This document shows, piece after piece, positions 1 through 64,000 of a stretch of DNA of 64,000 nucleotides. The notes under the pieces are model-generated. The model saw nothing but the letters and a program-made list of their open reading frames with translations, was not told where the DNA came from and ran no database searches. Numbering within the stretch: position 1 is the first letter of the stretch; the number at the start of each line of letters is the position of its first letter. The stretch lies in IMG/VR virus record IMGVR_UViG_3300020380_000001, positions 186,001-250,000 of that record; one strand, 5' to 3'. Both the position numbers and the translations under genes were made by a program.

Positions 1-33
1 TCCTTATGGTATACGAATATTTATGCATTTGAT

Positions 34-330
34 TTAATGCTCGAAAATATCGTCGCAGGTTATTTCACCATCAATTACGGCTCTAACTAGCGCACGTTTT
101 TCGTCAGCTTTTCCAATAACAGGACAACCAGCAGTTTCAAAGTAAAAATCACACTTATTGCAGCCTGCGTTGGTTGAGCCTGATACAAAATCTTCGAACG
201 TTGGTGTCATCATGGCCAGCGCTTGCTCGCGCTGCATATCATACGAAGCAACAACCTTATCAATAGCGGTTGCTAGATGATTGATGAACCATGCTCGTAG
301 ATCATCTGAAATCTTTATGCCTTTACGCAT
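34..330 (-). CDS. hypothetical protein
   Basis: 98-aa ORF with RBS (GAGGT). A sigma70-like TTTACA/TATACT promoter lies upstream at about 365-392. Confidence 0.65.
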   Translation of the reverse strand: MRKGIKISDDLRAWFINHLATAIDKVVASYDMQREQALAMMTPTFEDFVSGSTNAGCNKCDFYFETAGCPVIGKADEKRALVRAVIDGEITCDDIFEH

Positions 331-406
331 AAGTAAACCTCATATGCTATCTAAACATAGTCTTAGTATAAGGCCTTTTTTAGTATTGTAAAGACTTATC
401 TGACAT

Positions 407-440
407 AAAAAATGCGGCTAACTTTCGTTGCCGCATTTTT
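407..440. terminator. bidirectional intrinsic terminator
   Basis: AAAAAATGCGGC-loop-GCCGCATTTTT hairpin with A/T tracts, directly after the 460..870 stop. Confidence 0.8.
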
Positions 441-459
441 GTGAACTGCTTAAGTTAAA

Positions 460-870
460 TTAACGTGCAGTACGCATAATTGTGGCATAAATTTCTAACA
501 AGTCGTTGAGTTGGAAAACTTCTTCTTGTAGAAAGTCGATTGCTTCCATAGCAACGTCATTGCCGTAGCCTACGCGCTTAGCCCAATCAAAAAAGTACTG
601 CTCAACAGCACGGTATTGATCGTCGCTAGCTGAACCGAAGTTAGTAACACCGAATTGCTTAAGGAAGCGGCCAGGACGGCGGCGTTTCATTTCAGCTGTG
701 ATTTCCCACGCTACGTGAACGATTTGCTCAGGTGAACCATAGTCGCTTGCAGCGTCCATAACTTCGTCAGAATCAAGTGTTGCGCCAGGTAGGGCAGCAA
801 TGTCAGCAGCATATTGGCCAACTTCTGAGTCGTCTTCAGTCATAAGGTTCATAATTTTTCTCATATCCAT
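460..870 (-). CDS. acidic protein with shared N-terminal peptide (putative internal head protein)
   Basis: Starts MDMRKIMNLMTE; RBS GGAG; TAAATA late-type element upstream at about 934-939. Confidence 0.8.
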   Translation of the reverse strand: MDMRKIMNLMTEDDSEVGQYAADIAALPGATLDSDEVMDAASDYGSPEQIVHVAWEITAEMKRRRPGRFLKQFGVTNFGSASDDQYRAVEQYFFDWAKRVGYGNDVAMEAIDFLQEEVFQLNDLLEIYATIMRTAR

Positions 871-1049
871 AAAGCTGTCTCCTTTAAAATGCTAATTGGA
901 ATGTTTGTCGCTTGCATATTTCGCATAACTTACAAGAGTATTTAGTAAAGTTCTATCGTTGTCGATAATTAACGGTTCAATTTACTCTTTTTGTATTACT
1001 ATCTAAAGTAACGTATTTAGTGCCTTGTTACAAAGCAAGCTTCAATTAT

Positions 1050-1250
1050 TTATCGCCTTATCAGTTCTATGCTACATTTTCGCTTTATTTTGGCAGAAAG
1101 TTTTCTTGCTTTAGTCTGTAAGCGATGCCACTCAATGGCAATTTCGTTATCGTGGTCACTTTCTATATGCAACATTCTTTCTTCAAGTTCACCGATGCGA
1201 TCGAAAACTTTGGCTTCTTTCTTAAGCAGTTTCAGGAGTTTATGTGACAT
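1050..1250 (-). CDS. small hypothetical coiled-coil protein
   Basis: 66-aa ORF in the genome's dominant orientation, amphipathic helical composition. Confidence 0.55.
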   Translation of the reverse strand: MSHKLLKLLKKEAKVFDRIGELEERMLHIESDHDNEIAIEWHRLQTKARKLSAKIKRKCSIELIRR

Positions 1251-1265
1251 GATGTGCCTATAATA

Positions 1266-1342
1266 TGGCAGGTGCGGCAGGATTCGAACCTGCGACCCTT
1301 GGCTTAGAAGGCCAATGCTCTATCCAGCTGCGCTACGCACCC
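1266..1342 (-). tRNA. trnR: tRNA-Arg(TCT)
   Basis: Cloverleaf; TTGGC-CTTCTAA-GCCAA anticodon arm; TTCGAAT T-loop; encoded CCA. Confidence 0.95.
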
Positions 1343-1354
1343 ATTAAAGATGGT

Positions 1355-1648
1355 TTAATCAAACGGCCAGTTCGGGTCTCGTTCTGAGAATTCCATCATA
1401 GAGCCATGGAATTCAAGGTTAATTGAACCTACCTTAGCTTCATGGTAAAATATCCCTATCACCGAGTCGTCTTGGTTGTATATCACCTCAACACGGTGCC
1501 CGTCAATTTCTGACTGTTCGATGTCGTCGCTACTAACCTCCATAGTGAGGTCTTCCCAACGACTGTAATTAACTTTTTTGAAGTTTCCGGATTCAGTAAG
1601 TGGCTTACCTTCCATCACGTTCATAAATCCACGCATTGTATCTGACAT
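1355..1648 (-). CDS. protein with shared N-terminal peptide (putative internal head protein)
   Basis: Starts MSDTMRGFMNVMEG; CTAAATAC upstream at about 1674-1681. Confidence 0.8.
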   Translation of the reverse strand: MSDTMRGFMNVMEGKPLTESGNFKKVNYSRWEDLTMEVSSDDIEQSEIDGHRVEVIYNQDDSVIGIFYHEAKVGSINLEFHGSMMEFSERDPNWPFD

Positions 1649-1706
1649 ATTGAGTTATCCTATATAATGTACGTATTTAGTGACAGAGGCTTCTTCACTG
1701 TATAAT

Positions 1707-1868
1707 TCAAAGATTAAAGTAGCGGTTTCTATCTTCAATACTAGGGGTCAGTTTACGCGTGGTTTCGCGAAACTTTTCTTCTTGTTCACGCACACTGCGC
1801 CAAAACTCTAGACCCTCTTCTTTAGTGGGTTCATGTTCAGAAAGTGCTTTCAGTAACTCGTCATCCAT
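1707..1868 (-). CDS. small hypothetical protein (53 aa)
   Basis: Read by hand: MDDELLKALSEHEPTKEEG...; TAATG overlap with the upstream ORF. Confidence 0.55.
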   Translation of the reverse strand: MDDELLKALSEHEPTKEEGLEFWRSVREQEEKFRETTRKLTPSIEDRNRYFNL

Positions 1869-2041
1869 TATTTCGACTCACTCTCGTGTATCTTCTTCCA
1901 CTGTTCAACAGCATCAAAAAACAAGTCACTCACGGCATCAGCGCCGGCATCAGCAATAGATATCATTGTTTCCGAGTCGTTCCACTGCGAAAGCCACTTC
2001 ATGGTTTCATCAAACCATTTAATTTTATCTTCGTCTGTCAT
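1868..2041 (-). CDS. small hypothetical protein
   Basis: Track ORF 1868..2092; the longer start overlaps tRNA-Leu, so MTDEDKIKW at 2041 is preferred. Confidence 0.6.
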   Translation of the reverse strand: MTDEDKIKWFDETMKWLSQWNDSETMISIADAGADAVSDLFFDAVEQWKKIHESESK

Positions 2042-2084
2042 TATGTATACGCCTTTAAAACAGTACACACTTGCAAATTTAATT

Positions 2085-2172
2085 TGGTGCACGGAGTGGG
2101 ACTCGAACCCACACGCCCATTACGGACAGGAGATTTTAAGTCTCCCACGACTACCAATTCCATCACCCGTGC
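2085..2172 (-). tRNA. trnL: tRNA-Leu(TAA)
   Basis: GGAGA-CTTAAAA-TCTCC arm, long variable arm, CCA. Confidence 0.93.
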
Positions 2173-2183
2173 ATGAAAGACAG

Positions 2184-2615
2184 TTAGATAACTGTCTTTG
2201 CGATTGTTGAAGCCGATCTACCGTCGTATAAACCTTCGTGATTAGCTTTAAGGTGCTTCATCACTTGGCCCATATTACAACCTGGGTTGGCTTCTACGAA
2301 TGAAACGATTGTGCCTCTCAGCTCATCTTCATTCATCTGTTTAGGAATGTACCCGTTTACCACATCAAGCTCAAGCTCATAAGCGGCAAGCTCGGATACC
2401 TGATTGCGCTCTTTCATGTTAGTGATAGTTTCATCAATTGACTTGACGAACTTTTTACACATCTGCACTACCTCTGCATCAGTCGATAGACGCTTACCAT
2501 CGTCTAAGCCGATGCGCGAAGCTTCAGAATACAACGTGGTTAAAATACTAACTCTGGCGCTGTCTCGTGCTTTCATAGCTGCCATACGGTCAGCCTTTAT
2601 CTTTTCTATCAACAT
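2184..2615 (-). CDS. GatB/YqeY domain protein
   Basis: MLIEKIKADRMAAMKARD...LLTTLYSE-like N-terminus and MGQVMKHLK...G.YDGRSAS C-terminus are typical of the YqeY family. Confidence 0.85.
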   Translation of the reverse strand: MLIEKIKADRMAAMKARDSARVSILTTLYSEASRIGLDDGKRLSTDAEVVQMCKKFVKSIDETITNMKERNQVSELAAYELELDVVNGYIPKQMNEDELRGTIVSFVEANPGCNMGQVMKHLKANHEGLYDGRSASTIAKTVI

Positions 2616-2632
2616 TTCTATGTTTCCTTCGG

Positions 2633-2863
2633 TTATGTGCCAGCCACCGTGTCGTGGTAAGCGGTGTCGAGTTTCCCGACAACTTTTACTTTCATAATAC
2701 GGTGCGGCGGATAGTGTTCAAAATAATCTTCGCCTTCGGGGTTTTCTGGATTGTGGCGATAGCCAGTTGCAACAATAGCGGAAGAGTGTTCGCGGGCTTT
2801 GCTTTCGTTCGACACGTTGTATTTGAATACTCGGCCGTCGTCGATGTAAACTTGGATTTCCAT
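2633..2863 (-). CDS. hypothetical protein
   Basis: Start at MEIQVYIDDGR, behind a GGAG RBS, within track ORF 2633..2911. Confidence 0.7.
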   Translation of the reverse strand: MEIQVYIDDGRVFKYNVSNESKAREHSSAIVATGYRHNPENPEGEDYFEHYPPHRIMKVKVVGKLDTAYHDTVAGT

Positions 2864-2935
2864 TAGTGTTACTCCGTGTATGTAGAAATGCAGGATCATG
2901 TCGCCAAACACTCACCTGCATTGAGGACAAACTAA

Positions 2936-3268
2936 TTAATAATCGTCGGTAGGATCAAACACAAGATAAGTATAACGGCCGCCATATGCATTCACTGTGT
3001 GAATACGAGCGTATACACCACCCTCGGTGTCTACTCCACGATTACTACCGTATGCTACTTGTACCCGGGATCCGTGCTTGGCTTTCACTTTTTGCAAGTC
3101 ACTGATCAACTCGTCGATGTCATGTGCGCCAGATATTCTGTCGCCTGCATCGTCGTGCGGCACATCTTCGTCGTCATCCGGCATGTCGTAATCTTCGTTT
3201 ACGGCTTTAACTGGCATGCCAGTGTCCGGATCTAGACCTTCTAATATTCTGCGTATGCGCTCTGACAT
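2936..3268 (-). CDS. protein with shared N-terminal peptide variant
   Basis: Starts MSERIRRILEG; acidic; TAAATA upstream at about 3303-3308. Confidence 0.75.
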   Translation of the reverse strand: MSERIRRILEGLDPDTGMPVKAVNEDYDMPDDDEDVPHDDAGDRISGAHDIDELISDLQKVKAKHGSRVQVAYGSNRGVDTEGGVYARIHTVNAYGGRYTYLVFDPTDDY

Positions 3269-3322
3269 ATAAATCTCCTAAATGCTAATCTCAGATATCT
3301 TTATTTAAGCAAGTAGAGAAAA

Positions 3323-3397
3323 TGGTAGAGACACCGTGGGTCGAACACGGAGCACCAGCCTTATGAGGGCCGGGCGAATACCAGCCATTCTGTCTCT
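3323..3397 (-). tRNA. atypical tRNA with CAT anticodon (Met or Ile2)
   Basis: AGAGACA/TGTCTCT acceptor, CTCATAA loop, canonical T arm, CCA; no connector before the D stem; 6-bp anticodon stem. Confidence 0.8.
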
Positions 3398-3403
3398 AGT
3401 ATT

Positions 3404-3493
3404 TGGCGGAGAGTACAGGATTCGAACCTGTGCGCCCCTTTCGGGACTCTCGATTAGCAGTCGAGCGCGATAGACCTACTCTGCCAACTCTCC
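3404..3493 (-). tRNA. trnS: tRNA-Ser(GCT)
   Basis: CTCGA-CTGCTAA-TCGAG arm, long V arm, G73-CCA. Confidence 0.95.
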
Positions 3494-3500
3494 TTTAAAC

Positions 3501-3597
3501 TGGTACCAGGTACGGGATTCGAACCCGCAGGGTCATTATTACAGACCGCGACAAACACTTTAATGATGCCGCGCCTTCCCATTCGGCGCAACCTAGT
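3501..3597 (-). ncRNA. tRNA-like RNA with degenerate anticodon arm (apparent TTA anticodon)
   Basis: 7-bp acceptor, CGCC/GGCG D stem, canonical T arm, A-CCA; weak GGCAT/GTGTT stem around CATTAAA; extra GGTC/GACC arm. Confidence 0.65.
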
Positions 3598-3598
3598 A

Positions 3599-3692
3599 TG
3601 GCGGTGAGGGTGGGATTCGAACCCACGGCCGATGTTGCCACCGACGTTTGATTTCAAGTCAAGTGCAATAAACCAGACTCTGCCACCTCACC
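3599..3692 (-). tRNA. trnS: tRNA-Ser(TGA)
   Basis: TTGA-CTTGAAA-TCAA arm, long V arm, G73-CCA. Confidence 0.95.
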
Positions 3693-3700
3693 ATAAACCT

Positions 3701-3829
3701 TTACAAGCTGTTTATATCAGCTATTGCTTCTTTAAGAGATTCACGCGCACGCTTTTCGCGCTCGAGTTCTTCAACTCTTTTTTCTAGCTTTTTTACAAGC
3801 TTAACAAGATCACCGTGTGTCATTGTCAT
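3701..3829 (-). CDS. small coiled-coil protein (42 aa)
   Basis: Read by hand: MTMTHGDLVKLVKKLEKRVEELERE...; GAGGT RBS. Confidence 0.55.
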   Translation of the reverse strand: MTMTHGDLVKLVKKLEKRVEELEREKRARESLKEAIADINSL

Positions 3830-3848
3830 TGTGAACCTCTATTTAATA

Positions 3849-3886
3849 TGGAGCCGGCCCTGCGATACAACAGGGGATCACCCGGC
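3849..3886 (-). ncRNA. CCA-terminated minihelix (tRNA acceptor mimic or remnant)
   Basis: GCCGG/CCGGC plus CCCTG/CAGGG stems ending T-CCA, spaced like the neighbouring tRNA genes. Confidence 0.45.
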
Positions 3887-3895
3887 ATTGTAAAC

Positions 3896-3970
3896 TGGTA
3901 GGTTAGGTGAGTATCGAACTCACTACAACTGATTTGTAAGAACAGCGCCTCACCTGTCGGCCTCTAACCT
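3896..3970 (-). tRNA. trnV: tRNA-Val(TAC)
   Basis: AGGTTAG/CTAACCT acceptor, CTTACAA loop with one stem mismatch, CCA. Confidence 0.8.
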
Positions 3971-4392
3971 GATGATTTATATTCTCGTAAATACTTGTTT
4001 CTTTTCGAGATCTTTTTATACCTACTACCGGCACCTTTGGCACCCCATGTGTCGGTTTGCGTATGACAATTAGGGCAAAGTAATCTACAATTACTTGGTA
4101 AATTATTGTCACTATCGCCGTCTATGTGATCTAGCTGCAAAGTCAACGGCTTATTGTTCCACATAGTACCGAGGCCGCACTCACTGCATACCGAACCGTA
4201 TTTCTCGACCAAGTATCGTTTAATATTGCCGCCAAGGCCTGCTTCTATTTTGGGAACCTCTTTATTTTCCCAGTCCCATGACAACTTACACTCCAAATCA
4301 CAATACGTGTTGCCTTTTTTATGGGATATATCAGATCCGCAATACCTACAGTGCACTTCTTTCTTTTTTCTGGCACCGGGCCTGTACCTCAC
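3964..4392 (-). CDS. HNH (homing) endonuclease
   Basis: LQLDHIDGDSDNN...CRLLCPNCH motif plus CxxC Zn fingers. Confidence 0.9.
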   Translation of the reverse strand: MRYRPGARKKKEVHCRYCGSDISHKKGNTYCDLECKLSWDWENKEVPKIEAGLGGNIKRYLVEKYGSVCSECGLGTMWNNKPLTLQLDHIDGDSDNNLPSNCRLLCPNCHTQTDTWGAKGAGSRYKKISKRNKYLREYKSSG

Positions 4393-4517
4393 AGATTTGC
4401 CGCACGAGCTTTTATGCCCGATATACTTGTGCCTATTCGTGTAAAACTTCGCCGCAATCGCAAATATATTTTTTCATAAAAATATTTAGCAACTGCCTGA
4501 ATAATCACGTCAAATAA

Positions 4518-4543
4518 GCACTCTGCCTCTGAGCTACGGATCT
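4518..4543 (-). pseudogene. 5' fragment of a tRNA gene (acceptor 5' strand plus D arm)
   Basis: AGATCCG-TA-GCTC-AGAGGCA-GAGT with no anticodon arm, T arm or matching 3' strand nearby. Confidence 0.45.
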
Positions 4544-4550
4544 ATAATTC

Positions 4551-4847
4551 TTAAACTGCTTCGTGTGTAAACTTACACATAACTCGGTAGAATACCTGCG
4601 TTGCAGCATACTTGTCGATATTGTCAAGAAACATTTGGAAGAACTTCTTCTCTGTGTCACTATTGTCCATAGCAACTGCTCTATTCAAAGTAGCTACGTA
4701 TGTTTCCCTAGGAATCAACATAAAGTTTGCGTATTCTACACGACCCCATTCAATTAACTGCTTAAATGTTTCGGGGTCTAACTCTGCTTTAAGCTCGTTG
4801 ACGCGCTCTGTAAGCTCGTCTATGAAGTTATTCTTGTAATCTTCCAT
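4551..4847 (-). CDS. hypothetical protein
   Basis: 98-aa ORF; promoter-like TATAGA/TTGTAA upstream. Confidence 0.65.
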   Translation of the reverse strand: MEDYKNNFIDELTERVNELKAELDPETFKQLIEWGRVEYANFMLIPRETYVATLNRAVAMDNSDTEKKFFQMFLDNIDKYAATQVFYRVMCKFTHEAV

Positions 4848-4966
4848 AATGTTACTCGTTAAGTTTTAATCTATAATAGCACGTCTGTAGAAGCTTACAA
4901 GAATAATTTCTAATTTATTTAAAAATAAAAAAGTGCCAAAGTAATTACTACAATGACACCTTAAAA

Positions 4967-5039
4967 TGGTTGCGGGTACAGGTAACGATCCTGCCGGTCC
5001 TGGGTTATGAGCCCTGGCTGAACACCGTGTTCACCCGCG
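4967..5039 (-). tRNA. atypical initiator-like tRNA-Met(CAT)
   Basis: C1:A72 mismatch and three consecutive G-C pairs closing CTCATAA (fMet hallmarks); ATCGTTA T-loop; no connector. Confidence 0.8.
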
Positions 5040-5053
5040 ATAGATTTAAAAAT

Positions 5054-5132
5054 TGGTTGCAAGGGCGGGATTTGAACCCGCGTCCGCTAGGGTTATGAGC
5101 CCTGCCATCTGCCAGACTGATTGTACCTTACT
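5054..5132 (-). tRNA. initiator-like tRNA-Met(CAT)
   Basis: 1:72 mismatch, GGG-CTCATAA-CCC, canonical T arm, CCA. Confidence 0.85.
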
Positions 5133-5138
5133 ATTGTT

Positions 5139-5216
5139 TGGCACACCCTCCAGGATTCGAACCTGGGACCTTCGCGTTCGTAGCACGACATTCTAATCCA
5201 ACTGAACTAAGGGTGC
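5139..5216 (-). tRNA. trnR: tRNA-Arg(ACG)
   Basis: CGTG-CTACGAA-CGCG arm; CCA. Confidence 0.95.
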
Positions 5217-5225
5217 AATAAACTT

Positions 5226-5720
5226 TTAATCATTTTCGTCAAGAAGGATATCTGTTATAATCTCTTCAAATGCGTGGTAGTCTTCCATACCATCCCAATT
5301 GCCTTCGTTATAAAAAATATCCGTTGTTAGTGATACTATCTCGCGGCGACGGTTACGCGGTAATGCCTTCCATTCATCTATCGAAGTAACGCCTTCTCTG
5401 CGCAAGGTTGACAAAATAGCAACAGAAAAACTGTCGTCATTGTTGCCTGCCTTATTAGTATCACTTAGCACCGAATCTATCATATCAGCAAACATTGCTG
5501 AATCCGGCATCGCTTCATCGTCAATCCAACCATGATTGTAAAACAAGTCACTAGCTAGATCACCGTAGCGATATTTTTCGCGTCTTGATAACGCGTTCCA
5601 GTCAGCTAGCGTGTTGATATTATCACGAGCTAACATTTGTAACACACCCGACTTAACAGCGGCATCGCTGCCGCTAGTGTCTTCCATCAAGTTCATAAAT
5701 TTGCGCATCTGATCTGACAT
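5226..5720 (-). CDS. acidic protein with shared N-terminal peptide; internal duplication
   Basis: Starts MSDQMRKFMNLMED; two copies of an L.R..I.T...W.AL.R..R....L..D.FY..G.W unit. Confidence 0.8.
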   Translation of the reverse strand: MSDQMRKFMNLMEDTSGSDAAVKSGVLQMLARDNINTLADWNALSRREKYRYGDLASDLFYNHGWIDDEAMPDSAMFADMIDSVLSDTNKAGNNDDSFSVAILSTLRREGVTSIDEWKALPRNRRREIVSLTTDIFYNEGNWDGMEDYHAFEEIITDILLDEND

Positions 5721-5729
5721 AAATGTTCC

Positions 5730-6209
5730 TTATTTGATCTGCAATATGCTTGCCGCCTGTCGTAGCGCGACTTCGCGCATCGCTTGCGACTTGTATCTTT
5801 CTTGCATAAAACTCAAAAGTTGATTTATGCCATCTTCAAAATCATCATACGCAGAGTCAGGGTCACCAACACCATAAGCACCGATGATAACACCGTTAGC
5901 AAAGTATTCACCGTCTTCTGCTATTTCAAGAACCTCGGCTTCTTCTTTAGCTTGAGCAGCGTTAATAACCTTAGTAGCAAACTCGTACGGAGCCATAGCG
6001 CCATATGATAAGAGTTGCTTGCCTACTTTTTGCGTATAAGACTCTACTGAACCTTGTTCTATACCGTATATTAACGCTGACGCTTTATCGTAAAACTGAT
6101 CAACTGATATAGCATCAGAGTTTTCCGTAATAGCTGTGTCAATATTTTGATTCAATGGCCCGGACTGACCTTCCATTAAATTCATTATTTTGCGCATCTG
6201 ATCTGACAC
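5730..6209 (-). CDS. protein with shared N-terminal peptide
   Basis: Starts MSDQMRKIMNLMEG; GGAG RBS; GTAAATAAG upstream. Confidence 0.8.
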   Translation of the reverse strand: MSDQMRKIMNLMEGQSGPLNQNIDTAITENSDAISVDQFYDKASALIYGIEQGSVESYTQKVGKQLLSYGAMAPYEFATKVINAAQAKEEAEVLEIAEDGEYFANGVIIGAYGVGDPDSAYDDFEDGINQLLSFMQERYKSQAMREVALRQAASILQIK

Positions 6210-6256
6210 TTAATATCTCCCATAAACTATTGTATAGCTTATTTACGCATTTAAGT

Positions 6257-6333
6257 TGGAAGGGGTGGCAGGATTCGAACCTGCGAGTACCGGGATCAAA
6301 GCCCGGGGCCTTAGACCGCTTGGCGACACCCCT
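6257..6333 (-). tRNA. trnQ: tRNA-Gln(TTG)
   Basis: CCGGG-CTTTGAT-CCCGG arm; CCA. Confidence 0.93.
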
Positions 6334-6339
6334 ACAAAC

Positions 6340-6415
6340 TGGTCTCTCGAGCAGGATTTGAACCTGCGACACGTAGTCCCAAACCACGCATGTTACCAGA
6401 CTACACTATCGAGAG
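6340..6415 (-). tRNA. trnP: tRNA-Pro(TGG)
   Basis: CGTGG-TTTGGGA-CTACG arm; CCA. Confidence 0.93.
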
Positions 6416-6424
6416 AATCAAAAC

Positions 6425-6502
6425 TGGTTGTCCCTGCTGGATTTGAACCAGCGATCAGCGATTATCAGTCGCACGCTTTAGGCCAGGCTAAGCTAAGGGA
6501 CA
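6425..6502 (-). tRNA. trnI: tRNA-Ile(GAT)
   Basis: GCGA-CTGATAA-TCGC arm; CCA. Confidence 0.93.
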
Positions 6503-6510
6503 ATAAACTT

Positions 6511-7353
6511 TTATCGTTTACGTAGAGTAATCTCAACACCTTTAATTGCATTGAGTTCATCTACGATTTGCTGAGGATCTACCTCTATGTCAGTACGACG
6601 TCTAGGCACATACTCGATGTCTCTACCTATTAATTGAATACGTTTAGGCAAAACACGCAATATAAACGGACCACCAACCTGTAGATTTCTATTAGTTAGG
6701 TCATAGTAATAACCGAGCATTTTGAGCGCTTTCGCTACTTCGTCCGATACTACCTGTTTTTTCACCTGTTTTGATGGTTTGTCCGAAACAATATACTCTT
6801 CTGCGGGTGTTTCGTCGTCGTACTCAAGTGCTAGCTCAACCACATTTTTTACGTGTTTCTTTGCAATAAACAAAACACCGTCGTCCATGTCATGCTCTAC
6901 GTCATCTAATTCAAGATCCGAAACAAGCCCAGCGATTTCACTTGCTGTCCATCCAGGCATAGTCAGTTGTACCATTTTACGCTTGGACTCTCTGACTGTC
7001 TTTTTCGGTCCGTTGCCTTGACTAGCATAATACTTGCTGAACTCTTCGTCAGCATATTCGGCCATTTGCTCAATGAAATCCCAGCGAGGGCCATCTTCAG
7101 CATATGCCAAATCCGGAACTATTTTTGTCAGCACTTCGTTTTCAACTGCTGACTCATCATCATCTAGAATTGCACGGGTCAAGTCATGTAAGCGATCTCT
7201 GTCGTCACCAAACAACTCGTTACCAGCGTCATGTGCCATACCATCCAATTTAGACATCAAGCGGCCGAAAACATGTCTTTTTGCTTTCTTGTGTCGCTCG
7301 TCACCAGTTGGTGACTCCATCAAATTCATTAATTCGCGCATTTTTTCTGACAT
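6511..7353 (-). CDS. acidic protein with shared N-terminal peptide
   Basis: Starts MSEKMRELMNLMES; GTAAATAAG upstream; upstream 30 bp resembles that of 5730..6209. Confidence 0.8.
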   Translation of the reverse strand: MSEKMRELMNLMESPTGDERHKKAKRHVFGRLMSKLDGMAHDAGNELFGDDRDRLHDLTRAILDDDESAVENEVLTKIVPDLAYAEDGPRWDFIEQMAEYADEEFSKYYASQGNGPKKTVRESKRKMVQLTMPGWTASEIAGLVSDLELDDVEHDMDDGVLFIAKKHVKNVVELALEYDDETPAEEYIVSDKPSKQVKKQVVSDEVAKALKMLGYYYDLTNRNLQVGGPFILRVLPKRIQLIGRDIEYVPRRRTDIEVDPQQIVDELNAIKGVEITLRKR

Positions 7354-7400
7354 TACTGTCTCCTATAAACTATGTCATATAGCTTATTTACGCAGGTAAT

Positions 7401-7500
7401 TGGTGGACCCCCGCGGACTTGCACCACACGCCTCAATACTACCCTCACTTTATTTCTTTTAAGACACCGGATTTACAGTCCGGGGTGAGGAAAGGGATCC
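7401..7500 (-). ncRNA. rearranged tRNA-Tyr(GTA)-like RNA lacking a D arm
   Basis: GGATCCC/GGGGTCC acceptor plus A-CCA; perfect CCGGA-CTGTAAA-TCCGG arm; CCTCAC/GTGAGG helix replaces the D arm. Confidence 0.7.
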
Positions 7501-7523
7501 TTAATCTGTTACAAAAACTGTTT

Positions 7524-7547
7524 TGGAAGGGGTCGTTACCAACCCCT
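7524..7547 (-). ncRNA. CCA-terminated microhelix
   Basis: AGGGGTT-GGTAAC-GACCCCT-T-CCA; no U-tract on either strand. Confidence 0.35.
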
Positions 7548-7561
7548 CAATAAAACAATTC

Positions 7562-8053
7562 TTAAAAGTGCGGGTTTTTGTCATTGTGAACACCGCGTGC
7601 AAGCGTCCAAATGCCTGCTCGTTTATATGTAGCAGTGTTGCCTTTACGCCAAAATACTGTACCGTCGCTTGTTGTAACTTTCTTCATAGTTTTAGAAATC
7701 TTGACAATTGTACCGCACGGATACCAGTCACCGTTAAAACCGTAACTTACTACGTCACCAATCTTTGGCATGCGCTCTACTGCATGATCATCGTGACGCT
7801 CTACAGCAATATAAGTATCACCGGTTTCTTCACTCAACTGCTCAGCGATTCGTTGCGCAATAAAGCTAGAGCCACAATAATTAAGGGTAACAAACTGGGC
7901 CATTATTTCTTTGTAGAAGTTCGGCGCTTTTTCTTCATCGCCACCTGCCATCTTTAGCGCAGTTTCACGGACTTCTTCAGCCCATGCTTCAGTGTAGTCT
8001 TCGTTACGATCAATAATGTTACCAGTTTTTAAATCTACTCTATAATGTATCAT
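7562..8053 (-). CDS. hypothetical early protein
   Basis: 163-aa ORF behind a repeated promoter cassette. Confidence 0.75.
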   Translation of the reverse strand: MIHYRVDLKTGNIIDRNEDYTEAWAEEVRETALKMAGGDEEKAPNFYKEIMAQFVTLNYCGSSFIAQRIAEQLSEETGDTYIAVERHDDHAVERMPKIGDVVSYGFNGDWYPCGTIVKISKTMKKVTTSDGTVFWRKGNTATYKRAGIWTLARGVHNDKNPHF

Positions 8054-8141
8054 AATTTGCTACCTTGTGTTTGTTTAATCAACCTACACAGACATAATAG
8101 CAGAATGACATTCAAGTACAAGACTTGTTTGAAAATAATTT
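8051..8141 (-). repeat. promoter-leader cassette, copy 1
   Basis: About 90 bp, near-identical to 9506..9600 and similar to 24741..24843 (+). Confidence 0.85.
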
Positions 8142-8153
8142 AAAATATATTTT

Positions 8154-8239
8154 GCACAGCGGACGGGTTTCGAACCCGCAATGCGATATTCGCGCTGCCT
8201 TGAAAGGGCAGTGACTTTACCAGTTTGTCCACCGCTGTG
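8154..8239 (-). tRNA. trnE: tRNA-Glu(TTC) with long variable arm, no encoded CCA
   Basis: CTGCC-CTTTCAA-GGCAG arm; 15-nt V region CGCGAATATCGCATT. Confidence 0.85.
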
Positions 8240-8310
8240 GAAAATATACTTATTCTGGGCAAAAATAAAGCGACTTAATAGCCGCTTTATCATGGCATTA
8301 AGGTTTGTTA

Positions 8311-9021
8311 CTATGCGCGTCTACGAACAGCGATTCCTAGTACTGCTAAAAGCGCAAGTGCTAATGAACCTGGCTCCGGTACCGCTGTTACACCACCTAA
8401 CTGTAAATCATATGAACGCTGCATTAGCCCAGTATCAGGCGATGCAATATTACCGCGCACTTGGATGGCTCCGATGTTTGTGAAGTCAGTGTTACTAAAT
8501 TCACGCGAAAGGAAAAACGCATCACGTCCTGGGCGATTAACACCGGGTATCGGTAACTCAACAGTTTCAGCAGTTCCGTTAGGACCTGACCAAAACGTTA
8601 CGTCAAACCAAGCATTCAAATCTGATTCAATAATCGTTGTAATAAATTTTATCGGGTTGCCAATTGCAGTTAAGTCAAGTCCGCCTAAGCCGAATGGATT
8701 AATTGCATTTGATCCGTCAACGCCGTCCCATTGAATGGTAAACATTGATTCGTTACCTGCGCCTGAACTAAAGAAAAAGTTATCAGCCGCTACGTTTACA
8801 GAGGCGCCTTGGTTGAACTCGTCAACAACGCTTGTTATTTCTAAATCTCGTTCTCCGCCGATCATAGAACCCAATACAGAGCTAAACAAAGTTTGGCCTT
8901 GCATTACTACCATTGGTCCTTGGTCATCAGAAAAGTCATCAATCGTTATCATACCTGCGTTGGCTGAGGTAGTAATACCCATGGCCAATACAGCGCCTAA
9001 CAATAGAGATTTCATTTTCAT
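8311..9021 (-). CDS. PEP-CTERM sorting-domain surface protein
   Basis: Sec signal peptide ending SANA; C-terminal VPEPGS + hydrophobic TM + RRRA. Confidence 0.93.
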   Translation of the reverse strand: MKMKSLLLGAVLAMGITTSANAGMITIDDFSDDQGPMVVMQGQTLFSSVLGSMIGGERDLEITSVVDEFNQGASVNVAADNFFFSSGAGNESMFTIQWDGVDGSNAINPFGLGGLDLTAIGNPIKFITTIIESDLNAWFDVTFWSGPNGTAETVELPIPGVNRPGRDAFFLSREFSNTDFTNIGAIQVRGNIASPDTGLMQRSYDLQLGGVTAVPEPGSLALALLAVLGIAVRRRA

Positions 9022-9068
9022 ATAAATGATCCTTTTAAAGTTATCCAGTTGCTTTTAGCAACACATAC

Positions 9069-9096
9069 ACTATACATTACTTTTTTACAAGGTCAA
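9069..9096 (-). promoter_or_regulatory. sigma70-like promoter for the PEP-CTERM gene
   Basis: TTGACC-16-TATAGT. Confidence 0.65.
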
Positions 9097-9229
9097 GAAG
9101 TTTCTTTAATTCGTAAAACAGTATTTAATAGGCATGTATGAATAACACACGATTTTGACCTCTTATTCACAAAAAGCCAAAATCGTGTGTTATGCGATGA
9201 CCATAATGATCACCGCGCTACACTACTAA

Positions 9230-9508
9230 TTATTTTTGCAAATCGTAATATTCGTACTCATAACGACCACCTTCGATCTCGCCCCACTGCTCCCAGCCGT
9301 TCTTTGAAACATGCATTGTGTTCGCGGCGTGCTCAGGAGTAATGATAAAACGTACATCAAAACCAGCAGCGTGTGCCTCAGCTTTTACACTTTCAAAGTC
9401 TTCAGCGCTGTGTGCAGCACCGTGCCATACGTTTTCAGTTGCGCCTACCATTTCTTCAGCGCTGTTCCAGTTCGCTACTACAAAACTTGTTGCTTTACGA
9501 TTGTTCAT
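9230..9508 (-). CDS. hypothetical early protein
   Basis: 92-aa ORF behind the repeated cassette. Confidence 0.7.
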   Translation of the reverse strand: MNNRKATSFVVANWNSAEEMVGATENVWHGAAHSAEDFESVKAEAHAAGFDVRFIITPEHAANTMHVSKNGWEQWGEIEGGRYEYEYYDLQK

Positions 9509-9600
9509 AATTTGCTACCTTGTGTTTGTTTAATCAACCTACACAGATATAATAGCAAAATGACATCCAAACACAAGGCCTTTTTGAAAATAATTTCAAA
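9506..9600 (-). repeat. promoter-leader cassette, copy 2
   Basis: See 8051..8141. Confidence 0.85.
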
Positions 9601-9685
9601 AATATTTCGTTGCTCTGGGTACTTATATTAGTCGCTTTTAAACTCATGTGTTTATCATCTCGCAAAATGGCAAACATATAAGTTT

Positions 9686-9770
9686 TGGTGGGTTGGGTGG
9701 GATTCGAACCCACGAAGCATTACGCGCTAGATTAAAAGTCTAGTATCTTTAACCACTCGATCACCAACCC
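9686..9770 (-). tRNA. trnK: tRNA-Lys(TTT) on a class II (Tyr-like) body
   Basis: CTAGA-CTTTTAA-TCTAG arm; 13-nt V region CGCGTAATGCTTC; A73-CCA. Confidence 0.88.
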
Positions 9771-9803
9771 ATATCGTTTTCGTACTTTCGTCTTTCGTTT
9801 CAT
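9732..9803 (-). CDS. Lys/Arg-rich 23-aa leader ORF running into tRNA-Lys
   Basis: AGGAGA RBS + MKRKTKVRKRYGLVIEWLKILDF; the stop is the TAA in the anticodon loop. Confidence 0.4.
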   Translation of the reverse strand: MKRKTKVRKRYGLVIEWLKILDF

Positions 9804-9838
9804 TTTCTTTCTCCTGTTAATTATACGAGTGTAGTATG

Positions 9839-9912
9839 CAGGGACGACGGGACTTGAACCCGCGCTCTCCGCAGTGACAGTGCGATATTTTAACCAACTA
9901 AACTACGCCCCT
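9839..9912 (-). tRNA. trnD: tRNA-Asp(GTC), no encoded CCA, flanked by a 13-bp inverted repeat
   Basis: CGCA-CTGTCAC-TGCG arm; flanks 9827..9839 and 9913..9925 are perfectly complementary. Confidence 0.88.
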
Positions 9913-9936
9913 GCATACTACACTCATATCTTTATT

Positions 9937-10488
9937 TTAATATAACGAGTCTTCTACGATTTCAAACAAGTCATTATACATAGCTGAAGCCATTGCATTA
10001 AACTCGTCGTAAGCGCCATCAGCAAAAAAATCACTATACAACATATGTGCATCGCCTTTATTGTCACGTACTGACTTTGACACGTACTGTAACGAGCGAG
10101 GCTTAAAGTGCGACATCTTTTGCAATCTAGGTTCCGGCGGGAAAGCACGCATTTCAATATCAATTGAGTCATCGCCTTCCTGATAAAACACTAACATTTT
10201 AAGAACTGTATTCGCGTTCCAGTTAGTTTTTATCGGCTTAAACTTGATAGTGAAGCCTTCTTTACCAGCTTGAGGAACATCGTCGCCTTGTAGTACGTCG
10301 ACACCCATATCAGCAATCTCATCTAACCAAGTGTTCATACCACTAACGATTTGTTCACGGAACTTGCTGTATTGTTCTCTGAATCCGGCAGCGTCGCTTT
10401 CCATTAATCTGAAAACCTTTTCCATACCGGAATTTTGTCCTGTTTTTTTCCCTTCAAGGATTTTGTTAACTCGATTTCGGTCAGCCAT
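9937..10488 (-). CDS. protein with variant shared N-terminal peptide
   Basis: MADRNRVNKILEG...MEKVFRLMES; ATAAATAG upstream. Confidence 0.75.
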   Translation of the reverse strand: MADRNRVNKILEGKKTGQNSGMEKVFRLMESDAAGFREQYSKFREQIVSGMNTWLDEIADMGVDVLQGDDVPQAGKEGFTIKFKPIKTNWNANTVLKMLVFYQEGDDSIDIEMRAFPPEPRLQKMSHFKPRSLQYVSKSVRDNKGDAHMLYSDFFADGAYDEFNAMASAMYNDLFEIVEDSLY

Positions 10489-10566
10489 GTTTAGTATTCT
10501 CCTGTTATCCGTTATCGTTACTATTTATCCAATAACTTAAGAGCGTACAAAACCAATAACCAAAAT

Positions 10567-10658
10567 TGGCGGACGGTGCTGGATTTGAACCAGCGCGGGG
10601 GATATTCTCCACCTCCGGGTTAACAGCCCGGCGCAATCGGCCACTATGCGAACCGCCC
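10567..10658 (-). tRNA. trnN: tRNA-Asn(GTT) on a class II (Ser-like) body
   Basis: CCGGG-CTGTTAA-CCCGG arm; 20-nt V region; G73-CCA; G3:U70 pair. Confidence 0.88.
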
Positions 10659-10674
10659 ATAAACTTTTAAAGTT

Positions 10675-10750
10675 TGGTGGAGTATACCAGACTCGAACTG
10701 GTCAGGCTATCATCTTGCAAGGATGATCCGGGTGCCCATGCCCATACCCC
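10675..10750 (-). tRNA. trnA: tRNA-Ala(TGC), atypical D region
   Basis: G3:U70; ATCATC-CTTGCAA-GATGAT 6-bp arm; CCA. Confidence 0.88.
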
Positions 10751-10758
10751 ATTAAACT

Positions 10759-10833
10759 TGGTGCCGAGTGGTGGTACCGCCCCACCCTCTAAGGATTTTC
10801 AATCCATCGCTAATCTGTCTCAGCTAACTCGGC
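10759..10833 (-). tRNA. trnF: tRNA-Phe(GAA), non-canonical T and D loops
   Basis: GCCGAGT/ACTCGGC acceptor; TTGAAAA loop; T-loop GGCGGTA. Confidence 0.85.
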
Positions 10834-10838
10834 TAAAT

Positions 10839-10912
10839 TGGTGCCGGCGGAGAGAATCGAACTCCCGTAGACGCATTACAAGTGCGCTGCATGGCCACTG
10901 TGCTACGCCGGC
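10839..10912 (-). tRNA. trnT: tRNA-Thr(TGT)
   Basis: CGCA-CTTGTAA-TGCG arm; CCA. Confidence 0.93.
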
Positions 10913-10935
10913 TGAATATCTGTCTAAATACATTC

Positions 10936-11012
10936 TGGGGTAATAGACGGGCAACGATCCCGCATCTTCCAGGGTCACATCCTGGGGCTCTGCCATTTGA
11001 GCTACTATCACC
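10936..11012 (-). tRNA. trnH: tRNA-His(GTG)
   Basis: G-1:C73; CCAGG-ATGTGAC-CCTGG arm; T-loop ATCGTTG; CCA paired with the leader (CATTCTGG/CCAGAATG). Confidence 0.9.
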
Positions 11013-11131
11013 CCAGAATGCACTTTCGTACATACTGGGTTCTGTTTTAACGCTAGAACCAGCGTTTAGACCAGATATAAGTTTATATCCAAATTGTTAA
11101 AGAACGTTTCGACTCCTACGGAGTCCAGGCA

Positions 11132-11159
11132 TAAAAAAAGCAGCCTGTTGGCTGCCTTT
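11132..11159 (-). terminator. intrinsic terminator
   Basis: GCAGCC-loop-GGCTGC hairpin followed by a U-tract on the minus strand. Confidence 0.7.
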
Positions 11160-11182
11160 ATGCTTTTCAATTTCGTACGAGG

Positions 11183-11440
11183 TTAGATAATCTCTTTCTC
11201 GTCTAATTGCATAAAGGCAGTGTTAAAATCTTGATACTCTGGTTTATGATTCGTTTGATTATTATCATCCGACGCAATTCCAGATTCACGGATACTTCTT
11301 GTCGCGTTTACCGGAGCATACGATTTTTCGTTGCTTGGCATGATAAACGTTTCTTCACTACGTGGAATTTCAGCTACAACTACGCGTGGTGGCGTAATGT
11401 CGCTTAATTCTTTTGTTGATGTAGTAATAAATGTTGCCAT
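11183..11440 (-). CDS. hypothetical protein
   Basis: 85-aa ORF, GAGGA RBS, CTAAATAA upstream. Confidence 0.7.
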   Translation of the reverse strand: MATFITTSTKELSDITPPRVVVAEIPRSEETFIMPSNEKSYAPVNATRSIRESGIASDDNNQTNHKPEYQDFNTAFMQLDEKEII

Positions 11441-11618
11441 TGTATCCTCGATTAATATTCAATAGGAACCGTAGTTCCTTGCTATAGTTTTATTTAGCAC
11501 CGTAAAACCATTTTTTACGGCAGCTAGTAATAAAACAGGCTAGTTTTTTAAAACGCCAATGTTTTTTAAAAAATTGCTGTTCCTAGCCTAAGTCATTTGT
11601 TTTAAAAACTTGATGTCT

Positions 11619-11646
11619 ATTATACATGCTTTTAAAACGTTGTCAA
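11619..11646 (-). promoter_or_regulatory. consensus sigma70 promoter
   Basis: TTGACA-16-TATAAT with an upstream A-tract. Confidence 0.8.
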
Positions 11647-11669
11647 GAACTTTTTTCAACTTTCTTGAC

Positions 11670-12185
11670 TTTAATAAGTCGGGTTGCTTTTACTAGTATC
11701 GAATTATGAGTTCGAGTTTTCGTAAAGTTTTGCTGTTAGCAACCCATAATAGATATACACCGTGATGCACATGTATTATGAGTAAAAATAGCAGCGAACT
11801 ATCCAAAGGGTTGGGAGTTCTCCAGATAGTCGCTACCCAAGAGAGTGGATGAACACTCTAGACAAACAAAATAAGTCGGGCTACATTATCTAAAGTCAAA
11901 TTAAAAGTTTGATGATCGATAATATTGCTGTTAGTAGCCCATAATAGATATACACCGTGATGCACATGTATTATGAGTTCTAACATTACACCCGGTTTTG
12001 GGACCTAAACTGCCGTACTCCCGGGGTAACATTAAAAATTAACGCCGTATCCAAATATATGCGTTCAGGTCAAATCGGATAAAAATCACCTACTAACACA
12101 TAAAAAGAACTTTGTTAAACTGGATGCATTAAGTACTGGTTTGATTAGAAGTCAAAAGTAATTAAATGTTGCTGTTAGCATCCAA
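11670..12185 (-). ncRNA. candidate large structured ncRNA with three TAACAGCAA motif units
   Basis: No ORF; continuous hairpins; three motif copies with compensatory stem changes; own promoter at 12235..12262. Confidence 0.6.
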
Positions 12186-12234
12186 AACTTTTTAGCTTTA
12201 CGGAAACTTTTGTTTCCCTAACGCTGTCTTATCT

Positions 12235-12262
12235 ATTATACTTCATTTGATCGCTGTGTCTA
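12235..12262 (-). promoter_or_regulatory. sigma70-like promoter
   Basis: TAGACA-16-TATAAT with an upstream A-tract. Confidence 0.7.
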
Positions 12263-12312
12263 GAACTTTTTTAATTTTTTTCAAATTAATTTTCTAACCA
12301 ACAATCTTTTTA

Positions 12313-12597
12313 AGTGCTAGGGGCCGAAGCCCCTATCTCAGCACTGTGAGATCAGATGATATTATACTAGCGTAGTTCACAGGATTGTCTTCACCGGAAG
12401 GTCCCACGAAAAACATTTTCAATATCCGGGCAAGGTAAAAGCAGCAACCAAATTATGCAAAGGTATATAGCTAACTCCCGCGGATCCTCTCACTGCTGGT
12501 GTTACTTCGCCACCAAACGATAACTAGACTAATATAGTTACCGACCCAGCTAGGCGTCTATGATGCAGGCTGTACTCTCGACAGCCGTCACTAAAAT
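12313..12597 (-). ncRNA. candidate structured RNA or 3' UTR
   Basis: ORF-free; several hairpins including GGGGC-TTCG-GCCCC and a possible pseudoknot. Confidence 0.4.
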
Positions 12598-12930
12598 CTA
12601 GCTAGGTTCAACTACGTCTGGTCGCACGTAAATGTCAATCGGCGATGCGTCACCGTACATACACCACTCACCACCAAACAAATAAATTCCGGTTAAGTCG
12701 TTTCCGACTGGCTTGCCATCAATACTTAATGGCTTTACTTTTACAGTTAAATGCTTTGCTTCAAGACTGGTTATGTTTTCACAACCATGTGCCTTAGCAA
12801 CTTCCGATACAGACGAGTAACTCTCGCCTTTACACTCAATTGAGTCAACGAACCATAGTGCGTGATCTGTTTCGCCTTTAAATGCTACTAAGATCGTATC
12901 GTTCTTAACAATCTTTTGCTGTATAGTCAT
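12598..12930 (-). CDS. hypothetical early protein
   Basis: 110-aa ORF; TAGACA/TATAGA promoter at about 12963-12993. Confidence 0.7.
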   Translation of the reverse strand: MTIQQKIVKNDTILVAFKGETDHALWFVDSIECKGESYSSVSEVAKAHGCENITSLEAKHLTVKVKPLSIDGKPVGNDLTGIYLFGGEWCMYGDASPIDIYVRPDVVEPS

Positions 12931-13010
12931 TGTTGCGCCTTGTTTGTTTTGTGTTTACGTAATCTATACTAACACCAAATTAGTAGTTGTCTACAAGTTT
13001 TTTCAACTTT

Positions 13011-13496
13011 TCACCAAACACGCGTACCATACGAAAACCGGCTTCGTAGATACTGTACTATCAAGCGGGGCGCAGGTATAAAAGAGTTAACTGGGATGAT
13101 TTTCATCGTATCTGATTGCGGAATATCCCAAAAATCCTGATAGTTGTTTTGACCATCAAAATATATTGAACGTTCAGAGCCTACTATCCGTAAATGAAAG
13201 CTATGCACTCCCACAAACTCATAACTATCAACCGAAGTGCGATACTTTTTTGTGTCGCGTGCTAGTATTTTTATACGATGTAAGCCTTCCAGCACAGCAC
13301 GTACTGACTGGGACAGGCCTGCAGACGATATTTCCACGTTGCCCATTATTACTTGCTTAAGTAACTCTTCATCATCTGTGCAATAGTAGTACCCTGAATT
13401 TGGTATAAGGCATTCAGAATTTACGATATGTATATTATCGTATGTTACTTTGACCTTTTTGAACAATAGCGCGTCGGATGGTATCGAAAGATCCAT
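13011..13496 (-). CDS. hypothetical protein
   Basis: Track ORF 13011..13589; start uncertain because it overlaps the nucleotidyltransferase. Confidence 0.55.
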   Translation of the reverse strand: MDLSIPSDALLFKKVKVTYDNIHIVNSECLIPNSGYYYCTDDEELLKQVIMGNVEISSAGLSQSVRAVLEGLHRIKILARDTKKYRTSVDSYEFVGVHSFHLRIVGSERSIYFDGQNNYQDFWDIPQSDTMKIIPVNSFIPAPRLIVQYLRSRFSYGTRVW

Positions 13497-14058
13497 TTTG
13501 TTCTCCGTATAATTCTTCAAATACTTGGCGCGCTTGTGTTTCATCACTGTGTGATAGAAGCTCACGCAAGTCCGTAGAGTTGTATACATTGCCAGTCGAG
13601 TTAACTACGTTGTCAATAACGATAACCTGACCTCGGGTGTTTGCGGCTTCCGTGCTATTATTAAACCGACGGTAGTATCCAAGTTCACCGTCTTTCTTGT
13701 GTGTCGTTCCTGCTTCGTCAAATTTGAAACGATCAACGTCCTTTTCACCAACAGCGACAATATATCGTATCATCTCAGGCTTACGGCCTAGGCGTTCAAT
13801 AACCAAGTCACTGCGCATTGGACTGGCTACTTCTATCACGTACTCGGAAGGTACGCCGCTGGCTACTATTAATGATTTGCGAGTTTCAAAATCAAGCGGG
13901 CTGCGCTCATTAACGACATTACTCGTTGCAATATAACAGTGGCCGAATTGTTCGACTACTTTGTCGTATACTGCTTTATGCCCAGGATGGAATGGCTGGA
14001 AACGACCGGGATAAACCGCGATCGTCTCAAGCTGTACTATGTCAGCAACCCGCATCAC
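13435..14058 (-). CDS. cytidyltransferase-like (HIGH-superfamily) nucleotidyltransferase
   Basis: YPGRFQPFHPGH motif; VGEKD and late NSTDLRE (SxT-like) motifs. Confidence 0.8.
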   Translation of the reverse strand: MMRVADIVQLETIAVYPGRFQPFHPGHKAVYDKVVEQFGHCYIATSNVVNERSPLDFETRKSLIVASGVPSEYVIEVASPMRSDLVIERLGRKPEMIRYIVAVGEKDVDRFKFDEAGTTHKKDGELGYYRRFNNSTEAANTRGQVIVIDNVVNSTGNVYNSTDLRELLSHSDETQARQVFEELYGEQNGSFDTIRRAIVQKGQSNIR

Positions 14059-14363
14059 GCAACCTTTGAAAGAGGCGTAGTAGTTGCTACACGAAGAGTT
14101 CTATCGAACTGTTCAAGTGTAGGTAAGTTGGAATGGAATTTTATTGTCTTTTCGTCAGTGTCATAGTCGTATGTGTTGCCTTCGACATTAGTAAACGACA
14201 CAGCATAAACGGTGCCGTCACACCCAGTTACTTTAAAGGCTGGATCAGAAGACAGTAATTTAGGATCGCGTTTTTTCGCGGTTGAAAGATACGTTTCAAG
14301 TATTGCTTTAGTTGACTTCTGCGTCATATCCAAAATCATTACTTTTTTTGTGCTCGTACTCAT
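14055..14363 (-). CDS. hypothetical protein
   Basis: 4-nt overlaps on both sides (translational coupling). Confidence 0.7.
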   Translation of the reverse strand: MSTSTKKVMILDMTQKSTKAILETYLSTAKKRDPKLLSSDPAFKVTGCDGTVYAVSFTNVEGNTYDYDTDEKTIKFHSNLPTLEQFDRTLRVATTTPLSKVA

Positions 14364-14710
14364 AGTTGTTTTTCCTTGTTTCTTGTATAAGCTGACACAC
14401 CCAACACAGCACCGAATGCCAAGTGAAATGTGCCAGCGCCGCCCAGAGTAATAGGCTCCCAGCGCTCACGCTGAGTTGGTACAGACGTAAGCATCTTAGC
14501 CTGAACAGCATCTGATTCTAACGTGCGTACTAACTCTACGTAAGCAGGCATATCGAAGTTTTTAGCATTAACCTCAATATATGTTGGCATAATAATAAAG
14601 TCAAAAATACAAATAATCAAGTACACAAATGCCGCCATAGGTCGCCAAGTTCTTTGGTACCATTTCTCCTGCGGTGATTTGGTCTTTAATTCACATTTTT
14701 CACAAGTCAT
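14360..14710 (-). CDS. putative holin (3TM holin-like family)
   Basis: WRPMAAFVYLIICIFDFII ... FHLAFGAVLGVSAYTR..EK pattern; two hydrophobic segments. Confidence 0.6.
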   Translation of the reverse strand: MTCEKCELKTKSPQEKWYQRTWRPMAAFVYLIICIFDFIIMPTYIEVNAKNFDMPAYVELVRTLESDAVQAKMLTSVPTQRERWEPITLGGAGTFHLAFGAVLGVSAYTRNKEKQL

Positions 14711-14712
14711 AA

Positions 14713-17700
14713 TTAGCCTCTATAATATTTCGGGTGCGCAATCTCTACCTGGAACTGAGGGTCTTGGTCAAAGAACTTAGTAAAGTAGTTATCCGGAATT
14801 GGCTTTTCAAACGTTGGTATCAAGTCATTGCCATCCTGCGGGATAACATCAGACTCAATTACAGGCCAATCAAACACAAACGTATCTGCACGGAATAAAA
14901 CTGTACTTTCTACTACAGGCATCACCCCGTAGCGCTGTATACCAGACTCAACCTTATCAAGCACCTGCGGCGCGTATTCAATAAGACCGTTCTCTGAAAC
15001 AATTCGTATAGAGTCACCGTATCTTATATCGTCTAGTGCTTCAGTAGGCCAATCAACCACGTCTACTTTTGCGTTGCCTATATCAATCCTTACAAGTACA
15101 CCATCTACCGGATCATGTTCTTGTGTTTGTATAGGATGCATCTGCTTGAGTGTTTCAGGCAGCCCGGTGATAGTTGACGTCGACGTTATTTTAACAATGT
15201 CAGGCACATAATAATGTGAATCAACTGCCAAGACATCAGCAGCATCTTCGAACCTTGCAGGTATCATGTCAGCGACAAACACATACGGACGACGGCCATC
15301 ATCGTCTATCATTTTGCCAACTACCGGTACATACTTGTCGTGCTCAGCAAGTACTGATCCAACCAAGTGACGTGCCCAGGGTTCTGCCTTCAGGTAATCA
15401 TCCACAGAAGCCGGTGCGACATCGTCTACTACATACGACACAGCCGACGCCGTGTGTACTGATTGTTTGTCGGTAATATAAGCCTTAACAACCCTGTCGA
15501 AAGATACGCCACTAATATCAAATACCGGCTTAACATCTAAATGATCAGGAACATCGTCTCTGTAGCCTGTTTTTATTGGTCCGGTGTCTACATGTATCTT
15601 AAACGGGTTGTACAGTAGGGCAATATTGTCGTGGTGGTACAGTGACTCAACAGGATATTGCTTGTCAGTAAGCACCCATTTATCGTCGAATATAGCCTCT
15701 GTCAAGCCCGGCACAGTTGTAACTTCGTGATCTATCTCATACAACGTGTGTTGGTATTGTTGATCTACCACATAGAACGTACCCTGAACATTGTCTGGCA
15801 CAGGCAATGTAGGATGAGTAAATGCCGCTTTCCCGTTTACAAGATAGTTATACTCAAACATCTTAATATTAAGGTGTTCCGGCATATGCTCCCAACCGTT
15901 ATAGTCAGGGTCATAGCCAAATAGAGTATCTATATCGCGTCGTATGTACTGATCCCAGATCGGCACAGATTCTGTCCACGGTGTACCTGCATACGGGTTC
16001 CATGCTTCTAGCGGGGTGCCAGGCATAGACACATGGGGATCAGTTACGTGGCCTACTAATAAGGGCTCTGCTTCGTATGCGTCAGATGTCAGGAAGTCGA
16101 AACCCCACTCAAGGATAGCAGGATCCGAGGCTCTATTGTTGATATCACCGTCACCAAATTCTGTGCTTAAAGTGTAACGCGTATTACGTGAAAGTTCCGG
16201 ACTAAACACCGCGCGATGTGCTGTGTTAGGTGTAGTCGGACGAACTCTGTCAAGTACTACCCCGTCACTGTCTTTTAGGACTAGCCACTTAATGTCATTC
16301 GGGTTGGTGAACACAGTGTTGCCTTTAGCGAACAACACGGTCAATCTTACTTCACGATCCTCGGTTTCAAATTCAATGTCTTCCGGGTACACACTAAACC
16401 CGTCAGGATCATCTAGCGAGTTCAATATAATGCCTGCGCCTGTTGACGTAGAGTAAAGCCTATTTGCATTTAATTCAGGAAGTGCGTCGTTGCCGTCGCT
16501 GTACTTGGCATCTTTAGTCCAACCTTTGAATTGGTGATCTAGCGTGTTAACCGGCGATGCTGCGTTACCACTTGCTGCGGCTAGTAATTCAGGCACTGTT
16601 AACGCCCAGTTATAAGCTGTGATATCCTGTACAACTAGGTTCGGGTTTATATTTGCCAAGCTACTCACCACACCCAATGACAGATGCTGCGTGCGCATCA
16701 TGCCCTGGTCAAGCGGCAATGTTGTTTCTTGGATGCAACGTTCGTTTACATACACTCGTATTAGGCCTCTATCATATACGATACTTATAAGAACTCGCTC
16801 GTTATACTTGGTTGCACTCCCCATCGCTGTGTGAATTCTATCAGCTGTATTCAGCTTTAACGAACCCTTATAAACGTCTTTTACGAAAGCACCGTCTGAC
16901 GAAACACCGTCACGCCATATGCCAACCGTTCTCGGGAATATGTCGTGTTCAGACGACACTCCCCACATAATGTCATGCTGTGCAAAAACGCCTATACCAC
17001 CGTCTTGCGCTGGGTTATCGGTTTCTTGCCATGCATTAGTCCTGATACTCAAAGTCCATTGATCGAATGTCTGCGGCGCTAGAGCACACGTATCTATACT
17101 ATACCATCCCGTAGGGTACATACCGTACGTGCCGTCAGGGAATTGGTACTTCGCAGGATCACCGTTATTACGTGAATCCAAGTCAGTGCGCTTAAAGCGT
17201 AATACATCATAATACGTGTTGTCCGGTGTATCGAAAGACACCATCATTGAGCGGGCTTTTTCCCTAGTATCCTGTCCAACTAACGGATGATTAATTACGA
17301 ATCGTCTTATAGTAATTTCAGTACTTGGTATCTGGCGCGGGTTATAAAACTCTAGCTCATATAAACCACTGTAAGGCACCTCTATATCATACCATTTAGA
17401 CTCTGTTTCAATAGCAGGGTCATATGCTGTGTCCGAGATAATTTTATCAGTTGTCAAATTACGTAGACGCAACGACATGTAATCAGTATTACCGTGTGTT
17501 GACTCTATATAAATACGCACTTTAGCAGGGCCGCTTGCTTGGAACTCTACGGTTTCGCCATGCGCAAAAAGTAAATCAGTTCTATCTGATTCAAAGTCAT
17601 ACGTGGCGTTTGTTAGATCACTAGTTGCCGATACTGCCGCTGAACGCACTGCTACATTAGATATACTAAGCAACTCACCACTTGGTGTAGTGGCGTCTGG

Positions 17701-20700
17701 TGTTCCGATAAAACTATCAAGAATATCCACCGCGTCTGCGCTGCCCATTTGGACAAACATCATGTCAGTGCCGTCAATCATTCTATCAAAAACGATAAAA
17801 TTAGATATCTTACCAGCATAATCGTACGACGACACAGGGAATATAATCGAATCCGGTGTCAGATACAATGCTTCGGGATTTACGTAGTCGCTAATCACAA
17901 GCCTGTTACCTACGTAAATTTTAATGTTATCGCCGCGTACTGAATACGTTAGCCATAATTCACCGTTAGCGTCTAAGTCACCGTCTTTAACCACTAGTAA
18001 ATCGTTACTAGCAACGCGCAAGTCAGTTCCGCCGAACAGTCTATTAGACCGTGCGTTAGTGGCGTCATTTGAAAACTTAGCAACCCACTCTTCTAGTTCT
18101 GAACCAGTGCCTTCTATATCAAACTTAGTTTGATTAGACTTGCCGACTTGCATAAAGTCGCGCACGTTGACAGTCGCGCCGACTGCTGTGTCTAGCTTTA
18201 ATACCACCGTATATTCGTCTAGTACATCGGTTAAGCCAAATGCAGACATCGCCATACTAGATCTATTAGCTAGCTCGCCAGGCGTCCAAGGGTATACTGA
18301 TCCATCTAGTGTCTTGGTACCGGCGGGCACTCCCAACCCAGTAGTTAAGTCAGTAACATATAACGACGAAGCTTCATTGTTAGCTAGATGCATAACACGT
18401 CGAGTAACACCTTTACCGGCGCCTAGAGACTCAATAACCATATCGTTTGTTTCATATACCAATATACTTTCTAATCTAGAATCGACATCGTAATCAAAGT
18501 CTTTAGACATGGAGAACTCATATGTACCGGCAGGCAGTAACACTGGCATTAACCAAGTGTCTCCACCTACATGCTTGAATGTAGGGTCAGCTTTGTCTGC
18601 CGTTGTCCATACTTCTCCCGTTGCTATATTCTCTATGTTAACAGGCGCGTGATACTCGTCTTCTGCGTTCCACACAATTTGCATATACGACGGCTCGTCT
18701 AATTTATACCGCTGTGTGCCGAATTTAAGTCTTGCATCAGTCTCCAGAACAGCGCCGTGGAATTGGGTTGATCGCTCTATTCCGAACTCGCAGCGCCACA
18801 CGCGTTCCATATTGAACCATCTACGACCGACAAAGTTATAATCACCCCAAGAACCAGTCGCATTAGAACGTGTTAGATTTTTCATGTAGCCGTCGTAAAC
18901 AGGGTTCATGGCGTACCCGTTAAGACCGTCTTCTAAAACGTCTCCTGCAGGGATTCTATAAAACTGTACACCGCGCGGGACACCAGTACGAGGATGGCTG
19001 AAGTCATCATAAAAGCCAGCACGAGCTCGAATAGCGTGAACCTCAACAGGGTCATCTGTTTTAAATTCAATAACGAAGTACCCAGGATATAAGTACTGCT
19101 CTTGATAATATGCGCGTCTACTCAACATAGCAGCGTTAAGACTGTCAGTTGGCTCCATAAATCCGTCATGTATATTTGGTCCTACCCAAGGACCTGTTTT
19201 CAAGTAATTATTAGAATCGCGCGGTATGGAACTGCCGCCAGCCGCTAATGGGTTGCCTTTATATCCATATGCCAACGGACTTCCTAAAAAGTTAGGAAAC
19301 TTCCCAGGTAGTTTCTGTGTAAATCCTGTCGAATTAGGGTCATCTAAGGCCGATTCAATTAAACTAATGGTATACGGAATAGGGTCGCCGTTCTTATCAT
19401 AGAACGTAATCTCTCCCAAGACCGCGCCCGAGTTATAAAAGTTCCACCAATAGTGCCCTGCATCGTTGGTCTCTTCCCACGTAGGCTTAAGTTCAGGTAC
19501 GTCATTAACAGACGGGATAGTGGGCATCGGGCCAGGGTTAGGATTAGTAGACGGATTAGCATCGTAGGCGTCTTTTGCAATCTGCCATTCGGCTTGTAAC
19601 CGTGCTTCCTCTGCCTGTCTGCGATTCTCCCATTCAGCAGCATGCCATGCGTTGGCTAACGATCTCGCACGCTGCACCGCAGACGATGACCCGTTACGAG
19701 TAACGTCCTCTACGTAAAACGGTTTCTCTACGCCGATAACCATGTACTTTGCGGTGAACACATTTGATTCGTTATAAGACAGTCTATTCCTACGGATCTG
19801 ATTTCTGTACAGTTCGTTATCAGCGTCATACGGCCATCCGGAATCTAACTTGTTTACATCATCACCAAGTACGCTATCGCCCTGCGTGGCTTTCCTAGTA
19901 TTATACCAGTTGTTTACCATGCCGATATACTGGAAGTTGCCGCCTTGTGTATCCTGCCCGCCTGTTACTCGTTTAGCTGTGACGATCTTACCGTTCTCCG
20001 TAACAGAAACAAAGTTAAAGCCGCCGTCGTGGTGTAGTGCACCGAGGCGTTCTAGATAAAAAGCATCGCTCAATATAGTGGGATTAGCAAACGTAAAGCG
20101 CAACCCATCTGTTATGTCTATTTCACGAGTAACAGTGTAAAAGCCTTCACCGCCGCCGTTGTATAAGACATCTTCGGCAGAGTACCCAGCGTATTGATCT
20201 GAAACCCATCCGTCACTTAAACTCACAGTAAGGTTATCAAACACACTAACCTGCGAACCGGACGTAACTAACGTACCGTAATCAAATACGTTGCCCTGCG
20301 CGTCGAGGAATCCCCAAGATCCGATAAATGCATCCGACGGGCTACTTGATGTTGCGAAGCCAGTTACTGCGATATTCTTTATAGCGACAACGTTATCGGC
20401 AGGTTCAAAATACGACACAGATCTACCGGAGAAATATTCAAACGGTGCGTACAAAAGGTCTTCTTTAGCCATGCGCAGACGTGCGCCCCAACCCGGCGGA
20501 AGTGTAACCGCAGGAGCCAAAAGTCCGGTAGTCAAGGCCCCGTCTTCTAGTATAGTACTGTATCCAGAATCATAGCCGTTTTTGGCTATCAATACCTGGT
20601 TGGTAGAGGCGTCTACTAAAAACTGTATGACGTCGCCTTTATAAAAGCCAGGAACATCAAATGTCGTGTTAGCTACTGAGCCGTTACTATAGACAGAGTT

Positions 20701-21123
20701 AGTTCGTGAATCATAACCTACACTCACTAAGCCTTGATCAAACTGCTTGTCGCCTAATGCGTAAACGTTTATTCTACGATCATTAAGGATGCCTATATCA
20801 GCTAGGCCAACACGCGCTGACCATTCATCGACTGAGTTTTCCGGGTAGGCTTCTGCGTCAGTAATTTCTATTTCAAAATAGAACAGTTTATTGGTTTTAA
20901 AGTCAAGCACTGTATCAGCTAGAACCATGCCGAAGCTTTGTTCAATTAACTCTAACTGAGGTGCACTACCGTAACTCACATACGGATCAGAGTATGTGTT
21001 CATTACAGACTCTTGGTCTTCCGATATAACAAATCTAGACTGCTTGGCATGCCTTGGTACTGAATCAGGATTAAAGCCAGGCTTTAGTGTAGAAGTGCTA
21101 TGCGGTATTTTTAACTGTGCCAT
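14713..21123 (-). CDS. giant virion structural/tail protein with N-terminal SPRY-like and LamG-like domains
   Basis: 2136 aa; YFEIEI..VGL...SVGY...GDVIQFLVD...KNG SPRY pattern; IKIYVGNRLV and IRVYVNERCI LamG-like strands; CTAAATAT upstream. Confidence 0.75.
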   Translation of the reverse strand: MAQLKIPHSTSTLKPGFNPDSVPRHAKQSRFVISEDQESVMNTYSDPYVSYGSAPQLELIEQSFGMVLADTVLDFKTNKLFYFEIEITDAEAYPENSVDEWSARVGLADIGILNDRRINVYALGDKQFDQGLVSVGYDSRTNSVYSNGSVANTTFDVPGFYKGDVIQFLVDASTNQVLIAKNGYDSGYSTILEDGALTTGLLAPAVTLPPGWGARLRMAKEDLLYAPFEYFSGRSVSYFEPADNVVAIKNIAVTGFATSSSPSDAFIGSWGFLDAQGNVFDYGTLVTSGSQVSVFDNLTVSLSDGWVSDQYAGYSAEDVLYNGGGEGFYTVTREIDITDGLRFTFANPTILSDAFYLERLGALHHDGGFNFVSVTENGKIVTAKRVTGGQDTQGGNFQYIGMVNNWYNTRKATQGDSVLGDDVNKLDSGWPYDADNELYRNQIRRNRLSYNESNVFTAKYMVIGVEKPFYVEDVTRNGSSSAVQRARSLANAWHAAEWENRRQAEEARLQAEWQIAKDAYDANPSTNPNPGPMPTIPSVNDVPELKPTWEETNDAGHYWWNFYNSGAVLGEITFYDKNGDPIPYTISLIESALDDPNSTGFTQKLPGKFPNFLGSPLAYGYKGNPLAAGGSSIPRDSNNYLKTGPWVGPNIHDGFMEPTDSLNAAMLSRRAYYQEQYLYPGYFVIEFKTDDPVEVHAIRARAGFYDDFSHPRTGVPRGVQFYRIPAGDVLEDGLNGYAMNPVYDGYMKNLTRSNATGSWGDYNFVGRRWFNMERVWRCEFGIERSTQFHGAVLETDARLKFGTQRYKLDEPSYMQIVWNAEDEYHAPVNIENIATGEVWTTADKADPTFKHVGGDTWLMPVLLPAGTYEFSMSKDFDYDVDSRLESILVYETNDMVIESLGAGKGVTRRVMHLANNEASSLYVTDLTTGLGVPAGTKTLDGSVYPWTPGELANRSSMAMSAFGLTDVLDEYTVVLKLDTAVGATVNVRDFMQVGKSNQTKFDIEGTGSELEEWVAKFSNDATNARSNRLFGGTDLRVASNDLLVVKDGDLDANGELWLTYSVRGDNIKIYVGNRLVISDYVNPEALYLTPDSIIFPVSSYDYAGKISNFIVFDRMIDGTDMMFVQMGSADAVDILDSFIGTPDATTPSGELLSISNVAVRSAAVSATSDLTNATYDFESDRTDLLFAHGETVEFQASGPAKVRIYIESTHGNTDYMSLRLRNLTTDKIISDTAYDPAIETESKWYDIEVPYSGLYELEFYNPRQIPSTEITIRRFVINHPLVGQDTREKARSMMVSFDTPDNTYYDVLRFKRTDLDSRNNGDPAKYQFPDGTYGMYPTGWYSIDTCALAPQTFDQWTLSIRTNAWQETDNPAQDGGIGVFAQHDIMWGVSSEHDIFPRTVGIWRDGVSSDGAFVKDVYKGSLKLNTADRIHTAMGSATKYNERVLISIVYDRGLIRVYVNERCIQETTLPLDQGMMRTQHLSLGVVSSLANINPNLVVQDITAYNWALTVPELLAAASGNAASPVNTLDHQFKGWTKDAKYSDGNDALPELNANRLYSTSTGAGIILNSLDDPDGFSVYPEDIEFETEDREVRLTVLFAKGNTVFTNPNDIKWLVLKDSDGVVLDRVRPTTPNTAHRAVFSPELSRNTRYTLSTEFGDGDINNRASDPAILEWGFDFLTSDAYEAEPLLVGHVTDPHVSMPGTPLEAWNPYAGTPWTESVPIWDQYIRRDIDTLFGYDPDYNGWEHMPEHLNIKMFEYNYLVNGKAAFTHPTLPVPDNVQGTFYVVDQQYQHTLYEIDHEVTTVPGLTEAIFDDKWVLTDKQYPVESLYHHDNIALLYNPFKIHVDTGPIKTGYRDDVPDHLDVKPVFDISGVSFDRVVKAYITDKQSVHTASAVSYVVDDVAPASVDDYLKAEPWARHLVGSVLAEHDKYVPVVGKMIDDDGRRPYVFVADMIPARFEDAADVLAVDSHYYVPDIVKITSTSTITGLPETLKQMHPIQTQEHDPVDGVLVRIDIGNAKVDVVDWPTEALDDIRYGDSIRIVSENGLIEYAPQVLDKVESGIQRYGVMPVVESTVLFRADTFVFDWPVIESDVIPQDGNDLIPTFEKPIPDNYFTKFFDQDPQFQVEIAHPKYYRG

Positions 21124-21171
21124 TAATTTACCTATTTATATTTTAATAATATTTAGTTTGACAGCCAGACA

Positions 21172-21199
21172 TAAAAAAAGCGCCCGTAGGCGCTTTTTT
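21172..21199. terminator. bidirectional terminator
   Basis: AAAAAAAGCGCCCGTAGGCGCTTTTTT; its core is the exact reverse complement of 24703..24726. Confidence 0.85.
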
Positions 21200-21211
21200 A
21201 CGTTTTACACA

Positions 21212-22651
21212 TTAGCCGTCGATTATAGCTAAACGGTAACCAGGGTTACCGGCTGTATCAGTTTCATATGCCCAGATACGATAGTCTTGGTTGTTAACCG
21301 TCAACGCGTGGTGAGTTTGACCAACACCTGACGTAAGCAAGTAAACACCAGTGCCTGAACTAATATCGCCACCGAAGTGGCCTAGTCCAATGTTGTGTGC
21401 GCCGAACGGAATTAAGATTGGCTGATATGCCAAGCTCGCGTCTAAGTGCAAGTTAACATCTAGTCCTAGTGCGCCAACAATATCGTTAGGATCAGTAATA
21501 CGAGGACCAACGCCGCCAGATGCAGTACCGTATGACGGGGAGGCACCGCCCAGCGTAGACAATTGCATCATACAGTAGTCAACACTCGAGTCGATGTTAT
21601 ACTCGCTGAAGTCGTTGATACACTTGAAGTAATCATAGCGCTCGAACGATGTGCCGATATTTTTCAAGTTAGGCATAGAGTCAAACTTAAAGAAAGGCAT
21701 AACTGATGGGCCGCCTCCGCCGCCAAGGCTGTTAGTAAGCATTTCAGTCGAAATAGGAACAGTAGTAAACACATAAGGGTCATACGCGTTTTCAACGGTG
21801 TCCCATGGACTTAGGCGAGTATGTTCGAATAAGAACGGAGAACCAGAGCTTGTAGACAAGTTATTGTAAAACGACTGGAAGCCTACGTGACGATCAGACG
21901 CCGTGATAAGAAGCATTGTCTCACCTTGCGCTTGTTTAAAAGCGAAGCTGATTTGTTCTTTATGTAGACGCCAGTTAGCACTGTTATTCAAGTCTTCAGC
22001 ACGCGGCACACCTGCGCCGTTGTTATACGGGTTATAAAGACCGTTATTAATTGCTTTGTTTGCACCCGTAGAGAATACCATGTTGTGGTATGCCGGGTAA
22101 AGTTCGCCGTTAAGACCGTGCACTGCCGGATCAGGTGTAGCGCCTACGGCTGCCCACTGTGGTCCGTTTACTGCAAGAGTTGCGTCGTCTACATGAGCGT
22201 GGAAGCGTACTAATACACAACGGTCCATACGTACTGTACGAACACCAGTTCCGTTTTCGTCAAGCGTTGCCATGCCTTCTACTGTAGAAGAGCCCGGGTT
22301 AGCGTTAGCGAAGAAATCCCATGAAATACCTTCGCCAGACGGATCGCCAGGAAGGATCCCTAGTCCAGGAAGCTTTTGTGGGATGAACAGTTCCATATAA
22401 CGGAAGCGTGTTGGATCATCAGTCATTGGCTGTTTAAGGAACACGCTCTTGTCAGCGCCAGCACTGTTCTGTAACCTGCCTTGCTCTACCCAGTTAGACG
22501 TTGTAACAGTGGTACTGATATAACTATCATCTGGTTGGATACGAGCGCTTAAGGTCGCAATGTTAGTTTCACCAGTCAATACACTGGCAATGTCGTTCAT
22601 TACATCTACTGGATCGACATTTTCAATGTCATAGTGTAGAGCTGCGTACAT
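21212..22651 (-). CDS. putative virion structural protein
   Basis: 479 aa, Gly/Asn/Thr-rich, highly biased codons, TAAATA upstream. Confidence 0.7.
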   Translation of the reverse strand: MYAALHYDIENVDPVDVMNDIASVLTGETNIATLSARIQPDDSYISTTVTTSNWVEQGRLQNSAGADKSVFLKQPMTDDPTRFRYMELFIPQKLPGLGILPGDPSGEGISWDFFANANPGSSTVEGMATLDENGTGVRTVRMDRCVLVRFHAHVDDATLAVNGPQWAAVGATPDPAVHGLNGELYPAYHNMVFSTGANKAINNGLYNPYNNGAGVPRAEDLNNSANWRLHKEQISFAFKQAQGETMLLITASDRHVGFQSFYNNLSTSSGSPFLFEHTRLSPWDTVENAYDPYVFTTVPISTEMLTNSLGGGGGPSVMPFFKFDSMPNLKNIGTSFERYDYFKCINDFSEYNIDSSVDYCMMQLSTLGGASPSYGTASGGVGPRITDPNDIVGALGLDVNLHLDASLAYQPILIPFGAHNIGLGHFGGDISSGTGVYLLTSGVGQTHHALTVNNQDYRIWAYETDTAGNPGYRLAIIDG

Positions 22652-22707
22652 TTTATAAATTCTCCTTGATCAAGAAATCTTATTTCTTATTATTTAGTGG
22701 ACCGCTA

Positions 22708-23988
22708 TCACAGGACTAGTGTTTCTAAGTTCTTCTTAGTAGACACTTCAGGGTCATCGTATAGCTGCGAACTGCGGTTATCGCCAGCTACAACATATTC
22801 GATTTCCTGTCCTACTTGCCTGCGTATTATTGTATGGGTTGCGCTGGTGTCAAAATCAACAACATCACTTAATATTAATGTAGGCGACAGTATTGTCGTT
22901 TCGCCCCCAGCGTCATTAGTGTCACTAGCTACGCCCATCTGTTCGTATCCATTAAAGCCAAAACCCCATAGCTCACCACTATCATATAACACCAATGTAT
23001 GGCTTGAGCCGCATTTTACTTTTACTGGGATACCAGTAGCGCCAATGTTAACCAATACAGGCGTGTCAGTGGCATCATGTGTTAAGAAGGTAGGTGCTGT
23101 TATGTCACCTAGCTGTCCGTAGTAATTGTGGCCGAGCGCATAAAGATCACCGTCTTTGATATAGACAGTATGTGCACCGCCGCATGCTATCTCGTCAACA
23201 CCAGTATCTAGTAATACAGGGTCAGCGTTTTGTGATGCAGTGCCAGTCGGGTATACCGTGCCTACTTGTCCGTAGCGATTATAACCTAATACCATTAAAT
23301 CGCCGGCATTGGTGATATAAGCGCCGTGGTAATAGCCTAGGCTTACTTTGTCCGGGTTGACGTCTATAATGTTAGTCTGCATAGTAAAGACAGCACGGTA
23401 AGATGAACCATAAAAACCCACTTGGCCTGATTCGTTGGCGCCAGCTGTCCATACGTTACCGTCAAAATCCATTACCCATGAATAATAGCCGCCTGCCCAA
23501 GCACGCATAACATTTCGTTTTAGAGGGCCTCCTGTTTCTTTAGTAGTAACCGTATTGTAACGAGAGTCAGAGTAACCAAGTTGCCCTTGTCTGTTACTTC
23601 CCATTACATACAACGCGCCGTTACTAGTCAACAAAAGCGCATGTTTAACACCGGTGGATATGTCTAATACTTTTTGTGCTTTGCCGGCGAAGTAGTTGTT
23701 ATCCCTGTCTAAGAGACCCCAACTAGCGTAGTCTGGATTATCTTCAGTGCCGGTGTCCGTAATCCCTGCTTCTTCGTTTTCGTTGGCGTACTGTAATCCA
23801 AGTTGCCCGTACGTGTTGTCACCGCTTACATGTAGTACGCCTGTTTCGGGGTCTAGTATGATACTGAATGCGCGGCTTACACCGTAAAGGCTAATTATGT
23901 CAGTAAGCTTTGCGTTATTATTAGCAGGGGATCCTATTAACACGCCACCAGAAAATACTTGGGAGCCTGTTAGGGTGATTAAAGCCAT
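22708..23988 (-). CDS. RCC1-repeat beta-propeller protein
   Basis: Repeated G..H.......G.LY..G.N.YGQLG units. Confidence 0.9.
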   Translation of the reverse strand: MALITLTGSQVFSGGVLIGSPANNNAKLTDIISLYGVSRAFSIILDPETGVLHVSGDNTYGQLGLQYANENEEAGITDTGTEDNPDYASWGLLDRDNNYFAGKAQKVLDISTGVKHALLLTSNGALYVMGSNRQGQLGYSDSRYNTVTTKETGGPLKRNVMRAWAGGYYSWVMDFDGNVWTAGANESGQVGFYGSSYRAVFTMQTNIIDVNPDKVSLGYYHGAYITNAGDLMVLGYNRYGQVGTVYPTGTASQNADPVLLDTGVDEIACGGAHTVYIKDGDLYALGHNYYGQLGDITAPTFLTHDATDTPVLVNIGATGIPVKVKCGSSHTLVLYDSGELWGFGFNGYEQMGVASDTNDAGGETTILSPTLILSDVVDFDTSATHTIIRRQVGQEIEYVVAGDNRSSQLYDDPEVSTKKNLETLVL

Positions 23989-24410
23989 TAGTCCTCCTGT
24001 GACTCTTTGGCTTCGTCTTGCATAATAGCAGAAACGAACTTAGTGAATACTCGGTCAACGTAACGTTCAATCTCACTAGTCACAATCGGCTTAAGGATAT
24101 ACTTGTCAACAGGCCATTTAGCAAACTCTTCTACTATGTTCCTGTCATAATATGACGTGCATACTGCGACATGAGCGTCTGTTTTCTTTTCAGTGAACAT
24201 GTACTCTAATGTCTTTAACCCGCTGTCCTGCGAGTCTAAACAAATGTCCTGGAATATGAGGTGATAGCTCATTAAGTCTAATAAATTGATAGCGTTCTCC
24301 AAGTCATACGCCTGCATAACATTAGCATTACTACCTAAGGTTTTTTCGACAGCCAGCTTAATAATCTCGCTAGTGACACGACAATCTTCTATTATAAGCA
24401 CTTTAAACAT
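23988..24410 (-). CDS. stand-alone response regulator receiver (CheY-like)
   Basis: VLIIED acidic pocket, LIFQD phosphoacceptor, VCTS Thr, ILKP Lys. Confidence 0.85.
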   Translation of the reverse strand: MFKVLIIEDCRVTSEIIKLAVEKTLGSNANVMQAYDLENAINLLDLMSYHLIFQDICLDSQDSGLKTLEYMFTEKKTDAHVAVCTSYYDRNIVEEFAKWPVDKYILKPIVTSEIERYVDRVFTKFVSAIMQDEAKESQED

Positions 24411-24480
24411 GATTAATCCTCCAGGACAGTAATAGAGATTGGACCGTCCGTTGTTTAAGATTATTTAGTTGTAAAACTTC

Positions 24481-24508
24481 TTGACATGTTTGAATATGAA
24501 ACTAATAT
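24481..24508 (+). promoter_or_regulatory. sigma70 promoter
   Basis: TTGACA-16-TAATAT. Confidence 0.7.
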
Positions 24509-24542
24509 TAACAGCGACACAGACAAACAAGAGTAAATACTT

Positions 24543-24686
24543 ATGCAACGTGATTATATCAACATGTATCAACAAGAAGAGAAAGGCATGTCAAACGAAA
24601 CAAAGTCCACAATTAAGTGGGCACTTGCTGCGTTAGTATGTACGTTCATTGTTGTATGGATGGCAGCGCCATACTTGTTAGCGTAA
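24543..24686 (+). CDS. small membrane protein (47 aa)
   Basis: Read by hand: MQRDYINMYQQEEKG...WALAALVCTFIVVWMAAPYLLA; has its own promoter and terminator. Confidence 0.7.
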   Translation: MQRDYINMYQQEEKGMSNETKSTIKWALAALVCTFIVVWMAAPYLLA

Positions 24687-24702
24687 TAAAAGTTTTTGAA
24701 AC

Positions 24703-24726
24703 AAAAGCGCCTACGGGCGCTTTTTT
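24703..24726. terminator. intrinsic terminator
   Basis: AAAAGCGCCTACGGGCGCTTTTTT. Confidence 0.85.
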
Positions 24727-24740
24727 ATTGCCTGAAATAA

Positions 24741-24843
24741 TTGAAATTATTTTCAAATAGGTATTGTGTTTGAGTGTCATTTTGCTATTATAACGATGTA
24801 GGGCAATTACGCACTACACAGACAAACAAAGGTATAAATTATG
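24741..24843 (+). repeat. promoter-leader cassette, copy 3 (diverged)
   Basis: AAATTATTTTCAAA..TTGTGTTTGAGTGTCATTTGCTATTAT..AAACAAAGGTA..AAATTATG. Confidence 0.7.
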
Positions 24844-25254
24844 AATACAACTACTATTAAAGTTTTACAAATCCAACTTAGCGACGAAATGTACAACAAA
24901 GTAAACGCTGGTGAATTTGTTCCAGAGTTCATGCTTAAGCGTGATATGGGCTTTGACGGCTCTGAGCGTTGGAAGCCAGAAAACATCAATTCTTATACAC
25001 ATGTTGCTGACGTAGTTGTTGAAGAGCGCGACGAAGAGCTCATGTTGAATGACGCAATGGCGAAAACTCAAGACTTAGGCAACTATGGCAAAACAGTTCA
25101 TCCAATTTTGCCAAAGCGTGTTGTCGTTATTGATGGCAAAACACACGAGTTCAACAACATGGAAACACCGAGCTCAGGCACTGTGTTTATCGTAAACGGC
25201 AACTACTACTTAACAGAATTTATTGGCTTCAAAAAAGTTACTGTTAGTCAGTAG
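24841..25254 (+). CDS. hypothetical early protein
   Basis: 137-aa ORF behind the cassette. Confidence 0.75.
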   Translation: MNTTTIKVLQIQLSDEMYNKVNAGEFVPEFMLKRDMGFDGSERWKPENINSYTHVADVVVEERDEELMLNDAMAKTQDLGNYGKTVHPILPKRVVVIDGKTHEFNNMETPSSGTVFIVNGNYYLTEFIGFKKVTVSQ

Positions 25255-25621
25255 TTCCGCTATCCAATATACTACAGAGCTCCGACAGGGGCTCTACATA
25301 CTCCCGGATATAATTGCCGGGAGTTCTTTTATCAGCTGGCCCTTTGCGTTTGTACGTCACTTGCCGTGCAATGCTTTTTATTCGCTCTGATACGGGCGCG
25401 TCGTAGCTGCCGTTAGTGCGCATGTTTACTTTCAGCGCGTGTGCTGCCTGCGACAGTGTACGAACTTCCGTTATTAGTATTTCGTTGCCGTCTATCCCAA
25501 ACTCGCGTGCTACATACTCCATGTCGCTGCGCGGGTCGCTAGTGTCATCTATGCACAATCCGTATGCAACATCGTCAAATACTTGCCCTATGGTTGTTGG
25601 CAGGTGCCTTACAGTTTGCAT
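25244..25621 (-). CDS. hypothetical protein
   Basis: 125-aa convergent ORF; TATTAT -10 upstream. Confidence 0.6.
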   Translation of the reverse strand: MQTVRHLPTTIGQVFDDVAYGLCIDDTSDPRSDMEYVAREFGIDGNEILITEVRTLSQAAHALKVNMRTNGSYDAPVSERIKSIARQVTYKRKGPADKRTPGNYIREYVEPLSELCSILDSGTTD

Positions 25622-25862
25622 ATTTTACTACCTTGATGGGTTGCCTATAATAACACAATAGCACCGGTAAATTTTTTTGCAAACTTTTTTATTGGAAAAC
25701 CTTTTTCAAAACAAGAACCTGTTAGAAAATGAAAACTTTTTTTAATTTTTTTTCCAAAAACACTTGCACACCTGTCAAAAAGACCTATAATAGATAATGT
25801 AGGTTAAATAAGTAACCCACTAAACAAACTTTTGATTTTTTGATTTTATAAGGTAAGACATT

Positions 25863-26186
25863 ATGACAAACGCAAACACTAACGTAAAAACTACTTTTAA
25901 CGCTGTTCGTACTGCTACTGGTTATGACTACACACACGTTAACACTGACGGTGCGCAACATAAAATGACTTTTGTGTGGAAGAAAGGCACTCGCGGTAAC
26001 CCAATACACCTTAAAGTTGCTGACGACAACAAAGCAGTTCTTTCACTAATGATCGGCGGTGCTAAGACGCGTGCTGACGCTGACAAAAAAGCTCGTGACT
26101 ATATCCAAAAGCACAACCTACGTAAACAGCTTCGTGATTGGGCTAAAGGCAAAATCGATCGTCCGATGCTTGTTAAAGCGCAGTAA
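25863..26186 (+). CDS. basic hypothetical early protein
   Basis: TTGCAC/TATAAT promoter at about 25765-25792; terminator at 26199..26226. Confidence 0.75.
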   Translation: MTNANTNVKTTFNAVRTATGYDYTHVNTDGAQHKMTFVWKKGTRGNPIHLKVADDNKAVLSLMIGGAKTRADADKKARDYIQKHNLRKQLRDWAKGKIDRPMLVKAQ

Positions 26187-26246
26187 TTAATAATTTACAA
26201 AAGCCTACTTTTATAGTAGGCTTTTTCATACCCGATATACGAAGGA

Positions 26247-26456
26247 ATGAATATGAAAAAAACTAATCCAGCCATTTTAGCAGTGTACAAGAGATGCCAA
26301 CAGGGCGACAATTCTGCTCGTAAGGAGCTCGTAGAGCACCACAAAAAGAAGTTTCCGCGTCACAGCATTCACGCAAGCAAGGAAAACTTCGACACTATGT
26401 TGAGCTCCAATGGCGCGCCTAAGTTTTATCATATGCTTTACTTGCACCTAACTTAA
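26247..26456 (+). CDS. hypothetical protein
   Basis: AAGGA RBS, 69 aa. Confidence 0.6.
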   Translation: MNMKKTNPAILAVYKRCQQGDNSARKELVEHHKKKFPRHSIHASKENFDTMLSSNGAPKFYHMLYLHLT

Positions 26457-26549
26457 TCAAACAGAAATTCTTTTTGAAAAAGCCTTGCGGCTGTCATTAT
26501 TTCATCTATAATAGATTATGTAAGTTGATTTATTAAAAAGGTTGAAATT

Positions 26550-26750
26550 ATGACACAGTTACTAGCAGATATTAAAGCGTTTTGTTTAGCAAACTACGAA
26601 GAAGGTTATGATTCTTGTGTAGAGTGCTGGGACGACAGAGATTATGTTGAGTTCATTGAAGAGAACAACGTGAAATCTGTTGACGACTTTGTTAAAGAAT
26701 ACGCCCCGGTAATCGGGCACGCTAACGAAATCCGCAGCACTGCCTTTTAG
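26550..26750 (+). CDS. small acidic hypothetical protein
   Basis: TTGCGG/TATAAT promoter upstream. Confidence 0.7.
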   Translation: MTQLLADIKAFCLANYEEGYDSCVECWDDRDYVEFIEENNVKSVDDFVKEYAPVIGHANEIRSTAF

Positions 26751-26769
26751 TGCTGCAAGGAGACTTGAT

Positions 26770-27060
26770 ATGCCATCGCCAAATATACCGCAAGAACTTC
26801 GTCAAGCTTGGGCCAAAATACACGGGTTCAAGCTACGTGAAATGATCAAAGCCGAATGCCCTGATGTTGAAGTACGTTCGTGTGACTCAAAACGACGTCA
26901 CTATAAACTGAAAGGCAAAGTGCGAACTGTCAACTTGTACGCGTCAACGGGTACAATATCAGTCGAGCCACACGGTGATATGAAAGGTTTTAACCAACGT
27001 TTAATGATGCCAGAACGCGCAATTAAACGAGCTGTTACTATAGCGAACATCGGTTACTAA
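26770..27060 (+). CDS. hypothetical protein
   Basis: AGGAG RBS; terminator at 27085..27111. Confidence 0.7.
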   Translation: MPSPNIPQELRQAWAKIHGFKLREMIKAECPDVEVRSCDSKRRHYKLKGKVRTVNLYASTGTISVEPHGDMKGFNQRLMMPERAIKRAVTIANIGY

Positions 27061-27133
27061 AAACTGTCAATTATTTCAGCCAACAAAAAAGCCGCTCGAA
27101 AGCGGCTTTTTCATCTTAGCTATTCAACTAGGA

Positions 27134-29983
27134 TTATGAGTTGCGGTATTCAACTACAACAACACCAGCACCCACTGTCGCGCCATTTGGAGTAACAGTG
27201 AACTGAGCAGTAACGTCAGAGCCACCCACAGTAACAAGTGGAGCAGTTTCGAACACGCCTTGTACTTCAGGATCGTTTTCGTCAGCTGACATGTACTCAA
27301 CAGCAGAGCTGTCGTCGAACAATACTTCAGCAGCAGCATCAGCGATAGTGTTAACTTTGAAGCTAACGCGCATAACAGTAGAGCCTGCAGGGATAGTACC
27401 AAGTGATACAGTGCCCGCCGCAGTTAGATCAACAGCCGCACTTAGTGAAGCAACAGATCCAGGTACTACGTTACCAGCAAGTTCTTCGTCAACGTATGCT
27501 TTGGTTACAAGCGTAGTATCAGTACCAGAAGTACGGATGTCAGCAGCAACGTCAGCAGAGTCGTTAGCGATGTCAATTAGGCCAGCACCCTTAGTAGCAA
27601 GAGTAAGACCAACATCAGTGTCAGTACCAGTTGCGCGTAATACAGGAGCAACGCCAGCAGCACCAGCAACAAACTCAAGGTTGTTTACCGCGCCTGCAGG
27701 AGAGTTAACAACTTCAGCAACAAGGTTGCCGTTAGCGTCAATTAGTTTAACAGTACCGTTAGTGCCTGTGCCTGAAGCAGAACCACCACGTAGTTCAACA
27801 TCACCAGCTTGGCCGTCTTCAGCAGCACCACCAGAGATTACAACATCACCAGCGTTTTGGTTGCCAGTGTTTTCACCAGCTTCAATTACAAGCGACTCAC
27901 CGGTATCAGCAGTAATAGCACCCGCGCCGCCAGAACCAATGATTACTTCACCAGAGCCGTTAGGAAGAAGAACTAAGTCTTGGTCCACACCTAGTGTAGA
28001 AATAGTGTTTCCAGAGATGTTGATGTCTGCAACGTCTAGGCCGCCAGCAGCGTCGATGTCAACTTTGTCATTTACTGAGTCGTAAATTACGCCAGCATTT
28101 TGGTTGAAATCACCAGTTGCGTCAGTGAATACTAGGCCACCGTCTACTGTAAGAGTAGAGTCAGCAAGGCCAGCCGCAGTAAATGTACCACCTACTGTTA
28201 AGTTACCAACAACATCAGCGTCACCGCCCACGTCAAGGTTACCAGAGAAATCACCAGCGCCAGTTACTGTTAGTACGCCTGCAGAGAACGCAAGTGCCGC
28301 GTCATCAACAAGTTGGCCTGCAGCGCCAGCAAGTACTAGGCGGCCAGAGGTTAAGTTAGCAGCTTCAACAGTACCACCTTTAACTACTGTAGAAGAAAGC
28401 GCGCCAGTGCCAGAGTCGAACGTAAATGCTGCGTCGTCAGTTAGTAGACCGTCAACACCCGCAAATACTACACGACCTTCAGCAAGGTTAGATGCAATAA
28501 TTTGGTTAGCTTGTAGGCCGGCAGAGTCCCAAACACCAGCTTGTACGCCATCAACTGTCATAGTGATTGCGCCAGTACCCGCGTCAGTTACTGCTACACT
28601 TGTGTCGCCTTCTTCAATAGAGTTAGCAGACGTGTAGTTATTACCGATATAAGTACCAAGCGTGTCAAGAGTTACTTTCTCGTTTGCGCCAGTTGAAGCG
28701 TTAAAGAACACAACTTCGTCTAGTACATCAAGAGCTTCTACCGCAGCAGTTAAGCCGTTAATGTCAAGACCAACAGTCATGTTACCAGATACGCCGTCAC
28801 CGTTAGCGATTACGATACCAGCTTCATCAGCAGCACTAGATGCTTCTAGTGTACGAGATGCGTAAGTACCAGCCGCTGTGCGAACTAGGATGCCGTCAGC
28901 TGTAGCGCTTACTAGGTCTTTGTCAGCCAATAGTTGGTTGAAAGAGATCTTTTCAATTGTGCCGCCGTTGTTAACGATAACTTCTTGTGAACCGTCAGCC
29001 GGTGCAGTTACCGCAGCAAGTGAAGCAAAGTCAAAAGAAAGAGTTGGGTCGCCAGCGATGCCGTCTGCGTTGGTCCATAATAGGCCGTCGCCTGATTGGA
29101 AAGTACGAGATGCATAAGTGTCGTCAGCAGTACGTGCAACGAAACCATCTGCGCTGATGCCTTTAACTACGTCAAGCGAGTTGATCATGCTTGCGATAGT
29201 AGTCTTAGCCATTGTGCCAGTCGACGCGTCGTAAATTGCGATTTCGTCAGCTTCAGCAGCCACAGCAGACGCAAGACCAACAGTGTAGTCTAGCTCAACA
29301 GTGTTACCAGTTAGGCTAATACCAGTGTCGGTATTGATTTGGCCAGCTTCAGAGAATTGAACCCAAACAATTGGATCAGTGTTAAGGTCGATAAGGCCAG
29401 CACCTTGAACCACCCAACCAGTAGTTGCGCCGGCGGCACCTTGTTCTACGAATACGAAGTTACCAGCTGAAACTTCAGCAGCAGGTGAACCGTCTTGGTC
29501 CAATGCACGGCGCCACACACCGTCAGCACCAGTACCCGCAGTAATTACTTCGTAGATACCGTTTTGTAGAGTGTCAGTTTGGTTCTTAACAAGAACACGA
29601 TCGCCGTCTACAAGAGTTTCGCCGTCTACTACATTAGGAGCAGCAGTAAAGCCACCAGTAGAGTTAGCGCCAGCTGATGCGTCATAAGTCGCACCAAGGT
29701 CAGCAGTAGTCGCGACACGTACTGAGCCCTTAGGGTCAAGACCAGCAGAAAGGCTGTCTACATACTCTTTAGTCGTTGCGTCAGATGCGTTTACCGGTGT
29801 TGCAACTTGTACGCGAGACAGTGTAGAGCCATCTTTCGCTGTAGCTTTAAAGGTTCCATTGGCTGTGTCAAAACCTAGTTTACCGCCGCCTTTGCCAAGC
29901 TGTAAACTAGAGCCAACGCCCTTAATGCTATAATTAATAATATCAGACATTTTTACTCCTTGTTTAAGTAATTGATCAATCAC
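27134..29983 (-). CDS. abundant virion structural/tail-fibre-like protein
   Basis: 949 aa, Ala/Gly/Thr/Asp-rich; LDPKGSVRVATT and FVFVEQG..GW motifs seen in phage fibre proteins; strong codon bias. Confidence 0.75.
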   Translation of the reverse strand: MIDQLLKQGVKMSDIINYSIKGVGSSLQLGKGGGKLGFDTANGTFKATAKDGSTLSRVQVATPVNASDATTKEYVDSLSAGLDPKGSVRVATTADLGATYDASAGANSTGGFTAAPNVVDGETLVDGDRVLVKNQTDTLQNGIYEVITAGTGADGVWRRALDQDGSPAAEVSAGNFVFVEQGAAGATTGWVVQGAGLIDLNTDPIVWVQFSEAGQINTDTGISLTGNTVELDYTVGLASAVAAEADEIAIYDASTGTMAKTTIASMINSLDVVKGISADGFVARTADDTYASRTFQSGDGLLWTNADGIAGDPTLSFDFASLAAVTAPADGSQEVIVNNGGTIEKISFNQLLADKDLVSATADGILVRTAAGTYASRTLEASSAADEAGIVIANGDGVSGNMTVGLDINGLTAAVEALDVLDEVVFFNASTGANEKVTLDTLGTYIGNNYTSANSIEEGDTSVAVTDAGTGAITMTVDGVQAGVWDSAGLQANQIIASNLAEGRVVFAGVDGLLTDDAAFTFDSGTGALSSTVVKGGTVEAANLTSGRLVLAGAAGQLVDDAALAFSAGVLTVTGAGDFSGNLDVGGDADVVGNLTVGGTFTAAGLADSTLTVDGGLVFTDATGDFNQNAGVIYDSVNDKVDIDAAGGLDVADINISGNTISTLGVDQDLVLLPNGSGEVIIGSGGAGAITADTGESLVIEAGENTGNQNAGDVVISGGAAEDGQAGDVELRGGSASGTGTNGTVKLIDANGNLVAEVVNSPAGAVNNLEFVAGAAGVAPVLRATGTDTDVGLTLATKGAGLIDIANDSADVAADIRTSGTDTTLVTKAYVDEELAGNVVPGSVASLSAAVDLTAAGTVSLGTIPAGSTVMRVSFKVNTIADAAAEVLFDDSSAVEYMSADENDPEVQGVFETAPLVTVGGSDVTAQFTVTPNGATVGAGVVVVEYRNS

Positions 29984-30091
29984 TCGCTAGCTTGTCTTGC
30001 TAGCATACTTTATTTCCTAAAGTCACCATTATTTAGCAACTCATGTATTTTATCGAATTAAAACAGTACCATTTGACTGTTTTAATTTTGG

Positions 30092-31213
30092 TTATTCTTG
30101 TACTAAGAATACGCCGTCTTGATCACGCGCAGTAGATGTGTCTGTGCCCACGCCGTACCCGTGATACATATAGTTGCTTGAGTTACGTGGGCCGGAGAAT
30201 CTAATCTCACCAGTATCGTCTATCCATGTGCCGTACGAGTTACCGGCGCTCGTAGTACCAGTAATGCCAAACGTGTCTTGCCATGCCTCTCTTTCAGCAG
30301 CGGATATCGATTCAGACGGTGCACGATCTTTTAATTCAAATGATCTACCGAAGTAGTTAAATAACAACTCGTCAACTTCTGCCGGCGTAGCCAAGCGCAA
30401 GCCCGCGTATTTTGGATCGCTTGTTGCTTCATCAATAGGTACAGAGTCTGTATAAATTAAACGTAGCCATTTAAGTCCAGTAACCGAATCGGTGTAGAAG
30501 TTACTAGGATTAAAATTGCCGCGAGGGAACGGCGGTGTTTGGTCTGTATAAGTAGGTTTCGTTCCGTTTCTTACTAAGAATACACCAGAGTTTGAACGCT
30601 GTTCAGATGTAGAGTAGCGCCAGTCATATATTTCGCCGTTTACTGGCCAAAAACCGCCGCCACCAACGCCTTCTGTAACAGAAGGTTGATCAGATGCGTA
30701 TTCATACCACCATCCGTAAGCTGCGCCTTCCACTGTGCCTATCCATTCTTTGAACGCGTTATCTACTACGTCTTGGTATCCTCGACTCACTTTCGTTGCG
30801 CCAGGGGTTGGATCGAACTGTACGCCACCAGGCACAGTATGTTCAATAATATTATTGAAGAATGATATAACTTCGTAGTTGTTCGCTACGCGCCATCCAG
30901 GGTAAACAGATCCCGCCGCTGTTTGGTTATTCACTGTCTCGAGCGTCTTGTTAGCAGTAGCTGGCATCTTAAGCCAATCTAGTCCAGTGTAGTAATCGTG
31001 TGTGACGAGGCCGTCGCCTGCTTTCCAGTCGCCGTGTCCGAATCCTGATGTCTGATCTCCACCCGGGTCAGTTGGTAGCGACCCGTTTTCTTTGTAATAC
31101 AGTACTTCTGATTTAATTCTCGGCACTTTATCATTCCTTACTATGGGCATATTAATTGGGTCTGGTGATTTTAATTTGCGCGGCTTCACCGGGCCAGTAA
31201 ATTTAATTGGCAT
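30092..31213 (-). CDS. putative receptor-binding protein with duplicated D..TGL.WL domain
   Basis: About 30-aa N-terminus shared with the next gene; two D..TGL[DK]WL...G[WL]R[VL]A...EV units. Confidence 0.7.
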   Translation of the reverse strand: MPIKFTGPVKPRKLKSPDPINMPIVRNDKVPRIKSEVLYYKENGSLPTDPGGDQTSGFGHGDWKAGDGLVTHDYYTGLDWLKMPATANKTLETVNNQTAAGSVYPGWRVANNYEVISFFNNIIEHTVPGGVQFDPTPGATKVSRGYQDVVDNAFKEWIGTVEGAAYGWWYEYASDQPSVTEGVGGGGFWPVNGEIYDWRYSTSEQRSNSGVFLVRNGTKPTYTDQTPPFPRGNFNPSNFYTDSVTGLKWLRLIYTDSVPIDEATSDPKYAGLRLATPAEVDELLFNYFGRSFELKDRAPSESISAAEREAWQDTFGITGTTSAGNSYGTWIDDTGEIRFSGPRNSSNYMYHGYGVGTDTSTARDQDGVFLVQE

Positions 31214-32385
31214 TATTTTGTTACCTTCATTATTCTTCCAGTGCTATCCTGGAACGGGATCAAGATCTCAGTTTCGCTAAGCATTGTGATGTTGTACATC
31301 ATACCGCCGCGTGCCTGGGTTCCTGTATATATTTCGGCCGGTAAAGTATACCAACTGTCTTGGACATATTCTGTGCCATTCCAGGTATACTCAATAATAC
31401 TGAAAGCGTTTGCGTTATCTTGTTCTTTACTACCGGTACACACCACTAGCATAGTGCCGCCATGGCCACGCACAGCGATAGGTCTATACGAGTTGCCCGG
31501 TACTGGGTACGGGTTAGTTATGCGTTGAACTTCCGTCATCGTTGCAGCTACGTCGTCATACTCAAACACAGATATAAGGGCATGGGCGCCAGAGTTTTCT
31601 GAGGGGCTTGCGATAGCCGCCACTAGCAGCCTATCTTGATCAACATCCATAGAGCCGCCGAATAGCAGATCATCGTTTGGAAACTCGTACCCTATTAATG
31701 CCGTAGACGTGTATGTAGACGAATCGACAAGTGTATGGGTAATTGTCTTGCGCGAGTTGACTGGATCAGTTCTAAGCCTGTATCCGATCATGCCGCCGTA
31801 GTCAGTACCTTGACGCCAATGAGGCGACGACGTTATTTGCAAGTCTTTATAAACTACGTTCTGGCGTCCTTCTAATCCAGCAGTCGATGTAAGGTCCGCA
31901 CACACCTCGCCAGCACCGGTGATAGTCGCAGTACTGAAGTCAAAGTCATATCTTAAGGTTTGTCCCGAGTTGCTAGAAACAGTCGGCCTACCAACGAAGA
32001 TACAACCGTTCTCTCGGTCAAATATCGTTTGTCCGGTTATAAGGTTGTTTAGTTGCTTTGTTTCTGTGAGGTTCCATGTCATACCGTCATGCTTATAAAA
32101 ATATAAGTTTCCGGAAGCCATATCACCCACGTGTATTACCATTACATCGCCGTCTACTGTTACACTGTCAGCACCTCTTGCTGATGCGGCACTAGCAGGC
32201 ATCGTGATGTACTCACTTATAGATGTCCACGGGTCTGATACTCTCGGCATCTCACCGTGCTCTTTATAATATTGTACATCGGCCTTAACTCTTGTAGACC
32301 TATTGTCGCGCACTAACGGCATATTGATCGGATCAGGTGATTTTAGTTTGCGTGGTTTCACCGGACCAGTAAATTTAATTGGCAT
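31213..32385 (-). CDS. putative receptor-binding beta-propeller protein
   Basis: Same N-terminus MPIKFTGPVKPRKLKSPDPINMP; FG-GAP-like blades (FGGSMDVDQDRLLVAA). Confidence 0.7.
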   Translation of the reverse strand: MPIKFTGPVKPRKLKSPDPINMPLVRDNRSTRVKADVQYYKEHGEMPRVSDPWTSISEYITMPASAASARGADSVTVDGDVMVIHVGDMASGNLYFYKHDGMTWNLTETKQLNNLITGQTIFDRENGCIFVGRPTVSSNSGQTLRYDFDFSTATITGAGEVCADLTSTAGLEGRQNVVYKDLQITSSPHWRQGTDYGGMIGYRLRTDPVNSRKTITHTLVDSSTYTSTALIGYEFPNDDLLFGGSMDVDQDRLLVAAIASPSENSGAHALISVFEYDDVAATMTEVQRITNPYPVPGNSYRPIAVRGHGGTMLVVCTGSKEQDNANAFSIIEYTWNGTEYVQDSWYTLPAEIYTGTQARGGMMYNITMLSETEILIPFQDSTGRIMKVTK

Positions 32386-32402
32386 TCTTATCCCTTATAA
32401 GA

Positions 32403-34397
32403 TTACATGTACGAAACGCTAATTATTGCTGAACCCACAGTCGAGCCGTTAGGCGTGTAAGAAGCAATAATAACCGAGTCTGTACCGTCTCCGTTGTCTA
32501 GCACCATATCGGATTGTATCGAGTACGTTCCTAAAGTAGCTAAGTCAAGTAAGTCGTTATCCATAAGTCTGTCAGGGTCAGTGCTAGGCCCTAGTGTAAG
32601 TTCAGCACTGCCGTCGAATTCCGTCATTACAGTAACAGTAATTAACGTTATTCTTGAACCAGGTGATACACTACCAATTATTACAGTAGGTTGAGAGTCA
32701 AAGTTTAACTCAACAGTCATTGTATCGGCATCAGTTCGGGCGCTGTCTTCGTCTGCGGTTCTTACCCAGTCTTGGCCAGTCCATAAGTAGATAGCCCACT
32801 CGTTATTGCCATCGTCTATGACATAGGCTTGGTCGCCTACAAGCGGATTAAGTATGTCACGGCCATTTACATCGGCTACCACAGTCATGCTTGAGCCGCC
32901 TGATCCAGAAGAGATAACACGTAAGCCTTGTTCAACGTACATCGCCTCGGCTTTTGCTCCGTTCTCTACTGTATATAAGCCAGTGTCCTCTACCGGTGTA
33001 CCAGAAATGTTTCGCGTATTTATAGGACCAGCATCGCTGCCCTCTACTTTGATTTGAACGTCACTAGTACCAGCGGTGTTTAATGGCAAGCCTGTACACG
33101 AGGCGGAGCCTGCGAAGTTATTACCGGATCCATCAGCCGTAACGTTAGTGATGTTAATTGCGCCGCCTGTGCGGTCATAAAGACGTAAAAGACCATTACT
33201 GTCTTCACCGTATATATCAACGTTGCCGGCCGCGTTCATATCCCTATCAATAGCAGCAATCATATCATCTACGTTGGCTGCGGTAGTACCAAACTGCACA
33301 GTGCCGTTCGTAGTCAGATCGAATGTGACCAACACACCGTTTATTTCTGCTTGTGTTGTGTTACCTAGTGCACCCGTAACACCGTAAGCCAAGTCACCTA
33401 CATTACCAGTTACGCTAGTCGGAGGTGCCACAGCACTAGCAAGAACGCCTGTCGTGCCCGTTACTGCGTTAATAGAACTGATGATATCGCTTGTATCACC
33501 TACACTAAAGGTAACTTCTACGCCGTTCACAGACATTTTATTGCCCGCAGTAGTTGTCGGGTTTATTACGTCTGAAATGTGTTCTGTTACGGTTGCTTCT
33601 TTAGTCTTTATGTACATAATGTGGTCAGTAACGGCGGTTGTTATCTTACCAGCATTGTTTTCATCGAGATAAAGGATAGATGCAACGTCCCCGGGAAGGG
33701 AATCTAAATCGTCAATTATACGCTGAACAGGTGTTACGTAGAAGCCGTCAGGACCAGGACCTAATGCACTAATACGGCCGATGATATACGGATACTCAGG
33801 CGCGGATAAAACCCAACTATTAGTAGAAGGGTCAGCTGCGACTATATCACCTACTTGGAAAGAGTGCCCTTCTTGTATCATTGGATAATCGTACTCGATG
33901 TTTATATTCTGGAAGCGGCTCATCAAGTTAGCAAAGAATATAGAACTAATAGTCCCGGGCGTTAGGCCATCTAGTAGCGGTTCGCCTTCTTCGTTTAATG
34001 TGAATATAAGAGAGGTGCCTGCTTGCGGCGCGCCAGATCCCTGGGCACTCGGATCACGATACGTGTTATATCGGTCAACGTCTTCCACTATAAGCGACAA
34101 TGACGTTTCCGACTTGCTAACAACGCCTATAATTTTATGGGCTGTGCCCGTAGACGTGTTTGCTATCCAATCGCCGATAGACACGTCATAACCGTTATAC
34201 TCGAACGGATCGCGTGTTAAGTGGCTAGAGTGATTTGATTTAGTGACAGTGACATCTACTGTCCAGCGATAAAAGCGAGGGCTGGAGCCCCCACTCCAGT
34301 AAGGATCACCCGTGCCGTCGTCATATATCCAACGTTCGTGTCCTGAGATATTAGATATCTCGGCACGGATGAGCTTTGAAGGTAAAGAAATGGCCAT
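32403..34397 (-). CDS. virion structural protein
   Basis: 664 aa, T/G/S-rich, inside the late module. Confidence 0.75.
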   Translation of the reverse strand: MAISLPSKLIRAEISNISGHERWIYDDGTGDPYWSGGSSPRFYRWTVDVTVTKSNHSSHLTRDPFEYNGYDVSIGDWIANTSTGTAHKIIGVVSKSETSLSLIVEDVDRYNTYRDPSAQGSGAPQAGTSLIFTLNEEGEPLLDGLTPGTISSIFFANLMSRFQNINIEYDYPMIQEGHSFQVGDIVAADPSTNSWVLSAPEYPYIIGRISALGPGPDGFYVTPVQRIIDDLDSLPGDVASILYLDENNAGKITTAVTDHIMYIKTKEATVTEHISDVINPTTTAGNKMSVNGVEVTFSVGDTSDIISSINAVTGTTGVLASAVAPPTSVTGNVGDLAYGVTGALGNTTQAEINGVLVTFDLTTNGTVQFGTTAANVDDMIAAIDRDMNAAGNVDIYGEDSNGLLRLYDRTGGAINITNVTADGSGNNFAGSASCTGLPLNTAGTSDVQIKVEGSDAGPINTRNISGTPVEDTGLYTVENGAKAEAMYVEQGLRVISSGSGGSSMTVVADVNGRDILNPLVGDQAYVIDDGNNEWAIYLWTGQDWVRTADEDSARTDADTMTVELNFDSQPTVIIGSVSPGSRITLITVTVMTEFDGSAELTLGPSTDPDRLMDNDLLDLATLGTYSIQSDMVLDNGDGTDSVIIASYTPNGSTVGSAIISVSYM

Positions 34398-34433
34398 TTC
34401 CGATAAATCCTTTTTCTATTATTTAATAGAATT

Positions 34434-36848
34434 TTATCCTGGGATTTGGAAAAGGACAAACACCCTCGCATAGTATGTCGGCAAACCATTAAGGTTATTT
34501 GCGCCCGTGTTAGCACGTGACATTGCCATCTGCCATTGACCCACATTCTCTTGTGTAGTCTTAGGCAAGTCTGGGTCAGTATAGCTTGTGCCGTTTGGAT
34601 CAGTCATAAACAATTGTTGGTCGACAATCTCTGTCGTGTCTATGATGTTCCATTTACCGGTTACCAAGTTCTGAGCATAAATCATACAAGCAACGGGTGG
34701 CAAGTTATAACCGGAGAACGTAAAGCCAGTTAAGTTCTGCTCGTCTGCGGTGATGTACTCTATTGTCACGCCTGCAGAGTGTTGTGTCGCTGCCTGATCA
34801 AACGTGTCGCCTGCTTGGTACTGGAATACAGCCCATTCATATCCGCCTGTGCCACTGCCGCCAGAACCAGCTGGTGCTGTTAGTGCGAACGTGCCAGCGC
34901 CTAAGTCGATTGAACCAGTAACGTTACCGCCTGATTGCGACAATGTAGGCAATGCTGTAATCTCAGACCACGCATGGGTGTGGGCACTTGGCGGGAACTC
35001 AGTCGGTACATCAGATAAGTCGTTATAACTATATGTTGCAGATCCGCCGGTTGGGGTAGCCGCTACCCATTGTCCACTCTGATACGTCAGTACATCGCCT
35101 TCAGTACCCGTAGGGAAGTCAGTAATGTCACTAAATGAGTGAGTATGCGCACTAGGTGCAAACGTGCTAGGTACATTTGTTAGGTTGCTGTAATTACCAT
35201 CAAACGGCGTGTACACTTCCCACGTCAACGTGCCGTAACGTATGCTCTGCCCTTGTGTCGGTGACAAGTCAAACAAGTTATAAAACTGTTCGAAACCCAG
35301 CTGCCCGTTACCGTCTGTTACCATCACTTCGCCAGCATTGCCATCAGCAGTTGGTAAGTTGAATCCGTCTATAGTAAACGACCCTGTAGTTAAGTCGCCA
35401 CCTAGTACAGGATTAGTGTCGTCCGACACTGCCGTTAACCCGTTAGCCGAAATCGTAGCCGCTACCCACTCAGTACCATTATAACGAAGTACTTGGCCTG
35501 ACGTTGCGCCTGACACGTCTGTATCAGTTAGTGCTGCGAGTGACGTTGCTGCGCTTTGTGGCGCTTGTGCTAGCCACTGCGTACCGTTCCACGTTAGTAG
35601 ATCACCGCTTGTGCTGCCTTGCGGGAAGCCAGTAATCTGACCAAATGTATGGGTGTGAGCACTTGGCGTAAACGACGTAGGTTTATTCTGTATAGCTGAC
35701 CATTCCGGGTTAGCAGATGAATCACTAACATTTACTACAAGAGTTCCGTCTGCAAGGTTTAATGTGCCCGAATCAATGTTCTGACCAGTTACAGGGATAT
35801 CAGTCGGTTTGTTCTGTACAAGATTCCAGTACGTCTGCCCTGTCGTATTGGCTTGTGCTACCCAACCGCCAGTATTAGAGTTCCATACTAGAATTTGGCC
35901 GTTAGCTGTACCTTGCGGGATTGTACCCTGCGGTGCATCTGATATAACCCAAGTAGATCCATCCCAAGTAAAGATCTGTCCAGGGGACGTACCAATTGGC
36001 AAATTGCCATTACGGATCTTGTCAAACTTTAATGAACCGTCTGAGTCTACAACTAATATATCACCTGCGCTACCAACAGCGTCAGGGAATAAGTATCCAC
36101 TAATACCAACACGGCCTTGGTCGCCGCCTTCGAGCATTAAGTCATCGCTGCCATCTGCGCGTATAGTAGACGGTCCGTCACCGGTGTCGAATATAATGCC
36201 GCCTTCGCCAGTAATAGCCTGCCCATTAGTCTTTAATGGCGCGCTAAGTGTCGGGTCAGGATCACCGAATAAGCTAAACGATCCGCCTGTTCCTCCGTCG
36301 CCGCCGCTTCCGCCGGTGCCGCCAACTTGTCCTACATACACATAGCCCTCTACTGTAAGGCCAGTACCAACATTAGGCACATTGTTTACAAATTGTAGTA
36401 CGCCAGACACGTAATCAAATACCCACTCAAAACCATTGTTAAGTGGGTTTAACGAGTTAGCCGGATCCACTGTATTGTCGCTATAAACTTTTAATAGGTA
36501 ATCAGATCCAAACGACGGTGGGATCCAATTCCTTACACGGTTAGCAGGGTCAGTAGTAGAGCCATTCGGATCTACTAGAGCAAGCCATGCTTTGTTACCA
36601 GGTACTGTGGGGTCGGGCACTAACGTCACCGCGTCTGTACCCGTACGAAGTTCTATTTGTGACGTAGTGATAAGAGGGGCAGTAGTCGGTATTACTGAAG
36701 CTTCACTCCAAACGAAACGCGCATCTACCACTATCGGACTGGCTATCGTTTCGTTAGCTGCCGCCTTACCGCCTATGTTGGTGTTCGAGACACCAAATAT
36801 AAGCTTCTTCCACAAATAATCAACTTTTTGACTATCACTAATTGCCAT
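34434..36848 (-). CDS. tail fibre protein
   Basis: Repeated GQ/GD-[IVL]-L-x-[WY]-[DN]-G..W units and three AHTH (HxH) motifs typical of trimeric fibres. Confidence 0.75.
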   Translation of the reverse strand: MAISDSQKVDYLWKKLIFGVSNTNIGGKAAANETIASPIVVDARFVWSEASVIPTTAPLITTSQIELRTGTDAVTLVPDPTVPGNKAWLALVDPNGSTTDPANRVRNWIPPSFGSDYLLKVYSDNTVDPANSLNPLNNGFEWVFDYVSGVLQFVNNVPNVGTGLTVEGYVYVGQVGGTGGSGGDGGTGGSFSLFGDPDPTLSAPLKTNGQAITGEGGIIFDTGDGPSTIRADGSDDLMLEGGDQGRVGISGYLFPDAVGSAGDILVVDSDGSLKFDKIRNGNLPIGTSPGQIFTWDGSTWVISDAPQGTIPQGTANGQILVWNSNTGGWVAQANTTGQTYWNLVQNKPTDIPVTGQNIDSGTLNLADGTLVVNVSDSSANPEWSAIQNKPTSFTPSAHTHTFGQITGFPQGSTSGDLLTWNGTQWLAQAPQSAATSLAALTDTDVSGATSGQVLRYNGTEWVAATISANGLTAVSDDTNPVLGGDLTTGSFTIDGFNLPTADGNAGEVMVTDGNGQLGFEQFYNLFDLSPTQGQSIRYGTLTWEVYTPFDGNYSNLTNVPSTFAPSAHTHSFSDITDFPTGTEGDVLTYQSGQWVAATPTGGSATYSYNDLSDVPTEFPPSAHTHAWSEITALPTLSQSGGNVTGSIDLGAGTFALTAPAGSGGSGTGGYEWAVFQYQAGDTFDQAATQHSAGVTIEYITADEQNLTGFTFSGYNLPPVACMIYAQNLVTGKWNIIDTTEIVDQQLFMTDPNGTSYTDPDLPKTTQENVGQWQMAMSRANTGANNLNGLPTYYARVFVLFQIPG

Positions 36849-36858
36849 GTCTTATCCT

Positions 36859-38946
36859 TTACTTGATCTCTATGCCCGTAATAGAATCATTTGCTTCCAT
36901 ACGGAAACGAACATAAATCTTGTTATCCGTTGCGTTCGTAGATGTCTCAGTACCGAATGTGGCTGTGAATGTACCGGATGATCCAGTTGCTACTGAACCT
37001 AGTGCGCACCCTACTGTGGGAACACCAGCACCGCCGTATAGTTGGAACATATCCCACCAACCAGCAACGCCAGGTATCTGTACTTCAAGGCCACTGTATG
37101 TGCCTGTGACTTGAATATCAAATAACGATACTGCCGAGCGTCTAAACTCAACTGTAAAATATTGCACGGCTGCCTTACCGGAGTAGTCAGGTCCAGCTGG
37201 TAGGTATCCACTTGTATAATCAGTGTTGTCGTGACGCATAACGCCACCTACTACCGTTGCCTCGTCTGGTGCTACTAACGTGGTAGAATCCCATGCAGAA
37301 AAATCACTAGTATTTACACGATATCCATTTGTACTTGCGCCAGAAGGAATGCTGCCTAAACTAGACCTAACCGGTATAGTGAGCTCTTTAACCGGTGATG
37401 TCGGGTTACCACTCATCACTAATAATGTCGCAGGAATATTAGTCTTAGATGAGCTATTATCCGGGTTATGCGATACTAGGCCGAGGCTACTTGTTGTGTG
37501 CACGTTGCCACCGATAGTGAATACCGCACCAGTAAAGGATGCGCTTGCCAAGTCTTTATCAAATACCGCAGGAAGACCGTTGGAGCCTGGACTAATTGAC
37601 ACACTAGATCCAGTACCGTTAGTTGAGCTTATAACGAATACGCCAGATGACTTATATGCATTAGTTGCTAGGTTAGTACCCGTGCCGTCTATAGTAATAG
37701 TCGTGCCACTTGCGTAGTGCGGTATGCCAGAAGAATGATCTAAGACAGAGTTAGATACACTATAAGAGTCAATTGTTGCTGTAGTAGCAGGCGCAGCGGT
37801 GTCGTATAACACAGAAGCAGTGTTAGTTTCACCCGACTCATTGTGTGACATCTTAGCCTGGTTCAAGCCCACTGGCATATTAACACCGCGTATACGCGCA
37901 CTTAAGTCTTGGAAGAATCCAGGGGTCTCAACCGGAAAGTCGTTGTTGGCTGTGATGACAAGCGAAGCATCAGTACCACTATTGTCTGTACCGTCTAACG
38001 CAATAGATCCATCTACTACACCGTTTATTACAGCATCAAGAACGCCGCTATTGCCAGAGCCAAAGCCACTAACAACGTTAGTCTGCGGAATAGACGTGGT
38101 GCGTGATGATATATCATCACCAGCAGCAGGACCCGCACCAGTATTGTCGATATAATTGTTCGCATATTTTAAGCCGCTTGTATTACCAAACGACAGTGTC
38201 TTAGTACTGAGTAGCGCAGGCGCATCAGGAAGTAACAAACCTACAATTTCATTTAAGCTGTCAAATGCGTCTACTATCTTACTAGTACTTAGTAAGCCTT
38301 GTACCGCCGGAGTCTTGCCGCCAGCTACTCGCGGATCATCAAAATCACCGTCTTGCGGTAATGCACCAAATTCAGGCACAGTTAAGCCGCCACCGGAGCC
38401 ACTCGGCAAGTCTATAGCGATCCATGCATCAGTAGCCGCGTCATACGCTAACACCTGGCCATCAGTTGCTGCGGGGAATTCTGCGGTAGACTGATCTACT
38501 GCGATCCATGTTGAATTAGTTGCATCCCAAGCAAGCACTTGGCCGTCAGTAACGTTGGTCGGCATTTGTACAGAGCTGTCAGGTACTGCTACCCATTGTG
38601 TACCGTCCCACTTGATGATGTCATTTACGTTTACATTAGTAGACGAAAGTTGTACAGAGCTGTCAGGTACTGCTACCCATTGTGTACCGTCCCACTTGAT
38701 GATGTCATTTACGTTTACGCCGTCAGGTACATTACTACTGCCGCCGCCTGATCCAGACACTGTCAGTAATACAAGGTTGTTACTCGCATCAACACCAACG
38801 ACTTGGTTTGGTGTAGCCGTGTCTTTACCTAGTATGTTTAACTCACGTATGCCTACCGCGCTTTCTTGGATGTCTTCGGAGGCAACACCACTGTCCTTAA
38901 TTACTTCGGAGGTTACTCTTGTTAATCCTCGTCTAGCCATAGTCAT
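36859..38946 (-). CDS. tail fibre/virion protein
   Basis: GQVLAWD/KWDGTQW repeats; internal tandem duplication. Confidence 0.75.
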   Translation of the reverse strand: MTMARRGLTRVTSEVIKDSGVASEDIQESAVGIRELNILGKDTATPNQVVGVDASNNLVLLTVSGSGGGSSNVPDGVNVNDIIKWDGTQWVAVPDSSVQLSSTNVNVNDIIKWDGTQWVAVPDSSVQMPTNVTDGQVLAWDATNSTWIAVDQSTAEFPAATDGQVLAYDAATDAWIAIDLPSGSGGGLTVPEFGALPQDGDFDDPRVAGGKTPAVQGLLSTSKIVDAFDSLNEIVGLLLPDAPALLSTKTLSFGNTSGLKYANNYIDNTGAGPAAGDDISSRTTSIPQTNVVSGFGSGNSGVLDAVINGVVDGSIALDGTDNSGTDASLVITANNDFPVETPGFFQDLSARIRGVNMPVGLNQAKMSHNESGETNTASVLYDTAAPATTATIDSYSVSNSVLDHSSGIPHYASGTTITIDGTGTNLATNAYKSSGVFVISSTNGTGSSVSISPGSNGLPAVFDKDLASASFTGAVFTIGGNVHTTSSLGLVSHNPDNSSSKTNIPATLLVMSGNPTSPVKELTIPVRSSLGSIPSGASTNGYRVNTSDFSAWDSTTLVAPDEATVVGGVMRHDNTDYTSGYLPAGPDYSGKAAVQYFTVEFRRSAVSLFDIQVTGTYSGLEVQIPGVAGWWDMFQLYGGAGVPTVGCALGSVATGSSGTFTATFGTETSTNATDNKIYVRFRMEANDSITGIEIK
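38566..38718. repeat. perfect 69-bp direct repeat, 84-bp period
   Basis: 38566..38634 = 38650..38718; encodes VNVNDIIKWDGTQWVAVPDSSVQ twice. Confidence 0.95.
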
Positions 38947-40502
38947 TAATCCTTATACATATTGATAATTGACCAATCAGTGCCGTTGTGATACAGCGTT
39001 ACTGATGCGTATGGCTGCGTAAGTGTTAGTGACACCTGTCCATCAATTGGCTGATTAGCGTTAATCGTTATATTACCTGTGCCCGCAACGTCTTTAATAG
39101 TCAATTGCTTGCCTGCATCAGCGATCATCATATTCGGTAATGTGATTACTGTGTTAGGCTGCGTAACACTTATTACACCGTCAAGAGGGTCTGCGGTGTA
39201 GGTAGAGGTAGACACTCTAACGTGGCCACCAGTAAGTCTGTTGCTGATTTCGATTACATCATTGACCACGCGCATGCACAAGCCCGGGCCAGTACGTAGT
39301 GTTCTGATATCACCGTCTTGGTTGACTAGTTGATAACCGTTGCCCGCGTTGTTTACTGCTGATTGTGTAGGCGCAGTAATATCACGACCAATTATCAAGT
39401 CGCCATTTACGTCTACATCTATGCGAATATCATCAGCTGCCGTTATTGACGGCACGTCTGGTATTGCGTTAATTTGGTCTTTTAGTGCCTGCGATAAAGC
39501 AAAGTCAACAGTATCGGCATTCTCGGTCACGATTATATCATCATCGCCCCGCATTCTACGCATATGAAGTTCATAGCCAGTCTTAGTTCTACGCAACTCC
39601 TTGAGGTTTCGAGCCCCGTCTTCGGTTATATAGAACGCCGCCATTGCACATGCGCAACCGTCAGTTTCATCATCGTTGGACTCAAACGTAATGCCCAGTA
39701 TTTCGACCTCTGTCTGGTTGTCTGGAATCTCGTTTAGTCTGAATATAGTAGAACCGTCAGTCTGCGGTATTACTTCAAATGTTTGTCTACCCTGCTTAAT
39801 ACCATCTAGTGTCAATATAATCTTAGATCCAATTGCCGACCAAGGCACAGGAAAGTCAGCAGTCGTACCATCAGCGACATAGTTAGCAACAGAAAATGTA
39901 TTGTCAGGATAACCACGTAGACCGAATACCTCTATCTCGACGCCCGCGGGGATGTCTTCAACGAATCGTATCGCTGATTCACCGTCTGCTGGGTAGAATA
40001 GGTCGTATGCGCCGGTGTGCTGTATAACACCATCTAGTGTCACTATAAGCGAGGCTGTATTAGTCGCGTACCACGGCAAGCCAAAGTCGCGCTGAGCGCC
40101 AGGCGCTACACGAGTAAAGAGACCAAGACGCGATGCTGTTAAAGTTTGGAACCCGTAAACTTCTAATCGCTGACCTTCTACTAAATTATCACTAAACTCC
40201 AATACAGTAACAGAGTCGCCGATGTTTATAGAGAATGTGTCAACGTGTTGCTTAACACCGTCTATAGTAACAAGCAAACTTGTCGTAGAGATGGCACGCC
40301 AAGGCAATGTGAATCTCGTTTCGTTACTCATCACATCTAGTTGGAAACATTCAATAGTTTCGCTTATTGTTGGTTCTTTGGTGCCGCCCGGGACTTTAGG
40401 TAAGGTACCGCCATGCTCGCCTGATAAAACAAGACAGCCTTCTGCCATAATCTTTAAAGCGAGTGATTGACTGTAAAGAGTGTTGCATGCATTAATAGCC
40501 AT
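38946..40502 (-). CDS. virion structural protein with triple internal repeat
   Basis: Three [VL]T[IL]DG[VI].Q...F...G..[LIV]E[VI].G units. Confidence 0.75.
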   Translation of the reverse strand: MAINACNTLYSQSLALKIMAEGCLVLSGEHGGTLPKVPGGTKEPTISETIECFQLDVMSNETRFTLPWRAISTTSLLVTIDGVKQHVDTFSINIGDSVTVLEFSDNLVEGQRLEVYGFQTLTASRLGLFTRVAPGAQRDFGLPWYATNTASLIVTLDGVIQHTGAYDLFYPADGESAIRFVEDIPAGVEIEVFGLRGYPDNTFSVANYVADGTTADFPVPWSAIGSKIILTLDGIKQGRQTFEVIPQTDGSTIFRLNEIPDNQTEVEILGITFESNDDETDGCACAMAAFYITEDGARNLKELRRTKTGYELHMRRMRGDDDIIVTENADTVDFALSQALKDQINAIPDVPSITAADDIRIDVDVNGDLIIGRDITAPTQSAVNNAGNGYQLVNQDGDIRTLRTGPGLCMRVVNDVIEISNRLTGGHVRVSTSTYTADPLDGVISVTQPNTVITLPNMMIADAGKQLTIKDVAGTGNITINANQPIDGQVSLTLTQPYASVTLYHNGTDWSIINMYKD

Positions 40503-40513
40503 ATGTCACCTCC

Positions 40514-40927
40514 TTATAGACTTAACAGAACTTTGTCTATCGCACCGTGTGTAAGCTTAAGATCAGGGATCTGTAAACTATCAGTGCTTATGTAACTTCT
40601 GTCTTGCACAAAGCGTAAGAACGTGAAGTTACCGCAGAAGGTAAATGCCGCAACGCCAGACTCAGGATCATCGTTTAATGGGAATTCGATGAAGGCGCCG
40701 TCACAAGAACACGTATAGCCTCGTAACGTTATATCAAACCAATCGTTGTCGTCTGGGTTTAGTGAAAGGGTGCCTTGTATCTTTATACGGCCTATGAAAT
40801 CCTGATAGTGGATAGACACGGTGTGCAGGCCATCTACACTACCGTACCATCCGTCAGCGCGTACACGCTCGCCTACATAATTCCATTCTTGACCTGTATT
40901 AGATGTAAGAAGAACGGGTTGTCTCAT
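40514..40927 (-). CDS. conserved-looking structural-module protein
   Basis: 137 aa; CTAAATAC upstream; GGAGG RBS for the next gene. Confidence 0.75.
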   Translation of the reverse strand: MRQPVLLTSNTGQEWNYVGERVRADGWYGSVDGLHTVSIHYQDFIGRIKIQGTLSLNPDDNDWFDITLRGYTCSCDGAFIEFPLNDDPESGVAAFTFCGNFTFLRFVQDRSYISTDSLQIPDLKLTHGAIDKVLLSL

Positions 40928-40980
40928 TGGGTATCCTACTAGAAAGTTTTATCTTTCCAGTATTTAGTGATACCATTTTA

Positions 40981-41826
40981 TTAGCCGGCTACTAGACCGT
41001 ATTGTAATACCGCCAGTGATAGTGATTCTTTCGGGATTCCTAGTACAGAGATATCGTCTAGATGAAGCTCGATGGCGTCCCGTAGTTCTGCGGGTAGTTG
41101 ACCTTTGTTCATGCTGTGGTCCATGATATAACACCCGTAGCGATAGAAGTCCATCAAATCAGTTTTGGACGGCATAAACACAGGCTTGCCCATAGTGATA
41201 GTCCAGCCTGTACTTTCTGTTTTAGATTCAGTCATGCCGTTACAGCGACTAATCACAGTGTTAGGTATACCGATAGTCGTCTCGTCACGGACTAGTTTCA
41301 CCACCGTCTCATAGTCTTCTTTAAAGTTAAGCACAACAATAGCGTTGACCATTCGCATACATATCTCGTCATTGCGCTTATCGTTATGAAGTCCAAATGT
41401 GCGGTGGTGTGCTATGATATAGAAGCTGCCTGTTTCAGGATCCAGCTTTAAGATGTCGAGTGTACCGTTCATCATACGCAGATAATACTTGTCGTCACCA
41501 AACTGGTAAGCTACACAGCAATCAAGGCCTGTATTCACATACATCAAGTCAGATGCAATTTTTAATTGGCCGTCGAAGTCGTCTTCCCGGACTGCCGCTA
41601 AAAATGTTTTAGAACTGCGGTACATCTTTACGCGTGGTGACTTGAATTGTTTCTCAATCACATATGTTACGTCACGTACCCACTTTTCTACGCGAGCAGA
41701 GTGATGTTTCAGATCTAGTACCTCTGCAGGTGATAGATAAGAAGTCTTCTTTTTGTGCACGTCGAGTAAGGTAGTCAAGCAAGCAATAAACGACGGTATC
41801 GATTTTGTATACTGTTTTTGATGCAT
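40981..41826 (-). CDS. C-terminal-tag array member 16
   Basis: Ends IPKESLSLAVLQYGLVAG. Confidence 0.8.
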   Translation of the reverse strand: MHQKQYTKSIPSFIACLTTLLDVHKKKTSYLSPAEVLDLKHHSARVEKWVRDVTYVIEKQFKSPRVKMYRSSKTFLAAVREDDFDGQLKIASDLMYVNTGLDCCVAYQFGDDKYYLRMMNGTLDILKLDPETGSFYIIAHHRTFGLHNDKRNDEICMRMVNAIVVLNFKEDYETVVKLVRDETTIGIPNTVISRCNGMTESKTESTGWTITMGKPVFMPSKTDLMDFYRYGCYIMDHSMNKGQLPAELRDAIELHLDDISVLGIPKESLSLAVLQYGLVAG

Positions 41827-41828
41827 AA

Positions 41829-42695
41829 TTAATCCACTACTTGGTACTGGTCCTCAATACCGTTTAATTTGATTTGTGCTATTATACGGTTCTTAACCTC
41901 GTCGTCAAGGTTTTTTACGCGGCCAAGCTCATTTATGTTGATAGTTTGGTTATAAGAATAGCCGTGATCGTTTAATAGCTCGCCTGTCTTTGGTTTTCCT
42001 ACATCACTTATGTACTCTACTGTGCTATCAAGCAACGGACCGTAACGTCTGAGTACCAACCATCCTTTCTTATACTCGATACCATGAGTCCCAAAGCTAT
42101 GGTCTATCAAAGCCAGCTTCGAGTTGCCGTCTGTGATATTACTATCCGGGATTTCTTCACAGTATTGAATTGTATCAATACGACCTGTCTGCGCGACAGT
42201 ATGGTAACGCACGAACTTTCTGTCGCTGCGCACTACTAGCGAACAATTACCGACGGTTCCTTTGACTGCGTGTATCTCATAGCTCGGACTGTCATCAACA
42301 CCTGCCGGTGTAAGATTCATTTTGGTAGACACATCTGGGCTGCCTACTCGGTCGGCCGTGCGCGTTATTGTTATGAAGTATTTCCCGGACTCAGGAAGCC
42401 CGGTGCTGATCCTCATGACACGCCGCAGGGCACTAAATGCGACAACGTTTATCTTTGCGCCAGAACTCGTAGTAAATTTAGACTTAGTACCATGTAAAAT
42501 AGGCTCGTTTAATTCGTTCCATTCAAACTCGCTTTCTACATAGTCAAAAAATAGGTTAGCAGCCGTGTTCACTTGTACTATCAAGTGGCGCAGTTTGGCA
42601 GCATCTGTAGCCGGGTGTTCTAGTGAAAATACCGTTTCAAGTCTCCTAACAATAATCTTTAGGTTAGCTTCGGCGATATCAAGAATACTTTCCAT
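41829..42695 (-). CDS. C-terminal-tag array member 15
   Basis: Ends LDDEVKNRIIAQIKLNGIED... Confidence 0.8.
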   Translation of the reverse strand: MESILDIAEANLKIIVRRLETVFSLEHPATDAAKLRHLIVQVNTAANLFFDYVESEFEWNELNEPILHGTKSKFTTSSGAKINVVAFSALRRVMRISTGLPESGKYFITITRTADRVGSPDVSTKMNLTPAGVDDSPSYEIHAVKGTVGNCSLVVRSDRKFVRYHTVAQTGRIDTIQYCEEIPDSNITDGNSKLALIDHSFGTHGIEYKKGWLVLRRYGPLLDSTVEYISDVGKPKTGELLNDHGYSYNQTININELGRVKNLDDEVKNRIIAQIKLNGIEDQYQVVD

Positions 42696-43531
42696 TATTT
42701 TAAGTCTCCCCTAAGGCGCAATTTCGCTATAGTTTCGGCTTTTTCTTCATCGGATAAATTGTCAATCTCCATGAAACGGTTTGCGCCTACTATGACACGG
42801 TACTGATTGTTAAATTCACCAACCAAATCGCCTGCGACAGATGTCAATAACGGTACTACATCCGATGTTATCTCGTCCACTATTCTTAACTTGTTACTGT
42901 CCGCATGCTTCGTCACCAACCAACCGTTAATATGTCTGACATTGTTAGATGGATCCTGCGGGTAGACTGCACATTGCGCTACCGGCATGCCTCGTTCATC
43001 CTTGTCCGGGTCTTCTATCCTGTATACCATGAGCGATGTGTCGCCTAGATACATAATGTGAGTTTCGCCCGGGCTACGTAATACAACTGACGCGCCACGA
43101 TGCGGTTCGCGTGCTACGAAACATGATATATCGTTTCCTGCAGATTCAAACCCGTAAAAGGCAATGTCTGAATCCGTTACGAAGCTTACTATCCGATCGG
43201 GCCTGTGATTGTAATCAGGCGGTACTGTTTTATTATGCGATGCGGCGACTATATTAGCAGTCGTAAAACGGTAATAGTCAACCATTTTGCTGATCGCAGT
43301 GTGTGTCTTGCCGGAAAAATATATGGCACCTTGTATATCACCGCGTGTCACGTCCCAGTACATGGTACCCATCGAATGTAAGGCAGTAACACACCCTATT
43401 AAATCAAGAATAGTGCCTGATAAGGTATCTTTGATAGTTGTGCTTTTTATTGTAGCTAGCGAATCTTTGAGCTTAGCAGGGGCTTCAAGAACTGCCTCTG
43501 CTATTACTCTATCCATAGATGTAGTAGTCAT
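42695..43531 (-). CDS. C-terminal-tag array member 14
   Basis: Ends LSDEEKAETIAKLRLRGDLK. Confidence 0.8.
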   Translation of the reverse strand: MTTTSMDRVIAEAVLEAPAKLKDSLATIKSTTIKDTLSGTILDLIGCVTALHSMGTMYWDVTRGDIQGAIYFSGKTHTAISKMVDYYRFTTANIVAASHNKTVPPDYNHRPDRIVSFVTDSDIAFYGFESAGNDISCFVAREPHRGASVVLRSPGETHIMYLGDTSLMVYRIEDPDKDERGMPVAQCAVYPQDPSNNVRHINGWLVTKHADSNKLRIVDEITSDVVPLLTSVAGDLVGEFNNQYRVIVGANRFMEIDNLSDEEKAETIAKLRLRGDLK

Positions 43532-44274
43532 ACCATCCCCTGTATACGTAACATAGGCAGTGCTATATTATTGGCCAGTAAAGGTTCATATGTCGCTACT
43601 ACTGATTTCAAAGTATAGTACTCCACTCGCTCAACCAACCACCTGTGAACGGTCTTTATTTCAACCGAGTCACTGATTTTTTTCTTTTCCTGCGTTACTG
43701 CGTTGCTGTCTAGTGTGTTGAAATCAAATTCAGTAAACCACGACACACGATCATAATCACGGTTTTGTTCAGACGTAATTTTAATAAAACCTTGTTCCGA
43801 TGTTCCGATTGTGTCTGTCACCGTATACGAACCGTGGTAGCCGTGTGCTGGCACTACAAGATTATAACTAAGGTAACGATCACGTTCCATATCTTTAATG
43901 ATGAACTTGCTATTGTTTAATAAAGCAGTGTACTTGAGCGTTCCTCTACTATAAAGGCTAACTACATGGCTAGTAACTGTTCCGCGCTTGTAATCCACAT
44001 CGTATTGGGTAACAGGAGGCTTTGTTTGCTTAGCAGAGTTTCTCAGGCACCTATGATGCATGTGCATCATCATCGCAACCATTGGGCGTTTCTGCTTGTT
44101 GTGAAAGTTAAGGAACGCCCAGCGTACAAATAACATTAGACGCGCTTCGTCTGAATTTGGTAGAGACTTTAATGGCTTCCTAAAGCTGCGCGTTTTGTTG
44201 TGCGCTGATGCCAGATAAGCCCTAGTCGGCAGATATACGTCGTCCCATATATGATTAATCATCCCATATCCCAA
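43528..44274 (-). CDS. C-terminal-tag array member 13
   Basis: Ends NNIALPMLRIQGMV. Confidence 0.8.
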   Translation of the reverse strand: MGYGMINHIWDDVYLPTRAYLASAHNKTRSFRKPLKSLPNSDEARLMLFVRWAFLNFHNKQKRPMVAMMMHMHHRCLRNSAKQTKPPVTQYDVDYKRGTVTSHVVSLYSRGTLKYTALLNNSKFIIKDMERDRYLSYNLVVPAHGYHGSYTVTDTIGTSEQGFIKITSEQNRDYDRVSWFTEFDFNTLDSNAVTQEKKKISDSVEIKTVHRWLVERVEYYTLKSVVATYEPLLANNIALPMLRIQGMV

Positions 44275-45086
44275 TTTAATAATGCGTTACTCACAACTTC
44301 TTTTGAACAGAAGCCCCGTACCAATACCAATAAGTCACGTATGTTACCGAACGTTCTTGTTTCATCTTTACTGTCACGGTAAACCCACATAGAGCTAGTG
44401 AGTGTGAATTCTTCAGTATCAGAGTCATACGCGTAAGAGTGGTAATTCTTATCTAGTGTGTTCCAGTCAATTACCGTAGTCCATATTGAGTACGACATCA
44501 ACTTAGACGGGAACCCGTCTCTAGTTGTGCCTTTATAGTTCATACGGTATACTGACGTTTCTTTATAGCTGCGCCTAGAAGTAACGGTAAATTCTATTAG
44601 TCCTGTGCTAAACAGTCCACCTCGTAAGAATTCTACCAAGACCACAGCAAAACCATCACCAGTAGCCACTTCCGTTAACGTTACGCCCTTATGCGTCGAA
44701 TAATACACATTGTATACAAGTCGATCCTTAAAGTAAACATCAATATCAATGCCATATTCTCTGGCAGTTTGGTAGTGTACTTGTACCGTAATGTGGTAGT
44801 CAGTGTTGAAAGAAGTTTCTTCTTTTCCTATAGTCGTATTCATAACCTTTTCGATTGAACCACCGCCACATACTCCATAAAAGGACTTGAGCATGCGTTC
44901 TTTTAAGAGCCATGTACCGAGTGCGATGTCAGATTTATTCCCGTGCTTATTCTTCCTTAGTAGTGCACGACACACAGCATACCATGTCTTGCCATCTAAT
45001 ACTTGGCTATACACATTATGCGAGTTAGTGGCGTGATCGTGCATTGTAGAGAACAAATTACCAAACAGTTTCAAATTAACATCCAT
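44259..45086 (-). CDS. C-terminal-tag array member 12
   Basis: Ends SKEVVSNALLNWDMG (weak match). Confidence 0.75.
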   Translation of the reverse strand: MDVNLKLFGNLFSTMHDHATNSHNVYSQVLDGKTWYAVCRALLRKNKHGNKSDIALGTWLLKERMLKSFYGVCGGGSIEKVMNTTIGKEETSFNTDYHITVQVHYQTAREYGIDIDVYFKDRLVYNVYYSTHKGVTLTEVATGDGFAVVLVEFLRGGLFSTGLIEFTVTSRRSYKETSVYRMNYKGTTRDGFPSKLMSYSIWTTVIDWNTLDKNYHSYAYDSDTEEFTLTSSMWVYRDSKDETRTFGNIRDLLVLVRGFCSKEVVSNALLNWDMG

Positions 45087-46023
45087 ACTGTAACCTCATC
45101 ATGGTCATATCTTCTTCCGGCATTAATACTACTCCGTATTTTTCCTGCTCAACTATTATGCGCTTAATATGATTGCGTACCGATTCATAGTCGTGCGGGT
45201 TGTTGGTAGTCAGTAAACCAGACATAGAGAAACACTCTATTTCAAGACCATTCTCAGTCCGGTAATATTTTATCGCACCTGCGCGATATACCCCTTTCGC
45301 CACAATTGTACCAGTCCCATTAACACAGTACGCAGAAAATGCCGGCCTATTGACAATGACTTCTCGCATACGTAAGGACGCGTCCAAAGGATGGTGTATC
45401 GGCGTACTACTAAGCGGCACGGTGAACTTCGCATTAACTCGTAGCGCCTGCATCTGTGCTTCTTTTAAGAAGGGTGTGTCTGAAGGTATGCTGTTCTCTA
45501 CTTGGCCACAATCATAAGAATTATGACGCAAGTAAATAGCCAAGTGTTTGATTCTTTCACATAGCGGTATAACCGGATGCCCAGTCATTACATACTCAAC
45601 ACTAGACGACCTCGTTATACCAATTGGGCTTTCTCTGTGCAGAGATACAGTGACTGAGTAACTTGCACCCTCTGTGCTAGTGGCAGAATTTGCAACGTAC
45701 CTCACCCCAACTAGGTGATTCTTGCTTGCTTGCCAGGTAACAGTCATATCGACATCAGTCCATTTGGCCTCCCTAGTCTTTATTCTAAACATACCCAAGT
45801 CGTTTAGCATGCAAGCTTCGTTCAAATTCTTGTTAACTGGTAACTTCTCTGTTATTGCGAGTATTCCGTTACCTTCGTTAGAAAAAAGATCCAAGAACGT
45901 CCAAAAGTCAAACGGTTCATCTGCCCCCTTGCCGATAGACGCGAAGCGATATAAGTGTCGATAATCATTCATTGCGATTTCAGCAATAGCAGCACTATGC
46001 CTGCAAAGTGTTTCAATAACCAT
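45076..46023 (-). CDS. C-terminal-tag array member 11
   Basis: Ends MPEEDMTMMRLQYGC. Confidence 0.8.
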   Translation of the reverse strand: MVIETLCRHSAAIAEIAMNDYRHLYRFASIGKGADEPFDFWTFLDLFSNEGNGILAITEKLPVNKNLNEACMLNDLGMFRIKTREAKWTDVDMTVTWQASKNHLVGVRYVANSATSTEGASYSVTVSLHRESPIGITRSSSVEYVMTGHPVIPLCERIKHLAIYLRHNSYDCGQVENSIPSDTPFLKEAQMQALRVNAKFTVPLSSTPIHHPLDASLRMREVIVNRPAFSAYCVNGTGTIVAKGVYRAGAIKYYRTENGLEIECFSMSGLLTTNNPHDYESVRNHIKRIIVEQEKYGVVLMPEEDMTMMRLQYGC

Positions 46024-46873
46024 AATTAAGGGCCATAATTGTTGCGTCAGTATCGTTTAAAATTCTCAGGCCTGTTTCGGCTTCTGCCTCTCGCACTTCG
46101 CTTAAGCGATGCGCAGATGTAAACCATTCACCGCTTAATTCGTCATAGCCAAACCCAACTCTTTGATTCGCGACACGCCCATCGGAGCCATACTCTACTA
46201 CTGTACGAATTGGCTTACATGGATTAATGACATAAAATTTAGTGTCTTTGGAAAATGGGAAGTTATCACCATATACAGCAAACGGACGGCGTAGTATTTC
46301 CTTTCGTAACAGTGCGCCACTGCCAGAGTGTCCTTGGGTTTTTGTTAAGTAGCGCCTTGTGTATATGCTTCCTGGAACATACGCCGGTATAGCAACATAC
46401 CGCGACGTACGGAATTCAACAGCGCCGGTTTTATACACTAGCATCGTTAATTGTCGTGTGGCGTTTGATCCACGTTCCGGTGCGCGGTGCCCTTCGGGTA
46501 TTGACTGATGAAGTGACATAAACAGTCGCGTAAATGATGTACGCGGGCTGAGGCGTATAATTGCGTCATAACGCTTACCGGTACCAAAATCAATACCATC
46601 TATGTATATGCCGACCGAGCGTATTCTCTCAGAGTTGCGTACTGAGATTGCCAAGCCGCACATGTTGTATTCGTACTCAAACCCCTCACTTTCACCATCC
46701 GATGCATACGGCAGCACTTCCAATAACTTATTAGTAAAGTCCTGGACAGTATTCATACGCCATTCCGTATGTGTTTCTTTCATGTTGCGCAGGTAAAGCT
46801 TGCCAAAGTGTCGCAAGCCAGTCATAATAATACCTAACGTGCGGTGATCGAATGCTTTATTTCTAGTAACCAT
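46013..46873 (-). CDS. C-terminal-tag array member 10
   Basis: Ends LNDTDATIMALNYGY. Confidence 0.8.
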   Translation of the reverse strand: MVTRNKAFDHRTLGIIMTGLRHFGKLYLRNMKETHTEWRMNTVQDFTNKLLEVLPYASDGESEGFEYEYNMCGLAISVRNSERIRSVGIYIDGIDFGTGKRYDAIIRLSPRTSFTRLFMSLHQSIPEGHRAPERGSNATRQLTMLVYKTGAVEFRTSRYVAIPAYVPGSIYTRRYLTKTQGHSGSGALLRKEILRRPFAVYGDNFPFSKDTKFYVINPCKPIRTVVEYGSDGRVANQRVGFGYDELSGEWFTSAHRLSEVREAEAETGLRILNDTDATIMALNYGY

Positions 46874-47618
46874 TTAACATTCCTGCCCATACTTCTTTAG
46901 TTTCAATTGGTGCTAGATTTCCTTTACCTTTGCGATACGTGTTAACGAACCCCATCCGGCGTGTAAGAGAGCTTTTTTCACCAAAGTCATCTAAAACACC
47001 GACCACTTCCGGCGAGTCAGTTATTTCGAGCGGCAGACTCCACTCCCTAGTAACCCTTGCATCACCTGTTTCGTAGTCCTTAGAACTCACTTGTATCGCT
47101 GGAATATGTGCTTTTACCGGTACAGCTTCAGTAAAGGTAACGTTGCGATATAAGTAACGTATAGTGATCTCGTTGTTTTCGTAATCAATTATAAGCTTTG
47201 AGCCGCTAAGTGAGTTAAACCGAATTTCAATTTTCCTAACTTTTGCACCTTTAGACACTATAATAAGGCTAAGCGCGGGTCGGTGACATTGATCAAGTCC
47301 GATTCTGGTTTTAAGGAATTCATGCGGTACTCGTTCTTCAACACCGCGTTTTTGATACACCGATAGTGTAACCGCATTATAGTAATTACTGGTTTTGGAC
47401 TCGATATAGAAATGTGTTTGACGATCACCTATTTCGTGCGTTTCGCTGAACACGTTACCCTTCTTGACTTGGCTAAGGATACGTGTGTTGTGCTCGCCTA
47501 TTGCTTCGAGCTTTTCTCGAAGCGCATCGAAATCAAGTATACGCGCACGCGATACCATGGGTAGTATTTCCATCGCGTAGCCATAGAACTCTTTAGTTAG
47601 GCCGTACATGTCAAACAT
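46863..47618 (-). CDS. C-terminal-tag array member 9
   Basis: Ends ETKEVWAGMLNGY; AGGAG RBS. Confidence 0.8.
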   Translation of the reverse strand: MFDMYGLTKEFYGYAMEILPMVSRARILDFDALREKLEAIGEHNTRILSQVKKGNVFSETHEIGDRQTHFYIESKTSNYYNAVTLSVYQKRGVEERVPHEFLKTRIGLDQCHRPALSLIIVSKGAKVRKIEIRFNSLSGSKLIIDYENNEITIRYLYRNVTFTEAVPVKAHIPAIQVSSKDYETGDARVTREWSLPLEITDSPEVVGVLDDFGEKSSLTRRMGFVNTYRKGKGNLAPIETKEVWAGMLNGY

Positions 47619-47643
47619 TGTTGCTCTCCTTTATCATAAGCAC

Positions 47644-47672
47644 AATATACGACACAAACAACCGTTAGTCAA
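47644..47672 (-). promoter_or_regulatory. sigma70-like promoter inside the array
   Basis: TTGACT-17-TATATT in a 71-bp gap. Confidence 0.7.
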
Positions 47673-47689
47673 GAAAGTTTTCTAATTGA

Positions 47690-48466
47690 TTACATATACT
47701 GTATTCTGTTTGCGAAAATCTCAGGATAAGTTAAAGGTGGTTGGTTGTATTGTTTGCGCTTTTTGTCGACATAGTCCATAGCATTATTGAAACTACGTTC
47801 ACCAACAATTGCCCATTCTTGCTGTAACACTCGCTCGCTAGACCGCGTGTCATTTACGAAGTCAGTGTTTAATACAAACTGGCGCGGTATGTGTACTCGT
47901 AAAGGCACTCGCTCCTCCCAAAGTCGGCGCTGGGACAGGGTTTCGTAATTGGCCAGAGTTAGCCCTTCGTCAGTTAATGTCACTGAGCGAGATCCAAAAA
48001 AATCAGACTCGGTGCGTATACACAAACCAGCAGAACTAAGTTCTGATTGCTTTGTTAAGTTAACATTCATAGAAACGTCAAGAACGCGTCTATACGGGTG
48101 TGTTTTACGCTTGCGCTTGCCAGGATACGTGCGCAGTGCGTAAACGTTGAAAGACCAGTACATGCTCGCAAGGACAGAGCGACTCACACGTATTTTAAAT
48201 TCACGGCCATTAACTACCAAATTTGGTGATGAATGCTCCCAAGTACCAGCACTTTCACCGAACTGGTTCTTGAGTTCAGAACAAGCCGTTGCGATTTCAA
48301 TAATAGTAGTGTGCCATTTTGTACGAAGCGCACGCATAGTGTCATAAGTAGCTTGCGGATCGGGGCGCCTGACTTGACTAACACCAGTAATAATACTGAA
48401 GCCAGTTTTTATAAAATCAAGTGCGCAGCTTTCAGCTGCCCGTACCGTTGCTTCACTAGGCTTCAC
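47690..48466 (-). CDS. C-terminal-tag array member 8
   Basis: Ends LTYPEIFANRIQYM. Confidence 0.8.
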   Translation of the reverse strand: MKPSEATVRAAESCALDFIKTGFSIITGVSQVRRPDPQATYDTMRALRTKWHTTIIEIATACSELKNQFGESAGTWEHSSPNLVVNGREFKIRVSRSVLASMYWSFNVYALRTYPGKRKRKTHPYRRVLDVSMNVNLTKQSELSSAGLCIRTESDFFGSRSVTLTDEGLTLANYETLSQRRLWEERVPLRVHIPRQFVLNTDFVNDTRSSERVLQQEWAIVGERSFNNAMDYVDKKRKQYNQPPLTYPEIFANRIQYM

Positions 48467-49178
48467 AGATTACACCGTGCTGTAAACAAAGCATTGAGCG
48501 CTCGTTAGAGTCGCTTACGTGCTGTAATTTGTCGTGTACTTGCAGTGCAAGCGATCCGCCCATATAGTTTCTACCGCGCTCAACGATAGTGCTATCAGGG
48601 TGTAAGCGCCATACAGCAAGTGTCGGTGAGTCCATAAATAGTGCGTTTTTGTTAGTAACGCCAACTTCGCGTGCAATATTGATTATTTTTTCTTTCGGCG
48701 ATGTTGCGTCAAACATTTTTTTATGACTTTTTTTCAACGATGCGTCAATGTTAAATGGAAATTTGGTTGTCGCCGCTTCAAGGCTAACGTGTTTAACACG
48801 ATAGCTGTCGTCGCTATATGAACTAAACACTGTATTCAGCACAACATATGCACGGTCATGCAAGTTTACTTTGCCGTTTGAACGTTCTAACACACTAATT
48901 GTAGCAGTTACGCTCACTGTGCCTGGACGATATTCTTCAAACGTATAGTTTTCAGCTACATCTAAAGTTAAGCAATATTTGGCATTTTTTGTATCAAGCA
49001 ATGTCATTGGGACACCTTGGTACACGCCAGATTTGATCATCGAATCACATAAACCAGGAATCAAATTAAGGATTTCTTCAGCGCCTTCGTACGATGCACT
49101 ATCACGAAGTCTAAAGTTGTGACGCGCTTTGATTAACTTTTTTACAAACGTATTGATTTCAGCAGCTAATTCTTTCAT
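48456..49178 (-). CDS. C-terminal-tag array member 7
   Basis: Ends SDSNERSMLCLQHGVICEA. Confidence 0.8.
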   Translation of the reverse strand: MKELAAEINTFVKKLIKARHNFRLRDSASYEGAEEILNLIPGLCDSMIKSGVYQGVPMTLLDTKNAKYCLTLDVAENYTFEEYRPGTVSVTATISVLERSNGKVNLHDRAYVVLNTVFSSYSDDSYRVKHVSLEAATTKFPFNIDASLKKSHKKMFDATSPKEKIINIAREVGVTNKNALFMDSPTLAVWRLHPDSTIVERGRNYMGGSLALQVHDKLQHVSDSNERSMLCLQHGVICEA

Positions 49179-49831
49179 AAACCTTGCAACCTTGTAAGTG
49201 TAATAAGTCTAGTCTTTTCTTCGTCAGCAATGTTTAATCTCTTTATCTGTTCAACAACACTGCCACCGCTATAATTGACATTATATACGATTGCCTGTTT
49301 GGTTGTCAAGCAGAATTCTGAATATTGTTTCATTGGTATTAACGGAAACGTAAGGCCAAGTTCAGATCGTAAGTATTCGTCCTCTCTAGTCCATGATATA
49401 TAAGACTTTCCTGATGATTCATACAAAACAAGAGTAAGAGCCCTTTTTCCAAATCTTGTGTCACTTAGAACTACACTAGTAGGACTGCCTGGTTTCGTGA
49501 TCACTGTGAGTCTACGTGTTACATGGCGTTCTTCGTCATCTGACAGTATTTGTTTTTGTATAGATAATATCTCAAAATGCATTGCCTCAATTCTGGTTGC
49601 CGGCTTGCGTGCGCTTACGCCTACTTTATGCGTATCACCGTCGTATATAATCCCATCGCGCATTACAGTCGCGCCCGGGCATGCTTGGTTTACTGCTAGA
49701 CGACTTAAGCTTGCTATCTGTAAAACGAACGATTCCATGGCATCAGTATCATATGCTCTTCTTAGTGAGCGCACATTGCTGGTTACCAGCTTGCCTATGT
49801 GGTTTACGGTTTCTAATATTTCATCACGCAT
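49175..49831 (-). CDS. C-terminal-tag array member 6
   Basis: Ends IADEEKTRLITLTRLQGL. Confidence 0.8.
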   Translation of the reverse strand: MRDEILETVNHIGKLVTSNVRSLRRAYDTDAMESFVLQIASLSRLAVNQACPGATVMRDGIIYDGDTHKVGVSARKPATRIEAMHFEILSIQKQILSDDEERHVTRRLTVITKPGSPTSVVLSDTRFGKRALTLVLYESSGKSYISWTREDEYLRSELGLTFPLIPMKQYSEFCLTTKQAIVYNVNYSGGSVVEQIKRLNIADEEKTRLITLTRLQGL

Positions 49832-50624
49832 ATTGAAGCCTTAGCATTGCGATACGGTTTGGGTCAACCTTCTTTTCATTATTACCTATACGATTGCGTA
49901 TGTGTAAGTCAATATCATTTCGAGTGAAATACGCGTTATTGCCGAACTCATTATCGTCAGCGTCAAACACTGATGTTTCGATTGACGGGGATTCCAAAAA
50001 CAACGGATAGCTTTCTACATTACCTACGTTACGTTTTAAATGCATATACGCGATACCTGTTTGCGACAATATTTTAATAGGAAACCTGGACATACTATAC
50101 GACACACGAATTACCGATTTTGAATCAGAACTAGTATGGCCAGGCACAGCGGCTGATCGAATAGATAACTTAAATGGCTTCTTTGCTAGGTACGAGTTGG
50201 ATACTGTTACCGTAAAGCCGTTGTCGCTCTCTGAATTATAAAAAGTGCTTATTGTCAATGTAAGCTCGTGTATGAACACTGATATCGACAGACTTTCTGC
50301 CGTGAATGGATCCCGTATGAGTCGTATATGACTAGAGTTCAAACCAGTCGAGTGCGCTAATTCAGCATAAGACATCGCTTCTACGACTTTGCGGGCTTTG
50401 TTGGCTATCGATACATGTGCGCGTCTAGTTCGCTTAAACTTGCCTTTAGTTGTAGTCAGATACAACCTGTTCTTTAACACACACTCAAGCAGATCTTTAG
50501 TACTTTTCATATACCGCTTATAGCCAGGCGTATTATCGTATACTCTACGATTCCTAATAGGCTCATATACTCGTTGCGTGAACCCATCTATATCCAATAT
50601 GTCCATGTTAATATTGCTCCCCAA
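49824..50624 (-). CDS. C-terminal-tag array member 5
   Basis: Ends VDPNRIAMLRLQYA. Confidence 0.8.
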   Translation of the reverse strand: MGSNINMDILDIDGFTQRVYEPIRNRRVYDNTPGYKRYMKSTKDLLECVLKNRLYLTTTKGKFKRTRRAHVSIANKARKVVEAMSYAELAHSTGLNSSHIRLIRDPFTAESLSISVFIHELTLTISTFYNSESDNGFTVTVSNSYLAKKPFKLSIRSAAVPGHTSSDSKSVIRVSYSMSRFPIKILSQTGIAYMHLKRNVGNVESYPLFLESPSIETSVFDADDNEFGNNAYFTRNDIDLHIRNRIGNNEKKVDPNRIAMLRLQYA

Positions 50625-51510
50625 GTACGAACAATGCTGCGGTAGACCGTTTTAGTATCGGCCCATGCATCTCTTCAACCAGTTTGGCTTCTTCTAAATA
50701 CTGACGTAACGTCATTGTTATATCAAACCCGTAGCGCCAGCGTCTTAGGTTTAGTTCTAATTTGTTAGTGCCCGATACTTGCACATATGTAGAAACTACA
50801 GGCACAAACGGTCTGAATAACTCAAGTGATTCGTACATCCAATAATCCGCGGTACACATTGCCTTATCAGTAACAGTACATGACATAAGACGGGTGTCTG
50901 TGTTTTTATTTGCCACAAATACTATCTCACCGATATTAGACGATAGACGAACCTTTCTTTCAGCTGAAGATACACCGTCCCAGTTAGACCATAATCCAGT
51001 GCGTGCGGTTGCTGTGACGTACCGGTGCTCCATATAAAACTCGTATGAAGCTCTAGACCAGCGCCTATAGAATACCGCACTTGGGCCGTATAACTTTGTC
51101 TTAGTGAGTTTGCTATGCTTACTAAAGGTTATTTGCACCGTGTACACAACGTCGTTATATTCAATAGTAACACCGTAACACTCACTGGTATAATCACCGT
51201 CCACGATACATACGTTAGACGGATCGACAGTATGCATCCGCTTACGCGTCAACGTTACTTTTACGTTAGTGCCAGGCAAACGACACAAGTAAACCGGATT
51301 AAAATCACCTGACTTTAAAATAGCAGGGCCAATTTCTTCATCAACGAACGACATAAAATCGCCCATCAACTTATGCATTGTTTTACCTACACCGACAACG
51401 CCTATATCCTCCCGTGGACCAAATCTAAACGACACCTTCCGTCTAGTTTCAACACGTTCTTTGCGCAGGCGCATTAAGTGCGTCAGTAGTTTGTTTCCTG
51501 GGTTACGCAT
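50608..51510 (-). CDS. C-terminal-tag array member 4
   Basis: Ends LKRSTAALFVLGEQY (weak match). Confidence 0.75.
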   Translation of the reverse strand: MRNPGNKLLTHLMRLRKERVETRRKVSFRFGPREDIGVVGVGKTMHKLMGDFMSFVDEEIGPAILKSGDFNPVYLCRLPGTNVKVTLTRKRMHTVDPSNVCIVDGDYTSECYGVTIEYNDVVYTVQITFSKHSKLTKTKLYGPSAVFYRRWSRASYEFYMEHRYVTATARTGLWSNWDGVSSAERKVRLSSNIGEIVFVANKNTDTRLMSCTVTDKAMCTADYWMYESLELFRPFVPVVSTYVQVSGTNKLELNLRRWRYGFDITMTLRQYLEEAKLVEEMHGPILKRSTAALFVLGEQY

Positions 51511-52375
51511 AATTCAACCTCATTAAGGCAAACTGTTCTTCTGTTAACCGATCACCAATACACCACTCGGCCACTGTTTCGCAAGAACCGCTTAGTGTCG
51601 GCAGGGACTCGTAATCAGCGAGAAACACGTTTTCTGCTATTACGGTGCTACTGGTATCGTAATACTTGTCGAAACTAGCAAACATCATGGTAGACTCTTC
51701 GTTGTTGAGAACTTTAGTCCCAGGATGGTAACGACACGAAATTGCATTAGGACCCGGGTTAGCGTAGTCAAACCGTCTCATATACACTATCCGTGTCCCA
51801 TGTCTATATGCAAGTGAATGTCCGCGCACCCAGATCGCACAAAGCCCTCTTCTCGAGGAGGCATACGCTATATGAATAGGACGCTCGATAGTCATGTCTT
51901 TGTTTGGGCTGCTCATGTTTATAGTCAACATGTAGTCGCTTCTAGGCTGGTGCTTATAAAACCGTAACGTGAAGTCAACGTGAACATTACCAGCGACCAC
52001 GATAGTTACTCGACGAGAAAACCTGTCCTGCCAAGTTACTTTGGGATCATATTCTGCTACTTCTTCAAGTTCGACTTTGGGTATGAAATCCACATTGTAT
52101 AGCTTAGACGCAATATAAGTAGATAACAATGAGCTGCCGACTAGACGAAACACTGCGCGTTCAACCGGGCGACCATCATCATCCATTATACGGTTAATAC
52201 GTTTGGCTATTGCTAGATGAGTCATTTTGCAATCGTTGGAAAGTGCATCGTTTATAGCTTTTATGTTGGCGACAACATCATACCCAAACACGTAGGAATC
52301 CTTATAATTTTCCATCACCGTACTCCATTTTAAGTCGTAGACGTTCTTCGGCGGATACGCGGGATAGTACGTCAT
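51503..52375 (-). CDS. C-terminal-tag array member 3
   Basis: Ends LTEEQFALMRLNYA; true start may be MENYKDS at 52318. Confidence 0.8.
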   Translation of the reverse strand: MTYYPAYPPKNVYDLKWSTVMENYKDSYVFGYDVVANIKAINDALSNDCKMTHLAIAKRINRIMDDDGRPVERAVFRLVGSSLLSTYIASKLYNVDFIPKVELEEVAEYDPKVTWQDRFSRRVTIVVAGNVHVDFTLRFYKHQPRSDYMLTINMSSPNKDMTIERPIHIAYASSRRGLCAIWVRGHSLAYRHGTRIVYMRRFDYANPGPNAISCRYHPGTKVLNNEESTMMFASFDKYYDTSSTVIAENVFLADYESLPTLSGSCETVAEWCIGDRLTEEQFALMRLNYA

Positions 52376-53033
52376 TAAACTCTACAGGGATATCATTTAA
52401 CATCCACTGAGCCCTTAGCACTTGTTTCACAGCACTAAAGTCATCCACATCGTATTGGAAAGTAACAGCGGCAGGGCGCTCCGTTGAATGAATGACAAAA
52501 TCATTAATTATTTGATCTGCATTCATATTAACCGGATCTAACCCTGTATTACTGTAATACCCGTGAGTCATAACACACGGAGTGTGTCCGGATACAATTT
52601 TTTTCGTTCCGTCTATATGTTCCATAGCAACACTCATTGACGTTGACGAGTTATAAACATACTTGACCGCGTCCGTCGTACCAACGCCTTCAACAATAAT
52701 CAAAGTAGGCGGCCAGTTTCCTTGACGAGACTCTTCAAGAGTGCGAGTGGCGATCGCTGCCATTGTTTCACGAGTGTATTGCGTGTGAAATGTCATACCA
52801 ATACTAGTACGCGAGGTTGGACTCGTAAACATTACGCTAGTCACTAACTTGCGATTGGCGGTTAGCACAATACCATATTGTCGTTTGATTTCGGCCGCAC
52901 GGCCGTTTATATAAGTGGCTGCGCATTCGTGCCTAGACGGTATGCCGATTATGGTTGTCATTGTAGTCATCTTAAAGAAAAGGTCTTCAAGATTTCTTGG
53001 CAATGTGGATAAGCTGGAGATTGTATCTAGCAT
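52302..53033 (-). CDS. C-terminal-tag array member 2
   Basis: Ends VSAEERLRLKMEYGDGKL. Confidence 0.8.
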   Translation of the reverse strand: MLDTISSLSTLPRNLEDLFFKMTTMTTIIGIPSRHECAATYINGRAAEIKRQYGIVLTANRKLVTSVMFTSPTSRTSIGMTFHTQYTRETMAAIATRTLEESRQGNWPPTLIIVEGVGTTDAVKYVYNSSTSMSVAMEHIDGTKKIVSGHTPCVMTHGYYSNTGLDPVNMNADQIINDFVIHSTERPAAVTFQYDVDDFSAVKQVLRAQWMLNDIPVEFNDVLSRVSAEERLRLKMEYGDGKL

Positions 53034-53096
53034 CGTTGCCTTCTTTGTTAAACGTGTATAATGTTAGATTAACAAAGTCGGCAACAAGAAACAAGA

Positions 53097-53891
53097 TTAT
53101 CCGTAATTTAATCTATATAAGAGGTATTCTGAAGGGCTAAGGTGTCGTTTAAGATAATAGTCACCCATGCCACTGAGTGCGGATTTCAAATCACATAAAT
53201 CAATCAGTGTGTATGAGCTATGAACTGGCCCATCGCTGTTTGGTGGTCTGTGGTGTGATTCATACATAGCAAAGCATTCGTCAACAGTAATGTCTTTTAC
53301 TCTACTACCAGCGCCCGGAACAAAGTCTTCATGAAGAGATAGCCAGAATTTAATTGACCGACCAAACGGCATGGGCGCGTCAGTCATTTTGCGGCCTAAT
53401 ACTTTAGCTGGATTTGGAAGATACGATATCCGTTGGCTATAGTCGCTGATAGAAATAGATAATACTGACCTCCCACTTGCTACACGCACATCAAGAGCAG
53501 GTATACCGTGTGCATAGTTATTCACAGTGAGCTTTGTCGTGAAACGAGCGGTGTCATTTGGGTTTATTAAACTAAGATACTCTGACTTGTTAATCTCCCA
53601 AACCCTATCTTTGCCAGTAACAGATTTTCCGTTTATCACTAAATCAGTCATAGGCCATCTAGGTGACACAGTATCACCGATATATCTTACGCGTGTCTTT
53701 ATGATTATCCTTGATAGCTCACATACACACGAGTGGATGCATTTCAAATCTTCTACTACTTGATCAGCAAAAATACTGAAGTCCTTCTTATTACGTGTCA
53801 GTTTGCGCACTCGGCGAAAACTATTCAACACATCATCGAAGTTAGACGAAAGCTCTACTTTCTTGTCACCAAATTCTGCATAACTATTCAT
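53097..53891 (-). CDS. C-terminal-tag array member 1
   Basis: Ends LSPSEYLLYRLNYG. Confidence 0.8.
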   Translation of the reverse strand: MNSYAEFGDKKVELSSNFDDVLNSFRRVRKLTRNKKDFSIFADQVVEDLKCIHSCVCELSRIIIKTRVRYIGDTVSPRWPMTDLVINGKSVTGKDRVWEINKSEYLSLINPNDTARFTTKLTVNNYAHGIPALDVRVASGRSVLSISISDYSQRISYLPNPAKVLGRKMTDAPMPFGRSIKFWLSLHEDFVPGAGSRVKDITVDECFAMYESHHRPPNSDGPVHSSYTLIDLCDLKSALSGMGDYYLKRHLSPSEYLLYRLNYG

Positions 53892-54481
53892 TGCATCTCC
53901 AAGAGTGAACAGAACCTACTTGTGCATTCAGGTTTCTTGCTGGCTATATTAAAACGATTCTTAATGCGCGTGATACATAGCTTGATAAGACCTGCTTTTT
54001 GCGTAACGTCCTCTGAATACTCAAGTCCGCGCTTGTACACGAACCCTGCATTATAAGACGCAAGAGCCATTGGATGATTGCCGCCACGTATACGCAACCA
54101 GTATTTTATCTCGTTTATGGCAAGATGTGCGCCGAGACCTTGATCCATTACTAAGTCTTGGGCGAGCACGTTCGCCATAAACGAATCCCTGTCTATCCCA
54201 AGACGGCTTGTAGCCGTGTCAATATGGATTGCATACGGACCAAAGCTAGGATCGTTTATATTCAACAAGTACTTGCCGAGTTTACTTTCCCGCCACGCAA
54301 TAGCAGGAAGCACAGACTCAAGCCCGTACTCCTTGCCAATCTCATAGCTAGTTACCAACACGTTCGCTTGATCGTGGTTTATTCTGATGTTTGCATCGCA
54401 GAACTCGTCTATAGCTTGGTGCTGTGTACTACTCACAGTCAAGCCCAACGTAACGCCTACGACAGCGAATATGTTAATCAT
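53888..54481 (-). CDS. soluble lytic transglycosylase (SLT)-domain protein
   Basis: AIAWRES catalytic Glu motif, FGPYAI, ALASYNAG; hydrophobic N-terminal signal/SAR. Confidence 0.85.
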   Translation of the reverse strand: MINIFAVVGVTLGLTVSSTQHQAIDEFCDANIRINHDQANVLVTSYEIGKEYGLESVLPAIAWRESKLGKYLLNINDPSFGPYAIHIDTATSRLGIDRDSFMANVLAQDLVMDQGLGAHLAINEIKYWLRIRGGNHPMALASYNAGFVYKRGLEYSEDVTQKAGLIKLCITRIKNRFNIASKKPECTSRFCSLLEMQ

Positions 54482-55785
54482 AGCGTAGTAGTGTCGTTTA
54501 TCAAATGTGCTTCGAACTTGTTGCCGCCATTCGCATCTTCATCAATAAGGCGCTTGGCAAACATAGTTATCTCACGCACGGTTTCGTAGGTGCTGCAATT
54601 GTTTTCTTTTGACAGCAAGATAATCGCGTTAATCATCGCCGCCTGGGCTTGGAGCGTATGTAACTCAGGATCGTAGTTGTCTGCCACTTCCAAGTAACCG
54701 TAGTATTGCATCATACTGAACACAGTATTGTCAACACGGAAACTAGAGTCGTGTCTCACCCCATTATTGTTGCGAAGAAATTGTATTCCCTCATTGGCAG
54801 CCTGCCGACCAACGTTCGCAACAATTAGATCGTATGCGGCCTGTATTACGTATCCAGCAAAGGACATAAACGGATCAGTAGGCACGCCTGGCAGTTCACT
54901 TAGAGCAAGCGCGAGCATGGCGCCGCTTTGGCCGCAATTCGAATGCAAAGGATTAGTGAACCAATGTATGGTGTTGTAGAAGACTTCTTGTGCACTTGAA
55001 CGATAGTACTCGTTGTTCTTAAATACCTCAGCTTTTAAACCTTCATTATAGCCGATGAAGTTTCTCTTATAACTCATGAACGCGTTAACCATAGATTGTG
55101 TTCTACGGGTTGCCTCTTTGGAATCATAACGGTGCCCGTCTTTGGCACATGACTGCGTCATTTCGACTGGTGAAAAGCCAGTTTGCAAAGCTGCTACTAT
55201 TTGGTTGGCATACGGCCATTTGTTCATGTTACAAAAGCCTTTAAATGTAGCCGCGTGGTTGTATATCAGTGACTCTTCACACGCATCGGCATAAGCGAAA
55301 GTATTGGAGTTTACTTTATTCAAAAAGGCACTACATTCCTCCCTATCAGCTAGAAGGCGCTCAGCAGTCGTCAACCCAGTTTTGTCGGTGCGGATCATGC
55401 CGTATACGAGCATCTCTATAAGCTTATTCGGAAATATTGTCGTACCACGCTCTGAATCGGTAGCGTTACTCACGTCCGGATAAGCAGGACGAAATGGATC
55501 AGAGGTCGGCGGATGTTTGGCCAAAAAGCTGCCGTCGTGTTCAGGTTGACCGACTGACGCTAGCTTGTCAGCAAGTGCATTAGCCAGTTCAAGCTGTTTG
55601 AGTACTTCTTTCTTCTCGTTTGCCTCTCTAATAGACTGCACAGTGATCCTTGGCTGTACAACTGAATCAGAACTGTGTAAATCTTTAGCCATGCGGTACG
55701 GTGTCAAAACACCGTGTGAGTTCATCTCTTCCATGCTGAAGTCCTTTGACTTGACTGGCATTGCGATTTTGTTGCCGCTACTCAT
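54478..55785 (-). CDS. hypothetical protein
   Basis: 435-aa helical ORF with 4-nt overlaps. Confidence 0.8.
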   Translation of the reverse strand: MSSGNKIAMPVKSKDFSMEEMNSHGVLTPYRMAKDLHSSDSVVQPRITVQSIREANEKKEVLKQLELANALADKLASVGQPEHDGSFLAKHPPTSDPFRPAYPDVSNATDSERGTTIFPNKLIEMLVYGMIRTDKTGLTTAERLLADREECSAFLNKVNSNTFAYADACEESLIYNHAATFKGFCNMNKWPYANQIVAALQTGFSPVEMTQSCAKDGHRYDSKEATRRTQSMVNAFMSYKRNFIGYNEGLKAEVFKNNEYYRSSAQEVFYNTIHWFTNPLHSNCGQSGAMLALALSELPGVPTDPFMSFAGYVIQAAYDLIVANVGRQAANEGIQFLRNNNGVRHDSSFRVDNTVFSMMQYYGYLEVADNYDPELHTLQAQAAMINAIILLSKENNCSTYETVREITMFAKRLIDEDANGGNKFEAHLINDTTTL

Positions 55786-56429
55786 CGTCTATCCTTACTT
55801 TTTCTAACCAATGTGAGTATGGTATCAGATATATCCCTAAATGGCTGGATTATATCATGCTGAGCAATATCCGGGTTATTGTATCGCGCAACTAACGCGT
55901 AATACTTACGGTACAATTCATACATTTCGTTCCAGTCATCACACAAACGAAGATATTCTTCGCGAAATTCGGAATCAGTTTTGCTGCGGATGAATCCAGT
56001 TATGTTGGATTCATTAGTGACGTTCATATCCAACATCGGCCAGTTATCTGATCCAGTACGTATACCGGCAGCGTCTAGGAAGTCTAGATACTCATGTAAC
56101 AAGCGAATACTGGCTGAAGTGTCTAACACCTTAATGCCATGTACTTTGCGATACAGGGTTTCACTGAACGCGATAATTTGATCATCACTGTTAATCGGCG
56201 CGTCTTCTGTTTCAGATTCTGAGTAGCGCTGTATAACTTTTTGATCAACAAGGTTCGCGGCAAGCATGGCTGGATCACCAACAGTCGGTGCGCCCATTGG
56301 CGACAGTATAGACATTAGTCTACAAAAATAAGGACACTCGCTGTGGTCATTTGTGTTGAACATAACAACACGTTCACTAGCCAACGCTTTGAGGTTAGCT
56401 TCGATATATTCATCCGGATCTAAAATCAT
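55782..56429 (-). CDS. hypothetical protein
   Basis: 215-aa acidic ORF, coupled. Confidence 0.75.
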   Translation of the reverse strand: MILDPDEYIEANLKALASERVVMFNTNDHSECPYFCRLMSILSPMGAPTVGDPAMLAANLVDQKVIQRYSESETEDAPINSDDQIIAFSETLYRKVHGIKVLDTSASIRLLHEYLDFLDAAGIRTGSDNWPMLDMNVTNESNITGFIRSKTDSEFREEYLRLCDDWNEMYELYRKYYALVARYNNPDIAQHDIIQPFRDISDTILTLVRKSKDRR

Positions 56430-56932
56430 TTGCTATACTCCACACATGTATGGTCTAATCCGACCAAGTATGTATCAATAATAAATTCGACTATTCGCCA
56501 ATCACCGCCAGCCAAGCCGCACCCGATTTGCGGGTATGCGACTCGTATTGGTGGTAGACCGTTTGCTTCGCGTTCAGCGGCAGAGTCGCGTAAATCATTA
56601 CCCAACTCTCTAAAGAAATCAACCAAAGCAGTGTAGTCGACAGGGCAGTCTTCAGGCGAAGTTCGCGGGGCGTACTGGGTGTAAGCATTAAGGACAACAA
56701 ACTCGTGATCGTTTATCGTTAACACCGCAGACGAAAAGCTGCCTAGCTTAGAACGATCACCTTTTTTAGTCTGTTCTTTATCAGCTTGCGGCACTGCTTG
56801 CCAGCCAGGTCGTCGTGCTATTTGCCCTGCTATACCGGAGCCCATCGCATGCAGACAATTACAGCCGTGAACCATAATGTCGAACTGCGCGTTCTCCATC
56901 ATCTCGAGTAAATCACCTTTAACTTTTTTCAT
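56426..56932 (-). CDS. macrodomain ADP-ribosylhydrolase (DarG/TARG1-like)
   Basis: KGDLL, HGCNCLHAMGSGIA, YPQIGCGLAGGDW motifs. Confidence 0.88.
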   Translation of the reverse strand: MKKVKGDLLEMMENAQFDIMVHGCNCLHAMGSGIAGQIARRPGWQAVPQADKEQTKKGDRSKLGSFSSAVLTINDHEFVVLNAYTQYAPRTSPEDCPVDYTALVDFFRELGNDLRDSAAEREANGLPPIRVAYPQIGCGLAGGDWRIVEFIIDTYLVGLDHTCVEYSK

Positions 56933-57191
56933 ACTTCACCTTTTCTAAGTACGCTTCGTACTCAATTTCATCTATATAGACAAATACACTGCCGTCTTGT
57001 ACAGCAAGACCAAAGTCAGCCAAGTTGTCGGCTACACTATGTTGTAATTCGTCTCCGCCCCATATCAACGCAACTAAGTAGGCTTTAAACCACAAGAAGC
57101 GTTCTTCGGAGTCGTTAATCCACAGCCATACAAAGGCTTCAGTAATACTGAGCTCGTCGTATTTCTTGACTGTCTGCGTCTTCTTACTCAT
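56919..57191 (-). CDS. hypothetical protein
   Basis: Coupled 90-aa ORF. Confidence 0.65.
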   Translation of the reverse strand: MSKKTQTVKKYDELSITEAFVWLWINDSEERFLWFKAYLVALIWGGDELQHSVADNLADFGLAVQDGSVFVYIDEIEYEAYLEKVKYEKS

Positions 57192-57583
57192 GGCACGTAC
57201 ATTGTATCAACTGTAAACCCGCACTCGTTACTCAACGTGGCAAGAAACTCAACAAGCATAGGATCCAACAATTCATCAGCTGTGGCTGGCACAACCATTG
57301 TTTCACCGCTAATTGTTTCTTCTTTGCCAAGGTAAACACCAACGATAAACGGCGGCTCACCGAAATGTCTCCCTTCAACTTTTAAGTCAGTAACGAACAA
57401 ACGTTCGCCAGCGCACAAGTTGTGAGACAGGTATAAACTGATGGTGTTGCGGAGCTCAGACATGTTTGGTTTTATCTCAGTCACTTCACGCAAATACTCA
57501 GTTGAGTACTTATTCTTTTTAACAATTTTAGCTGACATTGCTTTCCCCTTTGTAACGCCATACAACACGCGTATCGCGGTCAT
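57188..57583 (-). CDS. hypothetical protein
   Basis: Coupled ORF; likely start MSAKIVKK. Confidence 0.6.
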   Translation of the reverse strand: MTAIRVLYGVTKGKAMSAKIVKKNKYSTEYLREVTEIKPNMSELRNTISLYLSHNLCAGERLFVTDLKVEGRHFGEPPFIVGVYLGKEETISGETMVVPATADELLDPMLVEFLATLSNECGFTVDTMYVP

Positions 57584-57842
57584 ACACTGCGTCTTTTGTT
57601 TTTAAAACTACGTTATTACCATCACGCACAGCAACACCATCGGCAACTTCTCCAGAGCTAGAGATCACTTCAATCTCACTATCGTCTAAGGGAATTGCAA
57701 ATGGGAAGGTATCGTAGGCTGCGGTAAAAGAACTGATTGCTTGCATGGATCGCGCTCCGGTATAAAAATCACTGAATACGCGCCGACTTACGACGGCGTC
57801 GTAAACAAGTCGGTTAATTTGAGTTGATAAGTTGGTCTGCAT
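57528..57842 (-). CDS. hypothetical protein
   Basis: 104-aa ORF in the operon. Confidence 0.6.
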   Translation of the reverse strand: MQTNLSTQINRLVYDAVVSRRVFSDFYTGARSMQAISSFTAAYDTFPFAIPLDDSEIEVISSSGEVADGVAVRDGNNVVLKTKDAVYDRDTRVVWRYKGESNVS

Positions 57843-58191
57843 AGTTGCGGTAGTGCTCGTATGAAGCCTGCATGTTTTCAGCGCCGATGGGGTTCCTGGT
57901 ATGGATCATGATCGGCGGCAGTGTAAGATCAGCGGCAATATACTCTTCACACATGAATTTAAGACAGTCATGCCCAGTGCGCTCCACTGTACGGCCGTGC
58001 CCCTCTTTAAAATCCTGTATATCGTGGTCAAAGCTATAAACGCACTCTTCCTCTGACTGCACTACATCAAGAACAGCGTCTACGAATTCATCATACGTGC
58101 GCACTACTGTCCAATCAACGTCTTGCCATAATGAAACCCACACTACGTCAGCAACATTGCGTTCGTCGTCTAAGAATATGCCTTTACGCAT
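57814..58191 (-). CDS. cyclic-phosphate-processing receiver-domain protein (RNA-repair associated)
   Basis: IFLDDER...WTVVRTYDEF...SFDHD...TG.D....IHT.NPIGA.NM pattern. Confidence 0.75.
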   Translation of the reverse strand: MRKGIFLDDERNVADVVWVSLWQDVDWTVVRTYDEFVDAVLDVVQSEEECVYSFDHDIQDFKEGHGRTVERTGHDCLKFMCEEYIAADLTLPPIMIHTRNPIGAENMQASYEHYRNYADQLINSN

Positions 58192-58298
58192 ATAATTTCA
58201 TCCTTTTTATACTTTTGTATATTGTAGCATCTAGGAAAAGTTTTACAAGTAGAAAACACAAATGAAAAACTTTTATTTTTACCTGAAGACGAAAGATG

Positions 58299-58322
58299 AA
58301 AAAAGGGGCAGTGTGCCCCTTT
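58299..58322 (-). terminator. intrinsic terminator after clpA
   Basis: AAAAAAGGGGCA-GTG-TGCCCCTTT hairpin. Confidence 0.75.
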
Positions 58323-58325
58323 CAA

Positions 58326-60581
58326 TTATTCTGCGCTGGCTTCTTCTTGCTTGGCGCGCTGTGCTTTGCGATCTAGCGTTACGTTAACCACTAGTTCGTT
58401 ATTAGCAACTTCTAAACGTACAATGCCACCTTCAGTCAACTTACCATACAAGACTTCCTTAGCAATTGGCTTGCGGACCGCAGTCTTAAACAAGCGCTTA
58501 AGAGGACGGGCTCCGTACTTGTCGTCAATCCCGTTGTCACGCAACCAACGCGTAGCGTCAGGTGTTACGGATACTTGGATATTCTTAGTACTCAAGTCTT
58601 GATTTAACTCAGTAATGTACGTCTTGAGGATTCGGTTAATACTAACCTCGTCAAGCGGTGCAAACACATGAACATCATCAACACGGTTAATCAGTTCCGG
58701 CTTAAAGAAGCGTTTCACTTCCGCGTCAATTTCCGATGCCATGTTTGCGCTGCCAGCTGCAAAGCCTATACGACTGCCGCTCGCTTTTGCTGCGCCAGGG
58801 TTACCAGTATAAAAGATAACGGTATTGGAGAAGTCTGCGGCTACGCCTGACGACGACGTAAGTTTGCCGTGATCGTGTATCTGTAAGAATAAATCATATA
58901 CGCTTCGGTGCGCTTTTTCAGATTCATCCATCAGTATTACACAAACTGGGTTTTCAGATACTTCCGTAACCAACTTACCATTCTTATAACGACCTTCACC
59001 GTGACCCTTGTAGCCAGGAGGTGCGCCAATCAGTAACGCGTCTGAGTGCTCAGCTGAATACTCACTCATATCATAGCGCAGTAACGGCACGCCCCATTCT
59101 TCCGCAAGTACTTTCACCAAGTGTGTTTTACCAGTACCTGTGATACCAGCAATAATACCACCGTAAATAGGACCTTCGGAATTGTCAAGCCCAGCTTTGC
59201 GCGTTTCAATAGCTTCAACTACCGTGTCAATAACATCGTCGTGTCCAAACACACGATCCTTAATACGGGCAGCAAGCGTCGACATACTGTCGCTGTCGTT
59301 CGCTGTTAAGTCTTTTTCAGGAATGCCGGTAGTCAAACTTAGTGCGCGTGTGATGTTTTCATCGTTTACTTCGTCTTGTCCTTTAATCTTAGCGTTAATC
59401 ATCGCTAAATCAAGTAGGTCAAAACTTCTGTCCGGGTTGTGCTTTTGCTGCACATATTTGGTAGCCAAATCAACCAGTTTCGGTAAGTCTGCCATATTAA
59501 ACGACACGTTATGGAAGTCTTCGTACGAGAACAGGCTCTGTGCAAGTATACGCACAGTTTCATCACGCGATGGTTCAGGCACATCAACTAACGCAAAGCG
59601 GCGCACAAGTGCTCTATCACTTTCAATTTGTTCGTAATACTCAGCGTTAGTAGTAGCGCCGATTACTTTAATTTCACCGTTTGCTAGTTTAGGCTTAAGC
59701 ATGTTGCCCAAGTCAAGCGCTGAATCTTTAGTTTGTCCAGCTGACATTGCGGAGTGCATCTCGTCAATAAACAAGATAACTTTGTCCTTAGAACACAGCT
59801 CGTCAATAATTGACTTAATACGTTCTTCAGCATCACCGCGGAACTTAGTACCTGCCATCAGGGCAGCAACATCAAGTGAATAAATTTCGTAGTCTTTTAG
59901 TGAATCCGGGATTTCGCCGTCTACAATTCGTTTAGCTAGGCCTTCAACAATTGCTGTTTTACCAACACCGGCTTCACCTGTCAAAATTGCGTTTGACTTT
60001 TTGCGGCGTCCCAGTACATGTACTAGTTGATCAATAACATCGTCGCGCCCAACAAGCGGATCAATTTTCTCAGCTTGTTCGGTTAAGTTTACACAGTATG
60101 TGCCTAAAGGATCAGTTACGTTTGAACCAGTACCAGCGCCAGATTGAAGAGCAGGCTCTAGGATTTCTAAAATCTTTTCACGTGTAATGCCGTGCTTTTT
60201 AAGATATGCTGCCGAGTGCGAGCGCTCTTCGGTAACCATCATTAATACTAGCGACACAAGTGTCAAATCAGAATTGCCTGAAATTGCGTCTTGTGCTGAT
60301 GCACGACGGATAAGTTCAATTAAGCGCTTGGATTCTTTGGGTTCAATGTCAGTGCCAGTCCATGGTGAACGTAGCGACTCACTTGACAAATAAGTTTCAA
60401 CATCAGTGATAAGGCCGTTAAGCGTGCCTTTACAGCGCGTAACTAAATCAGTGAATGTTTTTTCTTGTGTAAGGGATAAGAGCAAATGCTCGGTAAGTAG
60501 GTATTCGTGATAGCGGCTAACCGCCTCGTTTGTAGCGCGTTCCATAACACGCTTGATGAACTGTAAGTCTTTATCAGCCAT
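58326..60581 (-). CDS. clpA: ClpA-like AAA+ unfoldase
   Basis: N-domain ([11 protein letters not shown]); D1 GEAGVGKT and LFIDE; D2 GITGTGKT and LMDESEK; IGF ClpP-docking loop; no ClpB M-domain. Confidence 0.92.
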
Positions 60582-60606
60582 ATTTTGCTCCTTGTGTTTA
60601 AACTAT

Positions 60607-60996
60607 TTATTCACCCGATTGCGAATTATTCTGTATTTGTTGCTCATATGCTTTTATCACAGCTTGCTGGTCCTTAATATAACGTAATAAGTCAGCGGTG
60701 TTATACGACAGATTTTCATAGTCCTTTGCGCTTAACACAAAGTACGCTTGATCGTCAGTCATATTGTCAGTTAAGTCAACCATAATAGCCCGGTTGGCAA
60801 CTCTGAATTCGACTGCGGCCATATTAACTGGCTCAGGTCTGCCGAACGTGCCATATATAGGGCATATAGCGTCACTGACGTCCACAGTCTGCGTCTGTTC
60901 CTCATCCGTTAAAGTACAAGCCGGCGTCGTAAGAATAATTCCTACGGTTATACCGAGCACGATAATAGACTTCACACCGTTATTCAGTTTCTTCAT
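60607..60996 (-). CDS. putative outer-membrane spanin (Rz1-like lipoprotein)
   Basis: Signal with lipobox-like TPAC; YENLSYNTADLLRYIKDQQAVIKAYE tail; overlaps the upstream i-spanin. Confidence 0.7.
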   Translation of the reverse strand: MKKLNNGVKSIIVLGITVGIILTTPACTLTDEEQTQTVDVSDAICPIYGTFGRPEPVNMAAVEFRVANRAIMVDLTDNMTDDQAYFVLSAKDYENLSYNTADLLRYIKDQQAVIKAYEQQIQNNSQSGE

Positions 60997-61429
60997 CGAT
61001 TTTAGTCACTTCTTCAATGTCAGTACCCAGCTTAGCTATGGCTCGATTTACTCGAGTTTCTATTAAGCCCGGCTTTTTGCTGGCTAGATATTCAAGGTCA
61101 TGTTTGCGCAACACGTCTTTGATCTTATTCTGTTCAGCTACGTTTTCGTTATACATCTCACGTAGCTCAGAATGTTGTTTCAACAGTTGCTCAACTTTGG
61201 ATGCCTGAATCTCAAGCCGTTTGACTAAGTTTTCGTTCTTATTTGTAACATTAGTGACTTCGGTTGTCAAGGTATTAACTTCTTTTTGTAACTCAGTGTT
61301 ATCTTCAATTACAGAAGTTAAGTACGAATAGCCAAGGTACACGGCAAACAGAACACCCGCAAAGGCGGCAAGTACGGCTATTGTACCCCAAGTCTTTTTA
61401 GATCCTAATGCGGCGAGTCCTGCTAACAT
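60980..61429 (-). CDS. putative inner-membrane spanin (Rz-like)
   Basis: N-terminal TM + coiled coil + KKPGLIETRVN, as in T4-type i-spanins. Confidence 0.75.
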   Translation of the reverse strand: MLAGLAALGSKKTWGTIAVLAAFAGVLFAVYLGYSYLTSVIEDNTELQKEVNTLTTEVTNVTNKNENLVKRLEIQASKVEQLLKQHSELREMYNENVAEQNKIKDVLRKHDLEYLASKKPGLIETRVNRAIAKLGTDIEEVTKIDEETE

Positions 61430-61430
61430 G

Positions 61431-62165
61431 TTATCCGTTCCTTGTTACTTTAAGACAGTGGTTGTCATCATTAACCACTAATATATGTGAATCACTAGTA
61501 CCGAATACAGAGTAACTGGCACCTAGCGAGCGCTCTAAGAATACTATATCAGTGCCGCTTGAAAACGGCGATACTTGACTATGAAAGCCTTTAAAGTCGC
61601 CTTCGTCAACAACACGATAAGAACTACCTTCCAACGAGAATGTAGACTTCTGCGTATCTGTGCGACTTGCGGCTTTAGCAAGAAACTTGGCTATTGCATC
61701 TTGTCCTTTATTGGCCAAGTACTTTTTGTGAGTCATGTACTTCTTAGGATCAAGAGGCAAGTCAGCATGCGGGCAGCCTGCGCGGTAACGCTTAACTTCA
61801 CCTGTCATATAAAACCTAAGACTCCATTTCATCTTATCAGTCATATTTTCAATGTCAGCGATCATCTCGTCAAAGTTTTTCCAAAAGTCACGATCACGTC
61901 TATATTCAACGTGCACTTTCCACATGTTGTTGGTATCGCTAAGCTCAGTGAACTCTGTATCAATCGTATCATACGGTGACATTTCAATAAACATAGCAAA
62001 GTCACGAGCGGCAGCTTCGTCTATTACATTAAACGTCACTACTACCACTTCTTCAGGTGTCCCCGACTTAGGCTTAAAGAAATCAACTAGAATGATCGGA
62101 TCAACCATGTGCTCTAGTTGATGGCGTCTAAACCTTTCGTTTAACTGTCTTTTATTACGCTTCAT
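61431..62165 (-). CDS. hypothetical protein
   Basis: Track ORF 61431..62261; start MKRNKRQLNE preferred to avoid a large overlap. Confidence 0.75.
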   Translation of the reverse strand: MKRNKRQLNERFRRHQLEHMVDPIILVDFFKPKSGTPEEVVVVTFNVIDEAAARDFAMFIEMSPYDTIDTEFTELSDTNNMWKVHVEYRRDRDFWKNFDEMIADIENMTDKMKWSLRFYMTGEVKRYRAGCPHADLPLDPKKYMTHKKYLANKGQDAIAKFLAKAASRTDTQKSTFSLEGSSYRVVDEGDFKGFHSQVSPFSSGTDIVFLERSLGASYSVFGTSDSHILVVNDDNHCLKVTRNG

Positions 62166-62700
62166 CGTCGCCTTCATCCTGGTTTGTTTCTGGGGCATCA
62201 TCTGTGTCGTCTCCACCAAATATGTCGTCACTATCGTCGATTTTCTCATCTCGATAATCAACCCCGCTTAGCGCGGTAGACAGATTCAAGTAATCAGTAA
62301 TGTTGCTTGCAATTAGACGTTTGGGGAATTTCAAATCAACTACTGAAACACGGTAAAGCTCGCTTTTAATTGGCGCGGTTGGATTATCGTCGAACTCTTC
62401 AGCAGTCGGTACGCCTGTCATATTGAAAGCTTCGTTACGCAGGGTATACTTAATACCGAACTTCTCTAAGCGCGGCAAGCCTTTTACATCAGGTGGTCTG
62501 GACTTGGGGTACATGATAGACACGTCAACCCAGTACTCTGTGATATCAGGCCCTGCTATAATTTCGCCTTCTTCCCAGTTCTCATATGCATAGACGCCGG
62601 TCTCGCCAAGGATACTCTCGCACTCTAGCAAGTAATCCATAGCAGTAATGTCGCCCATAATATACTGGTAGTTTTGTTGTAATGAATCAAATTCTATCAT
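62155..62700 (-). CDS. acidic hypothetical protein
   Basis: 181 aa; CTAAATAT upstream. Confidence 0.8.
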   Translation of the reverse strand: MIEFDSLQQNYQYIMGDITAMDYLLECESILGETGVYAYENWEEGEIIAGPDITEYWVDVSIMYPKSRPPDVKGLPRLEKFGIKYTLRNEAFNMTGVPTAEEFDDNPTAPIKSELYRVSVVDLKFPKRLIASNITDYLNLSTALSGVDYRDEKIDDSDDIFGGDDTDDAPETNQDEGDDEA

Positions 62701-62925
62701 TATATCGCCTGTTTAGTCTTTACCATATTTAGTACTTGGGCAATTGTAATGAAAGATTAATCTACAAATTGAATTCTGGCCGTAAATACTTTTGAACACT
62801 ACGGTGTTCACGGAACCCCGGATGATAGTAAATTCATATACTTACAATCCATGCAACACGCCAAAGACTCTTGTTACTAGAACGAAGGGTCACCACTTCT
62901 TTAACCCTAATAAAGGAACTATTTT

Positions 62926-63681
62926 ATGGCAAAACAGGCTAAGTACGACCAGAATTCAACCAAGCACGGTAAACATAACCAAAAAGCAACTGTTTACGAT
63001 ATAAACTCACTTACTAAGAAGAGCCCGCCGTCTACTAAAGACGTGCGCCCGATTCCTAGAAACGTTGCTCAGGAAGAATACGTACAATACCTCAATAACG
63101 AAAGCGTTCGTTTAGTTTTCGGCACAGGGCCTGCAGGTACCGGTAAAACACTACTGGCTACACTGAAGGCAATTCAACTATTTTTAGAAGGCCATGTTAG
63201 TAAAATTATCATTACTCGTCCCGCAGTAGCAGTAGACGGAGAATCGCACGGATTTCTACCCGGTGACATATTCGCTAAGCTAGAGCCATGGACAAAACCT
63301 ATCCTGGATGTATTTTTAAAGTTCTTTTCACATTCCCAGATAGCAGATATGATCGACACCGATATGTTAGAAATTTGCCCGCTTGGTTTCATGCGCGGCA
63401 GAACATTCGATAATGCGGTGCTTTTACTTGACGAAGCACAAAACTCAACTGACGTACAGATGAAAATGTTCTTAACCCGTATAGGCACCGGCACGCGTGC
63501 ATTTATTACTGGTGACTTAGAACAAAGTGACCGAGAAAAAGGCATCAACGGCTTAGAGGACTTTGCCCGTCGAGCTAATGACCGTGCGCCGGACAGTATC
63601 AAGTTCGTTAATTTCCAACGCAAAGATGTGGAGCGTGATGCGATTGTAGAGACTGTATTGGCACTTTACGAAGACGAATAA
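62926..63681 (+). CDS. phoH: PhoH-family ATPase
   Basis: GPAGTGKT, IIITRPAV, PLGFMRGRTF, DEAQN, GDLEQSD. Confidence 0.95.
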   Translation: MAKQAKYDQNSTKHGKHNQKATVYDINSLTKKSPPSTKDVRPIPRNVAQEEYVQYLNNESVRLVFGTGPAGTGKTLLATLKAIQLFLEGHVSKIIITRPAVAVDGESHGFLPGDIFAKLEPWTKPILDVFLKFFSHSQIADMIDTDMLEICPLGFMRGRTFDNAVLLLDEAQNSTDVQMKMFLTRIGTGTRAFITGDLEQSDREKGINGLEDFARRANDRAPDSIKFVNFQRKDVERDAIVETVLALYEDE

Positions 63682-63690
63682 GGTGATATG

Positions 63691-63717
63691 AAAAAGCCGC
63701 TTAAACGCGGCTTTTTT
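63691..63717. terminator. bidirectional terminator
   Basis: AAAAAGCCGC-loop-GCGGCTTTTTT between convergent genes. Confidence 0.85.
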
Positions 63718-63731
63718 GTCTTTGGATTTTA

Positions 63732-64000
63732 TTATGCTGCGTCTACTGTCTCAATCACATCAGACCAGCTATTAACAACCGGAAACTTGTCTACTTCTAC
63801 GCCGCTGTTATACTCTTGGTAAAAGTTTAAAACTTTTAAACCATACTCGTGCGCTGCTAGTGCATGTTTTAGGTGATCTTCTACGTAAAACAACCCGGTG
63901 TCTTTATAATGATCAAACGCTTCTTCTTTGTGGTGGTGAATGTCCACAGCCCAAAGCTTGTCAAAATCAAAAGCGGCTGCACCAAATACCGCAGTAAGGT
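63732..64000 (-). CDS. C-terminus of a HAD-family 5'(3')-deoxyribonucleotidase-like protein (runs off the window)
   Basis: Frame stays open to the window end; K...YVEDH..HA and V.SW motifs. Confidence 0.6.
   Translation of the reverse strand, partial: LTAVFGAAAFDFDKLWAVDIHHHKEEAFDHYKDTGLFYVEDHLKHALAAHEYGLKVLNFYQEYNSGVEVDKFPVVNSWSDVIETVDAA

What the first reader, a model, noticed from the sequence alone, without database searches (positions are those of the whole stretch)
40981..53891. 13-kb array of 16 divergent early genes sharing only a C-terminal helical tag ([RK]-[LI]-[QN]-[YG]-G)
Seen: 16 consecutive, mostly overlapping ORFs of 218-315 aa with no body similarity visible by eye. They end in an acidic-then-hydrophobic helix: PEEDMTMMRLQYG, DPNRIAMLRLQYA, TEEQFALMRLNYA, SPSEYLLYRLNYG, NDTDATIMALNYG, KESLSLAVLQYG, YPEIFANRIQY, SNERSMLCLQHG, DEEKTRLITLTRLQG, ALPMLRIQG, DEEKAETIAKLRLRG, DEVKNRIIAQIKLNG. 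An internal TTGACT-17-TATATT promoter points to early, host-sigma70 expression. Caveat, also seen: in several members the final Y-G/Y-A is forced by the next gene's ATG (T-ATG-G) or its RBS. However, the R-L-Q/N core lies upstream of the overlap. The motif also persists in the three members with no downstream overlap (40981, 47690, 53097), two of which use TAC for Tyr. Inference: variable substrate-binding bodies share one docking peptide for a common hub, like F-box/PRANC adaptors. Candidate hubs include the phage's own ClpA (IGF loop intact, 4.4 kb away), a host machine or a membrane site. This would be a diversified host-takeover or anti-defence arsenal.
Basis: partly seen in the sequence, partly recalled or inferred. 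Interest (0 to 1): 0.88.

Follow-up and report, generated by a model that had tools for sequence, protein, structure and literature searches.

The report
Orphan 16-gene phage family, shared tail
An abundant, uncultured marine giant phage carries 16 back-to-back genes with no detectable relatives anywhere, whose proteins share only a short helix at their very end; the pattern is real and not an artefact, but what the helix does is still unknown.

Summary
Observation confirmed. Sixteen co-oriented, tightly coupled minus-strand genes (218-315 aa) fill 40981-53891. A leave-one-out profile of the last 14 residues ranks 13 of 16 tails first or second among 174 ORF ends. Three members (g04, g09, g12) are degenerate. 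No other ORF in the 64-kb window carries the motif, including 16 other tightly coupled genes. The motif is selected at protein level. Leu, Gln/Asn and Tyr codons vary, and uncoupled members keep Arg and Tyr with codons (AGA, TAC) that destroy the downstream ribosome site and ATG. It is also partly dual-coded: Arg is AGG, a Shine-Dalgarno core, in 5 of 9 cases. Bodies show no significant shared similarity, only a few pairwise traces. All 16 are under purifying selection but evolve faster than their flanks. Searches with members g03, g14 and g15 of billions of proteins found only close variants of this phage. Structure prediction was weak: one marginal model, one failure, no fold match. Best reading: a lineage-specific tandem paralog family whose stop/start junction is doubly constrained, probably accessory host-interaction genes read from sigma70-like promoters. 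The docking-tag and ClpA hub idea is neither supported nor excluded.

The parts
53097..53891 (-). g01, 264 aa, tail ...YRLNYG; not coupled to the next gene (63-nt gap)
   Evidence: LOO rank 1; Arg=AGA, Tyr=TAC
52302..53033 (-). g02, 243 aa, tail ...RLKMEYGDGKL
   Evidence: LOO rank 1
51503..52315 (-). g03, 270 aa (290 aa from the upstream ATG at 52375), tail ...MRLNYA
   Evidence: GAGG-7 nt-ATG of g04 lies inside the tail codons
50608..51510 (-). g04, 300 aa, degenerate tail ...FVLGEQY
   Evidence: rank 32 of 174: motif not supported
49824..50606 (-). g05, 260 aa (266 aa from TTG at 50624), tail ...LRLQYA
   Evidence: AlphaFold model failed apart from the C-terminal helices
49175..49831 (-). 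g06, 218 aa, tail ...TRLQGL (long-helix, G-type tail)
   Evidence: AlphaFold model pLDDT 56, pTM 0.54
48456..49178 (-). g07, 240 aa, tail ...LCLQHGVICEA
   Evidence: rank 1
47690..48466 (-). g08, 258 aa, tail ...NRIQYM; not coupled (71-nt gap follows)
   Evidence: rank 2; Arg=AGA
47619..47689 (-). Intergenic gap with the sigma70-like site TTGACT-17-TATATT (47672-47644) and the RBS of g09; 94% identical in the sister phage
46863..47618 (-). g09, 251 aa, degenerate tail ...GMLNGY
   Evidence: rank 48: not supported by the profile
46013..46873 (-). g10, 286 aa, tail ...MALNYGY
   Evidence: rank 1
45076..46023 (-). g11, 315 aa, tail ...MMRLQYGC (best match to the family profile)
44259..45086 (-). 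g12, 275 aa, degenerate tail ...ALLNWDMG; shares an internal WxTxxDxNTLD block with g13
   Evidence: rank 20; repeat D1
43528..44262 (-). g13, 244 aa (248 aa from TTG at 44274), tail ...MLRIQGMV
   Evidence: (rank 2)
42695..43531 (-). g14, 278 aa, tail ...KLRLRGDLK
   Evidence: (BLAST E 2e-4 to g15)
41829..42695 (-). g15, 288 aa, tail ...QIKLNGIEDQYQVVD (motif 10 residues from the end)
40981..41826 (-). g16, 281 aa, tail ...AVLQYGLVAG; last member, not coupled
   Evidence: rank 1; Tyr=TAC
53034..53096 (-). Intergenic gap between g01 and g02; 89% identical in the sister phage; only a weak sigma70-like match
58221..58323 (-). Strong terminator-like hairpin (58323-58301) after the ClpA gene, followed by the sigma70-like site TTGTAA-16(TG)-TACAAT (58248-58221); likely head of the long operon that runs into the array
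40959..40967 (-). CTAAATACT, one of five copies of a motif lying 32-67 nt upstream of minus-strand genes; marks the start of the next unit just downstream of the array

Best explanation
The region is a lineage-specific multigene family.

Origin (inferred). One ancestral gene of about 250-300 codons was duplicated in tandem many times, each time together with its overlapping stop/start junction. The copies then diverged until their bodies are no longer recognisably similar.

The junction is held by two constraints at once (shown). At protein level it encodes a C-terminal amphipathic helix. The helix has an N-cap of S/T/D-x-E/D-E/D, then hydrophobic residues, then [R]-[LI]-[QN]-[YG]-[GA], with Gly ending the helix. 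At nucleotide level the Arg codon (AGG) and the Tyr-Gly codons (T-ATG-G) supply the Shine-Dalgarno core and start codon of the next cistron. The 16 genes are therefore likely translated by coupling.

Expression (partly shown, partly inferred). The genes are read from sigma70-like promoters as part of a long operon that begins after the ClpA terminator. They are separate from the motif-marked unit (f137 and the tail-fibre-type genes) just downstream.

Likely role (inferred). The proteins are soluble, lack any known domain, evolve two to five times faster than their neighbours and exist only in this phage lineage. They are therefore most likely accessory host-interaction factors (takeover or counter-defence) with diversified bodies.

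Job of the tail (unresolved). The conserved tail helix does one common job. That job is either packing against the N-terminal helices to close a common fold, or contacting a common partner. I lean slightly to the first.
For: - Sixteen same-strand genes of similar length in tandem.
- Tail motif specific to the array and highly significant.
- Synonymous codon variety at the conserved Leu, Gln/Asn and Tyr positions. Arg and Tyr are kept as AGA and TAC where there is no downstream overlap.
- AGG at 5 of 9 motif Arg positions, against 11% of Arg codons in the bodies (p 0.0016).
- SD-7 nt-ATG lies inside the tail codons of g03, g05 and g11.
- Zero of 16 other coupled genes carry the motif.
- Traces of body paralogy. 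g12/g13 share a block at the same relative position, with 75% DNA identity and 743-nt spacing. g01/g03 share N-terminal similarity, z 5.6. g14/g15 give BLAST E 2e-4. Colinear global similarity shows a weak excess: mean z 0.61 against 0.25 for reversed controls, and 5 pairs above z 3 against 0.
- All 16 have 1:1 orthologues in the sister phage. Their dN/dS is 0.13-0.37 against 0.03-0.18 for flanking genes. Their identity is 73-95% against 77-99% for flanks (7 of 10 flanks at 94% or more).
- No homologues beyond this lineage in 5.8e9 and 1.84e9 proteins, PHROGs, Pfam or PADLOC.
- The AlphaFold model of g06 shows two N-terminal helices, eight antiparallel strands and a C-terminal helix-loop-helix. 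In both models the tail is helical and among the most confident parts.
- Promoter context.
Against: - Common descent of the bodies is not demonstrated. With tails removed, phmmer, leave-one-out family profiles and hhalign give no signal above shuffled or reversed controls.
- The g06 model is marginal (pLDDT 56, pTM 0.54), the g05 model failed (pLDDT 36), and both used the same paralogue alignment. A shared fold is therefore not shown.
- No Foldseek match.
- Between the sister phages the tails are not clearly more constrained than the bodies: pN/pS is 0.24 against 0.28.
- Function and timing rest on context only.
- The other 242 kb of the genome were not scanned.
Confidence: 0.55

Rival explanations
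1. The variable bodies bind different targets, and the shared C-terminal helix is a docking peptide that brings them to one hub: the phage ClpA, a host machine or a membrane site. This would be the phage analogue of F-box/PRANC adaptors. It is compatible with the duplication origin and differs only in what the tail does.
For: The tail is the only element conserved across 13 of 16 members and is selected at protein level. Polar Arg and Gln/Asn positions are conserved, not just the hydrophobic ones. A complete ClpA with Clp_N domain and IGF loop lies 4.4 kb upstream in the same orientation. The bodies evolve fast.
Against: No interaction evidence of any kind. The motif sits 0-10 residues from the C-terminus, so it is not a fixed C-degron. 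It is the second helix of a predicted helix-loop-helix that could pack internally. The Arg conservation is partly explained by the SD of the next gene. ClpA homologues occur in other jumbo phages (Phosso, Atu_ph07, PA5oct); no homologue of array member g11 was found in that phage collection, and the one ClpA-carrying genome inspected, Phosso, has no such array beside its tail genes. The tail profile finds nothing in PDB sequences.
Confidence: 0.25
2. The proteins are packaged internal or ejected proteins. The C-terminal helix-loop-helix would be a capsid- or scaffold-targeting signal, like the capsid targeting sequence that is the only shared feature of the diverse T-even internal proteins.
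For: [quoted passage not shown] The array is embedded among virion-type genes: f137, tail-fibre-like genes, and a virion protein at 61431-62261. Translational coupling would be expected to give similar doses.
Against: The tag is C-terminal, not N-terminal. The CTAAATA[AC]T motif found upstream of the neighbouring structural-type genes is absent from the array. The array's own gaps carry sigma70-like sites. No protease-site pattern was looked for or seen.
Confidence: 0.12
3. The motif is only the translation of nucleotide signals (Shine-Dalgarno, spacer, ATG) needed to start the next gene. It has no protein-level meaning.
For: AGG is enriched at the Arg position, and SD-7 nt-ATG lies inside the tail codons of g03, g05 and g11. 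Tyr-Gly equals T-ATG-G in four members. Both pS and pN drop in the last 18 codons.
Against: Zero of 16 other tightly coupled genes show the motif, against 8 of 12 coupled array genes (hypergeometric p about 1.6e-4 by my calculation). g01, g08 and g16 keep the motif without any downstream overlap, using AGA and TAC, and the sister phage conserves these tails. Codons for Leu, Gln and Asn vary freely. The conserved pattern extends about 10 residues upstream of any SD.
Confidence: 0.05

Closest known systems
T-even phage internal proteins (IPI, IPII, IPIII and their polymorphic locus) with the capsid targeting sequence
   Same: A cluster of highly diverse phage proteins whose only shared feature is a short terminal peptide, with counter-defence roles for at least IPI (PMC3012670).
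   Different: Their tag is N-terminal and, from my own knowledge, cleaved by the prohead protease; the proteins are late and packaged. Here the tag is a C-terminal helix, the proteins are about 250-300 aa, expression looks sigma70-driven, and packaging is untested. No sequence similarity.
Poxvirus ankyrin/PRANC and other F-box-like adaptor multigene families (own knowledge)
   Same: Tandemly expanded, fast-evolving viral paralogues with variable bodies and a short conserved C-terminal helical motif that docks to a common hub.
   Different: No ankyrin or other repeats and no F-box/PRANC signature (Pfam scan). The virus is bacterial. The hub is unknown and docking is unproven.
Paralogous protein families of giant phages such as the SPN3US/phiKZ-type ejection proteins
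   Same: Giant phages carry a bolus of ejection proteins in the head (abstract of PMC5694885); that these proteins form lineage-specific paralogue sets is my own knowledge.
   Different: From my own knowledge, those paralogues are recognisably similar along their length and are virion proteins processed by the prohead protease. Here only the tail is recognisable and a virion location is unknown.
Ordinary translational coupling by overlapping stop/start (ATGA, TAATG) in phage operons (own knowledge)
   Same: Thirteen of the 15 internal junctions overlap or abut. The SD and start of the next gene lie inside the upstream coding sequence.
   Different: The 8- and 11-nt overlaps that place ATG inside Tyr-Gly/Ala codons are peculiar to this array. 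The encoded peptide is itself conserved, also where coupling has been lost.

Membership tests
F-box / PRANC adaptor proteins | F-box or PRANC sequence signature at the C-terminus | tested here: not met
   The Pfam scan of all 32 array proteins at E<=1 gave no F-box, PRANC or related family.
F-box / PRANC adaptor proteins | Repeat-type substrate-binding body (ANK, LRR, WD40, Kelch) | tested here: not met
   No repeat family was hit. The AlphaFold model of g06 shows a helical hairpin plus a beta sheet, not repeats (low confidence).
F-box / PRANC adaptor proteins | Binding of the tag to a Skp1-like hub | not testable with these tools
   No complex prediction or binding assay is available here.
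T4-type internal proteins with capsid targeting sequence | Shared N-terminal targeting peptide removed by the prohead protease | tested here: not met
   The shared peptide is C-terminal. The N-termini share nothing beyond Met plus a residue forced by the overlap.
T4-type internal proteins with capsid targeting sequence | Late expression and presence in the virion | not testable with these tools
   Only context is available: sigma70-like sites and no CTAAATA[AC]T motif inside the array.
Tandem paralogue family (common descent of whole genes) | Same orientation, similar length, adjacent, same junction architecture | tested here: met
Tandem paralogue family (common descent of whole genes) | Significant similarity of the bodies, not only of the tail | tested here: inconclusive
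   Only a few pairs show it (g12/g13; g01/g03; g14/g15), plus a weak global excess. phmmer, leave-one-out profiles and hhalign give no signal.
Tandem paralogue family (common descent of whole genes) | Shared fold | tested here: inconclusive
   The g06 model is marginal (pTM 0.54) and the g05 model failed (pTM 0.21).
C-terminal degrons for Clp unfoldases (ssrA-like) | Recognition motif at the extreme C-terminus with a free carboxylate at a fixed distance | tested here: not met
   The motif is followed by 0 to 10 further residues of varied sequence.
Sigma70 region 4 (first helix, L-S/T-x-x-E-x-x-h-h-x-L-R-Y-G) | Match to the Sigma70_r4 / r4_2 models and a following helix-turn-helix | tested here: not met
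   No such Pfam hit at E<=1. The tail profile finds no PDB sequence at E<=10. The proteins end where the helix-turn-helix would begin. The resemblance came from memory and was not borne out.
By-product of translational coupling | Same peptide at the ends of other coupled genes; loss of the peptide where coupling is lost | tested here: not met
   Zero of 16 other coupled genes carry it. g01, g08 and g16 keep it uncoupled.

The most novel reading that the evidence does not exclude
The 16 proteins are a phage-encoded adaptor arsenal. Each fast-evolving body captures a different host or defence protein. The shared C-terminal helix plugs all of them into one hub, for example the N-domain of the phage's own ClpA, for unfolding or degradation. 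This would be a bacterial-virus counterpart of eukaryotic-virus F-box/PRANC families, encoded in a translationally coupled cassette whose junction is dual-coded.
Probability: 0.1. Interest if true: 0.85.

Novelty: new variant of a known kind. Interest (0 to 1): 0.5.

Why it matters
- The two phage lineages carrying the array were recovered in at least 40 and at least 130 assembly blocks respectively. Many of the recovered records are Tara Oceans and other marine samples, so this is an abundant uncultured jumbo phage.
- It devotes 13 kb, about 4% of its genome, to a family with no relatives in billions of proteins.
- Large tandem families with only a terminal peptide in common are well known in eukaryotic viruses. 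In phages I know of only one close case, the T-even internal proteins.
- A second phage case, with a C-terminal tag, would give a handle on how giant phages diversify host-interaction genes.
- The junction is also a clean natural example of a peptide motif and a ribosome-binding site/start codon being conserved in the same nucleotides. Uncoupled copies show which constraint is which.
- The proteins are small and soluble, so they can be synthesised and tested without culturing the phage.

Tried and rejected
- **Family and domain scans.** PHROGs, Pfam and PADLOC scans of all members gave nothing.
- **Phage genome searches.** megablast of the region and tblastn of g11 against 50,697 phage genomes gave nothing.
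- **Large protein searches.** Word-indexed searches of 5.8e9 proteins with g15 and g03 returned only close variants (90-100% identical) from this phage lineage. A full HMMER search of 1.84e9 representatives with a g14/g15 profile returned only their own clusters. It also returned one spurious hit to a 1204-aa repeat protein, where six copies of a short SIVVRSDGE-like repeat summed to 60 bits.
- **Body-homology tests with tails removed.** phmmer against shuffles, leave-one-out family HMMs and hhalign of two-sequence profiles against reversed controls all gave no signal.
- **Structure.** AlphaFold with the 32-sequence paralogue alignment gave a marginal model for g06 and failed for g05. Foldseek of the g06 model gave no hit below E 0.3 against PDB. 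Against BFVD the best hit was one uncharacterised protein at E 1e-3 with TM 0.32.
- **Sigma70 region 4.1 idea.** I thought the tail might copy sigma70 region 4.1. This was not supported.
- **Syntenic arrays in distant relatives.** Regions around the phrog_8578 homologue in Phosso, Bajun and BL47 contain no such array.
- **Metagenome and IMG/VR scans with flanking genes.** These recovered only the same two phage lineages plus an unrelated T4-like contig.
- **Other features.** Rfam found no RNA family in 40000-58500. DNA repeats at the junctions were not found, so the junctions are not recombination linkers.
- **Tail versus body constraint between sister phages.** No clear difference.

Full report
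**What the window is.**
The window is part of a 306.5-kb uncultured viral genome, IMGVR_UViG_3300020380_000001, also recovered as MDTA01088739.1. A sister genome of about 310 kb also exists (IMGVR_UViG_3300020277_000001 / CEUD01013717.1). The window carries 17 ARAGORN-predicted tRNA genes. It also has a 2136-aa ORF, tail-fibre-like genes and a full ClpA homologue. Its structural proteins are only about 33-37% identical to those of giant siphoviruses of alphaproteobacteria: Sinorhizobium phage Phosso, and Brevundimonas and Caulobacter Dolichocephalovirinae. The region itself has no DNA match among 50,697 phage genomes. Both lineages recur in many marine assemblies, in at least 40 and at least 130 collection blocks, with contigs of about 308-313 kb.

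**The observation.**
Sixteen minus-strand ORFs, g01 to g16, of 218-315 aa run from 53891 down to 40981. Public gene calls on other assemblies of the same phage give the same 16 genes. They use shorter starts for g03, g05 and g13, matching the better ribosome sites I saw. With these starts, 13 of the 15 internal junctions overlap or abut, by -2 to +17 nt. Two internal gaps remain (53034-53096 and 47619-47689), and a third gap follows g16.

All 16 have one-to-one orthologues in the same order in the sister phage, at 73-95% amino-acid identity. Their dN/dS is 0.13-0.37, so they are real genes under purifying selection. Ten flanking genes are 77-99% identical, seven of them 94% or more, with dN/dS 0.03-0.18. 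The array therefore evolves two to five times faster than its flanks.

**The tail.**
- Anchored on the motif, the tails read as follows. First comes a hydrophobic residue, then S/T/D, x and acidic residues. Next comes a hydrophobic stretch of 3-4 residues, then [R/K]-[L/I]-[Q/N]-[Y/G]-[G/A].
- There are two subtypes. The Y-G type comprises g01, g02, g03, g05, g08, g10, g11 and g16, with variants in g07 and g12. The G type has a helix one turn longer and comprises g06, g13, g14 and g15, with a variant in g09.
- A simple pattern hits 11/16 array tails, against 0/41 other minus-strand ORFs and 2/173 of all other ORFs (p 2e-8 and 2e-12).
- In a leave-one-out 14-column profile, 10 tails rank first and 3 rank second among 174 ORF ends. 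g04, g09 and g12 cannot be told from controls.
- With the full profile, no position in any other ORF of the window scores above 12 bits, while all 16 tails score 15-31.
- AlphaFold puts the tail in a helix that ends at the Leu-Gln, preceded by another helix. This holds in both models, and these are among the most confident residues.

**Is the motif a coding by-product?**
Partly, but not mainly.
- In g03, g05 and g11 the tail codons spell GAGG or AAGG, then 7 nt, then ATG for the next gene. The Tyr-Gly/Ala codons contain that ATG.
- At the motif's Arg position the codon is AGG in 5 of 9 cases, against 11% of Arg codons in the bodies (p 0.0016).
- Against a pure by-product, the Leu/Ile, Gln/Asn and Tyr positions use many synonymous codons.
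- The uncoupled g01 and g16 use TAC, and g01 and g08 use AGA. These keep the amino acids while destroying the SD and ATG.
- These tails are 13-15 of 15 identical in the sister phage.
- None of 16 other tightly coupled genes in the window has anything like the motif, against 8 of 12 coupled array genes.

The tail is a protein-level feature, and in most copies it doubles as a translation-initiation signal.

**Are the bodies related?**
Sequence methods cannot show it.
- BLAST finds only g14/g15 (E 2e-4).
- With tails removed, phmmer hits are no better than to shuffles.
- Leave-one-out family HMMs give a mean z of 0.4.
- hhalign of two-sequence profiles is no better than reversed controls.

There are traces, however.
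- g12 and g13 share a WxTxxDxNTLD block at the same relative position, with 75% DNA identity and a spacing of one gene length.
- g01 and g03 share an N-terminal helix segment, z 5.6.
- Global alignments show a weak excess of colinear similarity: mean z 0.61 against 0.25, and five pairs above z 3 against none.

The g06 model is marginal (pLDDT 56, pTM 0.54). It shows two N-terminal helices, eight antiparallel strands and a C-terminal helix-loop-helix. The g05 model failed, at pLDDT 36. Foldseek found no credible match in PDB or BFVD. Tandem duplication with extreme divergence remains the most economical origin, but it is an inference.

**Relatives elsewhere.**
None were found.
- PHROGs, Pfam and PADLOC gave nothing.
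- Word-indexed searches of 5.8e9 proteins with g15 and g03 returned only close variants (90-100% identical) from this phage lineage.
- A full HMMER search of 1.84e9 representatives with a g14/g15 profile gave only their own clusters and one spurious repeat-driven hit.
- Distant relatives of the phage have no such array next to the shared structural gene.

**Context and timing.**
- A strong terminator-like hairpin follows the ClpA gene (58323-58301). It is followed by a sigma70-like site with an extended -10 (58248-58221). From there, overlapping genes run into g01. They include a macro-domain protein and a 197-aa protein that by eye has lytic-transglycosylase motifs.
- Promoter-like matches as such are not enriched, at 42 against 38 expected.
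- A different motif, CTAAATA[AC]T, occurs five times on the minus strand, each 32-67 nt upstream of a gene start. One copy lies upstream of f137 just downstream of the array. There are none on that strand inside the array.
- The array therefore looks like a sigma70-driven unit, separate from the motif-marked structural-type genes that follow it. This fits early or middle expression but does not prove it.

**What the tail does.**
This could not be resolved.
- For the hub idea: only the tail is conserved, including its polar positions, and a complete ClpA with an IGF loop is nearby.
- Against it: there is no interaction evidence. The motif lies at a variable distance (0-10 residues) from the end. 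Part of the Arg conservation is explained by the SD. Between the sister phages the tails are not clearly more constrained than the bodies.
- An equally simple reading is that the helix packs on the N-terminal helices of a common fold.
- A third reading borrows from the T-even internal proteins, which share only a capsid targeting sequence (PMC3012670). The promoter context does not favour it.

**Verdict.**
The thing is a new, orphan, tandem gene family in an abundant marine jumbo phage, with a dual-coded junction. The docking-tag and hub mechanism remains an attractive but untested hypothesis.

Noticed in passing
window 937-945, 22689-22697, 24460-24468, 30028-30036, 40959-40967 (all minus strand): CTAAATA[AC]T occurs six times against 2.0 expected. 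All five minus-strand copies lie 32-67 nt upstream of a minus-strand start codon, including the virion-type gene f137 and the 949-aa head-decoration-like gene. This is a candidate phage-specific promoter, possibly late, reminiscent of T4's TATAAATA.
   Followed up: partly
window 1095-1104, 12184-12193, 25732-25741, 40941-40950, 47672-47681, 58235-58244: AAAACTTTYY occurs six times against 0.92 expected (0 of 100 shuffles reach 6). At least four of the six copies lie in intergenic DNA, two of them overlapping sigma70-like -35 regions. The arrangement is not consistent and the meaning is unknown.
   Followed up: partly
window 3501-3597 (-): ARAGORN calls a 97-nt 'tRNA-Stop' with anticodon TTA between two tRNA-Ser genes. 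The Rfam tRNA model does not report it at gathering score, so it is doubtful. If real it would be an ochre-suppressor-like tRNA in a phage whose genes here read normally with TAA stops.
   Followed up: partly
window 1266-11011 (-): There is a cluster of about 17-20 tRNA genes. ARAGORN and Rfam each find some that the other misses (for example Rfam-only hits at 3899-3970, 5057-5132 and 10762-10833).
   Followed up: no
window 58326-60581 (-): A full-length ClpA homologue is present, with Clp_N, two Walker A motifs and IGF at 605-607. It is 37-39% identical to the ClpA of jumbo phages Phosso, Atu_ph07 and PA5oct. No ClpP or ClpS turned up among the roughly 20 neighbouring proteins scanned; the rest of the window was not checked.
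   Followed up: partly
window 53888-54481 (-) and 56426-56932 (-): The gene just upstream of the array (phrog_600, 197 aa) has an N-terminal hydrophobic segment and, by eye, lytic-transglycosylase-like motifs (E-S, AYNAG-like). A macro-domain protein (phrog_335 'phosphatase') lies 2.5 kb upstream in the same overlapping gene string.
   Followed up: no
window 14713-21123 (-), 22708-23988 (-): A 2136-aa ORF has no PHROG match. A 426-aa protein matches RCC1-like ('regulator of chromosome condensation') repeat families.
   Followed up: no
P0006 (sister-phage g03), L019/L020: NCBI carries the sister phage's g03 as 'MAG: hypothetical protein [Sphingobium sp.]'. The phage was therefore binned with an alphaproteobacterial MAG. 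This is a weak host hint, or a mis-binning, consistent with the alphaproteobacterial hosts of its nearest cultured relatives. In L020 the 197-aa upstream gene is split into 113- and 60-aa calls.
   Followed up: no
L011 21917-28579 (Sinorhizobium phage Phosso): Six consecutive hypothetical genes of 315-395 aa follow the phrog_8578 homologue in Phosso. They may form another tandem family. I did not compare them with each other or with the array.
   Followed up: no
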